From positions 248,160 to 312,159 of the forward strand of contig JAKMXF010000317.1 of NCBI GenBank assembly GCA_024704765.1: a stretch of DNA of 64,000 bases. The letters run 5' to 3'. Of the stretch, positions 1 to 64,000 are shown piece by piece (position 1 is the stretch's first letter; the number at the start of each line of letters is the position of its first letter). The DNA comes from Oopsacas minuta (taxonomy: Eukaryota; Animalia; Porifera). The notes beneath the pieces were generated by a model. That model searched no databases. It saw only the letters and a program-made list of their open reading frames with translations, and had not been told where the DNA came from. The translations under genes and the position numbers were made by a program.

Positions 1-52
1 GACCACAAACGTAAGAGAAATTGTCGGGATGAGTTCTACAATTACGATGCAT
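1..52 (-). mobile_element. Possible start of a DNA-transposon transposase running off the window edge
   Basis: Manual translation from ATG at 52 gives MHRNCRTHPDNFSYVCG. This resembles the Cx(3-4)PDxFCYxCG N-terminus of some eukaryotic transposases (Chapaev-like by recollection). Only 17 codons are visible. Confidence 0.35.
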
Positions 53-334
53 GTTTATAATTTGATTTGCTTGAATTCAAATAAGTAAAGTAATTTATAT
101 TCCAGGTATTGAATCAAAATAGGGATGCTCAATAGCAATTTAGTAACTAGGTAATACATACTATTGAAAAGATGGATATTGGATTTCAGAATAACTAGAC
201 GTGCTAGAGAAATTCTGATTTGCAGACTCGAGTTCAGCATTCAGAAGTATGCTAAGATAAATGTATGTGATCTCTGATGAGAAATCTTGTTTAGTTGTGT
301 TATTGAGTTAGTAAGTAACCAGTTTAAACAAATA

Positions 335-455
335 CTGCCAGAAAAATGTGTCATTTTATGACGTCAAAAAGGTGCTATTATCTCGATTTGGGTGCGAGAA
401 TTGGTTAAAACGAAGTGGTAAAATTATCGTGTTCCTTTTCGTTACGAATATAACA
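335..455. repeat. Dispersed repeat, inverted copy at about 27735-27850
   Basis: aaaatgtgtcatttt...ctcgatttgggtgcgagaattggttaaaacgaagtg...gtgttccttttc matches the reverse complement of 27741-27850. Confidence 0.65.
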
Positions 456-1124
456 CTTAGTAAGTAATCATCTTAAGACGTACTTTCGAGGGGGTAATTC
501 TCTGTGACCGTTCCTCAATCTAGTATAACAGTTGGTACTAAGTTTATGTTTGTACAAGCACAGTCATAAATATTTATGGAATTACAGTACCATTGTTGAC
601 AAAATTTGTGATTATGTTTTAACAAGTCGAAATGTCAAATTCCCCCACAAATGGGAAAACTTATTATCAACTCCCCTATAAATCGCAATTATAGCACGGA
701 CTGGGGGACCTGAGAACAACCATTAATAGGTGCATACCATTTCGTAAGCTGAGCCAGGATAGCGCAAGGCTACACTCGGGCCCAGGTCTGGCTTAACGAG
801 CGTACAACTCCGACCGTAATCGGATTAAGACGTACTCTCGGTTAGTTTGTACTAATTTTTGAATCCTGAGGGGGTAAGTCTTATTCTAGTACTATTGTAT
901 ATTTCATATCTTTCCACTTTAATCAAATCATCTTTTGAAATTATGATTAATCACTCTCTGACTTTGAGATCGCTCATATCCGCACCCATTACCCACCATA
1001 CAGCAAACATAATAACCATCTTTGTTGGATACAATAATGTTGAATTGTGTTTGGTGAATTTTCGATGCAAAATTGTTGCATAAAGTTTGTTTAGAATTTT
1101 GAGGGCAATTTTGTTGCATCGTGT

Positions 1125-2369
1125 ATGGTAGCTAAAGTAAATTTAAGAATTTCTGACACAAATTTTAGAATGGCTGCAGTTTTCAATGTCGATCAAAAGC
1201 TAGAAGCTCTGAAAATGGAAATACTACGAACTTTTGATGAACTTTACCAATATCTGTCAGATCGCAGAAATAGCCTTCTGTCTAGACTCGCTAAAATGAA
1301 GGAAGGACACGACAACAATGTAAAAATGGAGGAAGCAATAAAACAGTTGAGAATATCCAAAGATAAAAATCTAGCTACACTGGCTAGTAACTTGGTGGGA
1401 GGATCACTAAACACAATGAAACAAACACTAGATAGAGACATCGAACTGAAAATAGCTGAAAAGGTAAAAGTAGATAACTTGGAGTTTATTGAGTTCCGTT
1501 GTTACTCTTATAAAATTCGTAAAACCATTGATGAGATAGATTTGTTTGAAATCAGTCCTGAATACGTCAGCAGAGAAAACCCTATTCTTAAAGTTTGTAA
1601 GAGGGGTGATAGAAATGGAGAGTTGTATAATCCCAATGGAATAGCAGTAGATAGAGCAAGTAATGAATTGTATATTTGTGATTGTAGCAACAGTCGTATT
1701 CAAGTGTTGAATACCGAAGGAAAGTATATACGTTCTTTTGGGACTGACCACTTGTATGAGCCATGGGGTATATGTCTGTCAAAAGAGGAAGTATTCATTA
1801 CTGATAGAGCTACAGAGTCTCTTTTGAAGTTTAGTCTAGCAGGACAATTCTTAAAGGAAACAGGCTCAAGAGGCCATACAGAAGGACGATTTACTGGTAT
1901 CTCAGGATTGTGTCATGAAGCTGGGTTAATATATGTCTGTGATGCTAGTCTAGAAAGAATTCAAATATTTGATTCCAATCTTAACTTCATTAAACAGTTC
2001 GGCTACGGAGAACTCAAATTTCCAAGAGACATTACAATATTCTCTGACAGAATCTACATCCTATCTATAAACAACAACTCAATTCACTGCTATAACAGAG
2101 ACTGTACTCTCCGGAATATTATACAGCTGACTGGACAGGATCAGCAAATGACAGCAACTAGCTCCTTCACGATTGATAAGAAGGGGAACTTCTTAATTAC
2201 AGACAATACCGCTGAAAAAATCTGTATCTTCTCACCTCAAGGAGTGCTGAAGCATATTCTGGGTAGAGGGCATCTCTATAACTTATACGGTATTGTATTA
2301 GATAACTCAGATAATATTATATGTGTGAATTATGGCATTGATGATAATGCCTGTTTCCAGAAATATTAA
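1125..2369 (+). CDS. NHL-repeat beta-propeller protein with N-terminal coiled coil (TRIM71/Brat-like C-terminus, no RING seen)
   Basis: 414-aa single ORF with repeated NHL motifs (GELYNPNGIAVD...LYICDCSNSRIQV, HLYEPWGI, FPRDI) after a helical charged N-terminus. Confidence 0.9.
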   Translation: MVAKVNLRISDTNFRMAAVFNVDQKLEALKMEILRTFDELYQYLSDRRNSLLSRLAKMKEGHDNNVKMEEAIKQLRISKDKNLATLASNLVGGSLNTMKQTLDRDIELKIAEKVKVDNLEFIEFRCYSYKIRKTIDEIDLFEISPEYVSRENPILKVCKRGDRNGELYNPNGIAVDRASNELYICDCSNSRIQVLNTEGKYIRSFGTDHLYEPWGICLSKEEVFITDRATESLLKFSLAGQFLKETGSRGHTEGRFTGISGLCHEAGLIYVCDASLERIQIFDSNLNFIKQFGYGELKFPRDITIFSDRIYILSINNNSIHCYNRDCTLRNIIQLTGQDQQMTATSSFTIDKKGNFLITDNTAEKICIFSPQGVLKHILGRGHLYNLYGIVLDNSDNIICVNYGIDDNACFQKY

Positions 2370-2613
2370 CTCTATCAATCCTCCAAACTAATCTTCCCAG
2401 TTATTCTATTTTCTATTTCTTTTAATTTTGTGTTATAGAATATTTGTATTTGTATTTTCAGAATGAATCTTATTCTAATTAAATTAACGGAATCCACATA
2501 CCTACACCCAAGAGTAGAGAATAATAGTTATTTATTCCGGACAGTTACATGAGAAACGGACCCTATAGGGAATCATATTTGCCCCATGGATCATAATGAA
2601 TGTTGACAAACAC

Positions 2614-3531
2614 TCATGATACCAATTTCGAAAGGGGTACAATCAGAGGGTGTGGATGGACCGACAGGATGATTTGACACATTTTCTTCATTTCCGACAC
2701 CTTAATAAATATTACTTCAACTAACTTTAGAAAATATTTGTTTAGAGTATCCAAGAAAGAAGTGCTAGCTCTACTTCTAAATTTAGACTTTGTAATTTGA
2801 AGTAATTTCGCTCCGTTACTGACTAACATCAAAGATTGTGTATTCAATTCCAAATTGCTCCCGCGGGCTCCTGTTTTAGCTAGGTGAGATTTGTAAATTT
2901 CTGTTAACTCAAAAACATCACCACGGGCCAGTTGTCTGAGTTGTAAATAGGCCTTGCCGTCTCTAGTAATGATACCGTCTATTCTAGAGACTGATTCCCG
3001 TGTAGATATTACTTTGAAAAGAAATATTAGTGTAAAATATTGTTTACATCGTATATTAATAACAACAACAACAACAAAAGTATTTATTAACAAGCTAAAC
3101 CTCATGACAATCGGCCCACGAAATTTCTCAAAACAGCGCGGACGGATATTGCATCCACCATGCCAAGAAGGCATCTCAACGAAAATTAGGCCTTCCGTTG
3201 GTGTTCCTATTACGAGGTCCCTGTACTTACAATCTTTACTCAATGACAGCTGTAATTGAGAGTATTGGCTAGGCTGTAATTCTGACAGATGTAAATGCCT
3301 ATTCACACTCTGACCAATCATGCTCGGCCTTTGGTCCAGTTTATCCACGTCAATTTCCTTCAAAACTCGACACTTGCCTTCTACGACTAAATAAAACAGC
3401 GAACATTCCATACTGTCCCTAACAACCACTTTGTTGATTGGGAATTCCTGTAGACGAGCTTCTAATACAACTTCCTCCAAATCTGATTGGCTCCAATTCT
3501 CGAAAAGATATACGTCTTTCACTGCCGACAT
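2614..3531 (-). CDS. Cyclic-nucleotide-binding domain protein (CNBD1/2-like), probably an internal exon or exons
   Basis: LFENWSQSDLEEVV...FPINKVVVRDS...FYLVVEGKCRV and LARGDVFEL fit a CNBD fold. The ATG is directly preceded by a splice acceptor (tttctatttttag). An AT-rich (AAC)n stretch at about 3010-3100 may be a read-through intron. Confidence 0.55.
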   Translation of the reverse strand: MSAVKDVYLFENWSQSDLEEVVLEARLQEFPINKVVVRDSMECSLFYLVVEGKCRVLKEIDVDKLDQRPSMIGQSVNRHLHLSELQPSQYSQLQLSLSKDCKYRDLVIGTPTEGLIFVEMPSWHGGCNIRPRCFEKFRGPIVMRFSLLINTFVVVVVINIRCKQYFTLIFLFKVISTRESVSRIDGIITRDGKAYLQLRQLARGDVFELTEIYKSHLAKTGARGSNLELNTQSLMLVSNGAKLLQITKSKFRSRASTSFLDTLNKYFLKLVEVIFIKVSEMKKMCQIILSVHPHPLIVPLSKLVS

Positions 3532-3699
3532 CTAAAAATAGAAAATTTCCCATAAAATTCTAATTTTAGTATCATTTACCTTAAAATACTCGTTTTCACC
3601 TGTTTAGTGAGAAGTGTGAAAATTGCTTACATAATTGCAAATTTTTAAAGACATTTCACAGTCATCTACCCGTTTATAAGGAATCTTAAATTGTACAAT

Positions 3700-3800
3700 T
3701 ATGGTCCCGAAGCGTTAAAGTAACATATTTTCCATCAGTAATATCCAAGTAATTATCACGGTCTCTTCAGCTTCGATATAACAGGAGATCACTGTCCTTA
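3700..3800 (+). repeat. Short repeat, direct copy at about 5134-5305 (the pair flanks NPRL2)
   Basis: tatggtccc...gtaacatat...atcagt...aagtaattatc(a/g)cggtc...agcttcgatat occurs in both places. The right copy is interrupted by a MITE. Confidence 0.65.
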
Positions 3801-3861
3801 CATATAATTATTACATTTGAATTCACAAAGATCGGACGAAAAGGCCATATACAATTAATGA

Positions 3862-5094
3862 TTACACGTATAGAGTAGTGTACTCGTTTTCCTCAAGGAT
3901 CTGTAACGCAAAATCTCTATGAAAACCACCTTGACTCCAACAGAGTGCATCAACCTGTACAAAATCTTCATTCCTTCCCAACAGCCCGGATAATCTACTA
4001 CTAACAGACGGTGATAAATACAGATATTCTTTGAGAGGAATAATAATTTTTTTGAAAATTCCAAATTCTATGATTCTTCGAAGCAGTGTTGTCTGTCCTA
4101 GCAGTAACATCTCGTTAAGTTATAACCGGTAAAGTTGGTAGAGGGATTGTGCATGTTTCAGTGATAAAAATAATCTTATAACTTCGTTAATGCATACCAT
4201 TTGCAAGTCAAAATCTCTACGTAAATACGTGAGCATTTCACCTTGAAATTCTGTGCTATTTAACAACAAGGAAATTCTCGGAGAAATCAAATACGCATTC
4301 GTGTATTGAAAAATAGGCACGAAGCCTTGGAGAATATTAAAATATTGCAAATGTCTGCTAACATCAATACCGATTTCCTTCAGGGATACGTCACTATCTT
4401 TTGCAATAGATGATAAAGGCCTAATTTCGTCCATGTGTGATAGAACCTCTGCGATTGTGAGGTCAAGTTCTGTATGCGAAATTGTCCGTATGTTATGCTG
4501 GAAAACTAGGACGGATTTAGAATCAATAGGCTCAAGAAGTGTGTCAGTATTCGTAGGTAAATCTTTGAGAAATAACCAATTACAGTCGGTTATTTCAAGA
4601 TTCACTTCGCCAACAGTTCGTAATCCGTGGAGAATAGCATTTAAAATATTCTGAAAATTATCTGAGTCATATGGCGAACTGAAAAACGCTTCCTCGATCT
4701 CATAAATACTAAATTCATTTACAATTTTCGTTAAGACTGCGTGATATGGGAAAACATCCAAATTCCCATCAAAGCACAGCAGACAATTGAAGCTGTATTG
4801 ATTTCTCTTATACTGTCCACCTAAGATACATTTTGCATGACCAATATACTTCCTATTTTCGTGGAAAAGTGTTAGAGTACGATCAAAAAGCGAAAGGGGT
4901 GGAAACACAAAATTTCGTATTCGTGATATGTGTTCATCTGTTAGGTAGCCGAGGGGAGCTTGTTGCAGTAGGGTAGGGCCTAGACTTGTGAATTCCAGAA
5001 ATAATATAGCAGAAGGAATTGGGAAGTTTTCAATAATTGAGTTTGTTGAAGTCATTGCTAGTTTAAGCTTTGAAACGTTATATCCATAGTCCAA
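3862..5094 (-). CDS. NPRL2: GATOR1 subunit NPRL2 homologue, intronless, with an in-frame TAA at 4120-4122
   Basis: ILFLEF..LGP.L..Q.P, Y.RN.Y.FN, DLT..EVL..MD..R....IA.DSDV and IFQYTNAY are colinear with NPRL2. The same frame after the TAA gives RRIIEFGIFKKII...DALC, matching the NPRL2 C-terminus. Confidence 0.8.
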
Positions 5095-5175
5095 AATGAC
5101 AAGATATAATACAGTAGACTCCGATTGTTAGAGCTATGGTCCCAAACCGTAACATATATCAGTCACATCGAAGTA

Positions 5176-5259
5176 CAGTAGACTATGGACAGAACTCCAC
5201 AGGTTAATCAGGTCAAAATGGCCTGGTCCCGATGTGACCCTATTAAGTGGAGTCTACTG
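5176..5259. mobile_element. Small TA-target MITE (cagtagact...agtctactg)
   Basis: Inverted termini with a TA duplication. The related repeat at 3700-3800 shows the empty site. Confidence 0.7.
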
Positions 5260-5466
5260 TAATTATCGCGGTCCCCTGAGCTTCGATATGACTGGGTAGA
5301 CATTATTTCCCCAAAAAAATAAATTGACAATATTTACTCACCAATGCAGATAGCTTCTCTCATTCATCTGCAATCTGTTCACTACATTACTACCTCTTGT
5401 ATCTTTATTAGCGGTGCGAATAATCGGTGATCTGTCAAGCAATTCCATTCAGCAAAAGCACACTTA

Positions 5467-5561
5467 CAGTAGAACCCGGTTAATAATACAATCCCTATTC
5501 AGATAAGACGTACGTGCTAATGTTGTTTCCAGAGGGAGTAGGTCTTATCCGAGTTCTACTG
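5467..5561. mobile_element. pogo/Tigger-like MITE (cagtagaac...gttctactg), family also at 42679-42831 and partially at 5665-5770
   Basis: TA-flanked terminal inverted repeats and a shared internal motif, ggataagacgtac. Confidence 0.7.
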
Positions 5562-6070
5562 TATTTACTATACAACATTGACATCATAATGGTAAAGGAA
5601 ACTATGTGGCGGTGTCGAGTCGTGATTAGGGAACGAATGGAGCTTATGTCAGGCGCGCTAATATACAGTAGAATTCGGTTAGTAAGTGACAAGACGTACT
5701 TTTCTCTAAAACAGATCATCAATTCTTGTTTTAATTATATATGAAGAATATTCGGATAAGACGTACCGCCAATTAATCGTAAGGGACGAATTTTGTCCTT
5801 ACCCCCGGTGCAAATATTCATAGATTATCCCTTTAACCATCGTAACGGACATTTTCTATTCGTATGTCTTTCGTCATTGCGTCCCATATACAGCAAATCT
5901 CACATTAGACAACGAAATACGCGAATTGATTTCAACAATGTTTATCGAGGAAATAATTAAATTAGCAGTGAGAATATAAACAAAACATTCGCATTTAAAT
6001 ACGGAACAATTCACAGTAATTGTTATTTAATATATTACAAAAACTAGACAATACAAAATGGTCATTCATA

Positions 6071-7638
6071 TCAGGGCGTTCAATAAGTCTTGCGGGTCAT
6101 GATATATCTTAGGAGTTAGTCAAGTAATATATCTAACTTTCATATATTATAAGCCCATATAGTTAAACTCCATATACTGAAAGTTTAAGCTTATTCAATA
6201 CAAATTATGAATTTTTGAGATAGTTACGTGTAGTCAATTTATACCCACTGTTGAATTTATGGCTTCAAAGGATGATAATTTCAACCTCAAATGGCGAGCT
6301 TACATAGAGTTTCGCACTATACTCAAGATTCAGCCCGTACAGCTCTTCAGCGAGTTACAGGAGATATTGTGCGTGGATTGCCCTTCCAGATCTACTGTAG
6401 AGCGATGGGCTGCCCGTTTTAGATCTGGTGATGCTGATGTCACAGATTTACCTCGATCTGGAAGACTGGTATCCGCCACCACTTCAGAGAATATCGCACT
6501 CATTGAAAGTATGGTCATGGAAGACAAGTGCATTACTGTCAATCAGTTAGAACAAAGTATGGAGATTTCATCGGGAGCTATTCATACAATTCTGACGACT
6601 GAGCTTGGCTACCGATCGATTTGTGGGAAATGGGTCCCGCATAAGCTCAGTGAGAATCAAAGGTTGGTACGACTGAATATTACCAAGAAACTCTTGGAAA
6701 CTTATGAGAACTGCGATTCTAGACGCCTAACAGAAATTATTACTGGTGACGAAACGTGGGTGTACTATTCAACACCATATAGCAAGTATAAGAAGCGATC
6801 ATAGGTGAGGGGCGACGAACAACCGGCGAAAATTCCTTGGCCCGACTTCAGAAAACCTAAGATTATGTATACCGTAAAGTGGAGCTACTTTGGCCCACTG
6901 GATTTGCATTAGCCCAAATATCAAAGCTCCAAAGAAACTAGATTAGATTCAGTATTGTACTTGAAAATGACTTGCCAAATTTTTAGCGAATTTTCAAATA
7001 TCGGTAGACAATTCCGAAAACAAATACAATATCTATTCAATAAGTAAGAACTTTCAATGTTTGGGCTAAAGCAAACCCAGTGGGCCAAAGTAGCCCCAGT
7101 TTACGGTACCATCTTCTTCAGTAGTAATGGAATTGTCTTGCAATTACCTTGTGAGAGTGGCAAGACTGTTACTGCTACTTTCTTTAGAGCAAGTGCTTCC
7201 AAATTTGATAAAAAATATAGAAATTACCGCCCGAAAACCGGAACTCGAGGAATGAAGATTTTTAATTGATAACGCCAGTTCCCATACAGCTAAGCTTACC
7301 AAAAATTTCTTGGATGTAGAAGGGTTAGAATTACTTCCCCATCCACCATACTCACCAGACCTAGCTCCGTGTGATTTTTGGCTATTCCCCAAGCTTAAAA
7401 TCTACCTTCAAGGCAAAGATTTTAACACATTACAAGCACTCGGAACGGGCCTATACCAGTACTTCAAATCCATCCCCAAGAAGAGTACAGAAATGTGTTT
7501 TACAAGTGGGTTGAAAGGTTAAAACTTTGTGAATCTGCAGGAGGGGATTACTTTGAATAAATAATATAGTGAATTAGTGTGTATAGTGTTTGTATCATAT
7601 TCTATGATATCACCCGAAAGACTTATTGAACGCCCTAG
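6071..7638 (+). mobile_element. mariner (DD34D) transposon, inactivated
   Basis: TIRs agggcgttcaataagtctt, TA flanks, WVPHKL, TGDETW, DNASSH-34aa-D with HPPYSPDLAPCDF. Disrupted by a stop at 6802-6804, frameshifts and a MITE insertion. Confidence 0.92.
6872..7106. mobile_element. MITE inserted in the mariner transposase; second copy at 51107-51324
   Basis: About 45-bp TIRs (ccgtaaa.tgg.gctactttggcccactgg) with a TA duplication. Removing it restores the frame KIMYTIFFSSNGIV. Confidence 0.88.
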
Positions 7639-7689
7639 TAAGAAGTAAATAGCAAATTACAATTTGACAGTACAGGGTGTAACACAATA

Positions 7690-9033
7690 CAGGGTGTCTC
7701 ATAAGTTTTTTCACCTTATTCATCAAGCCAGTAAATTGTATTTATTGTAAAGAATCATTAGACTATTTGCCAATGTATTCACCGTTAAGTTCAATACAAG
7801 AATTAATGCGGTTTGGCATTCCATCGATTAAATTCTGGAGAATCGATGGGCTAATACCACTCCAGATATTTTCCAAGATTTTCGCGAGTTGTTTTAGATT
7901 AGTAGCGGGCTTCCTCTTGTCCAGCTCTGCCTGCATAATGGCCCACAGATTTTCTATAGGATTCAAATCTGGCGAGTTACTAGGCCATATATCTTTCGCC
8001 CAGAATCCTGGTAAATGATCAGAAAGCCACTTCTGTGTCTTTATAGCAGTATGAGCAGGGGCTCCATCCTGCATAAAAAAAGTGTCGGATATCTTTCGAT
8101 ACAATTTCCTCTGAGTCAGGGGCCCTCTCATCTTCTTACGTTTATAGGTAGGGAGACAGCACTTATCCAGTATTTCATTGATATAATAGTCCGCATTCAC
8201 AGAATGTCTTGGGGAGATTAGATGGAGTTCTGATAGTCCACGATGACTCATCATTCCCCAGACCATTAATCTTGGAGGATTTTTCACCGTTTCGACTGGA
8301 GTGATATTACGCGAACTGACGTCCCAAACCCGATCATTCTGTGAATTTGTAGGGTGAAAAAGCTCAAAGGGGCTTTCATCACTGAAGAAAACTCGCTCCC
8401 AATCAAGTGAAGTCCAAGATTTATGCTCAAGACAGAACTTGACCCTTTTAGACTTCTGTACTTCCGTCAATTTAGGGTTTGATGGCCGTTTATACGCTTT
8501 AGCCCCAATAGAATTGTGTAAATAACGGTGAACAGTATCTTTACTAATAGCAACATATTTACTTGAAATATATTTCGCCAATTTCCGAGTTGAATGCCAT
8601 CGTTTGCCTATGGATTTTCGAATTATTATTTTTGGGACCCGGGAAAGTTTCGGCGGACGTCCAGAACGAGGCTTGTCATTGAGCATTTCTCCAGCTTTTT
8701 GCTTTTTGTTCCAATTCTTTACGGTTCGAATTGTGACTCCAAGTGTGTCAGCAACTGTTCTTTGAGTGGAACCAGCTAGTAGCATACCTATCGCTCTCTC
8801 GCGGATGGATAATCTCGTCATTTTGACATCCATAATATTGAAATTTGATAATTATACAAAGTATCGCAAAATGAATCACAAAATTAAATATTTGATACTA
8901 CTCATGGTTGAGAACATTAATCAACTATAAATTGACAATACTAAAATAAATGGGTAGGTAGTAAATGAGGTAGACTGATTTCTGTTCAAATATATTGAAA
9001 TACTAATGGTGAAAAAACTTTTGAGACACCCTG
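7690..9033 (-). mobile_element. Intact Tc1-like DD37E transposon
   Basis: 26-bp TIRs (cagggtgtctca(t/a)aagttttttcacc) with one mismatch, TA duplication, and an uninterrupted transposase. Confidence 0.93.
7763..8833 (-). CDS. Tc1-family transposase, DD37E catalytic spacing, 356 aa
   Basis: Paired-like HTH N-terminus, FFSDESPF, FMQDGAPAH, 37 residues counted between D and the E of SPDLNPIE. Confidence 0.93.
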   Translation of the reverse strand: MDVKMTRLSIRERAIGMLLAGSTQRTVADTLGVTIRTVKNWNKKQKAGEMLNDKPRSGRPPKLSRVPKIIIRKSIGKRWHSTRKLAKYISSKYVAISKDTVHRYLHNSIGAKAYKRPSNPKLTEVQKSKRVKFCLEHKSWTSLDWERVFFSDESPFELFHPTNSQNDRVWDVSSRNITPVETVKNPPRLMVWGMMSHRGLSELHLISPRHSVNADYYINEILDKCCLPTYKRKKMRGPLTQRKLYRKISDTFFMQDGAPAHTAIKTQKWLSDHLPGFWAKDIWPSNSPDLNPIENLWAIMQAELDKRKPATNLKQLAKILENIWSGISPSILQNLIDGMPNRINSCIELNGEYIGK

Positions 9034-10361
9034 TAGATGACTACCTCACTGACCTATATCTATATAACCACACTCATATTTATTTAACTATAATAAAAAT
9101 TTTGCCATTATCCGATTATATCAATGCTTTGGTACCATTATTTATGCATATTCAAACTAATGTTCATGTCTATGTCCAAAAATATTTAAATAGTTATGCT
9201 CCCTATATCTTAGCAATATCATGGTCAAAGAACACAAGATCAATATTAGAAACCAGGCTGTAGGGATGTTATTAGGTGGGATGACGCAAAGACGCGTTTG
9301 CAATTTACTTGGAGCATCCTTGCGTACTGTCGGATGATGGTGGACCCAATACCAGAAGGGAATCTCATTGGAAAATAACGTGGTAGAGGACGGAAGGTTT
9401 CCTAATCAAAAATTGGAAAAATCATCATTTCTAAGTCACTAACAAAGAAACACCAATATACAAGAAAATTGTCGAGAAAACTTACGTCTAAGGGTATTAT
9501 AGCATCACATATGACTGTCCAAAGGTATCTCAAGAATTCTATTGGAGCAACTAGTTATAAAAGACCGCTTCAGCCAAAATTATCCGAAAAACAGATTAAA
9601 GATCAGATTTCTTTCTGTGAAGAGAGAGTCAATTGGACTGTTCAAGATTGGGGTATGGTGTTATTTTCTGATGAATCCCCCTGTGAATTATTCCACACAC
9701 CGAATAAACAAATTGATCGTGTATGGGCAAGGGAGAAAGAATCAGTGGCCCCTCAATGAGAAAATTTAATTTTCTTCTAAGATACATGTTTGGGGAATGA
9801 TGTCATACTATGCGATATCAGAACTGCATATTATACCTAAGTCCTTTACAGTTACTGTAAAATATTTTATCGAAGAAATACTGAAGAAGTCTCTGAAGAT
9901 CGCACTAAGGAGGAAAAGGATGACTGGATCTGTTCTAGTCAGAAGATTACTCCCAAACATGTCCAGGTACATCTTTCTGCAGGACGGGGCACCAGCTCAT
10001 AATGCCATAAAGACTCAAGATTGGTGTAAAGACAATCTGAATTCCTTTTGGGAGAAAGGTATTTGGCCAGGCAACTCGCCAGACTTAAACCCAATAGAGA
10101 ATTTATGGGCCATCATCCAAAGCAAAATTAATGAAATAGAAGTAGCAACCAATCTAAATATGCTTGATAAACAGCTGAAACTGGCATGGTCTCAGATTTC
10201 CCCTGAGATTCTCAACAATCTGGTGAGTGGTATGCCCAAAAGGATTAAAACATGTTTCAAATATAAAGGCGGATAGTTAGGAAATTAGATTGGACAGTGA
10301 ATTCATCGAACGTTAATTTATGCATATTTTTTCTGTAAGTCATCAATTATGTTACACCCTG

Positions 10362-10470
10362 TAAGTAATGAGCTCTAACTATAAATACAAATCAATACAA
10401 ATACCCATACAGAGAGATATCAAATTTCAACAATTAAATGAATATAAATAGAATACAGAATATTCCGCCA
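10362..10470. repeat. Orphan copy of the NHL-gene upstream region
   Basis: taagtaatgagctctaactataaa...gagagatatcaaatttc...gaatattccgc matches 14341-14450, 22013-22120 and the reverse complement of 37720-37830. No NHL CDS follows. Confidence 0.8.
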
Positions 10471-10677
10471 TGATTAAAAATAAATTTTCATTGTGTTACA
10501 ATTGGCTTATAATGTTTTTGTTGATATTTTTCAGAGGAAGCTGGATAATTCATAGAATGAATTTTGAAAAAGTGGAAATACTGGCGTTCCGCCGATATTT
10601 TCCACACCTTGTGATTCTAGAATACTGTTTATAACCAATCTATGCAATTCAAAGGCAATTAATCATGTGTGTATATA

Positions 10678-11130
10678 TCTATATTACTTCATCTCAATTG
10701 TTTGTTTGTTTGTCTGTTTGTTTGTCCGTTGTCAAGGAAAGGATTTACGGTATGCAATTTTGAAATTGTCGTATAACTATGTATTTATCGTGCTTATAAT
10801 GGAAGTAAATAGAATTCAATAAACTTCACTAAATATATCGAACATGTTGAATCCACATTTACAATTTTTAGATTAATCATATATAAATTTATTATTGTTT
10901 TATGAATATATTGTAAAAATAATTGAAATATCAAAATATGCGCGGAGACTGAGTACACTGAATCAGAATTTCTCATTTACGTTTCTCATATCTAAATTTT
11001 GTTGTTTTGATGAATATAATAAAGTAAAGAAATAGTTCAAATATAAATTTATTAATTCATTTTGCAATTTTTATACATTGTCAAATTCGAGGCACAAAGT
11101 GCCGAGTTACATGCGAACACAGAGTGTATT
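10678..11130 (+). mobile_element. Non-autonomous Helitron-like element (subfamily 2; also 18461-18929)
   Basis: A|TC 5' junction, (GTTT/GTCT)n tract, and a core shared with the other copies. The 3' part (aattcgaggcacaaag...) is shared with 18461-18929 and with 45960-46100 (minus strand). Confidence 0.6.
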
Positions 11131-11611
11131 GTCTAAAATTGCAATTTATGCATTTAAAACATTGAAATCCTGAATGGAAATCATTCGAAATCCCAGGAAT
11201 TATCACAAAGGGTGGGTAAGTATTACATGAGTACAGGAGTAATTGTGAAGCAGCTTCCTGACGCGTAGCTAACTAATGAGTAAAATGGGGTAAGGTGGGC
11301 TGTATCCCTAGGTATGGAGCAATCTCGTTCTTAGAACCCAATTCGAGAGCGCATCCTAAATCTCTAGGATGATACCAAGAACTATATAAAGACGGATATA
11401 TGGTCAGCGAACGTGACCAGAGCACAAAATTATTATGAATGATAAATTACACATTTGAGTTAAGAACAACATATAATGAAATGAAAAAGTAAGTGAGCTA
11501 ACTCGCAATCATTGGGAAGGGGCGATAATTTCAGATTCGGGGACTTAGTCTCCGTAGCCACCATAGCCTCGCCACGCCAAGTAAATGAAGCTTGTTAGTT
11601 ACAAATAGATA

Positions 11612-12013
11612 TTAACTCACCATCATAAACGGTACAATTTCGACCAGATCTAACATTACAGATTTTTCCTGAGCAGATCTAGCCTGTGCTGAGCTATGCA
11701 TCTGAGCTAGTTTCTCATTTGAATAATTCAGAAATTTCTCCACTACAAAATGAAATATATTCAAATTCTGAGACCAGATAATTCGGAATTGATAGAGACC
11801 ATTTTTAGCAGAGGTAGTCTTCCCGTGATCAACACGAAGCTGACAGAATTTGATTATCACTAAACTTTGTTCATTCACTTTATCTTCGTTACGTTTATTC
11901 CTGAGGACACCGAGTAGAACTTCTATAGCATCGCCGTATTTCTCTACTTCAATGAACTCATCTGTACGCTTTATAGAAAATTCTGGATTACCAGAAAACC
12001 CAGGTTTAGACAT
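11612..12013 (-). pseudogene. EIF3A: N-terminal fragment of translation initiation factor eIF3 subunit A
   Basis: PEFSIKRTDEFIEVEK...A.EVL..VL.NKR...KFCQL.VD..K...AKNGLYQFR aligns with eIF3a residues about 1-125. No continuation was recognised downstream. Confidence 0.7.
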
Positions 12014-12829
12014 CTGGGACAATTTTAAACTAAACTCATGAGAATATTACGAATATAGTAGAGTAGAACAGTCAAACTTGACTTAAATTGATGGAAAACT
12101 CTGTATGCTATACATAATAATGGTAAAGTGTACATAGCGGCCATACAAAAGCGTTACCTTCCAAAATTCCATTGCAATGAACTCTTTATAGTGGTTACCT
12201 GGTCAATGCATACAGTGGCGTACTTGTCAACTGTCCTGCCTTCTGACTGGACTTCTCTATTTATTGGTCATGCATTTCATAAAGTGGAGGATAAATAATC
12301 GTAAACATCGATTTAGTGATGATTCTGGTTGTATCGTTATAATCATTAACTTTGATCCTATGGTGCATGACCCATCGCTAACCTGAAATTCACTACCTAG
12401 TCCTATAATATATCATAACCAATATCGAATGTAACAACATTAGGTCAATGCTAAATAGTTAATCCTTAAAGCATCTCTAGTGGGTGCTTAGGAGCAAGCG
12501 CGGGTCCTACTTCTATACTGGAGACGTTTTCAGGTGTTTCTAAGAAATAGCTTAACTTTAATGAGGAGCGCCCTCATCGGACTTCGTTTTAGCATAATGA
12601 CACTTTGCATCTCCCTATAGTAGATGATGTAATTATATATAAATAAAGGAGAATATCGTATCGAGGTTTTAGATTAGAAATTTGACGTTAATCGCAAAAC
12701 TAGAAATAGAAGGATAGTGCGGGCCTATGGCGTCATTATAACATAAAGGCATCCTCAATAAGATGTGAAATATCAATAAGGAATAATACATAATATGGGA
12801 AGAGTATAGTTAGCTCAAATGTAACAAAA

Positions 12830-13379
12830 TCTACAATATTAAATCTCAATTGTTGTTTGTTTGTCCAGTGTCACGGAAAGGGTTTACGGGATGCAATTTG
12901 ATTGTCGCATAACTAAGTATTTATCGTGTTTATCAAGAAAGTAAATAGAATTAAATACAACTCCATTAAATATATCGAACATGCTGAATCCGAGTTTCAC
13001 ACTTTTGGATTATCATATGGAAATTTATTGTTGTTTTTATGAATATAAAGTAAACAAATTTCAAAATTGAGGTAGTATCATACTTTCAACGACTATTCTG
13101 GGGTAATAGTGTATGCTGAGTCCGAATATGGTATTGTAAACGACATATTGTGAATATTAGTTTACTTTTAGGTATATAAAGTAAACAAATTTCAATATTG
13201 TTGTAGAATCATACTTTCACAGACTATACTGATATACTCGAATATGCTGTGTCTGAATATTGTAAACAACATCAATAATATTAAATCTCAATTGTTGTTC
13301 GTCTGTTTGTTTGTCCTTTGAATACCTCGAGGCGCAATGCGTCGAGTTCATCGCGAAGCGACGAGCCAAAGGCTCGTAG
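12830..13379 (+). mobile_element. Non-autonomous Helitron-like element (subfamily 1; also 30568-31179, 50774-51440, and 51960-52514 on the minus strand)
   Basis: A|TC start, microsatellite, terminal hairpin ACGAGCC-AAA-GGCTCGT. No target-site duplication relative to the empty paralogous site at 36410-36430. Confidence 0.72.
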
Positions 13380-13434
13380 TTATTATAAGGAAACATAAAC
13401 AAAAGTATGAATATACTAGTAAAATAGAAAAATA

Positions 13435-14283
13435 TCAAAAAATATTGAGACAATGTAGACCTCCAATACAAACTACAATAACTCTTCCTCTATTATCTAC
13501 TGTAATATCGGTGGGATTAGTTAATGAAATCTTGTGTATCAATTCTAATTGAGAGTTGAAAATAGAAATAGAGTGAGAAGAAAAACCTGTAATAAGAATA
13601 TTGTTAGAGTTGTTAATAAAGAAGAAGTATGGAATATACACCTGTAATTTATATACTCTAGAAATAATACTCTTATGCAGAATAAGATTGTAGTTGTACA
13701 GATGAAGACAAGGATTAGATAGATCTAGAATATAAATGAATTCTTTTGTAAGTTTAACATCAAGAGGAGATTCGAGGTTATCTTGTCCAAACTGTGTTCT
13801 GAAAGTAAGTTCTTTGGACAGTATCTGAATACGATTATTATTAGAGTCACATATGTATACCTCTCCGTTAGATTCATTGAATGTCAGACCAAGAGGATCA
13901 TCAAATTCTAATTCTCCTTTCCCAGGTTTGCCTATTATAGAAATAAACTTCCCATTCACTTGATAATTCAGAATACAGTCGCTAATCTGTGAAATTATAA
14001 TTCTATCTCTACATATAGCTAACCCATTTGGATGATACATCTTTCCTTCTCCTTCCTCATCTCCAAATTTATACATAATCTTACCATTACAATCGAATAC
14101 TTTCACACAATTATTCAAGTAATCTGCTACATATATATCTCCAGTAGAATTATCAATAGTCACTCCTTGTGGTCTATAAAGATTTTCTAGCCCCCTTCCC
14201 CTTTTACAAACACTGACTATAGGTTGTATCTTGCTCTTATAGTCGACAGAGAATATTCTCTCCAAAGGACTAGCTGTAGCCAT
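13435..14283 (-). CDS. NHL-repeat protein (propeller only), 282 aa
   Basis: LYRPQGVTID...IYVADYLNNCVKVFD, FDDPLGLTFN...YICDSNNNRIQI repeats. Paralogue of 37885-38727 and 21097-21983. Confidence 0.9.
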   Translation of the reverse strand: MATASPLERIFSVDYKSKIQPIVSVCKRGRGLENLYRPQGVTIDNSTGDIYVADYLNNCVKVFDCNGKIMYKFGDEEGEGKMYHPNGLAICRDRIIISQISDCILNYQVNGKFISIIGKPGKGELEFDDPLGLTFNESNGEVYICDSNNNRIQILSKELTFRTQFGQDNLESPLDVKLTKEFIYILDLSNPCLHLYNYNLILHKSIISRVYKLQVYIPYFFFINNSNNILITGFSSHSISIFNSQLELIHKISLTNPTDITVDNRGRVIVVCIGGLHCLNIF

Positions 14284-14778
14284 TAGTTCTGTTCTGTAAC
14301 TATGAAATACTTCAAATAATATAACTTATCTATATGACTATAAGTAATGAGCTCTAACTATAAATTCAAATCAACACAAATACCTATACAGAGAGATATC
14401 AAATTTCTACAATTAAATGAATATAAGTAGAATACAGAATATTCCGCTATTCTTATATTAATATTTGATCCAGTAGTCCTAACTTGTCCTCCCATGCGAT
14501 ACATAGAGCCACTTAAGGTTTGAAATGGGAATTTCTTTGGGATTTCTCACATGGGAATCGTTCCTATTTCCCGCAAGATATTCATAGGATTCCTTCTCAT
14601 TCCTAAGTCAACCCGAGGGACGCCTCCACGGGGGGCATAGTGGGCAATCCCCCCCTGGCAAGATCTCGTGCCACAGGTCATCCCTTGGCTCAATATGCAA
14701 ACTCTAAATTTCGCCTCCCTTTGCTCGCATAACAATTAGAAATGTCAACTCATGGGAATATGCAAATGTAACTAAAGG

Positions 14779-15483
14779 TCAATTATCAATATTAGAAATA
14801 TAACTAGTAACAAATTCTGTAATCTTGTTACGAATAACTATAGTAGCTTCTAGAGAGTTAAAAGTGGAGTTCAAGTGATGGGAGGAAGTTATCCGTCTGC
14901 GGTATGCCTCCCATTCCTGTGGTTTTTCTCCCTTAATTTAGTGGTTCTGTAGGTCGATGGAGAGGTTCGACAAAACGATATAGTGCGATGGTGCATTAAG
15001 GAGCTTAGCTCCCTTAACTTCGAGAAGTGGGGGACTTGGATAGCAAATGGCGTTCCATTGATGTAATGGTACTGCCCCTGTGAACTCATCAAATTTAACA
15101 ACTCGTTCGAACGAGTATCTGTCAAAATAGCGGTCTCCAGGAGGTTTATTGTAGAATGATTGTCCGAGTCCACGCAAGTTGTTTGAGTCGTAGTAGTTTT
15201 TCCAGTCCTGTGGAGCCCCACTTATACAACACTTGGGCTTGGGCTGCGTACTTTGAGATTGACTGGATGAACCTGTACTCTTCTGGCTGCTCCCAGATGA
15301 GATCAAAAGAAGATGCTCCGTCGACGAGTCGCTGATAAATATTACGCTTTCTTTGAACGGCGGGGGGAGATCTTCTTGGGATTTGGTAACCCGTGGGGAA
15401 TTTGCCCACTGGTCATACGACGAGCCCTTTCGAGTATTGGCAATGGCAGCATTGACATGACAAGGGGAACAGGGTCCTGACAT
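14779..15483 (-). pseudogene. rep: Endogenous CRESS-DNA virus (circovirus-like) Rep gene, copy 1, frameshifted
   Basis: Stitching three frames gives IYQRLVDGASSFDLIWEQPEEYRF (oligomerisation-like) - VLYKWGSTG(T)GKTTT (Walker A) - FYNKPPGDRYFDRYSFERVVKFDEF (Walker B) - LLEVKG - YIVLSN (motif C) - WEAYRRRITS (Arg finger). This is colinear with the circovirus Rep pattern YWKP..KWWDGY.GEEVVVIDDF...VETKG...ILITSN...EALYRRITS. Confidence 0.85.
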
Positions 15484-15797
15484 AAGTTACGGACATGAGT
15501 AGTATTTTCGAGTATAATCATAGCCGTAAGGGAGTACGATAATTCGAGTGGGGTAACTCATTTTATAGATTTACAAGCCAAAAGTTTCGCATACTTACTC
15601 ATATATTAGGAAGGGGACTACTGATAACTTGGGCGGGACTATGCTCAAATATCACCACAGGGAGATTAATGAAACATTTAGGAAGAACTATGCATGTTGA
15701 ATTAAAAGAGAGCTTTGTACTTCGTAGTATTGATGGATAATGAATTCAGAATCCCACGACACCGTAATACCTCGAATAATATCCGGGGCCGCCCGCG

Positions 15798-15852
15798 GGA
15801 AAGGAGTCTCACTAGTTCCCATATTATATGGGAACTAGTGAGACTCCTTTCC
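15798..15852. other. Perfect 23-bp-stem hairpin upstream of rep (candidate viral origin stem-loop)
   Basis: GGAAAGGAGTCTCACTAGTTCCC-ATATTATAT-GGGAACTAGTGAGACTCCTTTCC. A slightly mutated copy lies at 36656-36709. Confidence 0.9.
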
Positions 15853-16199
15853 AGCCAAAGAGAGAAGGGAACGAAAGATGTATCCAGATTATATCACCGA
15901 AGATTAGATCCCTGAATATTGAATTGCCATAATCATTTTGATTCTCTGGCCTTCTTGAGAGTGAAATATCAGGAAGTGCAACACTAAAGTAACATGTATG
16001 CACTGGGCATTACAGGGCTGTAGGAAGTTAAGCCAAACGATTTTGTAGATATCGTTTTCCGAAGTATGTTAATGCAAATACACACATGACCTAATATATT
16101 AATACTTAACATACATGATAGAAGTTGATAGAAGTTTTGAAATTTGAATCACAGGTACCCCTCAATGTGACAAATGTACTGACAGCATGATTCTGACTA

Positions 16200-17446
16200 A
16201 AAGCTAACTCATTATGCAACTATTACGTCATCATGACTGTACAAACATTCAAAATTTTCCAAATTCGAAAGTTTTAGAATTTCTTATACATGAAGCATGA
16301 AGTACAGAGATTACTAACCAAAAGCCACGTAAGAGCTCGAGCATTACCACAGAAGGCCATTTAATAGGATTTGGAAGAACCATACAGTCAAGGGACAAAA
16401 GTATTCGACCACACAAATATATTGTCATAAATTGCATACTCTTTCCCGCTCCTATATATACTGTGTAGTCTATATTCGTAGCTGCAGTCTAGTAGTTTGC
16501 ATAGAATATCATATGTTTTCAACTTTTCAAAAAATGTTTTCGATTTACACTCTTTGAAGGTGTTAATTAATAATAATTATTAGATTGTTATTGATAGTCA
16601 AAATATGTGGTAATTCAAAACCTATTAAGAATCAAAAATTTCTAACTTGATATTTGAATTCTACATAGGCGAGTTACCCCAGATACAAATTTCCAATGGG
16701 ATTGAACAATTTTTACCAAAGTTATAGAAAAATTTCAATTTGTGCCACTTTTGCAAAAGTGACACAGGTGGCAGGAAAAGCGCCACTACAAGGAAATCAA
16801 CTAGGGTTATGAGGAATAAGTCAAAGTAATATTTTCGAATGATATGACTATGCTAACCCTTGAATTCCAAAATAACCTATTAGTTGCGGCCACTTGTGCC
16901 ACCTTGGGCAAATGTGGCACAAATTGCACAAATTGAAATTCTTCTATAACTTTGGTAAAATTGTTGAATCCCATTAAAAATTTGAATTTGTGGTAACTCG
17001 CCTACGTGGAACCCAAATATCAAGTCAGAAATTATAGATTCTTAATAGGTTTTGAATTACCACATATTTTGATTATCAATAATTATCTAATAATAATTAA
17101 TAATTAACACCTTCAAAATGTGTGAATCGAAAATATTTTTCGAAATTCTTGAAAACCATGTTATTCTATGCAAATTACTAGATTGCAGCTATGAATATAG
17201 ACTACACAATATATAGGAGCGGGAAAGAGTATACAATTTATGACAATATTTGTGTGGTCGAATACTTTTGTCTCTTGACTGTAGATATTAAAAATTCACA
17301 AAAATTAACCTCGAGGTACGTAGTGCTGAGTATATCCCGTCATATAGATGCCAAAAGCACTGACAAATATAGTTGTTTCATACATTTGTTAAAATAAGGG
17401 ACAAGTTAAAGGATATATCTGCCCTAGCAAAGCGAAGCCCGCTAGT
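16200..17446 (+). repeat. Dispersed repeat with a Helitron-like 3' end (gcgaagcccgctagt), interrupted by a foldback MITE; uninterrupted relative at about 48290-48600
   Basis: ttactaaccaaaagccacgtaa...ttaccac and aaaattaacc..gagg.acgtagtg are shared with 48390-48520. Confidence 0.6.
16385..17281. mobile_element. Foldback Tc1-like MITE with about 360-bp TIRs (copy 1)
   Basis: TA|cagtcaagggacaaaagtattcg...cttgactg|TA. Long arms surround a core of about 190 bp that is the reverse complement of the core at 59540-59725. Confidence 0.9.
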
Positions 17447-17486
17447 ATCCAATTATAACTCGATAATCGTTAAAATTCTTATCCAA

Positions 17487-17837
17487 TCAGTATAACCAAT
17501 TTATAGTAAATACCCGATTCCCATACCCCCGTAGTAATAACGCTATTTGAATCAATTGTATGGTTCTGCACAATTCTTTCTGAAGTCTGGAAGAGGTTTC
17601 AGAATTATTTGTTATGATATATTGTAGTATTTCACAGCTCTTTTCGTGATCACCTAACCCTGACCATGAAGCAGCCATTCTAAATTGAATTTTGTCAGCA
17701 GTGGTGTCAAGTCTCGCGGCAGCCTCTGCATCTGAGAGAGCAATGATGATGGGATGAAATTCATCATTATGAAAACATGCATAAATTACCAGCTGAGAAT
17801 TTAGGAATCGAAGTCGAAACAAGCTTTTGAATAGCAA
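17487..17837 (-). other. Helical (TPR-like) coding fragment running into a repeat
   Basis: IQFRMAASWSGLGDHEKSCEILQYII resembles a TPR helix pair. The 3' end reads into a dispersed repeat. Confidence 0.3.
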
Positions 17838-19318
17838 AGCTTGAAAATGTTACGTATTTTACCGAATGTTTCTCTGTTTGTAAATCAATTAATGTTATTT
17901 CGACCCGATATAAGTTTGTCATATAGCTAGTATCAATTATTAACTAACACTAATACATCTATTCGAGTCACAATTACAATTATTCGAGAATATTAGAATT
18001 GCCTTTCAAATACAGAGCTTTAACGCACTTCAATTATTGGAGCGCGTCCCACCTCCGGTCCTTATTCAGAAAAGGAGCGGACTCGGACCAGCTCAAGTCA
18101 AAATGGACCGCGGTTCAATCGCGCTCCTTTTCATTATTTCAGATTTACATTAGATTTGCATTTGAAGTAATTAGGATTGAATTTAACAATTGTAGATTCG
18201 GGAAATTGCAAATGTGTGAAACCATTCAATCAATTGTGGATTATACAAAAGTGTCCTAACATCAACTTTGTATAGCAAGAATACTAAAGTCATACAGAAT
18301 AACGATGAAATTTGTAAATTGTTTGCAATTAATAGGAGCACGCTGCTTCTAAAATTAAGCGCCGCTCCACTTTCCTCTCCAGAATCATAAATGAAGCGTG
18401 TTGCTTTAATGATCAGTGTTTAATAAAGCAGTAAATATGTGATACGTAAGGTAATATTAATCTAGATAATTAAATCACAATTGTTGTCTGTCTGTCTGTT
18501 TTTTTGTCCGTTGTCAAGGAAAGGATTTACGGTATGCAATTATGAAATTGTTGCATAACTATGTATTTATCGTGTTTATCAAGGAAGTAAATAGAATTCA
18601 ATAAAAGTTCACTAAATATATCGAACATGCTGAATCCGATTTTCACACTTTTGGGTTAATCATTTGTAAATTTATTGAATATATCGTAAAATAATTGAAA
18701 TATCAAAATATGTGTGAGACTGAGTACGCTGAATCCGAATTTCGCATTTACGTTTCTCATATCTAATTTTGTGGTTTTTATGAATATAAAGTAAAGAAAT
18801 AATTCCAATATATATTTATTAATTCATTTTGCAATTTTTATCCTTTGTCAAATTCGAGGCACAAAGTTCCGAGTTACATGCGAGTGTTCGCAAGGTGCGC
18901 ATCGCGAGCAAACGAAGCGGCTCGTCTAGATGAAATGATATCATCAGATCGGTATGCTTTCAGGCTGTTTCATTACAAAATTTCAAAATGAAATTTTTAC
19001 CAATATTCATCAATAACTATTAATGTTATGGTCAAATAATCTTAAATGTATATACTATACAATCAATTTCCCAAACTTTGATTTTGGGATAAAGACTTTT
19101 CGTGACAAGATGGGTATATTTACACACATGGATATAGGTAATAATTTTATATTCAATAAATTTTGTGGTTACAGAAACAAAAGTATAAAATAACCCTAAA
19201 TTAAAGAACTTTTAATCTTGAAAAGTAAAATGGTAGGAATCTCCTCTTAAGAATTCAAACTTTGGTTTCAGCAAGTAATTCTGTACTAAATTTTGTAATG
19301 CTTTTCTCTTTCTTCAAA

Positions 19319-20310
19319 TTATTTGCGTTTCGAAGGATTCCGCCCACTTACGTAAAACGCTTGTTTAACTTCAACCAACCCTTGTTCTCTCTTAAGTATC
19401 GTTAGAAAACGCCATATACAAGGATGATGGCAAGACATGTGACAAGAAAATGAACGGTGCCATGCATTAACTGCATTATTTGTCCTTAGTAACCCATGCT
19501 GAACCATGAAGTGGTTGTTCCACATTTCCATTGGAAATATTGTTGAGGACATGAAGGGGGGAATTATCGATATGCATACCAATATAAGTAGCTTCAAAGT
19601 ATATTGCCAGGTCGTAAGCTTCCACAGGTAGTTGTGAGAATAGGCTATTGAAAAGTTCAGGTATGTCAGTAGGAGTTGCAAACGCGAGTGCAGGTAGCAT
19701 TCGCACTTTTATTGCATATTCTACATCTTGCATATATCTTGCTGCTAGTCCTAATTGTTGAACTTTACGCCAGACATTTTGACCTTGAACCTTTGTAGTT
19801 AAGAAGTATTGTGAAAACGTATTAATAGAGGCTATTTCAAAATCCACAATTAAATGTGTCGGCCAAGCGGTTGGACATAATTATGTACTTTGTTCCACAT
19901 GTTTCAATATGTATCTTGGGCCTTGTTTGTTAGAAATACATATAAACTTGGGAAAATATGATCAGTGAATATCAAATCCGGCCCTCCTTTCATAGCATGT
20001 ATCACGTACAGTTGATAAAACAAGTTGGGCATGGTTTTAAAGGTGCCATCTGCTAGCCAGATAGTTCCAGATGAGAATAAATACACATTAGCTTGAGTTC
20101 CGAAGATTACGATCCTCTGATTTCCACTTTCCCCGCCAGAATCGTAGAGCAAAAATTGTTGGTCCTTTTTGTTTTAGTATAGCTTCTTGGTATCTCGAGA
20201 TAGTGTAGTGATAGTGGTTGAGGCGGAACGTTTTCGGCTTTATTTCTGCTTTTTCACTATTGTTTTCTTCAAGCTATTTATTTTGGGTAGATGTTTATAG
20301 CAGCCACTCG
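19319..20310 (-). mobile_element. MULE (Mutator-like) transposase remnant
   Basis: WLADGTFKT.PNLFYQLYVIH, MDFEIA.IN, RML.ALAF, YFEATYIG and RTNNAVNAWH, spread over several frames. Confidence 0.85.
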
Positions 20311-20347
20311 ATTACAAAAATACAATCCAAGTTTCGTCGTTATTCGT

Positions 20348-21000
20348 GACGAAACTTGGATTGTATTTTCTGAACCTCTGCGTAAGTAACAAAGGAAATC
20401 GTGGCTCCCAAAAGGTTCTTATCCCCTCGGAAAGGCACGTTCGGACTTCCGAGACGATAAGGTTCTCTACAGCATATTTTTGATGCGTATGAGCAAGTGA
20501 CTCAAATTACTGTGCCTAAAGGAGAACGACTCAATGGAGAATTTTACGCAGATAAATGCATGAGAGAAGTCGAGAAAGTCTATTAAATACGACGTCCGCG
20601 TACTGAAATTCGAGGAATCAAAGTACTCCACGATAAAGCCAGACCTCATGTTTCAAAATACGTTAGGGGAATCATTGAGGATATCGAATTTGAAACGATA
20701 GAACATCCTCCGTATTCCCCAGATCTATCACCTTGTGTTTTTTGGCTATTTTCTGAGCTGAAAAAACATCTCGGAGGACAGCTATTTCATACCCGACAAG
20801 AGCTAGGAAACGGAATTTACAACCTCAATTCAGTGGACAGAGACGAGTACTAGAATAACATTTTCGAAATGGGTTGAAAGGCTACAATTATGCATAGATG
20901 TGGAGGGGGGATATTTCGAACATTTTATGTAGAAATTTGATTAGTAAGTTGTTGTAGTGTCAAGATATTAAACAAAGAGGGAACTTTTTGAATGCCCTAA
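20348..21000 (+). mobile_element. 3' half of a mariner element
   Basis: DETW at the left break, HDKARPH, EHPPYSPDLSPC.FWLF, and a right TIR (gaactttttgaatgccct). Confidence 0.8.
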
Positions 21001-21096
21001 GTTCATAATATGGGAAGAATGTAGTTGGTTCAAATGTAACAAGTGAGTTATTCTAAAGGAAACACAAACGAGTGGATGATATTAGCAAAATAGAAA

Positions 21097-21983
21097 TTAC
21101 AAACAAAAATTGAGACAATATAGACCTAGATTACCAACTACAATAATTCTTCCTCTGTTATCTACTGTAATACCGGTAGGACAAGGTAATGAAATCTTGT
21201 GTATCAATTCTATTTGAGAGTTGAAAATAGAAATAGAGCTAGTAGGATAATCTGTAATGAGAATATTGTTAGAATTGTCAACATGGAAGAACAATGGAGA
21301 AAGCAGCTGGAATCCATCTCCTCTATAAATCACACTCTTATGTAGAATATGATTGTAATTGTACAGATGAAGACAAGGATTATTAGAATGATCAAGAATA
21401 TAAATGAATTTTTTGAGAGTTTAATATCAAGAGGGTATTTGAGTTTATCTTGTCCAAAATGTGTCTTGTAGGTAAGTTCTTTGGACAGTATCTGAATACG
21501 ATTATTACCAGAATCACATATGAATATCTCTCCGTTAGATTCATCGAATGTCAGACTACTAGGATCCTCAAATTCCAATTCTCCTTTCTCAGGATCCCCT
21601 ATTCTAGAAACAAACTCTCCATCAAGTTGATAAATCAGAATATAGTTGCTCCGATGTGTAATTAGAATTCTATTTAGAATTATAGCTAACCCATTTGGAC
21701 GTTTCATCTTTCCTTCTCCTTCCTCACTTCCAAATTTAAACATAATCTGACCATTATTATCGAATGCTTTCACACAATTCTTCCAACTATCTGCTACATA
21801 GATATCTCCTGTGGTATTATCAATAGTCACTGCTTTAGATCCGCAGAGATTTTCTAGCCCCTCTCCCCATTTACAAACACTGATTCTAGGTTGTATCTTG
21901 CTCTTATAGTCTACAGAGAATATCCTCTCTAAAGGATTAGCTGTAGCCATTAGTTCAGTTCTGTAACTAGAATAATGAAACAA
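21097..21983 (-). pseudogene. NHL-repeat paralogue with a 1-bp frameshift
   Basis: Same N-terminus (MATANPLERIFSVDYKSKIQP). A 1-nt loss in the A-run near 21410-21420 (AAA GAA TTC in paralogues) splits the ORF, and the C-terminal blades continue in 21097-21333. Confidence 0.8.
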
Positions 21984-24900
21984 TTCAAATAATATAACTT
22001 ATCTATATGACTATAAGTAATGAGCTCTAACAAAAAAATTCAAATCAACACAGAGACCTATACAGAGAGATATCAAATTTCTACAATTAAATGAATGGAA
22101 ATAGAATTGAGTATATTCCGCCATGCTCTAATATTCTTATATTTAAAACTACACCACAAATACAATAGTAATAACCAACTCAAATTCCAAAAACGTGTTC
22201 ACTTCAATTGTTTATTTGACCGACTTTCTGTATTGCTAGAGAAAAAACTTTGTTATTATTCGAAAGTATAGCGTTTGTGGATTACGAAAATGTCGTCAGA
22301 ATTGTAAAATGTGTGATGACATAGCATTGAGGTTTTGAAAATTTTTCCATTCCTGTCAACTATAATGTGTTATTTGACTGGCTTCTCATTATTATTTTGA
22401 TATAAAATTTCTTCTACCTACTATTGAGTATTGGTGGATTATGTGTTTAAAATTTCTTTCAAAAATATTATTTACTTTTTGAAATATTTTATTTTGAAAA
22501 ATTCAAAGAAGTTAGACTAGAGTCACTTCAGTTGCTATTTGACTCACTTATACTCATCAGATTTAAACGAAATTAGTATCATTGGAAAGAGCAGATTTGA
22601 ACGTTTTAAGTAATATGTTTGTATTTTAAAAACCTTTACTTTTAGTTACTTTTTTAGTGAAAGTTTTTAGTGCCACGACTCCCTTGAATTTACCCACCTA
22701 AAAGTCAGAATTCTATTCTGAAATTATATATGCATACTTTAGTGATATGGATGTTCATGAAAGTTAAATTTCATTAAAAATATTAACAAATCGCGGAGCT
22801 AGAGGAATTCAAATTTTAAGGCGGGAGTTAGAGTGGTAGGGGATGAATCACATTCTACATAAAGTAGGGTCTCTTCAAACTTATGTTTCTCACCCTAAAT
22901 CTGACTGAATTTCAATTATTTTTAGGCTAATCGATAGTTGAGACATAGACGTTTATTACAATATATTTTCGGGGAACGCTACAAATTATCACCAGTAAAG
23001 CCCGCAAAACTCGATAAATTCTCAGGTTTTTGTGAATTACGAATTCTAACTTTGAAATCAATTCTTGAAGTTATTTCTCTTCAGAACCCCTTCAAAATTT
23101 ATAGATACCTTCTTTCGTATCTTATAATTCAATTTCCTTAAAAAACAACAGAGGGTCGCTAGTACTTTTTTTTAACATTTGGTGGTAATATATTTTGAAG
23201 GGTTCATTTTCATTTTGAGTCATGTTAAACTTCATTCTTGCGCATACAAGTAAACACGTACGTGCCTATTAACTGTATGTAGAGTGACTAGAGTCTTTGC
23301 TAATTCAAAATTACAATGTAACATGAATATATGTAAATTAATAGTATAGTTTGGTTATAGATTAAGAGTTGTGTTATATCGCGGTAATTTCGAAAAGTGA
23401 CAAGGTAGAGTGATGTTAATGGTGGAACATGGGTCACCAATGGTAACCCATGACCCATCTGACACATCATACACGCGGCCCATGACCAATTGACCCATTA
23501 CCGGTATAGGATCAGATATTGGTTGATACGTTATCCGAGATTCTTCAGTACAACAAGATTTCCTCCAAATACAAATTAGAAAACTTGTATTCGTTGTATC
23601 AAAATAGCATATTCTTAGAACTGCCTCAAAATATGACAAATCACATATTTGAGTCTGTCCTAAAATGGTTGACTAAGTATGTTAGTATGTCTATATAAAA
23701 TAGACATACTAACATATATGTATAGTGTATATATATATATATACATGTGATTTCTGCTGTTCATACCTTTAGAAAATAAGACACCAAATTGAGCATGTGC
23801 ACTGACACCTAGTTGCTGCACCTGATATTTGAAATTGTTCTAATCTGTATTTTCCACACCTTTTGACACCTCTGTATGTTAGCCTAACCAGAATGTAGGG
23901 TTTTACAATTAGGCAAAATGTATAAAACTAATTCTGGCGGAGTGTTTGGATTAAAATTAGCATTGTAATGTATTTGTGTTGAAATAGACTGCAATTCATT
24001 GGCAGATACATTCTATTAAATATATATACACTGATTTATCATATAATTAATCGTATTTTCACACCTTTTAGTGAACATTTCAAAATTATCCTACAGCTTC
24101 CACTTGTTAAATAGGGGTAAACGGGGATGTAGAATTCAATTTTAACATTTATAAATGTCTAACAAGATTAGTAAAATTCAATTTTATTTATATTTGCTAA
24201 AATGGATATTTAGTAGAATAATATAGTTTCAATAATCCACTAAAATTAATTCGGGAAAATTTAAGTCAGCACAGACGGTGCCATGATTCGGCTGCATGTA
24301 TAGCCGTATTTTAGTAGGCAATGCCACAATTAATTATTATAGGTTCAGCATGTATTAATCAATAATTAAACAGTTAGTGGATTCAATATAAATGGATCAG
24401 TAATGTGAGGTGTTTCAATATAATTCAAAATATTGCATAATATATGAGCCCTACTATTCATAATAGGCCAAGATGCAAACACTTGGTCTATACGTATATA
24501 ATTAATGAATTCTCAAAAGCAAACGAAGAGCGCTAGTACAGAGGAATTAACCAGGAAATGCAAGAGTTAAACAATTTTGTACTCTTTTTAGCCTAAATAA
24601 TGTTATATGATATTCATACACAAAGTGTCCAACCCTCACAGTATCATTTATCTATCCCGATTCCCGACGTATTTCTCCCTATTTAACCCCCATATCAACT
24701 TTGATAATTCAATATAAATAGGTCGTTAATAATATTGTATGGATATTGGATAATGAAGGATATTTTGTTAAAATATGGGAGTTAACAATTGCCATTATGG
24801 ATTGATTTCTGATTTTGAAAACATATGATTATTGACAAGCATTGAATAACTACTTAGAAATTCGAATATATGCTATATACAAAATTGATTATCCATAGCC

Positions 24901-26265
24901 TATCATAAATATTATAGCGCAAAATTTTGGGTTCAAACTTCACGGTCTGAAACACGTTAGAAATCCCGATTTGAAGTAAATACTATATTGGACAATATTA
25001 TAACATTATCTAGTTGATCGGGGAACCACAAAGAGGTAAGAGTACTTCTACCCGGCAAGCTATGTTAGAGTTACTCTAACATAGCCTGGGCCTCCAGAAA
25101 ATCAGATTTTAAATTCGCCTTCATCGACCATTTACATTTTACACTAACCAATATATGGGTAGTACAAACTATACTTGCTACCTTAGTCGAACCATGTTTT
25201 AACAAGGCTGGGACAATCATAGCCGAGATTAATCTGCTCGAAGTCGTCGATCTGTATCATTCTCTAAACATTTGGGATTAATTGCAGTTTGGATGGTCTC
25301 TTGACTCGAACATATATATAATGAATAATTCGAGACGTATATAACAATATATTATAACGTGCGTGTAATTAAATACGAAACAATTTACTCGAAATCGTCG
25401 ATCTCTATCATTCTCTAAACATCTTCTTCAAAGTATAGTTGAGATTAGAGAGATGGACTCTTGACAATAAACTAATACAAATATTCAATATTACGACAGA
25501 TATATCTATACAAGATTAAAATACCTGAATTTACGATCACAAGCCTTTCAAATTATCACTCCCTTAGAAATAAAGTTTGTCCTTGTATTGTGTAATCTAT
25601 CAGGCAATTTTAGTTAAGAATATCCCATTTAATTAATGCAACCTATATACAAGTATAAATAGATGCCTTCAGCACAGATTGTGCTTTTATTTTCTGTCAG
25701 ACATATTCCAATCAGACTTAGACCTTTAGTGGAATTTGTCGGAATTCTTGCAGTCTGACCTATCACAGTAGTGGAGATTGATCGAACCTATTACAGTTTT
25801 CCGTTTGGTAGTGACTGAAAAACAGGAAGATCTACAAGCTGATTAAACATATGGGGTCATTTTGACATGGCTCGGATAACTTCGAGATGAAAATTCACAG
25901 ATGAAAATTCACAAAATGCAAGGTATAACAAGCCGTTGTCTAAGGCCTTGTTATACCTTGCATCCTTAGTACATGCAAAGGAGCGACACACGCATCAATT
26001 CAAAAGTGGTACGACAATGTCGTAAAATCTGTTGAATACGAGATATACTTTTCTTGGTGCTTATTGGCTGGCCGTGTATATTATATTATCTCATGGCCGT
26101 AAGGGACAGTCAAGTTGGTCAGGTTTCAACCGAACCAACATTTGGTCCACTAATGCTATAGTTTTAGCTAACCTCGGCCAACTTCCATATATTTCTGTAT
26201 ATGTCAACCTGACCAATAGAAAACTGCTTGCTACTGTCCTGTATATATATATATGTGTATATATA

Positions 26266-26725
26266 CAACGGGCGTTCAAAAAGTTCCCGACCTTGATCAT
26301 AGAATTTGAAGATATAGGATATTATATTACGCATGTGTGTTCATAATGAATCTTATTCTATTATCTATTCAGAACTACTTTAACTTTCACCATATTGTCA
26401 CTGAGTTTCTAGTTATGATTATTTCAAATTTCTCAGTTTTGGCTATCCTTGTATTTTCAAGTATTTATGGCTACAAATTTGAAATTTGAGCAAAGATCCT
26501 ATATCAAAATTCGCACGCTTCTTGTTATTGGCCCGAACGATATTCTCATTGACTTGGAAGTCGTTTATGGAGATGCTAGTCTTTCATATACTACTGTGAA
26601 GGAGTGGACCAAGCGGTTTCATGAAGGACGAGAGTCACTGAAAGATGAGAAACGAATTGTACATGTATATTCTGAATAGTTACAAAAATATGGGGTAGGG
26701 TCGTGAACTTTTTGAACGCTCGTTG
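26266..26725 (+). mobile_element. Internally deleted mariner derivative
   Basis: TIRs caacg(g/a)gcgttcaaaaagttc. Encodes only the N-terminal HTH (EQRSYIKIRT...YGDASLSYTTVKEWTKRFHEGRESLKDE). Confidence 0.8.
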
Positions 26726-29199
26726 CATATATATACCCACTGTATGACAAATATTAAAAGTTTGTTACTTCTTGGACACTATATGTTGGCGTATGTACTA
26801 TCGAATATGCTGAGTTCGAATCTGAAATCCTTTATGTTCTTTCACGTCACATTTTATCGAATTCAACTCACAAAATGGAAAAATTTGACTGACTAGCGGA
26901 TGGGGAGCATCCAGGGTTTTCAAAATCATTCACCTAAAACTGAATATTTCCGTAATCCGAGTGTTGACAAATTTCCGTACGCCTAGAGATATATTTGTTG
27001 CAGCATCTTCCACCAAGATAATTATACCCGTTATAGAATCATAGTAGTATTCAGAAAAATCATGACAATTCTGGGGTGCTGGGGGGCGCCCCCCGTTTTT
27101 ATTCTTGGGGTGCTGCTAATAGATTTTCCCCTCCCCAGGCTTCTACAACCCTCATCCAAATCTGTACAAATGCTGTCAGCATGTCAACATTCTCAGAGAT
27201 ATATCTAGATCGGTCTAGCTTCGATTTTCCGAACATCTCATTGGTCCCAGTTCATTACATACCGTATAACTACCTCGATTACTTTATCCAGTTGTAGGCA
27301 ATATATATTCTTTGTTTTGTTTTAATTAAATATTCATTTTAATAGATTTTATAATTTGTATTTTCATTGTTCTGTTTGTTTAATTCGTTAATCAAGATTA
27401 TTGATAATGTAAACCCTTAATTGTATGTCTTGATATATATCAAAAATAACAAATTGTCAACCCCCCCAGAAAACTAAAATTTTTACAGAAATTCTACGCC
27501 TGTGCAATACACTGAAATCAATCCTCAAATTGCAATTCGTTACTCTTCGGCATTCTTTGCTTACATTTAATATCATCATCCATATATTACCCAAATCGAT
27601 CATATATACCTTGTATTGTTCTAAGGACAGAAGTTGCCTGGATTGTAATGGTGGGTATGTACAAGTAATATGAGCAAAACAATACATAATTAGCCAATGA
27701 TAGTTTTGTCCAATTTTAACCGATACTGCCGAATGTTACATTCGTAATGAAAAGGAACACATTTAATTTGAACACTTCGTTTTAACCAATTCCCGCACCC
27801 AAATCGAGTTTTCAGTAGCCTAGTTCACAAAATGACACATTTTCCGGCTGTATTCGCTTTAACAAAACTTGTATGATAGCTAATTTCTTTGAATTATCCT
27901 GCCCAATGTATACAACAGATTTATGTACACAATTTACGTAGAATACATAAACAATCGAAATCTTTCCAAGCCAAATTATTATTAGGCAGTTAACAGATAA
28001 TATTTCATGATTCGAAGTTGCAACAGTATAAAGGATCGTTCAGATCTTCGGTCAAGTGTTAACTCCGCCCATTTAATATATGAATTCAAGTGTACATAAA
28101 CAAAGTTAATGTAAGGCTGCATTCTATCTTTTAGAAGTCGCAACGGGCGAGTAATTCTTCCAGAGCCCAGTCCGACACGAGGCATTCAGGCTCAGGTCAG
28201 GCTTGTGACCTCTACTATCTATGTATACTTGTATGCAGTAGTAGTAGTATTTGCACAAAGAGTTTAGTGACTGCTGATTGTAACATGGCCTACAGCTAAA
28301 TATGTCCCCGAAAAGGCCAACTGAAAATGTATTATTTCCACATATCTCGCGAAATATGTAGGATAGAGACTAAGTATGTAATAGTAAGTATGCATTTCTA
28401 CTGCCTAAATATCTCATCATACGGTTTCGGGAATTACATTTTAGAGAGAAAAATGCGGCTTTTCTAGCTGTGTTAAAACTCCATGTTTTCAGTGTTTTAA
28501 TAGTTGACAGTTGTATATAATGACAAAGGCGAATAACACGTTTCTGTGTTGCCAAGGAAATGTGTTTCTGTTTGTTGAGCCTTATAACTCTAAAATTTAT
28601 ACCAGTATTTCTGCTATAGTAAACTATGTGACATATGTGGCACATGAATTTAATATTGGGACCACAACAGGATAATATATGTGAAAATTGTTTAAAAGAT
28701 CTCTAAACGGATTTAGAATTATTTGCATTGCTGGGAATACAGTCAATTTGCAAATTGGTGATTCCCTATGAAGTGACGCCTACTTATGGTATATGTGGCA
28801 CAAAAATTAATATGTCAATAACTCAGTGACTTTTGTTCTTAACCTTTCAAAAATTGGATACCAGGGTAATTCACACCAGTATACCTCAAAAATGTTATCG
28901 GAATTGTTCCATTCCAATTCACTTTTGTGCTAGAATCAATTTCATAATTATTGTCATTATCTATTTAATTAGTTAGGTATGGCTATGAAATATATGGTGG
29001 GAAAAATATTGAAACATTTATCCCGAATGATGTCAACTAAATGGTGAAATAGGTTTATCAAGTGTACTATCTAATACATACATGCAAATACAAGCCCTAT
29101 TGCCTGTATCATTATTCAGAAATCTAGTGGTGTTCAAATATCTAAGACTGGTTGGTGTATCTATTTACACGTCATCATGTCATGTATATTAATTGAATG

Positions 29200-29485
29200 C
29201 TCCATGCCAGCCTATTCCCCGACTACCTTTACATCCCATCGAACTAACTGAAGAACCATGGGTACACTTGGGGCATTATTCTTGTTTATGACATGCCGAC
29301 CAACTCGTTTGGATATTACCACATACTTGTTGCTGAATGCTATCTCTCTAGTTTGTGGTTGGTCATACTCTAGACTAAAAGACTAAGACTACATAGAAGT
29401 AACAGACATATTACAGGATATGTATCTAGCATATGGTGTTCCTAGAACTATACATGAGCGAGGACCTGAATTCCAAAACAAGGTA
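29200..29485 (+). mobile_element. Gypsy/Ginger-type integrase core remnant
   Basis: Manual translation gives PLHPIELTEEPWVHLG...GYYHILVAECYLS...DILQDMYLAYGVPRTIHERGPEFQNK. Confidence 0.65.
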
Positions 29486-30084
29486 GTGATACTAATTTGA
29501 TCCTGCTTGCTATATTATACGTACAAGCAAGCTTCGCTTTCTTACACTTCGAGACTCGCGAACACTTTGTGTCCGCGGGTGGCACACTTTGGGTGCTCTT
29601 GTATCCTTATTGATATATGGGGCCGTTTAAACGTTACGTAACACGAATTCCATAAAATTTGACGCTCTTCACTGTGTCGCGCATTTTCACCATTTTGTAA
29701 TACAAAGAGAATGGGACCGACACACTTCGCAGAACCCTCCCCCCCTTAAGTTGTAGCGTTTCATAACGTTTGAACAGTTCCTATTATACATAGTATAGAT
29801 ATAGAGTATATCCAGTCATACAGTATAAACCATTAACACAACGTAAAGTAGAGGTCTATGGACCACATTAATTAATCTTTCATTCTACATTATTAAGTTA
29901 GACCTTTGTGAAAGTAGTTAATATTTATCTGTATTCACGTTGCTATTTTTCGCCATTTTGACCGCCTTACTCGTTGAAATATATTTAACATGGTTACATG
30001 AGTATTCTAGTAACTTTAGATTTAATGTCTGCTGAATATTTTATTAAAAGATTTAGTTTTCTATGTATTTATACTTTAATTGAC

Positions 30085-30150
30085 AATTAATACACAATAA
30101 TGCACAATTAATACACAATTAATACACAATTAATACACAATTAATACACA
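30085..30150. repeat. Minisatellite (TTAATACACAA)n
   Basis: About 5-6 tandem 11-mers. Confidence 0.85.
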
Positions 30151-32890
30151 TAGGTACAAATTTATACCATTAGCATTTTAATTAAATTACAGTATGTACA
30201 TATCATCCACAATATAGTGGTGGTTACATTGACTACTTACTTAGTAAATTTCTATTAACAAACCGTAGTTACAGGTTGAACAAATAGGACTTTGAAAAGC
30301 TTTGTGCAAGTTGGACCTATTGCATCCTACTTGGACTGGGTTAGAGTCTATATCATGTGATAGGGTAACAATACCACAATTGAAAAACCCTCCACTCTAT
30401 TATGCCAATACATTTCGACACCTATCTCAAGAGAGTTTTTGAGATATTGCTTAGATCTTAGAATTTGTTCCCAGATTTATCACATTCCACACACATGCCA
30501 AAATTTCAAGTTTGTAGCTCTTACCAGTTCCTCAATTAATTCCGGAGCAAAAAACACCATTGACAAATCTATATTATTCAATCTCAATTGTTATCTGTTT
30601 GTCTGTTTGTTTATCTGTCTGTTTCTTTGTCCGTTGTCAACGGAAGGATTTACGGTATGCGATTTTGAAATAGTTGCATAACTTGTATTTTCCGTGTTTA
30701 TCAAGGAAGTAAATAGAATTCAATACAACTTCACTAAATATATCCAACATGCTGAATCCGATTTTCACACTTTTGGGTTAATCATTTGTAAATTTATTCT
30801 TGTTTTTATGAATATAAAGTAAACAAATTTCAAGTTGAGGTAAAATCATACTTTCGGCGACTATACTGAGGTACTCGAGAATACTGAACCCGAATATGAT
30901 ATTGTAAACAACATATTGTGAATATTTGTTTACTTTTAGGTACATAAAGTAAACAAATCTCAAAATATCCATTCAGGCTTGCTCTCAACGATTACAAAGG
31001 GGATTAACCTTACAAAATAATTCAATAATATATATGCTATATGCGTATATTTATGAATTTCATTGTTCGAAATATATCAATATTATTATACCCAAAAGGT
31101 CGTTAATTTGGGGAATAATGGATACCTAGATGGCCAATGCGCTGAGTTCATCCCAAAGCGATGAGTTCAAGGCTCGTAAAGTTTAAAGCGGAATCTTCTA
31201 TCACTTTTGACATGAATACTAGCACAGATGTTTAGCTTAAAATTCTAAATTTGAATATATTACTTATGGTATTTACCCTCCAATAATTTTGAATATTTCA
31301 ATATATTTGAATTATATCCTATATTCGTTTCGAAATAACTAAAAATGTATCGACAGACCTACCCCATATTGTTTAGATACCATCACTTCAGTGCTGCAGC
31401 TTAGCTTGCTATAAAATTGTGATCTGGTGTAAGGCTGCCCCAACTAGGAATACAGACATATGGTGTGTACACGTTATTATATAGCTATTTGAGTTGCATT
31501 AATTAGAGAGAACATTATTTCAGGACGAATTGAAATGTGGGAATATTATTTTGTGTCAAGTTATCCATGGGCTCAGGAATAATTTATTGTATATTTCGCG
31601 TATTATTTGCACGCAATGATCATGAATTTTGGATTATGAATGTCTGACATAGGACTTATAATATATATCGTTAGAGAAGGATCCATGTACCGTTAGTTGG
31701 AATGATCACTAATTCACTATTTAGTGCACCATTGAAACACTGAATAATTTTTCTCGTGCTCTTGAAATTATACATTCTTTGCTCGCTCGTTCTTTACAAT
31801 TGAATATTTAAAACCCAAAGTAACCATCACATTAAATGGGAGTAATTGGATATAATTTATCCAATTAATACCATTTAATGTGATTTGCACCCCCAATATT
31901 GTTATCTTGTTATTCCACTGTCCCCAAACCACCCTCATACTATCGCACGCCACGCTCACTCTTTGCACCCCCTTTTCCAGATCCTGAATAACCCATTATT
32001 TTGTGAGTCATTATTCTTCTACAGAATATCTTTCGGTCGATTGCGAACGTGTTATAGTGTGACAAATGAAATTTGAAAACATTTTACGAATCATTCATTA
32101 AATGACTTTCCCACACCTAACGTGTCGTTTATTCATACATTACCCAATCTAGTGATTACCAGACGGTTTGTTAATTCGAGGCACAATATTAGGGGACTAA
32201 TTGACTATTATGTAGTGCCTCAAATATTATAAATGCAACAGTCGGCACAGCTTGTAATTCTATATTTTTTCTCTGAAGTCATGCCAAATTAAAATTTACT
32301 TTTTCTAAAATTGTGTCTAAAGACCCATGTTGTTCAATTTTTAGATATTATAATTATTAAAAAAGTTTGAGAATGTCATTATCACTGCCACTGTGGTGAC
32401 ATTTTCATTATTTTCCTCAATGTATCTTACTTAAATTCTACAATACTTCATCATATGCAAGAATTCCTCTCGCTGCTTGTGTTGCAAAGTTATTCATGTT
32501 CAAATTCATGTGGAAAATGACGTCATATAGATTGAGTCTATTGTATCGATAATATTGTTTCATTGTCAGTCCAATATAATCCCAGTTCCATCAAATTAAT
32601 GGAACAGAAAATGCGATGCCCTAGGTACAAGGATCAATTACAGATTCTCGTTAACACCAGTTAGGATGTCATCCACTTTGGGGGATTCGTTTTTCGGGGA
32701 GTTCGAAAAATAGCCCCTAACTATAACATTTTATCTGTAACTCAACCTTATGAAACCCAAATTTGAGAGTTTATAATGCACATAACATTTGGAATTTCCA
32801 ATTGATTTTTGAATACAATTAACAAAATATTTATGTACATTACCGATATATACATTGGTTAATCAGGAAACATAGTGGAACCAATTAGTA

Positions 32891-35800
32891 CTAATTCCTG
32901 TGTTTCATGTTGTGAATATGCCAACTAATTTGGACTCGTAAACTATTATCAATACTTTGTTGTATTAATGCCATAAAATGAGAAGATGCTTCATCTGAAG
33001 ATAGATTTGGCGTTAATACATCTTTCAGATATGCAATGTCACTCTCACTGCGTAATTCAGGCATTCCAGTATATTTCATCATTGTAAAGAGAGTAATAAA
33101 CAAACTAGAATGTTTTCGAATAATTTGGTAAGCATCGACACACACTTTGGTAAAATATTTAAAATTATCACAACCAACTCCGCCTAGAACATGTATGAAA
33201 TCTGGTGTAAGAATAAAAGAAACGGGTTCCCTATCAATGCCGAATTTCCTTTTACGGTTACCCAAAAAATGTCCGAAATCAATATGAAACAAATTACCGT
33301 CTTCACAAACCATAATGTTGTCATTATGCCTATCTCCGATTCCCAAAATATAAGTAGCTACGCAATAACCTGCGCAAGAGTACAGAAATTTCTCTTTGGC
33401 CTTGTTTAGTTGCTCTTCTTCAGGGTTTAAATTTTGCAGCCAATTTAAAAGCACTTCTTTTTGAAAAGCTTCCAAAATATTGACTTTGGCTTCCCTCTGA
33501 ATGTTGCATACAGTGACAGCGCATTGTATAATTTCTATTATTCCCTCTTCAAATCCAGTAGAGAGGCAGCCATAAGGTATAAGGTGTAAATCTAATCCAT
33601 TTACCAACCAAATATTCTCCATTATTCGGAGCATTTGAATGATAAGCATATCTTGCCGTAGATCATCTCCAATTTTAACCAGGATCTTAATATTAGTAAA
33701 TTTGCTGAACGAATCGTTATTAAGGAACTCCAGCCATAAAGGCTTTTTCTTCGAATCCATAATTTTGACTTTAGAAACATCAACTTTATTAACAGATACA
33801 AGGGGATCATAAAAGGGGCAGAATTTTTCGGGAAGTTGAATTTGGGAAATATGATTGCGTATGTTTTCAACAGTATTAACCGTATCGTCGAGGAATTGAA
33901 AATTATACATCACTTTCCTATAGTTTTCTGTTACATTTTTAATAAAACTGACTTGTGAACTTAAACAGGATAGTAATTCGGAATCACAACCTTTCAGGTA
34001 CGCTTCTAATAAGATAGAAAATCTTTCTCTATATTGGCACGTTTCTATCTCAGAACGTAAATACCAAAAATAATAATGCCCAAATACTCTACAAGATAGA
34101 GCACGGTCTAGAAGTAGCTGGGACAACGGATTATCGTGAAAACATTCAAATTTGAGAACTTGAACTAGTTGAGGCAAATATAGGATAAGATCGCCATTTT
34201 TCATCGATTCAAGATACTTTGCTCCTAAATTTCTGACTTTCGCATCCGCGAATGTATAGCTCAATAAATTTAGAGCAATATCCAGAGTAATTGGAGACCA
34301 TCTGGAAAGTAAGTAATGACATTGTCCAATTTTGACAGGATCAGCCCAATTAATACTAAGTAGGTACATTGGAAGGGCGTAAGGCCTCTGGCTACAATAA
34401 AATGAATACTTTTGGAGAGTATCTTTTTCAGCACTTGTTAGAGTAGAAAAATGACCCTTTGATAATATACTTTCAATAATACATGACTCAGCTCCTGGAT
34501 CTAATTCAGGAGCAACAGTTTCATCAGTAAAAGAATCTATACGATATTTACATTCTACAGGATGTATATAGTCATCAAATTCTAATATTAGGATGGCAGA
34601 TTTTGAATTCTCTGGGTTAATAGTAGGAGATCCTGCAGTCTTTAAGTCAACACCGCTTTTCGCCCCATATAAATAATTTAAATCTGCATTGTTATTTCGG
34701 TTGTTTATTTCATCACTTGGCCATAGATCTAATTTCTTAATCCCAGTCTGGAGAATTTCTCTGTAATCAAATACCTGAAAATTTACAGATGACAAGATAA
34801 TATCTTTTGAAACTGTTGGGCAAGGTAAGTTTTCAGAATGCAAGACATTCTGATATTTTTCGCAAGTTCCTTTTAACCTAAAGTGTATGCGTGCTTCTCT
34901 TGGCAGATTTCTAGCTGGAATGCAAAATTGTGTCCATTCATTCCATCTTGGGTAATCAGAAATCGCCACATTATTAGTTCGTTTAGATTCGCACAATAAA
35001 ATCCCCCCATGCAATAGAAAAATTTCCATATATATATATGTGATGCCAGGAACAAAAGTGTGTAGATGATCAATACCATAAATTCGAATACGAAAAAAAT
35101 TTGGAATCTGATACAATGCAATATTGGCAACCTGAGAATGATGTTGTTCAGCTGGACTCTGGACACCAGAAATATTTGGAATATTCTCTTCACTAATATT
35201 GCAAGTTGAAGGAGAAAATGTAAAATTTTCTTTTGGTATTGCAATAAATTCAAGTATATTTTTTTCATTAATAATAGTTTTTTGTATACAAGAAAGGTAT
35301 AATAGAGGTTCCTTTCCGTGTAAAAAGTTTACCTTATGAAAAGTACGAAGGACAAATTGTTTGGAAGTAATTGTAGGTAAACCAAGTTTGTCAAAAAATT
35401 GTTCCAAAAGTATGTCTGGTGAAACAATATGTAAATTTATCTCCAGAATCTTTGTTCTGTAATCATTGTATACCTTAACATGACGTATACAAGGTGTGCT
35501 ATCAAAGAGATTGATGGTATTTGTTAAATATTGGCATTTGAAAACAATATGGATCCCTCTTTTGAATCGATCTTTTTCGAATATTATCAAACTTTCTTCG
35601 AGAAAAAGATATTTCGCTATTGTTTGTCAGATCAAAATTGTACAATCCAAAGGAGATAAGTGAACCAATAATTTGATCAGAGCGCCTTAGTTCATCAGAA
35701 ATAGCAGGATAAGAGCATTCTTCAATTTCATCTGTATCCACACATTTAAACAAGTTACTTTGTAACCATAATTCGATTTTGCAGTTAGAACGGAGCATTT

Positions 35801-36076
35801 CTGAAATGTAGAGATCGAATTTCAATATAAGATCCAAGTCAACCACGGATTGAGTGCAAGGATCTAAGACCATAAAATCATCGGATTCAGTGAATAAACC
35901 TTCATGATATAAGAGATTGATTTTTCTCTCTCGTTCTAACCTTGAAATCAAATCTTCAATAAAATCTCGTAATTAAAAATGTTTGGGTAAAATAGATCCA
36001 GGGAATTCCTGACCATCAGGAAAGATTAAAGTTATTGTCCGATAATCAACTGCCCAGAATCAGGGGAAAAATCCAT
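32891..36076 (-). CDS. Class I PI3-kinase catalytic subunit (p110-like), intronless; 5' end disrupted
   Basis: RBD-C2-helical-kinase domains lie in one open frame (KIGDDLRQDML, GIGDRHNDNIM, IDFGHFLG, C-terminal W..H). The ABD/linker is in other frames at 35502-36076, with a TAA at 35973-35975. Confidence 0.88.
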
Positions 36077-36179
36077 AATGAATAAAATTCTAATTGGTTA
36101 AACAAACCTAAGGTATATTCATACGAAGACAAATCGAAATGCGAAAAATTAGGTTTCTGGAAAGAAGGATAAATCTCGC

Positions 36180-36514
36180 TCACTAATTTTAGTTGGAAGG
36201 AAAAACCAGTTAACATCTATACTATTAACTTTAATTAGGAGCGCCCTCATCGTACTTCGTTTTTTGGCAAACGCCACTGTGCATCTCCCTAAAGGAGAGG
36301 AACTAATCGCCAAACGAGAAATAGAAGGATAGTCCGGGCTTATGGCGTATTGGCATCCTCTAAACAATAAGGAATATTACATAATATGGAAATTGTGTAA
36401 TTTGTTCAAATATAACAAAATAGTTATCCTAAAGGAAACATATACAAAAGTATGAATACTAGTAAAATAGAAAAATATCAAAAAATATCAAAAAATATTG
36501 AGATGATGTAGACC
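36180..36514 (-). repeat. NHL 3' end (GLHHLNIF*) plus 3' flank, truncated
   Basis: Matches 12560-12830 joined to 13377-13460, without the Helitron-like insertion. Confidence 0.75.
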
Positions 36515-36915
36515 ATCACTTAAGTGTTGCACATCCTGATATTTTACTCTTAAGAAGGCAAGAGTATCAAAATGATTATTGCAATTCAATATTCAGGGAT
36601 TTAATCTTCGGTGATATAATCTGGATACATCTTTCGTTCCCTTCTCTCTTTGGCTGGAAGGAATCTCACTAGTTCCCATATAATTTGGGAACTAGTGAGA
36701 CTCCTTTCCCGCGGGCGGCCCCGGATATTATTCGAGGTATTACGGTGTCGTGGGATTCTGAATTCATTATCCATCAATACTACAAAGTACAAAACTCTCT
36801 TTTAATTCAGCATCCATGGTCCTTCCTAAATGTTTCAATATTCTCCTCTGTGGTGATATTTGAGCTTAGTTCCGCTCAATATATCAGTAGTCCCCTTCCC
36901 AATATATGAGTAAGT

Positions 36916-37347
36916 GGGACTGGAAAAACAACTACGCCTCAAACAACTTTGCGTGGACTCGGACAATCATTCTACAATAAACCTCCTGGAGACCGCTGTT
37001 TTGACGGGTACTCGTTCGAACGAGTTGTTAAATTTGATGAGTTCACAGGGGCAGTACCATTACATCAATGGAACGCCGTTTGCTATCCAAGTCCCCCACT
37101 TCTCGAAGTTAAGGGAGCTAAGCTCCTTAATGCAGCATCGCACTATATCGTTTTGTCGAACCTCTCCATCGACCTATAGAACCACCAAATTAAGGGAGAA
37201 AAGCCACAGGAATGGGAGGCATACCGCAGACGGATAACTTCCTCCCATCACTTGAACCCCACTCCTAACTCTCTAGAAGCTACTATAGTTATTCGTAACA
37301 AGATTACAGAATTTGTTACTAGTTATATTTCTAATATTGATAATTGA
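36916..37347 (+). pseudogene. rep: Endogenous CRESS Rep helicase domain, copy 2
   Basis: One frame reads GTGKTTTPQTTLRGLGQSFYNKPPGDRCFDGYSFERVVKFDEFTG...LLEVKG...YIVLSNLSIDL*NHQIKGEKPQEWEAYRRRITS...DN*. Confidence 0.87.
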
Positions 37348-37884
37348 CCTTTAGTTACATTTGTATATTCCCATGAGTTGACATTTCTAATTGTTATGCG
37401 AGCAAAGGGAGGCGAAATTTAGAGTTTGCATATTGAGCCAAGGGATGACCTGTGGCACGAGATCTTGCCAGGGGGGGATTGCCCACTATGCCCCCCGTGG
37501 AGGCGTCCCTCGGGTTGACTTAGGAATGAGAAGGAATCCTATGAATATCTTGTGGGAAATAGGAACGATTCCCATGTGAGAAATCCCAAGTGGGAAAACC
37601 CAAAGAGAATTCTGTGTTAATGAGAATCAAAAGTAATTCCCATTTCAAACCTTAAGTGGCTCTATGTATCGCATGGGAGGACAAGTTAGGACTACTGGAT
37701 CAAATATTAATATAAGAATAGCGGAATATTCTGTATTCTACCTATATTCATTTAATTGTAGAAATTTGATATCTCTCTGTATAGGTATTTGTGTTGATTT
37801 GTATTTATAGTTAGAGCTCATTACTTACAGTCAAACAGATAAGTTATATTATTTGAAGTATTTCATAGTTACAGAACAGAACTA

Positions 37885-38727
37885 ATGGCTACAGCTAATC
37901 CTTTGGAGAGAATATTCTCTGTCGACTATAAGAGCAAGATACAACCTATAGTCAGTGTTTGTAAAAGGGGAAGGGGGCTAGAAAATCTTTATAGACCACA
38001 AGGAGTGACTATTGATAATTCTACTGGAGATATATATGTAGCAGATTACTTGAATAATTGTGTGAAAGTATTCGATTGTAATGGTAAGATTATGTATAAA
38101 TTTGGAGATGAGGAAGGAGAAGGAAAGTTGTATCGTCCAAATGGGTTAGCTATATGTAGAGATAGAATTATAATTTCACAGATTAGCGACTGTATTCTGA
38201 ATTATCAAGTGAATGGGAAGTTTATTTCTATAATAGGGAAACCTGGGAAAGGAGAATTGGAATTTAATAATCCTCGTGGTCTGGCATTTAATGAAGCTAA
38301 CGGAGAGTTATACATATGTGACTCTAATAATAATCGTATTCAGATACTGTCCCAGGAACTTACATACAAGACACAGTTTGGACAAGATAACCTCGAATCT
38401 CCTCTTGATGTTCAACTTACAAAAGAATTTATTTATATTCTAGATAAATCTATTCCTTGTTTTCATTTGTACAACTACAATCTCATTCTACATAAGAGTA
38501 TTATTTCTAGAGGATATAAATTACAGGTGTCTATTCCATATTTCTTCTATATTGACAATTCTAATAATATTCTTATTACAGATTATTCTTCTAACTCTAT
38601 TTCTATTTTCAACTCTCAATTAGAATTGATATACAAGATTTCATTAATTAATCCCACCGGTATTACAGTAGATAATAGAGGAAGAGTTATTGTAGTTTGT
38701 AATAGAGGTCATCTCAATATTTTTTGA
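37885..38727 (+). CDS. NHL-repeat protein (propeller only), 280 aa
   Basis: Intact ORF and close paralogue of 13435-14283. Confidence 0.9.
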   Translation: MATANPLERIFSVDYKSKIQPIVSVCKRGRGLENLYRPQGVTIDNSTGDIYVADYLNNCVKVFDCNGKIMYKFGDEEGEGKLYRPNGLAICRDRIIISQISDCILNYQVNGKFISIIGKPGKGELEFNNPRGLAFNEANGELYICDSNNNRIQILSQELTYKTQFGQDNLESPLDVQLTKEFIYILDKSIPCFHLYNYNLILHKSIISRGYKLQVSIPYFFYIDNSNNILITDYSSNSISIFNSQLELIYKISLINPTGITVDNRGRVIVVCNRGHLNIF

Positions 38728-38779
38728 TATTTTTCTATTTTACTAGTATTCATACTTTTGTATATGTTTCCTTTAGGAT

Positions 38780-41473
38780 CAGGGTTCTATCTAGGATTTT
38801 AAATTTGGGGGGGAAGCTTTGAAATCCTTAGTACCCAATTATCAAAATATTATAACCTTGAAGTAAACACCAAACATTTAATCTAATTCTTAATAATGAA
38901 GATTTCTATCGTTAGTAAAACATGAAAGGGTCGCTCATAAATTGATTTTTCTAATTTTCATTCCTTTATAATGCTCCAATACTGCCTCTAAATTTTCATC
39001 AGATAGGTGATCGGAACCTTCAATACATATGCGCATACAATAATCAAGTGTCTCTTCACTCATTCGGCTGCGAAGTCTCGTTTTTATTAATTTCATATTG
39101 CTGAAACTCCTTTCGACTGTGGCTGTTGTCACTGGTAATACTTCCAAAATAGCGGCTATCTTTGCCAAGTTTGGAAATGCAGCATATATCTCTCCATTCC
39201 CCAGCAGTCTTGAGAGTACAAATTGTAAGGACCTACCTTTGTACTGTAGGAAAATTAAGCGTCGAAACAATTTCCACTCTGACTCAGTTTCTTTAGCTTC
39301 GATGTCAGGCTGTGATATACCTTCATCTCCTCCTACATTGATCCTTTGTTCTACACTATAAAAATCCGTGAGTGTCTTAATCTGTTCCATTCCGTACTTT
39401 GATAATTCTTCTTCTGTCCAGGAAGATGGCGAGGGTCAAAAACAGACATGGCTGAAATGAGTTCAGTAGACTCCATCCGGACATTAATATGATCTATGAC
39501 ACTTTGGAGGTATGGTCGATACACCTTGTGAAGAAATTCACTCTTCTCTTCTTCCAATACCACGATGTGTTTCTCTCCTAATTGAGCATCATCAGTAAAA
39601 ACCAAAGAATGTTCCTTGAACCATGTGCTGCTTGTTACATCTTCTTTGAGCTCCAACAGCCGTTTAGTAGTACTAGCAACCATCGATGGCACACTCGCAA
39701 GATCAATATCTTTGGCTTGTAGACTTCCTTGCAATTTCGCTACGATATGAAGAACATCTGATAGCATGTAAATACATGCGACAGTCTTGTACTTCAATAA
39801 GAGAGTTGCAATTCCATGTGATTCTGCATCCCCAGTTTCTGCGTATATCTCTTCAAATGTACTGACCAAAGCTGGTAAAATCCGTCGCACAACAGACACA
39901 GCTCTCTCACGGGCTAACCACCGAGTATCACTAGGCTTCTGCATTTTGATTTCAGGAGCCTGAAGTTCAGCTTGAATCTCAGCAAGTTTCTCAGCTTTTT
40001 TGGGAGAAAAGTGAAAAGCCTTCCAGATTGTTAATAGTGTACCCAAAACTCTCTTCACTACTGTATGTTCTGATGCAGCATTTAATACAGCAAGTTGAAG
40101 CTTATGGCAGCGACAGTGCACATAGATAGAGCTTGGTGCATGTAATCTTAGCCGTATTTGAACACCACTTCTGTGACCCGACATAGTATTTGTACCATCA
40201 AAACCAAGTCCACGCATCTTATCAAAACAAATGTCTTTGGAATGAAGAAAAGTTCGAAGGTAACAAGCGATCGCTTGAGCATTTTTCTCCTTCGCATGCA
40301 AAATTCCAAGAAAATGTTCTACTGGTTTATTATCTTCTATTCAACGTGCACATACTGACAACTCTTCTTGTGATGCTACATCCGTACTTTCATCTGCCAT
40401 TAATGAATAATATGGGCTAGCACTGAGACTGGTGATGATCCTCTTCTCGAGTACATTGCTAATACTTGAGAGAAGTTCCACTATTGTGGTATATGATTCA
40501 TATGTCGCATTGTGTGGACACTTCTCTCTGTGAGATTTCAGTATGATGCCCCATTCTCAATTTGTAAAGTAATGAGGTTTTCAAATGTAGTTGTATGGGG
40601 GATATGATGCTTAACCAAGAAATATAAGGATCGGATAAGCTTTTTCATAATGTCACGGTTCTGTTTCTTCTCCTCCGCAGTGGCTGCTTACAATTGTTCC
40701 ATTACATTACCATGTTCCTCTGTTGATTGAGACATAACCATCTTTCGATCGCTGCTGCGTGCCAATCAGATTTCTCATGTTGTATTAGCAAACTTTTCGC
40801 CTTCACCCAATTGTTTATAGGTCTTGTCACCCATGCACCTCTCGCTTGTACCGATGATTTACCATGGACCTTACAAATCGTACACACCATACCATTTTGG
40901 GATGAATCGTAGTCCATCCAAGTATATTCATTCTTCCAAGTAGGATTATAAACTAAGTTGTCCTTGTAGGCTCGCATTTTTTTGGCTGTTTTAGAAGCGC
41001 ATGGAGTAGAAACAATCGTATCTTCCTCTGGTGGTTGTGGTTCAGACTCAGATATATTGTTGCAATCCGAAATATTTCTTTTAGTTCCTCGAATGATAAC
41101 AAATTTGTCCATGTGGTAACACTGGGTTAATCAATTATTACCTATGTGAAGTTAACAAAAAGAATTTTTTCCGCTGTATTATACCTCAAGAATTCGTACA
41201 TCACTAATATATAGGCGGCTGGATAGTGGGAAGCTGTACTTTCCAACATATGTTATTATTTCGCAGTTGCAAATTGTATGAAATGTGATTCAGGTTTCCC
41301 ACATATTATTTATTTACACTTCAAATAGTATTTTCACAATGAATTGATATTCTAATAATTTATCCATTGAATAATATATTCGATTAATAGTACATTTTAT
41401 AAGATTTTTGGGGGGGAAGTTGAAGAGTTTGGGGAGGAAGCTTCCCCCCACCCCCCCAGTAGATAGAACCCTG
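38780..41473 (-). mobile_element. hAT transposon (ZMYM1/PRKRIR-like transposase with TTF-type zinc finger), frameshifted
   Basis: 14-bp TIRs cagggttctatcta. ORFs carry MVCTICK...QHEKSDWH, GFDGTNTMSG, HCRCHKLQL, SDTRWL and PVTTATVERSFS. The 8-bp flanks do not match. Confidence 0.9.
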
Positions 41474-42678
41474 GCAGTGCTTACCACCTTTATTCTGTCA
41501 TGGTCAAAATGCACTCTCTGGTTATATTGGTAGCGCAATAATATACAACAAGTTATCTTCAAAGTATCATTGATCTTTGAGATTGTGAGCTACAATTATT
41601 TAGTATATGTGGCCAACATATTGAGAATCCGATGCATTATCACTCACTTCCTCATAGTGATATGAACAGATTTTACTTGGAATGGATTCCAAGAGATGTA
41701 TATCATACAATGCGAAATATACTATAATTATCGGTAAGTAGTCCAATAGAAATCGACAACAACGAAAAATGGCTGTACCCTGACATTTTAGATAACAAGC
41801 AAGTTTTAGCTCAAAAACTTTTGTATTCATGCCTAAAATGCATGTCTAAATTCTACCAAATTCAACCTTTTGAGGGTGGAAAGTTATTTTCTGGGATTTT
41901 AAATAGCGGCTGTATAATTCGTCTGTACATCCTTCAAGCGATAAACTCTTCAAAGAACATCGAAGCAACCTGTTTTTGCCTAGTAACGCAGGAATGTAAT
42001 AACTTTCCATTCTCGAACGTTTTGTGTCTAGTTATACACATGTCGACCCTCTTAATATCGACCCCAGCGGTCCCTCAATTATTTGATATTTCTTGCATAT
42101 TTATCATGAATACACGATGTTCTGTTCTGTAAAGAATACTTAGTTTTGAATTGATTTCTTCTCGTAGGCGTAGATCTCTGTACCTGGCCTAAATATTTAT
42201 GCTAAAATGCCGAGAAAAATTGATTTGTCTTTATTACCGACATATCATTATTAAGCCTAAAAGATTTGCATGTGGATATGCAATATTCTATGCGATGGGA
42301 AGTCGGTTGATTGTCTCAAACTATCACATATATTCGTTTGGGGCAATCAACAGACTTCTCAATGTATAGAATAGCAATTATCTCCATGCAAACGAGTTAT
42401 CTTCGGGATTAATCAAAAGTTGTAGTTAATATAGACCAGAGCTTCTTAAGCTGGGGGGAAATCTCACAATTTCTGGGAGAGGCTGGGTTCAATGGAAATA
42501 TGCATAGTCGTTATTAGATCACATTCTGCATTCACCAGAGCATTAAGGGCTCCTCATTTTCTCACACATTCACTCCTACCATGAAAAGGAGCGCACTGCC
42601 GCTCCGCTCCTGAAAATGGAGGGCAATCCAATTCCGCTCCCACTCATTCGCCCAGAGTTACATTAGATGTGTATTATA

Positions 42679-42831
42679 CAGTAGAACTCGGATAAGACGT
42701 ACCCCCTCGCGAAACAGAAATTAGTACGTCTTAACCGAGTGTACGTCTTATCCGAATATGTTTGCATTACTAATAATGATGACTGATATTTTGGGATGTA
42801 AGAAATAGTACGTCTTATCCGAGTTCTACTG
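42679..42831. mobile_element. pogo/Tigger-like MITE
   Basis: TA|cagtagaactcggataagacgtac...gtacgtcttatccgagttctactg|TA. Confidence 0.85.
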
Positions 42832-43647
42832 TAGATAATATTCAGTGCCGAATTGGACAAATATACATCCGGGAAATTGCTAAACTTTTTCAACAAATAC
42901 TTGCGTATGTATGTTGTGAATTATCAAAAGTGTCTCAGGCTTCCAGCAACCACCTTTTCTAGGCAGAATATTGAATTCTTTGTAGAATGTGGACGAAATC
43001 TGTAAATTGTTGCCAATTAATTTAGACTGCGAGCTCCGGTATTCCAGCTCCTTCATAAATGGGGCGCGGTCAACTTTCCGTCCCTAATTCATAAATCGCA
43101 TCGATTTCTTCATTATTCAATATTTCATTCATTATTTGAAAATTTTATAAAAAATTACATTCGAAACTATTCCCTACTACGATAAATAATATGGTTAATA
43201 ACCAACTACAATTCAGGGGTTTCATTGTGTTGCATCTATTTCTTCATCATGTATTCCATATTTCATTCATTATTATTTAAATTTTCAGCCGTAATATTTC
43301 AAATTCGAAATAATGAATAATGAATCGCCCACCCCCATGCTCATTAGATTCTTATTTAGTGGGAAAATATCTATTTAATTGGAGTGGCCTAAATATACTT
43401 CCATCCTTTTACATGTTTGAATAATTCTCCACTCACTAGTTTATTCGCTTAGTTTGGATAACCGATAATGCAGTGTAGGTCATTGGACTTCTCACTAAGA
43501 CTTGACTTACTAATTGAAATTTTCGCTTCTGATTTCCTACAAGTTGAGAATTGTGTTTTTTCATTGATTTTATGTAAAATTGAAGAAAGAGTCCAATTAT
43601 TGTTATGTATCAAATTTCCATGATTCTAGGTTTTCGAATACGCACCT

Positions 43648-43677
43648 CACCACCACCACCACCACCACCACCACCAC
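43648..43677. repeat. (CAC)10 microsatellite
   Basis: Direct reading of the sequence. Confidence 0.95.
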
Positions 43678-44246
43678 CCTGTCTCCTTTTATTTCAACAC
43701 TTAGTTTCAAGCTTCTCAACTCTCACTATTTTCGGCTATATTGACTACGTCTTTTTATATAATTTTGTATCTTTCTAAATCGACTGTTCATTCAATATAA
43801 ATTCAGCAACTCTTAGGTTGATAATGGATAATCCCCACATTCTCTGATTATCCACCTGTTTGTACAATTAGGTGGGAAAACAATAGTTTCTTGTCTTCAA
43901 TTTGTTTGTTGATATTCTATTGTTCGAGTTAACCAAAATTCAAGTATCTCACCTGTGATTTTCTTTCAAGGGTTATAATCCGTATTCCTTTCTACTTAGA
44001 TATGGATTAGCTACCAAACGCTACTGAAATGATTCAGTGTCAGTTCTTGCATATCAATTATCCTATAGGAATTATGTCGTATTAGGCTTCTGATAAGGTG
44101 ACACCTTTGATATAAGGGCTTCCATCTATGCTCATATAATAAGTAGATTATATCCTAATTAAATAAACTTAACCTATGCCTAAACTATCTTAAGCAAATC
44201 TAAACACGCTATATATTGTAATTATAACATAGGTTTATATTGAACT

Positions 44247-44945
44247 ATGATTAAATGTTTGAGTCTGTTGGTTATTGGAAGTATTTTCTTTTGCCTTATT
44301 CAAATATCTCTCTCAATTAGTTGCAATACATGTACATTAGACAGGTGCCCAAATGTTACATGTCCCGGTTCAACCTACAAGGATTATTGTAATTGTTGTG
44401 ATGTTTGCAGTCAACAAACCGATATGGTTTGTGGAGGCCCTTGGAACATTTTAGGAAAATGTGAAACTGGATTAATTTGTAGAAGAAATGTAACTCTTCC
44501 AAGAAATGTTGAAATCAGTCCAGGAATCTGTGTAAATCCAGAAATGCGAAATCGCTGTGGCACTTATGGATGTGCCCCTTTATGTTCACCGTTATTTTGT
44601 AGAGGAGACGATTATCTAAATAAGGTGTGTTCTACTAATGGGTTTTTGAAAGATGAAAATGAAAATACTTATCCGATTGCTGAAGTGATAAGACCTTGTC
44701 AGGGTAGTTGCCAAAAAACAACTTGCGGATCTTGTCATCTCATTCGTAAACCAAAATGTGAACCTTGTGGCTGTAATGATGCGCCGATTTGTTTCCAAAA
44801 TTACAGTAAGTGTATGAGAGCTCATAGATGTCGAGGAAATCTTAGTAGAGGAGTAAATTGCCACTTTAATGCAAAGAACAACATTAATTCTGATAGTTTC
44901 TATATATTTAAATGTATGATTCCACCTTGTCCATTATCTAATTAA
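44247..44945 (+). CDS. Secreted cysteine-rich protein with an N-terminal IGFBP-type domain
   Basis: Hydrophobic signal peptide, then C..C....CP...CPG....D.CNCC.VC.QQ....CGGPW...GKC..GL.C, followed by a further Cys-rich region. Confidence 0.8.
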   Translation: MIKCLSLLVIGSIFFCLIQISLSISCNTCTLDRCPNVTCPGSTYKDYCNCCDVCSQQTDMVCGGPWNILGKCETGLICRRNVTLPRNVEISPGICVNPEMRNRCGTYGCAPLCSPLFCRGDDYLNKVCSTNGFLKDENENTYPIAEVIRPCQGSCQKTTCGSCHLIRKPKCEPCGCNDAPICFQNYSKCMRAHRCRGNLSRGVNCHFNAKNNINSDSFYIFKCMIPPCPLSN

Positions 44946-47221
44946 TTTGTAGTTCTATCATCTACCCTTCTGGTTACTATATTATTTAAATATGAACATA
45001 GATTACTTTTAATGATATTAAATATTCTATAATGTAATAATATGTATTATTCTAACTTATAAGCCCAATAATGAAAGCAATTCAATGATTAACTTCATTA
45101 TTCTGGGCAAGTCAATATTTGAAATATCTTGAAACTGACAGTTCTGTACTTTCAATACGCTAAAGACGAGTAGGTATACAGCGAAATGGTCGCCACGCCA
45201 TATTATTGGTTAGTTAAGTCGTGCTCTATGGGGCCAGGTCCAAATGCCTCCAGAATTGTTTATTCATGAGTTGAGATATAAGTGATGTTCACGTCTTGGT
45301 CCACCATTTTTCTATCAATGACTATTATTTGCTATTTACAAGGATGCACCTGAATAGTTCAAGCTATGTTTGTTTCAACCCAGTATTGTTTGGCGAATAT
45401 CAGTTCTCGGTATTCGGTTGATCGAATCTGGATGTTATCAGTAGTTTTAGGTTCTGTTGCCATAGTATTTGTATTCACTTCGAATTACAGGGTGGTTAAC
45501 ATGGTTGAATAAAGAGGCTAACTGCTGCTGTTATTATTCGTCTAAACAAAAATGGTGTTTTTTAGTGCAACTCCAATAGGGAGAGACATAATGGGATAGA
45601 CGAGGTACGACGTCTGTACGTCCGACCGCGGCCGTGCGAAATCTAGCATTCCTATTAACATGAAAATTGGCATACATATACACTTCGTGTCGGAGAATTA
45701 CACCTCGGGTATGAATTTTCTAAAGTGAAATTTTCACACCTTTTGGGTGATTAATCATATTTTCACCACTATCTATGTAAATTCAAAAGCATGCAAGAGA
45801 TTAGGATTCAACATGGTGTCAGGAGTAATTGGATGCGTAGAATCCGATTTTGAGATTTTGAGAGCCTAAAATGAACAAATTCACAGGTTTATCATGTGAT
45901 TAATCATATATTCACACATTTTGGCATATATTTCTTAATTATGCTAAGAATCGCGCATTCTAAATAGAACTTCCACGGTTCGCTTGCCCGCGCTGTGCGG
46001 CTTGCGACACAGAGTGTTCGCATTGGGCTAGGCAATTCGTGCCTCGAATTAAGCAAGGTATATATATAAGTATCAACATATTCACAAAAATCTGTTGACA
46101 TTTCATATTTGGAATCAGCGTACCGATTACCCAGTATATGGTTGATAGCAAGTTTCTAGGATTGATTAGAAAATTGTTTGCTCAAAACACCTAAAAACAA
46201 CATATTCACAATACCTTGTTGCTGCATAGCCTACTAAAGATAAGGCCTGATCACTACTTTGGACCAGCCATAAGAGGAAGTGGATGTATTTTGATGGGAA
46301 ATTCTATAATCGCTGATTATGAGAAACTGGTACATTTTCACCTTAATACATGTATTATTGACATGTAAGAATTTTTGCAGATCGAATGGAAGTCATCTGT
46401 TAGCGTAATTGATAAAAAAATTGTCATGATAAAGTTAGCATTTTCATTGTGCTGACTATACTTTAGTATAGTGGCCCAGTATTGAAATGGGTGCCTATAT
46501 TTTTTTCCCTCCGTAAAAGCCCAGCAGCCAAAACTGGATAGAATTAAGGTGATATATGGTGTGAGAACTATTGAAGATATTCGTCGGGTGTGCTTCTCCC
46601 CTTTGCTAATCAATCTGACACCAAGTGCCACTATTTCACACTGGTCAAACTTTTGTCTGGCCTCTAGCAAAAAATTATGAAAGGAAAGGTGCCAAAATTT
46701 TCACACCTTTATGAAAGAGAAAAATTCTACACCTTCGTACTCTTCAAGAATTTTTATATTTGTGATGGTTTTTCTCGCTTGAAGTAAATGAAAGATATTC
46801 ATTATATAACACTACGTCATTGGTAATAATTCTATTGTTCTTAGAAGTTAATATGCATTGATTGAATATCTAAATTTAGCGGTAACTTTAATTATTTCAA
46901 ATATATTTATGAATATAATATTTTTCAAATTAACCATGGATAATTTAAACGACATGTATTTGCCCGATTATCTAACCTTTGAATAATCGTAGAAGATTAT
47001 TCTAAACAGCAAAAGGGGGTAATTCAATACGCTGATTCCGAATTTAACACTCTTGAATTTGTACCGATGATATCTCCTCCAGTATTCCCTTCTATTAATA
47101 TTATTTAGTCAACTGATAATTGCTGCAAACAAATAGAATATATATTGGTTGGATGATCATATTAATTTGTAAATAAATTGTTGGATGGATTTTAAATCCG
47201 AGCGGAGTGAGGAAAAAATAC

Positions 47222-47388
47222 AAAAGTGCAACCTGTGCGACAGTTTAGTCTATTAAATTCAATTTGTTTAAAAAGTGGCACTATTAATTGGATTAAACCT
47301 AACCTTTATAGTGCCTCCAATTAATAGTGCCACTTTTTAACAAATTGGATTTAATAGACTAAGCTGTCGGCACAGGTTGCAATTTTTA
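47222..47388. mobile_element. Palindromic MITE with about 70-bp arms
   Basis: tgcaacctgtgc.gacag.ttagtctattaaat...aaaaagtggcactattaattgga and its reverse complement. Confidence 0.7.
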
Positions 47389-47829
47389 TTTCTTTATTCA
47401 TCACACAGACCATGGATGTCATATGTTTCGCCAATTTCCACTTATAACTCGATAATCGTGGATATTATGGTCGAATCAGGATAGCCATTTTATAGTATAC
47501 ACCCAACTTCCCATACCATGTAAGAAAATAGGTAGAGTATTTCCTTCCATCACTATAATAACCTGCTAAAGGAGTATTTTGTTTGATATAATGTGTGGTA
47601 ATAATACTTGGTAGTGGGTGTGCATACACAAATTCGATGGCATCCTTGTATCACACATAAATGTGGATTATAGAGTAAACTGTTAATCCCTTGAATAGCA
47701 GACGGACAGATTATTAATTTCAAGGCCCCTTTTGAAGGAATTTACGAATTATGTAAACACGTAATCTCTCACACTCCACAACCCTCAATCTTCTACTACT
47801 ATAGCTATAGCTGATAGAGATTACAATGA

Positions 47830-48191
47830 GTCAAAATATATTCGAAATTGATCCATAAGAATCAAAGATTCACAAAACAATTGCTTGCTGTGTGATCCAT
47901 CTCGCCATAAGACGGAGTGTAAAACATTCAGTTTAATCAGGTTTCCCTTCGTAAACAAATCCAACATTTCACGATCATCTTCTGGTTTTATTTGGCTTGG
48001 GAGTCCCGGTTTATGTACAGAGGTGAGCAGTGGTTGCCAAATTTCTCGATGATTTTCTCTGCAAAATATTTACATCCTTGTGGTCCAATCAACTTTAATT
48101 CGCCCTTCCAAGTAAATGTCACACCAATTCCTTCTCCGGTAGTCCTCGTAAAGAGATATACTGCCTTTTGTAAGCAATCACGAGCGTTATC
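47830..48191 (-). pseudogene. Frameshifted coding fragment, weakly NRF1/EWG-like
   Basis: Manual translation gives DNARDCLQKAVYLFTRTTGEGIGVTFTWKGELKLIGPQGCKYF, then in another frame GLPSQIKPEDDREMLDLFTKGNL. The similarity is from memory only. Confidence 0.25.
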
Positions 48192-49139
48192 TTATATGTA
48201 CGATACTGTTTTCTTGAACTGTAGTTATGACGTCACTAAGCCTTTCTGGCAGTTATAGTTGTAATTGTACTTATTCCTGTGCACAATATTATTATTATCC
48301 ACAAATTATTACGTCATCATAACTACGAAAATTGAATTTCCCCAAATTTCGAGAAGTTTTGAATTTCTTAATACACGAGAAGTGCCGAAATTGCTAACCA
48401 AAAGCCACGTAATAGCTCCATTATTACCACAAAAGGACATTAAATAATATGGATGGACCATGGACAATATAAATTAAAATATCCGCAAAAATTAACCATG
48501 AGGCACGTAGTGTCAATATATCTCGTCGCGTAGCGACCAAAAGTACTGACATTGTAGCTGCTTCCTACTTATGCTAAAACAAGGGACAAAGCTTAATATA
48601 TTATTTCAATGCCGAATTATCATATATTAGTACTATTAAGGATAGGAATTGGTTATAAGAACATTTTTCTCTTTTCTCTGCTCCCGATGATGTTCTTATA
48701 ACCAATTACTACTGTAAGTCTAAGTGTTACTAAAAAAGTCATTTAGTGTTGGCTGGCTCAACTCTTGAACTTGGAGTCAGCACAAGAATATATCGTGGTT
48801 TCGATTGTAGATGCCTCTTTTCCATTTTTTGAACATTTTCTAGCGGCACTATCGCCTCTTTACAATGTTCAGGATAAAATGGAGAGGTAACCTCAACACA
48901 TAGCAGGACGTCCCACCAAAAACGGGACAGTTGGAAAGTATGCTGATTCATAATTCATGAATAAAGCATCATCTTCGAGTCTAGTAATTTTTAAATTAAT
49001 TATTGCTAAAGCAATTTAGCTATGGCAACAAGTGTATGTGCTGTTGAGTTAGTAATGTTCCAACTTATTTCACATAAGTTCAGATGAATAAATGTGAACT
49101 GATATTTTTGCAATTAATTAAATGAAAGTAAATTTAATA

Positions 49140-50313
49140 AGATGTTTGGCATTGTTTTTGCTTGCACAAGTGGTCAATGTCTTCCAGTACACTTGATGTA
49201 GCTATATGAAGTATTCCGGTAGGATGTTCGTCTGTCAATTTTGATCTCGTGATTTGTTTTAACGATTTTCATTCTTGAAAAAAACTGTTCGCAGCAATAT
49301 GTATTGCCTAACAGTGCAATGAAACGAAGTACAAATTGCGAGATATTTGGATAGGATGATGAGGCAACATGTTCACGATAAAATGTTTGGAGGTCATGTT
49401 CAGCGAAACCCCTCTTCAAATCACTGTCACTTTGAATGTCAATTAGTTCCAATTGGAACATCTCATGAGCATCATTGACATCAATCCCAAATGGATCTGA
49501 AAACAATTCATTTCTTAGATTCCAATGAGAGCAGAATACTTTTTCATACTTCACTATCGTTCCATCCCTAGTAGATAGAGAAATGTACAACTTTCTTGTT
49601 AATCAACTGAGTATGAATCAATTCTAATTTTTGAATGAACGCTTCTACATCGTCGTGGTCAATCCTACTTCTGTAAGAAAGGCCTGAATTTCTGTGATTG
49701 AGTCCCTTAGATCTAATGAAATTGACGGTATAAACAACTTTTTCCATCACATGTTTCATCTTTAGGGTTTTTGCACACAGTTGTTGTTGGTGAATGATGC
49801 AGTGATGTGTAATGACTTCATGGGATATATATTTAAGCATTAGACTAGTGAATCCTTTATGCTTTCCTATCATCACAGGGGCTCCATCTGTTCTTATGCC
49901 ACAAAATTTTGTCCGGACTTAGATTGAATTTAATTATTACATGTTTTACTTCGTCGAAAATGTCTTGTCCTGCTGTTGTGCCTTTCATCGGACATAGGTC
50001 GAGCAGTTCTTCAACTACTTCAAAACCTTTGGTCCCAACGACTTTTTGTCAGAACATACTACAGATGTAAATATGTTTAAACAGTCTTTCACAAATCTCC
50101 ATCAGATAATGGTTTCCCTCTCTTCGCTATTGCTTCTGTTATTAAAAAGCTGACCTTGGTAGCTGCCTCGGAACTCTTGTAGCTTTGACATATCAGGCAC
50201 AATATGACCTCATTGTGCTCGATTACAAAATAATCATTCGTTCAAGATCCTTTGAAAAGTCGACATTCTCCATCAATTTTCCTTTTATTGGCAGTAGACA
50301 TCGGACTAGCCAT
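49140..50313 (-). mobile_element. hAT (Buster/SPIN, GTF2IRD2-like) transposase remnant
   Basis: MASPMSTANKRKIDGECRLFK start, HCIIHQQQLCAK..KMKHVM..V...VNFIRSKGLNHR, and GNTYCCEQFFSRMK. Confidence 0.85.
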
Positions 50314-53027
50314 CTTTGTTCTAATTAGTTAGGAAATAAATCACGAATATGAAAATAGATATTATGTTGAGGTATTTACGTATGCTAATTTTGATATGTT
50401 TGGAAATCATATAAAACGAGTGTTGAATATAAAATTTGCCGTTTTAAGATGGCAAAATGCGTGAAAAGATACCTCAATATGTCTGGACAAATCACTGAGA
50501 TGAAACTGGTAACATATAAATTGATCAATACAATGTAATCGACAAAAAAATTGGATATTTAATAGAAAGAGGTAATTCGATTTGGTTTGTAGTCATTATG
50601 GTATTGGTAGTAATGATCTACGTTCGTTTTACAAGGCAGGCGGGCCGTAGGTTGGAAACCCCAGATCTATATGGACCCAAGATTTATATAGATAAAATGA
50701 AGGAAATTGTGGCTTCCCTTTCTTCAAACGGGCTCCTCTAGTTAAATTTATTACAATTAGATAATATAGATAATCTATATTATTAAATCTCAATGATTGT
50801 TTGTTTGTTTGTCCGTTGTCAAGGAAAGGATTTACGGTATGCAATTTTGAAATTGTAGCATAACTATGTATTTATCGTGTTTACCAAGGAAGTAAATAGA
50901 ATTCAATAAAACTTCACTAAATATATCGAACATGCTGGATCCGATTTTCACACTTTTGGATTAATCATATGTAAATTTATTGTTGTTTTTATGAATATAA
51001 AGTAAAAAAATTATCCAAATCTCGAAATATACTACATGCTTCCTCTAAGCGCTACAAAGGGGGTTGATCTTACAAATAATACAATAACATATATGCCATA
51101 TACGTACCGTAAAATGGGGCAACTTTGGGCTAAATATTGAAGTTCTCAAGATATTTCGGAGTAATTCAGTATTAAATTTCAATATGACCAGGCAAATGTA
51201 ATTCAAATATTCTAATATGCGTGGTCATTTTGAAGCTTTATACTGAATCACGTCGAAATTTCTTGAGAACTTCAATATTTCGGCTAAAGCAAACCCAGTG
51301 GGCCAAAGTAGCCCCATTTTACGGTATCTAAATATATCTATAATATACTACTCAAAGAGGCCGTCAAATTGGAGAATAATGGATACCTCGAGGCGCAATG
51401 CAGCAAGTTCATCGCGAAACGACGAGACAAAGGTTCGTAGATTATAAATATTTGGATGTTTGAACTGCCAATTTGAAAAAATTATTTATGAATGGTATGA
51501 CTATGAGTGATAGATATATAGTATTTGATTATTGACGTATCTCAGAGGTAATTTTGGATTAAAAATTTCAATCGGGAGTTCATATATTTGCAGTTTCTCG
51601 GAGGTTGTCCTATCTCAGAAGTTCAAGAACTACTATTTGTATAGGAAAATCAATCGGTGGAATGGGATGGTGCCGTATCTCGGAGGTCCCGCTTTCGGAG
51701 GTTTACCTGTATACATCCCTAATTGAGTTGTATTATGGATCTCCCACTGTCCCGGATCTTCTAGTCTTTCATGACAGCGTTTATTGTGTTCACACGTTTC
51801 TCAAGATCCTATAGTCTTTGTGTCATTAATTCCAGACAGCTTTTATTATGTTCTTCACGCTTTGCAGGATCATAGCATTCTAATACACTAAGGTAATGGC
51901 ATTAACTTTTTTCTTGGACCAGGGATTGGTTAAACGCTTTTGGGATTGTTATACTGGAGTTGTATTCTCATCGCTTCGCAATGAACTCGGAGCATGCGCC
52001 TCGAGTTATTCAACGGACAAACAACAATTGAGATTTAATTATGTTTTTACAATATATTCAGATTCAGCATACTCGAGTATGGCAGTATAGTCGTTGAAAG
52101 AATGATTCTACAACAATTTTGAAATTTGTTTACTTTATGTACCTAAAAGTAAACAAATATTCACAATATGTTGTTTACAATACCATATTCAGAGTCAGTA
52201 TACTCGAATACCCCAGTATAGTCGTTGAAATTATGATTCTATCTCAATTTTGAAATTTGTTTACTTTATATTCATAAAACCAACAATAATTTACATATGA
52301 TTAATCCAAAAGTGTAAAAATCGGATTCAGTATGTTCGATATATTTAGTGAAGTTTTATTGAATTCTATTTACTTCCATTATAAGCACGATAAATACATA
52401 GTTATACGACAATTTCAAAATTGCATACCGTAAATCCTTTCCTTGACAACGGACAAACAAACATACAAACAAACAGACAAATAAACAAACAACAATTGAG
52501 ATTTAATAATATAAATAATGCAAATACTGTTTACCATACACCATGGTTAAGAATCGAAATTATCATATTTATAGTTTCCCACATTATTCTATCATTCTTT
52601 TGGAAATTCAGAAGTCAACAACCCTGTTAGTTATTGAGAAACTTTAATCACCAATAAAACCTATATTGACTTTCCATCAATTCGTAATACTTTCTAATAA
52701 CCAAAACATGATACATCCAGAGATAAATGCATTTTACGATAGGATAAAGGGGTGAAATTTGATATACACATTTTTCTGTATTCGCCTAAAATAGATTTCA
52801 AACATATCCTCATTAAAATTATACGTTGAAAATACGTGTTTTTGATACCCGATTTCCATGGGCCATATTTTTGTAAACATGATCGCGTGATCGACATTTA
52901 GGGACGTCGTACGTTGCAATGGTATGGCTCAACAGAGAACGTGATATTAAAAGTACTCTATTCTAATGAGAATCTACAGGTTATAATAAATTCTGAATCA
53001 TACTAAATTCTGAAGCGAGAATAGGAT

Positions 53028-53450
53028 CTATTTCTTTTGTTTTTCCTTCAGCTCTTTTCGAACCTTTGCAGCTGAAATGCTAACAATTCTACTTTTCCTC
53101 TGCTTCAACTTCTTCAGCTTGAATCGATCAAAGTCATTCAGATTCTTTCTGATTTTCCTCTTCTCTAATTTCTTTGCCCAAGATGTAGTTTTCCATTTAT
53201 CTCCAATCCCTCCAACATCTAGAGCCTGCTTTACTACTTTTTGCCCGGCTGAATGCGGAAATTTCACTTTCATCCCAGTAAGCTTAATATTTTTTAGCCT
53301 GAAAGGCATCCTAGGTACCCCCATTGTAGACCCATCAATCAGAATCCTGTTCTGGTCGATAACATCAACGATCGCTGCTAACTTACCAGTGTAAGGGCCT
53401 TGTGTGATCAAGATTATACGGCCTACTTCAACAAACTTGTCGAAAACCAT
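53028..53450 (-). CDS. RPL14: 60S ribosomal protein L14 (eL14), 140 aa
   Basis: MVFDKFVEVGRIILITQGPYTGKLAAIVDVIDQNRILIDG...LNDFDRFKL. The true start is ATG 53450, preceded by a splice acceptor (ttttaccag). The longer ORF call is a read-through of upstream sequence. Confidence 0.95.
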   Translation of the reverse strand: MVFDKFVEVGRIILITQGPYTGKLAAIVDVIDQNRILIDGSTMGVPRMPFRLKNIKLTGMKVKFPHSAGQKVVKQALDVGGIGDKWKTTSWAKKLEKRKIRKNLNDFDRFKLKKLKQRKSRIVSISAAKVRKELKEKQKK

Positions 53451-54430
53451 TTTACTGGTAAAACAATGAGCTAAGTTTAGGAGAGAAAAAGCAAAAAATG
53501 TGGCAGACATAAAGTTACATTTTGAGAGTGATTGTGAGTCCCCCTCAATTTCATGAACCATAGCTGAATACAGTAGAAATAAATTCGTACCGAATTTTTC
53601 GGTCAACTCATCCATATTATTGTCAGTCAACAGGCGATTTTGGGCACTAATCGTCTTTAATTTTGGTCAACTCGTACCTCTTACGCTTACTTCGACCAAC
53701 TCTCTTCTATTATTTTCAACTCGTGCCAAATTTAGGTACTAATCGTCCTTAAGGTTATTAATTTTAGAGAACTAAACTCTGGTTGTCCACTATCTATGTT
53801 CAGGTGTATAATCACAATTAATTTTAGCAATATTCTGTATAGGGTCCAGATAATTGGGTGCACTACTTTGAGTGTTTTGGCAAAAAACAGAAAATACTCC
53901 ATATTTGGATAAATGGATGACCATGTGAATGATCATGTGGGCAATTATCTGAGGATTCGAAACTTGTATCCACGAAACATATACAACAGATCTATAAATG
54001 CACAATTCAAATTTGTGTCTTAACTCCCTCATTATGTTTGTCCATCACCATTTTGAGCCATTTTGATTTCTATACATTATTCTCTGTGATAATGTATGTA
54101 GTTATAATACATTCGGACCGGGCTCATGTCGAAAATATATCCCTGTTACGATCATGCGTCTTCTAAGTTATACCATAGCATACTATACATAAAGCTAAAC
54201 AGTAATTTGTAGATTTTGGACTAGGGATACGATATCCGATATAGCAATGACAAGTGATTTCTATATTGCAGAAATGGCGCATTATTGCCAGAATAAATGT
54301 ATTGCAGATTTGTAGAGCCACAAATTATCAATTGTTTTATGCTAAAATATTTCAGGAATGTGTCAAAATATATGTTTAATAAGCCTTTATTTAGTAAAAT
54401 ATGCTAGTCTTTGATCTCTTGTAAAGTGAA

Positions 54431-54938
54431 ATTATTGCGTCTTACACTTCACAGATAATTTATGAAATGATTCATAGATTTATACAAAATGTCAAAAATT
54501 TGTAATACAAAAGTTGACTCGTTCTTGAGGTACAGTAGAGACCAGGGATGACACGTTTTTATGAATATCCAATTATAACTCTATAATATTTCAAATTTCA
54601 CCAATTGCCAATTTGTAGTAAATACCCGACTTCCCATACCTTAATAATACATTTTGACATGATAACTCTTAGCAAATGTGACATCATAGTGAATATGTCC
54701 TATTATGCTAATTTTAACTTTACGCAATTATCTTAAAATGTATTATCAGGTTATCGGAAGGTATTTACTACAAATTGGCTATCCTTAATTATAATTTGAA
54801 GGATTATAGAGTTATAATTGGATATTCATAAACATATGCCATCCCTGGCTTCTACTATACCTTAAGAACGAGTCATTTTGTATTAAATCTATGAATCATT
54901 TCATATATTATCTGTGAATTGAAAGACGCAATATTATC
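54431..54938. mobile_element. Long palindromic MITE-like element
   Basis: 54431-54600 is the imperfect reverse complement of about 54790-54938. Confidence 0.65.
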
Positions 54939-55480
54939 GCTATTCACGCCTTGTATTTCCATATCATCAAATAAAATAAATATAAATATACATGATACTT
55001 CAAGCACGTACTTATTACAGTCGTTTCTTGACTAATATAGACAAAATCGGATCATTTTATCACAGGGTAATTTTAATTATCACAGGTTTTGTCCTCGAAA
55101 ATTATGCAAATTGTATACAAATAGGCTTTGCCTGTAAATACATTCGGATTATTTTGTCTATCGGATAAGTTTATCTTCATTCTTCGTCTAAAAATGGACA
55201 AAAACAATTTCTCTTGTGGATTTAGATTGAAATATCGAATACAAATACTTAGAATTCTTGCGTTGACTAAAGTCAAGATGTGAGGAATGTGCCAATCGAA
55301 TCGCGAGGTTCATTAGTAAATTTAACTTCCCATCAAGTATCTAATGCTGATTAAGAGAACAACAATCATACTCATATATACATATACAAGATCATTCAGA
55401 AGAATCAATCAGTCTAGTGTAGTAGAAATAAAATCTATAAAAATAAAAAAACTCACAAATTGTAGGATATAAATACCTAC

Positions 55481-56791
55481 TCACATTTTCATGTTGTCAT
55501 GCGATGAGTTGGATGCTCGGGGTCCAGAGTAAGGAGATTGATGAGAACGTTGCATGTCGTGTTGGTAGAAAGGTGAAGGCGTGCTAGAATAATCCTGGCT
55601 TTGAAGAGGTGGAATATGAGGTGTATTGTCTGGTTGGGGAATGTAACTAGGATGAAATGGAATAGGGGTATTATGAGGGTACTGAGAGTAAGAGGAGTTA
55701 GAAGAGTAATTAATATCACTAGGCATGTCAGTTATATTATGAAGCTGGTAATTTGGTACGCCACTTGCAGTGAGGAATTGAGTAGGCTGATGATAGTAAG
55801 TTTCGAAATTAGTGTCCATTGGTATTTCTTGTCGAGAATAAAGAGTAGGTGGCATTGTAAAAGTGAAATCGAAAGGGAGACTCTGATCACTTGGATTTTT
55901 TTTTCTCCGGATACAAACCTTAGCATTAACTTCACATTGTCCGTGACTACGACATTGGGGAGTTTTGAAAACAATCACATGCTGATGGTATACATCAGTA
56001 CCTGAAAAGGTGCCATTCCCTATGATTTTTTCACCTTGCTCTGAATAGAAGATAACCTCTATATCATGCCTCTCAATCTTATCACAAATCAGGAACACTT
56101 CTTCTCCGCCCTCCATACTACCACTTATACGACTTATCCTGTGTATCTTGAGAGGAGCAGTGGCAGATGCTTTGCAGTCATAAATAGGATTAGAATACTC
56201 CCTCAGTTGCACGATTTGGCCGTTGCAAGCAACATAGGCTCGGAAACACAGACGAACAACATTGTTAGCAGCTGACATAGATCCAGCATGATTCACAAAA
56301 ACTTGTAAATTAGGAATTTCTTTCTTAAACCGGGACACGTCGAATTGAGTATGATGTTTAGTCCATCCTGTCATCATCCCTATGTATTGAGATATCCCTT
56401 GCTGGCGCAATAACTCACATTGAGCTAATTTACAACCAAGAATTTCATTCTTATCTTGAATCTTAGTATGAAGTATGCTAATTCCTTGAATTGAGTGAAT
56501 AACATCTCCTCTATTGTTAGGTCTCAATTCTTCTAAGTATTCTCCATTGAATACGCTCTTCCCATGCAGATTGTGCATATGCACTTCTTCAGAATCCTCT
56601 GCACATAGTGAGACATGGAGGTAGACCGTTGTATTAGGAAGACATTGTTCGATCTTTATTGTAGGGAATGTCTTCTTGTCTTTTGTGCTTGTCGCTCCTG
56701 TGATAGGTCCATGCGCTGAACCTTCACAAAGATATCTGAATCTATAACCCTTCTGGAGAGGTTGTTCACAAATGGAAAGTACTGGATTCAT
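55481..56791 (-). CDS. NF-kB/Rel-family transcription factor (RHD + IPT + P/Q/S/Y-rich tail, no ankyrin repeats)
   Basis: EQP.QKGYRFRYLCEGSAHG, VVRLCFRAY, S.PIYDCKA...LKIHRIS..SGS.EGGEEVFLICDKIERHDIEV.F and VYHQHVIVFKTP. Confidence 0.93.
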   Translation of the reverse strand: MNPVLSICEQPLQKGYRFRYLCEGSAHGPITGATSTKDKKTFPTIKIEQCLPNTTVYLHVSLCAEDSEEVHMHNLHGKSVFNGEYLEELRPNNRGDVIHSIQGISILHTKIQDKNEILGCKLAQCELLRQQGISQYIGMMTGWTKHHTQFDVSRFKKEIPNLQVFVNHAGSMSAANNVVRLCFRAYVACNGQIVQLREYSNPIYDCKASATAPLKIHRISRISGSMEGGEEVFLICDKIERHDIEVIFYSEQGEKIIGNGTFSGTDVYHQHVIVFKTPQCRSHGQCEVNAKVCIRRKKNPSDQSLPFDFTFTMPPTLYSRQEIPMDTNFETYYHQPTQFLTASGVPNYQLHNITDMPSDINYSSNSSYSQYPHNTPIPFHPSYIPQPDNTPHIPPLQSQDYSSTPSPFYQHDMQRSHQSPYSGPRASNSSHDNMKM

Positions 56792-56835
56792 CTAAGCCAA
56801 ATAGAAATGAAATTTAAGGTAGTATAAATTGGTGG

Positions 56836-56880
56836 ATGTTATTATGTTATTATGTTATTATGTTATTATGTTATTATGTT
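56836..56880. repeat. (ATGTTATT)5 tandem repeat just upstream of the NF-kB ORF
   Basis: Direct reading of the sequence. Confidence 0.9.
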
Positions 56881-57172
56881 ACACTATAATAGACTGATTT
56901 GACAAAAATAGGCCACTCATTTATGTTTATTAGATATTTAACCATGGATGGTGGATTTCGTGGATTTTTGTATTATAGAAATCCTCCCTCAAATCCTAAT
57001 AACTTCAATGATTGAAGTCCGATCCCAACATTATTACAGTTATTATTGTAATCCCCCTTACATGTATTGTTTGTAATGTTTCAGGAGTGATTATACAATT
57101 GTTTTAGATTAATAAGCATGACTATCATAATACACTTAGCATTACGTGATGAGTATGAATAGAATAACAATA

Positions 57173-59149
57173 CAGTGGAACCCCGCATATCGGGGCAGGC
57201 GCGTATCGGGGCACCCCTCTTATCGGGGCAGTAGGATGGAAATTTGTTATTCTTCAATTAAAATCAACCCCGCGTATCGGGGCGGCATTCGCGTATCGGG
57301 GCACCTCGAATAGAGTTTGTTTCCTTATTGAACATATATTTGTGCCTGAAAACTTAGTATTTATATACGTACAATGGCGGCTAAGCGTCATCCACTCCCA
57401 ATAGAGACTCGTGCTGAAGTAATTGAACTCAGCAAGGCAGGCAAATCCGAGAGGCAAATCGCCTTGCAGGTTGGAAGTAGCAAAGGTCAGGTCGGGAGAA
57501 TCCTTAGAGATCAGCGTGACAAGATCGAGAATCTCAAGGATGTTCAGGGAAACATTCCAAACAACCTCAAAAGGAGAAAGCTTGTGGACATAGCGCCAAA
57601 GTACTGCGAAATCGAGAATGCATGCGTCCTTTTTCTTGAGAGAGCCAAAGAGCATGGAATACCGGTAACAGGTCCAATGCTGCGCACTCTTGCCCTCCGT
57701 GAGGCTGAGAACTGCAACATCCAAGGGTTCTCTGCTTCTGAAGGTTGGCTTGATCGAGTAAAGAGACGTCATGGGATTCATGGAAGGCACCTTAGTGGCG
57801 AGGCGGCATCGGCCAACAAAGTAGTGGTGATGAACTGGATGGAGCAGATCCCAGAGCTGATAGAAGGATACGACCCGAAAAACATCTTTAATTGCGATGA
57901 AACGGGGCTTTACTACAAACAGACTACATCACTTTCTCTTGTAATGCCCGGTGATGCCTGTCATGGCGGTAAGGCTCAGAAGGAGCGGTTAACTTTACTA
58001 ATATGCTGCTCTTGGATGGGTGAAAAAGTGAAACCACTCATCATCGGTAAATCTACCAGGCCAAGGTGCCTTCGTAGTGTCGATCTTGAGAACATGTCAA
58101 TTTCCTACAAATCACAGAAAAGTTCGTGGATGAACGGAGACATCTTTTCCTGGGGTGGATTAATGAATTTGAAAGCCTAATGTATCAAGCTGGCCGCAAG
58201 GTTCTGCTATTTATGGACAACGCAACTGTTCACAACATTGTAGAACAAATGGAATTCAGGGCTGTGAAGGTTGTGTTCTTCCCCAAGAACACTACTTGCA
58301 GCACCCAGCCGTGTGACGCTGGTATCATCCAGACTGTAAAGCTTCTCTATCGGAAGCAGCTGCACAATTTTATTCTCAGTGCTCTCACTCATGAATGTGG
58401 GGAAGTAGACCCGTACAAGGAAATCAATCTAGCAAGAGTGATTGTGTGGCTTTTTAGAGCTTGGCGCGACCTCAAACCGGCAACTATCGTGAAGTGCTTC
58501 TCCCACTGTGGCTTCTCTAAAGCAGGGGATATAGTAGAGCCACAACAGACACCCCTACTGGAAACGGAGGCAGAGACTCTGCTCTCTGCTGAGGAGGAAC
58601 AGATGGAGATATTCCCCCCCGTCGTGGAGCCAGAAGAATTGTTTGACAAGGTGGTGACTGAATTGAAAGACCAGCTGGAAGAAGTTTCAATTCAGGCTAT
58701 TGCACCTACCGAGATTATTACTACAGAGGATGATGTGGCAGAAATTCCTAACAACAAACAGGTGCTGCAAGCACTTGAGACAATCGAGCTGTACGCTGCT
58801 GGACGTGGAGATGATGAAGTGCTGGGAGGTGGCTTCAACCTGGCATGGTATAGGCAAATTATCGAGGAAAGGGCCCACATGGAGGCGACGCAAACCACCA
58901 TTGAAGATTTCTTCAAGAAAACTAGTCTTTAGATAGCATAACAGTCTCCTAGTGAACTTAGAATGTGTAGTATTCTGCGTAATTATCAGTCATATTTCAG
59001 AGTGTGTCATGATGATGTTTGTGTTCTAAATCGGTAATATTTACAAGGGTGTACAACTATTTTCCTAGAACCCCGCTTATCGGGGCACTCCCTCGTATCG
59101 GGGCACTTTTTGCTTGGCAAAAGGTGCCCCGATACGCGGGGTTTCACTG
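57173..59149 (+). mobile_element. Tigger/pogo (CENP-B-like) transposon, single frameshift
   Basis: TA|cagtggaaccccgcatatcggggca...tgccccgatacgcggggtttcactg|TA. HTH-psq/CENP-B N-terminus, FNCDETGL, LFMDNATVH, QPCDAGII. The two ORFs (57374-58180, 58126-58932) join at about 58150. Confidence 0.93.
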
Positions 59150-59181
59150 TATAGATAATCAAGAAACATTGTACGTATATA

Positions 59182-60083
59182 CAGTTAAGGGACAAAAGTA
59201 TTCGACCACACAAATATATTGTCATAAATTGTATACTCTTTCCCGTTCCTATACACTGAATAGTCTATATTCGTAGCTGCAATCTAGTAATTTGCATAGA
59301 ATAACATGTTTTTCAAGAATTTCAAAAAAATATTTTCGATTTACACTTTTTGAAGGTGTTAATTATTAATAATTATTAGATAATTATTGATAATCAAAAT
59401 ATGTGGTAATTCAAAACCTATTAAGAATCTATAATTTCTGACATGATATTTGAATTCTACTTAGGCGAGTTACCCCAGAATAAATTTTCAATGGGATTGA
59501 ACAATTTTTGCCAGAGTTATAGATGAATTTCAATTTGTGCCATTTGTGCCACCTTTTGCCCAAGGGGCACAAGTGGCCGTTACCAAGAGGTTATTTTGTA
59601 ATTCAAGGGTTAGCATAGTCATATAATCCGAAAATATTACTATGACTTATTCCTCCTAACCCTAGTTGATTTCCTTGTAGTGGCGCTTTTTCCAGCCACC
59701 AGTGTCACTTTTTGCAACAAGTGGCACAAATTGAAATTCTTCTATAACTTTGGTAAAAATTGTTGAATCCCATTGGAAATTTTAATCTGGGGTAACTCGC
59801 CTAAGTAGAATTCAAATATCAAGTCAGAAATTATAGATTCTTAATAGGCTTTGAATTACCACATATTTTGATTATCAATAATTATCTAATAAGTATTAAT
59901 AATTAACACCTTCAAAAAGTGTAAATCGAAAATATTTTTTTGAAATTCTTGAAAAACATGTTATTCTATGCAAATTACTAGATTGCAGCTACGAATATAG
60001 ACTATACAATATATAGGAGCGGGAAAGAGTATACAATTTATGACAATATATTTGTGTGGTCGAATACTTTTGTCCCTTAACTG
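59182..60083. mobile_element. Foldback Tc1-like MITE with about 360-bp TIRs (copy 2)
   Basis: Arms 59182-59542 and 59722-60083 are near-perfect inverted repeats, with a TA duplication. Confidence 0.92.
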
Positions 60084-60391
60084 TAGATAATATGGTAGTA
60101 TTCAGTTAATACATGCTAATCCTTGCATCACGTGTTCTTATAACCGGTATCTCCTGTATATCACTCGTGTATTGTTGTTTACTTGTATAGAAATATATAG
60201 CTTACTTCCTTCAAAACTTATGTATTAAGTCAATAACTGTTCTGGTTAATATTTGAACAAATACAATAGCATCGATAATACAGATGTTAACTACCTATCT
60301 GAGAACTAATTAGGTATAGTAGATGTTAGTACATAAAAGTTACAGTTACTACGTCCTAAAGTTATGTGCGCTACATTTGTTCGTTTAACTA

Positions 60392-61632
60392 CCGGGTGGT
60401 CCAAAATAGACTGTACCCAAAATTTTTCCCCAACAGTTCAGGTAATATTTTTGTTAAAGCAATGAAATTATTTATACATGATAGTGACATAATTCGATAT
60501 ATATCCAGTGAATGCCAGGTCTCTAGCTTGAAAACTTTCGGATTTAGAGGAGGTGCTCGATGTGGTCACCATTACATTATCGGATATTTTTGAGTCGCAA
60601 CGCGAAATTCTGGTAAAATGACTTCAGAAGATCTTTGCTTATCCCCGTGATTTCTAGCACAATATTCGTTTTCAGCTGCTCAAGTGTTCGAAGCTTGTTC
60701 TTATACATTCTGTCCTTCAAATAACCCCATAAGAAGTCTGGAGGGCTAAGGTCGGGCGAGTAAGGGGACCACCCAATGGACGTCTTCCTGCTGACGACAC
60801 GCTTTTTGAAATGAACCTTGAGCCAATTAGGGGAGCCGTCTGTGGGGTCGCCCCATCCTGCTGAAACTACATCCTCTTGTGTAGTTGTGGATACTGAGTA
60901 CGGAGCTGCCGGCAGAACAGCTCTAACACAGCGATGTACCGCTCACTGTTGATGGTTGTTGTCTTCCCATTTTCCTCGAAGAAGAATAGACCGATTATGC
61001 CTCTCTCTGAAAGCGCGCACCACACAGTGACTTTCTTGGAATGAAGGGGTCTGGTTTCAACAATGTCTAGCTTCTGATAGCCCCAGAAGATGTTGTTTTT
61101 ACTGTTTACTTGTCCGCCCAGGTAACAGTGTGCCTCATCAGAGGTCCACAGCAGGGAGAGGAAGGACTAGTTTCCATAGCGTGCGGTGGTTTCAATCTTG
61201 TCTGACAAAATCCTTGACATTTCTAACCTGACTTCTTTAGCAATGTCAGACAGAGTCTGGTGAGTAGTGATGCGGTAGGGGAACAAGTGGAGGTCTTCCT
61301 TCATAACCCTCATCAGCGATGTTCGTGGAATAACAAGTGCTTGACTCCTCTTTCTGGTCGATCTGCTGGGAGATGCGATAACAGAATTTCGGATCCGCTC
61401 TTTGACGGCCGTGTCATACAGTTTCTCCCTTCCTGCGTGGGCCACACGACCTGGTGTCTTTGATCTGAGGTCACTGAGCTTTGGTTCCATCTAAAGGGTC
61501 AATTTGTTGTTTCTCTTTACTACAGGGGATGGGATGTATCTAGCATAACTAAAAAGGACTTTTGGTTAATACAAGATATTGAGACTGGGCAGTCTAAAAT
61601 GTGCTTGGGTACATTCTATTTGGACCCTCCTG
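60392..61632 (-). mobile_element. maT-like (DDxD) Tc1/mariner element, degenerate
   Basis: TA-flanked TIRs (c(c/a)gg(g/a)(t/g)ggtccaaa.taga.tgtaccc), WTSDEAH, VTVWCALS.RGIIG, FQQDGATP and SPDLSPPDF. Confidence 0.85.
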
Positions 61633-62769
61633 TATGTTGGGATTTCCATTCCATCATAACTATACCATATACCACCATAAGTTATCCGCATGTTAAGTGT
61701 AGTCCAGCATGGATCGTGTAGCCAATCGCACATGTTGTAGACGACAGTTTTTGTGTTTATGGATAAAAATATCATCGATTTGATGTGGTTGGATATGTTG
61801 CTTCGAATTGAGGTGTCCAAGTTCAAGAATTAAGACAGCTGGTATCCTTATAATGCATAAGAAATATGTTCAATGTTTGCACTAACATCTCTACATTTCA
61901 GACAGTGATAGGCTAAAGAGATTCGAGTGTCAATGCTACTCTGACAACCTTCTGTAAAGTTGTATTTTGAAGATATGTCAATTTTCCTTTCAGAAACACA
62001 ACAACAGCTACAGCACTGGAATTCGATTTGATAAAATTACAATACAAGTGTAGATCTTTCAATAGCTTTGTCACATATCCCTCGTCCAGTAAAATCGTAA
62101 CGAGAATCAGCTAGTTTGATATTAAGTCTTAATTGATTGAAACTTTGAACCTTAATCATTGTCATGATCGTTTCCAAATCTTCTGAAACGGAAGTGGGAG
62201 GCTAACTCAAATGAAGTCAAGATAGTTTTCAGATGGATACTTAGGATGGCAATGATGTATGTTATCGAGGGGACAAGTGTTAACAAGCTTTACTCAGCTG
62301 TATTTCCCACCCCATGCCCCATTCAACACAGATATCTTCTAATGATTGTAATGACGAAAAGGATTCTGTTCCCACATCTAGGATTTGCATTCCAGGACGG
62401 TTTGGAGCATTTGAAATAGTTAATAGTTGTTGTATCACTGGGAGTAGAACTTTTGTTGAATAATCTGTACTTTATTATCCCAAAGTGTAGAAATTTAAAA
62501 TCCTCTTTTGTATATTGATAATATGGAATCTTTATAAACTGACTCTCAAAGTACCATTCTTTGACCATCATTGAGATTCCATAGGTTGCACATGTGATAT
62601 CGTTTGATTCAGCATATAGAGAGGGGGTAATGTTCCAATCTCCATTCCAATATATTGACGTAATTCATGCCGCATCTTTTGTCTGGATCTGCATAGAGGT
62701 GCGAAAGTGGAATGTGTGTACTCAGAGATTCTATTACTGCATCCTTCATTTGAGACAATTGATTAATTA

Positions 62770-63560
62770 TTGCTTGTTTAGATCGTCCAACATTTGTATT
62801 TGTTCGATTTCCACGACTGTGTTCAGGTGGTGGTAAGAGACTAGGTTAATCCACTCTGTTTGGATTTCTTCATCAGTAAATTCGATATCTGATATAATAG
62901 GGCTTTCCAACGTGATATGCTTAGTCTGCGGTAAATTTGAGTTTTTCCAAAGCCTAACTTTTGATATTATGACACGCTGAACTGTATTGTTCCGACACAT
63001 GTGTACAGAGTTAGTTGAAACTTTAGTAATCGGATATGGACCAATCCACTTACTTTGTAATTTCCCACTTTAAGTTCTCAATCAGGACATCATCTGATAC
63101 ATTTATGATGTTAGCGATTGGGTTGACCTTTTTATCATATTGTTTTTTCATCATTTCTTTTGATTTGACTAGGTTTTTACCAGCTTCTTTGAAAGAATGC
63201 TCTTGTGTGCTTTTCATGAAATCTACTAAGTCTGCGGTTTGAGTAACATCTAAATCAACGGAAGTACTTGAAACATCTGGATAGAGGAACTGGAGATTCA
63301 TGATTTCGTTTGGAAGGCGCGGTTTTTGAGAACCATTCATATTCTAAAGCAGAATAATTAGTTGTGTTTCTCGGGCGAATGTTGAGAGAAAATGTAACCT
63401 GTTCTAGATAATAAAACCAGCTATGGTTCTTCTCGCCAATCAACTTTATTAGAGTCACTTTAACGCCTTATGTGCTGACTCAGTAAGGCCATTTGTTTGG
63501 GCCATATATGGTAATATTCAGGATTGCGTCATTATCGTAGGAGATATCATATCAACATTT
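62770..63560 (-). mobile_element. Gypsy/Ginger-type integrase C-terminal remnant
   Basis: PYMAQTNGLTE, V.FSLNIRP...TNYSA, KKQYDKK and GKLQSKWIGPYPI (GPY motif), spread across frameshifts. Confidence 0.72.
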
Positions 63561-63590
63561 ACTATAAGGGAAAGGGAAATCGGGTATATA

Positions 63591-63797
63591 CACTGCCTGG
63601 CCAAAAGTATTGGTACAATGCGATGATACGTAGAAAGATTCTATGGCTATAGCAGAAAGTAGAACAATTGCTTGTTATCATTGGTTGAAGTTCCTTATTG
63701 TTTAAAATCATCTTTAACCTATACAACTAAAGAGACATGCCCTCAGTGTCAGGTGTCAATTGTGGATGGGTGTTCCAATACCCTTGGCCAGGCAGTG
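63591..63797. mobile_element. Tc1-like MITE
   Basis: TA|cactgcctggccaa...ttggccaggcagtg|TA. Confidence 0.85.
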
Positions 63798-64000
63798 TAC
63801 TATAAATCGGGAATAGTTAGATTTGTTAGATCATTGAGGGTTTTCGACTTATAAATAGATATTGATAAATTATTACCATCCATGGTCACTACTGTAACTC
63901 AAGAACCTGTCAACTTTATCATGACAAGTGTTTATATGTTTTACAAAAGCATCTTTACATCATTTCGTACATTAACTTTGAAATCAAAGATGCGATATTT

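Follow-up and report, generated by a model that had tools for sequence, protein, structure and literature searches.

Rep fossils in invertebrate genomes are already known. A screen of 675 animal genomes described Rep-only elements in molluscs, arthropods, a cnidarian and a tapeworm, and its table of new elements also includes fish (PMC6069186); the words "sponge" and "Porifera" are absent from the main text of that article. Endogenous Rep elements have been used to confirm hosts (PMC9615429). A Circoviridae-affiliated contig is described from a glass-sponge assembly (PMC10280926), with no integrated Rep in the parts of the article covered and no match in two supplementary files. A literature search, mostly without subscription papers, found no report of a CRESS or Rep fossil from a sponge; absence from print is not established by it. 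The Rep of Circoviridae (PCV2; PDB 7lar, 8xms) is composed of a HUQ endonuclease, a linker and an SF3 helicase. Replitrons are multi-copy elements of eukaryotes whose Rep is akin to that of CRESS viruses; in the parts of the source covered, they are described as having no helicase and short terminal direct repeats (PMC10288648). Helitrons combine a Y2 Rep with an SF1 helicase.

The locus described herein lies in a window of 64,000 nt (the whole stretch of DNA that was analysed), which is part of a 385,847-nt NCBI contig and contains NF-kB, RPL14 and IGFBP-domain genes as well as Tc1, pogo and hAT transposons. The host is an animal, possibly a sponge, as the DNA looks poor in introns and rich in NHL genes. 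On the minus strand, from 15459 to 14779, the locus contains a broken CRESS-type Rep whose remaining part spans the motif III region, the SF3 helicase and the C terminus typical of the family. Host genes and transposons lie on both sides, and the combination of more than 3 kb of host flank with frameshifts and stops is that of an endogenous viral element. Like the elements of invertebrates covered in PMC6069186, it is a Rep-only fragment without cap, with long host flanks, in multiple copies and far from named genera. It differs from them in that each copy is accompanied by a host NHL gene and that intact relatives exist at ∼65% identity. The close clade of relatives from ENA and the duplication of Rep together with NHL lift this fossil above the routine.

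The first-pass annotation had joined three open reading frames (15146–15409, 14889–15221 and 14938–15483) into one Rep. They are located as described, and an alignment tolerant of frameshifts, against a profile built from nine intact relatives, yields 284 bits over 15459 to 14788 in four frame pieces, colinear over profile positions 161–397. The stop proposed there is present at 14938–14940, whereas the proposed two 1-nt frameshifts are in fact three, at ∼15364, ∼15206 and ∼15180. Piece 1 (15367–15459, minus strand) covers the motif III region, profile 161–197, with 22.3 bits (reached by 0/60 shuffles) and 11/30 residues identical to the relative P0004; the catalytic motif is unreadable in the aligned frame. 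Piece 2 (15209–15364, minus strand) extends through the linker/oligomerisation region as far as the beginning of Walker A, with 60.5 bits and 36/51 residues identical to P0080; its linker lacks about seven codons in frame. Piece 3 (15180–15206, minus strand) is the second half of Walker A, enclosed by two frameshifts, and 7/7 residues are identical to P0005 and P0080. Piece 4 (14779–15177, minus strand; 165 bits) carries the remainder of the SF3 helicase to the C terminus, including the stop; it matches P0002 at E 5e-42 and P0004 at 54% over 139 columns. Walker B, B′, motif C and the Arg finger follow one another in the order that had been proposed, but Walker A is split over two frames and the W/FDGY stretch is altered.

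All four pieces align singly and colinearly to intact relatives. The linker and helicase pieces outscore 200/200 shuffles against each of the three relatives tested, and the 9-residue Walker A piece outscores 199–200 of 200. The motif III piece outscores 200/200 shuffles against P0004 and 197/200 against P0080, and is at chance level against P0005. Among 30 columns invariant in the nine relatives, 28 are kept in this copy and 29 in the second copy described below, which suggests that the decay is young in terms of substitutions. Upstream of the remnant, a motif I scan of the flank gives a score reached by 35/40 shuffles and a motif II scan one reached by 3/40; the stretch 15460–15990, the upstream part of the duplicated unit by copy comparison, shows no significant homology to Rep motif I/II or to capsids. 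The 181-aa ORF 14938–15483 is on record as a protein; since it consists mostly of out-of-frame viral DNA, it is likely an annotation artefact.

On its own, the helicase piece reaches 19 bits with Pfam RNA_helicase, under the cut-off of 21.5; hence, the identification rests on its relatives. With the piece as query (X at its stop), a search of 1.84 billion representatives returned 54 matches at E ≤0.001, which include the window's own ORF and two that look spurious (P0051 and P0069). Three proteins of 374–385 aa match at E ∼1e-41 among the 144 candidates obtained with the same query. The intact relatives contain motifs I–III and all SF3 motifs, with a single Tyr in motif III, and like PCV2 Rep they combine HUQ endonuclease, linker and helicase in a single protein. 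When 11 full-length relatives were scanned, the Pfam test proposed earlier was passed by 11/11 for RNA_helicase and by four for Viral_Rep, with sub-cut-off scores in the other seven.

A profile of the relatives finds PCV2 Rep as its best solved-structure match; among 25 matches, PCV2 Rep stands at E 4e-22, versus 1e-3 for picornaviral 2C and 5e-3 or worse for cellular proteins. The AlphaFold model of P0004 (mean pLDDT 75) has the Reps of Vientovirus and PCV2 as its first matches, and the named rows within the top 50 of a BFVD search are Reps at 18–25% identity. In the Atlas, the relatives fall in Cressdnaviricota clusters, with neighbours 79–95% viral in five of six rows and a bacterial sixth row. 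The remnant is a CRESS-DNA-virus-type Rep embedded in an animal chromosome, as had been claimed, and neither a picornaviral 2C nor a cellular protein of the AAA+ class; profile, PCV2 match, tree and host flanks agree in this. It is likewise closer to CRESS Reps than to parvoviral ATPases. From the earlier label "circovirus-like," the shared Rep architecture with its motif order can be retained and nothing beyond it. Compared with PCV2 Rep, identity in the ATPase domain is ∼30%, the relatives measure 374–416 aa with a long N-terminal extension modelled at low confidence, and neither an origin of the circovirus type nor a capsid was found at the remnant. By sequence, membership in Circoviridae looks unlikely. 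Nor is the Helitron combination matched, since the helicase is of the SF3 type and motif III of the relatives has only one Tyr.

The helicase tree was computed from 104 columns and 69 of 86 rows, with 17 rows omitted as too short; beforehand, 13 near-duplicate or error-ridden rows had been removed. The two copies of the window pair at UFBoot 100 and are sister to P0003/P0004 at 99, within a clade of ENA Reps. Containing no labelled family references, the tree gives their position relative to this clade only. The helicase identity of the copies is 64–67% to P0003/P0004 and 45–67% to the whole clade (P0002–P0008, P0025–P0028 and P0080), whose members share the same linker and the same C-terminal end. 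The clade is mostly full-length, and some members look frameshifted. Several of its ENA records hold near-identical Reps: three on a record of 10,943 nt and two each on records of 8,326, 11,096 and 10,674 nt; a more distant relative has six on one record of 12,408 nt. These equal-length multi-Rep records are likely rolling-circle concatemers of small circular genomes; tandem integrated arrays also fit. Two more distant Reps, P0052 and P0054, lie on ENA contigs of 523 and 171 kb and are possibly integrated copies in other hosts.

Close relatives are absent from the IMG/VR, JGI, GTDB, plasmid and phage searches, among which the pattern-seeded scans can miss relatives. IMG/VR scans with alignments gave relatives at 22–33% only (6 and 44 loci), none above 33%, and the JGI scan with alignment gave distant relatives only, within the same range (five loci). 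When the helicase piece was used directly as a pattern against IMG/VR, one locus was returned, with a 10-residue match. No Rep match was found in 72,556 plasmids, and GTDB genomes gave weak matches only (E 2e-5 or worse; 14/15 loci over ∼40 residues). The phage collection contains distant Reps at 23–24% identity in 5.7- to 10-kb records named "bajarodino virus."

Beyond the first-pass annotation, the remnant reaches into the motif III region and has close relatives, and it is part of a duplicated Rep–NHL unit with a hairpin, a second copy in the window and further copies elsewhere. The second Rep copy (36913–37347, plus strand; 187 bits) runs from a remnant of Walker A to the C terminus, has its own stop at 37177–37179 and lacks the 384 nt that match 15209–15592. 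The two Rep copies are 97% identical. Herein, the duplicated unit of ∼2.6 kb is defined by 13387–15990 matching 38773–36518, minus this deletion in copy 2, and in both copies Rep precedes an intact NHL gene by ∼500 nt. The copies differ at 13/427 nt in Rep, 8/498 in the spacer, 43/840 in NHL and 24/389 upstream. The Rep helicase shows seven nonsynonymous and two synonymous changes (pN/pS 1.02; small numbers, at nine changes), and NHL shows 27 and 13 (pN/pS 0.55). On these nine changes, the Rep copies appear to drift neutrally. Their stops differ in position, and they are separated by a 1-nt gap at 15175, which suggests that only copy 1 has the break near 15180. Across the Walker A break, upstream of which copy 2 keeps only a few letters, the copies align without a gap; this break appears common to both.

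At the far edge of the unit, 36426–36488 (minus strand) is an inverted duplicate of the NHL 3′ tail of copy 2, with 63/63 positions complementary to 38717–38779. It was considered as a transposon end and rejected, as its sequence belongs to the NHL tail and passes over into the ordinary flank downstream of NHL; it is likely a rearrangement scar. The right edge of copy 2 abuts a hAT-like element, a broken transposon with a dimerisation domain and a zinc finger (38780–41130) that adjoins the NHL tail and whose other end was looked for and not found.

A near-perfect hairpin with 30-nt arms is located upstream of Rep at 15795–15855 (z = −9.8, 0/200 shuffles). It is present in both copies, the second, at 36658–36712 by copy comparison, being less perfect. 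It is almost loopless, and no nonanucleotide with fewer than two mismatches to five origin nonamers was found. A 24-nt piece of its arm has no exact match in IMG/VR, and the seven Rfam matches, all over the hairpin, are far below the gathering score. The GC-rich stretch 14590–14710 was rejected as an origin because it folds no better than chance (39/200 shuffles). A promoter and terminator scan, built for bacteria, gave chance level. No capsid was detected in the flanks against 285 ORFs from 51 loci, a set without the capsids of the close relatives; three matches at E 0.001–0.009 have 22–25 bits.

Downstream of Rep, the spacer between its stop and the NHL upstream region (14460–14778) is missing from a Rep-less NHL paralogue (21046–22135), whose match stops at 14459; the spacer is possibly viral noncoding DNA. 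The intact host NHL-repeat gene of copy 1 (13435–14283, minus strand; 282 aa, Pfam NHL E 7.7e-24) is recorded as a protein in NCBI/UniRef. Its counterpart at copy 2 (37885–38727, plus strand; 280 aa) is likewise intact, with 89% protein identity to the first. The window contains four intronless NHL-repeat genes (1095–2369, 13435–14283, 21109–21950 and 37885–38727), of which one is frameshifted at ∼21411; the two that lie outside the duplicated unit have no adjoining Rep. A stray piece of the NHL upstream region lies at 10358–10475. The stretch 15860–15990 was considered as a decayed inverted NHL gene and rejected, with no tblastn or nhmmer match. The NHL family looks highly expanded in this genome. 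Further features of the window are an intronless NF-kB-type (Rel homology) gene at 55481–56791, a 911-codon open frame at 32891–35626 that is PI3 kinase–like by eye, a perfect 22-nt inverted repeat with a 9-nt loop at 20317–20369 and a ∼900-nt MITE-like element with long terminal inverted repeats in two copies 91% alike (16383–17283 and 59176–60092), which has very high summed depth in the sequencing runs.

The stretch is present in four runs, which all come from a single sample in a single study and may themselves have served for the assembly. Among the matches listed, contigs with zero differences bridge the 5′ edge (15281–15753 and 15281–15717) and cross the break at ∼15364, and the deletion of copy 2 is seen as a 15208–15593 joint in one run. 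Contigs listed across 14541–14902 carry 15–20 differences over 170–190 nt and are more diverged than copy 2, several contigs of ∼90% identity cover the spacer, and 2-nt insertions occur at 15333–15334, inside the part missing from copy 2. Hence, further, more diverged Rep copies exist beyond the two in the window. Record 30 of run X4 (15593–16165) has the deletion and the letters of copy 2 in 15627–15723 and is copy 1-like beyond; it represents either a third copy of mosaic make-up or an assembly of two copies into one contig.

The locus is probably best explained as a dead, 5′-truncated CRESS-type Rep that was captured once in the germ line and then spread passively by duplication of the NHL gene. 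A fragment of a viral replication intermediate would have been inserted into host DNA on the upstream side of an NHL gene, ∼500 nt away from it, with end-joining repair as the most likely route. Rep function would have been lost early after capture, since the Walker A break appears common to both copies. The remnant would then have been copied as cargo of NHL-locus duplications, its copies later gathering separate stops, frameshifts and deletions. It yields no working Rep and is not mobile by itself. With neither a capsid nor an origin nonanucleotide nor motif I/II detected, the viral nature of the donor, as opposed to a plasmid-like or satellite one, is inferred from Rep alone. The good preservation of the helicase also fits a recently working element. 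A reading in which the hairpin–Rep–NHL unit is a virus-derived cassette kept and multiplied by the host, either through Rep-driven rolling-circle copying of the NHL gene or through small RNAs from the remnant and its hairpin against a lineage still infecting the animal, is unlikely. If true, it would be the first such host–virus pair in a sponge, with the ENA clade as its living members.

That the hairpin–Rep–spacer–NHL unit is a decayed rolling-circle mobile element, which arose from a CRESS Rep, took up the NHL gene and aided the expansion of its family, is improbable. Duplication of the entire unit, the long hairpin upstream of Rep, the further copies, the little-decayed helicase and the several Reps per 8- to 12-kb record of the relatives, if these are tandem integrated arrays, would all suit it. 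However, both copies are broken and apparently drifting neutrally, the two other NHL genes of the window have no Rep alongside, and the 63-nt inverted repeat is no terminal repeat. Moreover, Replitrons, the known CRESS-related transposons, are described as lacking a helicase in the parts of PMC10288648 covered, whereas in this remnant nothing is better preserved than the helicase, and ends with short direct repeats were not found. A donor of nonviral origin, i.e., a bacterial pCRESS-type plasmid, an inovirus Rep or a cellular ATPase, is very improbable: a Rep by itself cannot separate viruses from pCRESS plasmids, and the distant Reps of the "bajarodino virus" records in the phage collection point in the same direction, but the plasmid search was empty, the GTDB matches are weak and the Atlas neighbours are predominantly viral in all rows except the bacterial sixth.

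An assembly artefact, or contaminating viral sequence fused to host DNA, deserves hardly any credence. Among the matches listed (32 of ∼19,850 pieces), no contig spans from Rep to the NHL reading frame, and no error-free piece crosses the breaks at ∼15206 and ∼15180 or the stop of copy 1. Against this stand the error-free contigs across the 5′ edge and the break at ∼15364, and a diverged contig (14729–14902, 15 differences) that crosses the 3′ edge. The order Rep–spacer–NHL recurs at a second locus with 2–6% divergence and separate lesions, which makes a chimeric assembly unlikely. It is also quite improbable that the donor virus infected some other eukaryote, be it a symbiont, a parasite or a prey item, and that its DNA reached the germ line of this animal, in which case the remnant would not mark the animal as the host of the virus. 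A filter feeder, if the host is one, takes up much foreign DNA. On the other side, a virus that replicates in the germ-line nucleus has the simplest route into it. Rep fossils routinely serve as host evidence and, in the parts of the source covered, agreed with independent host predictions in protists (PMC9615429).

The remnant likely identifies this animal as having once been host to a virus lineage. Most metagenomic CRESS viruses have no known host, and a germ-line fossil at ∼65% identity inside the ENA clade gives this clade a likely one. If the host is a sponge, Rep fossils would be extended to a phylum for which the searches found no report, and it would become testable whether Circoviridae-like contigs from sponge samples, such as the one described in the covered parts of PMC10280926, have the sponge itself as their host. 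Its linkage to an expanding NHL family indicates that a dead viral gene can gain copies without mobility.

Follow-up and report, generated by a model that had tools for sequence, protein, structure and literature searches.

The perfect palindrome at positions 15798-15852 of the window (the whole 64-kb stretch of DNA analysed) is most likely a scar on an endogenous CRESS virus element of an already known type. The reading that we favour, with a probability of about one half, is a fold-back duplication at or beside a dead viral origin; that the palindrome arose by fold-back of one kind or another is considerably more secure. These and all other weights given to the explanations are judgements, not computed values.

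In the mechanism proposed, a template switch in the probable origin-bearing region of an endogenous CRESS virus, whose rep is now broken, would have duplicated a 27-base stretch next to itself in inverted orientation. The switch may have taken place either at an old TATT/A cut site, which would now be the axis, or beside a decayed TATTAC stem-loop on the rep strand at a distance of 6 bp. It could have occurred during viral rolling-circle replication, at integration or in later host replication, and would precede the time when the two copies of the element separated or were last homogenised. The palindrome presumably has no origin function today, because no intact Rep was seen in the window.

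The palindrome and its second copy

The features of the hairpin, of its duplicate and of the host DNA around them are the following.

15798-15852, no strand: perfect palindrome with 27-bp arms and a 1-nt axis at 15825
15821-15829, plus strand: A/T apex ATATTATAT with TATT/A, the would-be cut lying directly after the axis base
36518-38773, no strand: copy 2, an inverted duplicate of 13387-15990 without 15209-15592 (384 bp)
36656-36709, no strand: copy 2 of the hairpin, with three differences from copy 1
36910-37347, plus strand: copy 2 of the rep helicase part, with one internal stop
15724-15906, no strand: near-identical stretch between the copies (183 bp), its flanks about 10% diverged
13435-14325, minus strand: host NHL-repeat gene flanking the element and duplicated with it
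20317-20369, 48647-48707, 25916-25963 and 23678-23716, no strand: four more perfect hairpins with 17-22-bp arms, single-copy in the window

The palindrome comprises 55 bases, its arms being paired at 27 of 27 positions around the single base 15825, and is the longest perfect inverted repeat in the 64-kb window. The sequence-only reading from which this work started had given its sequence and coordinates correctly and had described it as a 23-bp stem with a 9-nt loop. The hairpin is indeed perfect, but the would-be loop ATATTATAT is self-complementary and pairs with itself, so that the arms are really 27 bp long around one base. Copy 1 is predicted to fold at -34 kcal/mol (z about -9.8), with 26 pairs closed by a 3-nt loop, and none of 200 shuffled sequences folded as well. 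Under a mononucleotide model, about 1e-7 arms of 23 bp are expected in 64 kb. The shuffles overstate the rarity of the hairpin in this genome, because the window holds the four other perfect single-copy hairpins listed above; fold-back copying therefore has a background here, and the host itself appears to make perfect hairpins. Within the window the arm sequence is present at four places only, namely both arms of each of the two copies, and neither tandem duplication nor inverted symmetry beyond the arms was found in 15380-16090. Both versions of the hairpin occur in contigs of four public runs from one sample, possibly the source sample; therefore the hairpin is not an assembly artefact. The apex matches positions 3-9 of the genomovirus nonamer TAATATTAT, as given in the part of PMC5399927 available to us, that is 7 of its 9 letters. 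The heptamer ATATTAT is frequent (73 sites in the window), and by a rough inference near 1% of random palindromes would have an apex of this kind.

Copy 2 lies 21 kb from copy 1, and the duplicate includes the host NHL gene. The hairpin had been reported as retained there, which holds for its presence and not for its perfection: it differs from copy 1 by a substitution in the loop, another in the stem and a deletion of 1 bp, 15 perfect pairs are kept, the predicted loop has 7 nt and the apex is without T at -4. In the Rep frame the copies differ by 1 synonymous against 8 other codon changes, and their stops and frameshifts are not the same. Both rep copies therefore decay neutrally, and it follows that copy 2 cannot count as independent evidence of conservation. 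A synonymous excess of 7:4, also seen between the copies, was rejected, as it lies in a non-Rep frame (36914-37234), one of six tested.

The divergence between the copies is patchy, amounting to 4.4% in the NHL gene, 2.2% in the 3' part of rep, about 10% in the 5' flanks and about 1% in the hairpin core. In 15724-15906, whose partner in copy 2 is approximately 36602-36784, only 2 substitutions and 1 indel were counted, all of them inside the hairpin (permutation p 0.0009). This pattern suggests either gene conversion with the palindrome at its centre or a chimeric origin of copy 2; the near-identity of the 183 bp could equally be due to conversion after palindrome breakage or to an origin region having been conserved in two variants of the virus. 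A candidate for a third copy (X3 record 24) was set aside, as it is more simply read as a merged graph path across 98 identical bases. The element has another inversion junction at the end of copy 2, where an inverted segment from the 3' flank of the NHL gene, with a short tandem repeat, occupies 36421-36517.

The animal domains found in the window were NHL repeats, PI3K, the Rel homology domain, IGFBP and DNA transposases. The NHL-repeat open frames number four (1095-2369, 13435-14325, 21097-21998 and 37843-38727, three of them tested by Pfam) and, together with the uninterrupted frames for PI3K (32891-35626) and Rel homology (55481-56791), indicate an intron-poor animal genome; in this respect the window presumably resembles glass sponges. 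Remnants of Tc1/mariner, hAT and pogo-like transposases were recognised at 6211-10276, 38935-41130 and 57254-58932. Long imperfect palindromic repeats, MITE-like in form, lie at 47213-47394 and at 16383-17283 and 59176-60089, the family of the latter two being very abundant in contigs.

The broken rep gene and its viral relatives

The remains of the viral element and its surroundings were located as follows.

14788-15361, minus strand: broken CRESS rep, linker and SF3 helicase part (cE 4e-19 and 5e-53)
15362-15570, minus strand: weakly recognisable, broken nuclease end of rep, with the motif III region near 15438 (cE 0.29, E 0.1)
14477-14780, no strand: GC-richer stretch beyond the rep stop, multi-copy like the 3' part of rep and without a protein family; its left end is approximate (107-bp depth bins)
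15756-15792, minus strand: candidate decayed origin stem-loop, a GC-rich 9-bp imperfect stem with a 19-nt loop ending in TATTAC (15769-15764)
15870-15935, minus strand: weak motif-I-like stretch beyond the hairpin (hhalign E 0.051)

The rep that had been recognised from the letters alone proved to be genuine and of CRESS type, as supported by profile and sequence matches. A profile built from five intact relatives gave a firm match over 15361-14788, a region damaged by frameshifts near 15204 and 15178 and by a stop at 14938. The helicase part, in the copy 2 reading with X at the single stop, is 55-62% identical to metagenomic Reps of 374-414 residues, which contain HUH motifs I-III, Walker motifs, PF00910 and a weak PF02407. 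One of these Reps (P0004) was placed among Cressdnaviricota clusters with a score of 0.98, and the profile of the nearest metagenomic Reps matched viral Reps of solved structure, the best being 7lar (E 2e-21). The window sequence groups with P0004/P0005 at 98/84 in a helicase tree of 55 rows; this tree is without named-family references, includes one of the 11 viral loci, leaves out frameshifted or redundant proteins, and its bootstrap is rough and unsettled.

The element is flanked by NHL, PI3K, Rel and transposase genes. Rep homology and integration in host DNA with decay class it as an endogenous CRESS virus element, the firm homology covering the helicase part and the window's own nuclease part being barely recognisable. 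The stretch 14477-15440 is apparently multi-copy in the host, with up to 12-13 variant contigs per position and pieces about 87-88% alike, and in some contigs its junction with NHL sequence falls at a different point. Possibly the element spread along with NHL gene arrays. The nearest Reps (P0002-P0015) lie several per contig in ENA contigs of 9.4-12.7 kb, as would be the case in concatemers of small circles.

An alignment scan of viral contigs returned 11 loci with 24-32% identity. Direct scans of viral contigs with P0001, P0004 and P0009 gave no relative, the search for short relatives gave none, and BLASTP of the open frame of copy 2 against P0004 gave no match. Matches in a phage collection had 23-38% identity. 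The lone return of the metagenome scan (L001) was a chance match to an ABC permease and was dropped. No capsid gene was recognised on either side of the hairpin: Pfam gave 0 families for 7 read-through frames, and the 100-aa frames of the 11 viral loci gave matches in the helicase part only. No literature on endogenous CRESS elements in sponges or on this Rep clade was found in a partial library.

The hairpin and its probable origin neighbourhood

The distance of about 300 bp between hairpin and rep proposed by the sequence-only reading was measured to where a fragment ORF ends (15486), and is unconfirmed as a distance to rep, the start of which is unplaced. Firm Rep homology ends at 15361 and weak homology ends at about 15460-15570. 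The missing nuclease motifs require 84-86 further codons and the five intact nearest Reps have 56-96 residues before motif I; therefore the rep start would lie at, near or beyond the hairpin. By the 84-86-codon spacing motif I is expected near 15690, a place with a weak match. Between rep and hairpin the DNA resembles rep itself in being rich in GC and CpG (CpG o/e of 1.0 and 0.87; the NHL gene has 0.32), and 15 of 170 background windows are equally CpG-rich. To the right of the hairpin the composition is like that of the host, 88 of 267 windows being equally GC-rich.

The GC-rich block noticed earlier beside the hairpin possibly forms the 5' arm of another stem-loop, a decayed one that carries TATTAC on the rep strand (15756-15792). 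This stem-loop lies 6 bp from the palindrome, is identical in both copies and has its TATTAC on the rep strand as in the relatives, at about 80 nt from the motif I expected by spacing (75-120 nt in five viral loci). Its score of 16, on a scale of TATTAC stems designed post hoc after the site had been noticed, is joint first among the 70 TATTAC sites of the window; of the four top sites, one is its own copy and two are unrelated sites that tie with it. The origin stem-loops of nine viral loci score 19-33. The TATTAC misses NANTATTAC at one position. Because of the post-hoc score, the overlong loop and the one deviating nonamer position, the stem-loop is regarded as a candidate only. Taken together, the broken rep alongside, the CpG-rich DNA, the rep-strand TATTAC and the TATT/A on the axis make it likely that the palindrome stands in an origin neighbourhood. 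A weak signal against this comes from the best motif-I-like stretch, which lies past the hairpin and would put the hairpin inside rep.

Viral origins have been described with stems of 9-11 bp and loops of 10-13 nt (PMC7826260, in the portion available) and usually bear NANTATTAC at the apex (PMC6186406, likewise). The comparison with the stem-loops of relatives called for earlier could be made with distant ones, at the 24-32% identity given above, the close ones being known as proteins. Nine of these 11 loci have an ordinary stem-loop with NANTATTAC on the rep strand, a 10-12-nt loop and an 8-15-bp stem, the stem-loop of one (L004) being taken from the TATTAC stem scoring and its listed nonamer; in the other two (L002 and L009) no NANTATTAC was found at an apex. 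The hairpin has a stem of 23-27 bp, as unusually long as had been claimed, and predicted loops of 3 nt (copy 1) and 7 nt (copy 2) instead of an open loop of 10-13 nt. It was also correct that the TATTA core stands without a canonical nonamer: ANTATTAC is absent within 15600-16100, and the apex holds neither NANTATTAC nor another family variant beyond the partial match to TAATATTAT. The apex with 5 bp of stem per side had 0 matches in 2.9 million viral contigs, and no literature on an origin stem this long was found in a partial library judged by title and start of abstract. The hairpin therefore fails the usual origin anatomy in three respects, namely an overlong stem, a self-pairing loop and the lack of NANTATTAC.

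Of the two options left by the sequence-only reading, a rolling-circle origin or a fold-back junction, the latter is preferred because the palindrome crosses the supposed loop to a 1-nt axis; a divergent origin, used as the hairpin stands, is less probable and lacks the three defining features just named. Such a passage through the loop was seen in no origin stem-loop among the viral relatives examined. The palindrome is a perfect inverted copy adjoining its template, as a template switch leaves it. According to the parts of the sources at hand, template switching produces whole perfect hairpins in one event (10.1101/2023.04.19.537475) and has been described at circovirus origins (PMC2690592). 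No pre-event sequence was found, the scans having given neither a third copy nor DNA of a close virus.

Among the competing accounts, the one that fares best also invokes a fold-back, placed inside the rep coding sequence at motif II, as part of a rearrangement that added about 270 bases, and unrelated to the origin; we regard it as unlikely. Of 617 positions, the best motif-I-like 8-mer is at 15929, on the far side of the hairpin, and its frame reads SSHI up to the axis, like P0004 and P0005 at motif II. In the chosen frame the summed score of this motif I/II reading was reached by 17 of 5000 shuffles, and in the chosen sub-region 1 of 300 was as good. Over the whole region the figure rises to 15 of 300; by HMM it is 15 of 200 with the clade profile and 185 of 200 with a broad profile of 24 Reps. 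A loss of 10 residues and a long insertion would also be required, whereas a colinear reading, in which motif I lies near 15690, agrees exactly with the 84-codon spacing, although its match is weak too.

Slightly less credence is given to the view that the hairpin is the virus's own intact origin, with a 23-bp stem, an A/T loop that opens and a cut at TATT/AT opposite to the rep strand. Its position near the 5' side of rep and the 7 of 9 letters shared with TAATATTAT agree with this. So do the T residues at -4 and -1, both present in the copy 1 apex, since Reps accept variant targets and prefer T at these positions (PMC7826260, same portion). Moreover, the hairpin region is the least diverged between the copies, and their decay is slight enough for copy 1 to have stayed perfect without any recent event (P 0.15-0.44). 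It must be set against these points that the stem is twice the described length, the loop pairs with itself and NANTATTAC is missing, that the relatives have their nonamer on the rep strand, that the apex is without a match in the viral contigs, and that copy 2 has lost the -4 T.

Lower still we place a replication error of the host in a non-viral flank, merely near the viral fossil. The four similar single-copy hairpins in 64 kb speak for it, as does the fact that the multi-copy part of the element stops near 15440 (85% cut-off) and nothing recognisably viral was found beyond about 15570. The background rate, however, would put a hairpin in only a few per cent of 600-bp stretches, CpG content is viral-like up to the hairpin, and the TATTAC stem-loop adjoins it. 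A MITE or a microRNA-like gene, suggested by the shape and by Rfam microRNA models at 23-29 bits, can practically be dismissed, as those bits are far under the gathering scores of 82-200, the arm is confined to the two copies in the window instead of the many loci of a host MITE, the contigs hold two versions against 75 contigs at a nearby true MITE, and the flanks, read directly, show no target-site duplication.

Significance and relation to known systems

As a fold-back scar, the hairpin matters little in itself. The element, however, links a clade of metagenomic CRESS Reps (P0004, P0005, P0009, P0082 and P0010) to an animal germ line, and this link gives a clue to the host of viruses that are otherwise known from environmental sequence alone. 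Should the palindrome prove to be centred on an old Rep cut site, it would document, in nature, strand switching at a rolling-circle origin; should close viruses share it, the range of CRESS origin forms would become broader. It is tempting to speculate, at long odds, that this animal group is infected by a CRESS lineage not yet described, which has long-headed Reps and uses a perfect palindrome of 23-27 bp with a non-canonical apex as its origin, perhaps as a hairpin end or hairpin intermediate and not as a classical loop. Were this true, the fossil would record both the host and a new origin design.

Compared with the origin stem-loop of CRESS viruses (Circoviridae, Nanoviridae, Geminiviridae and Genomoviridae; Cressdnaviricota), the hairpin is alike in the TATT/A core at its apex and may be alike in its place near the 5' side of a rep of the PF02407/PF00910 type. 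It differs in its 27-bp arms around a 1-nt axis, in the missing NANTATTAC and in the strand of its core, which is opposite to the rep strand that carries the nonamer in the relatives.

Broken CRESS reps are well described in invertebrate genomes (PMC6069186). The endogenous CRESS or circovirus-like reps reported by Dennis et al. in 2018 resemble the present element in the broken rep, the divergent lineage and the lack of a recognisable cap. In the portion of that paper available to us, where 'stem' does not occur as a whole word, they consist of rep-derived sequence only, whereas the present element may retain viral DNA that is non-coding; its Rep, unlike theirs as described there, groups with metagenomic Reps bearing long N-terminal extensions.

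The hairpins ascribed to template switching by Monttinen, Frilander and Loytynoja (10.1101/2023.04.19.537475, as far as available) are likewise whole and perfect, and several such hairpins stand in the window. In the present case the palindrome sits in a viral fossil and its switch points are putative. The melting-pot switching at the porcine circovirus origin (Cheung, as cited in the accessible part of PMC2690592) also makes or repairs palindromes at a viral origin by strand switching; it maintains a 10-bp stem with its loop, whereas here the loop has been absorbed into the palindrome.
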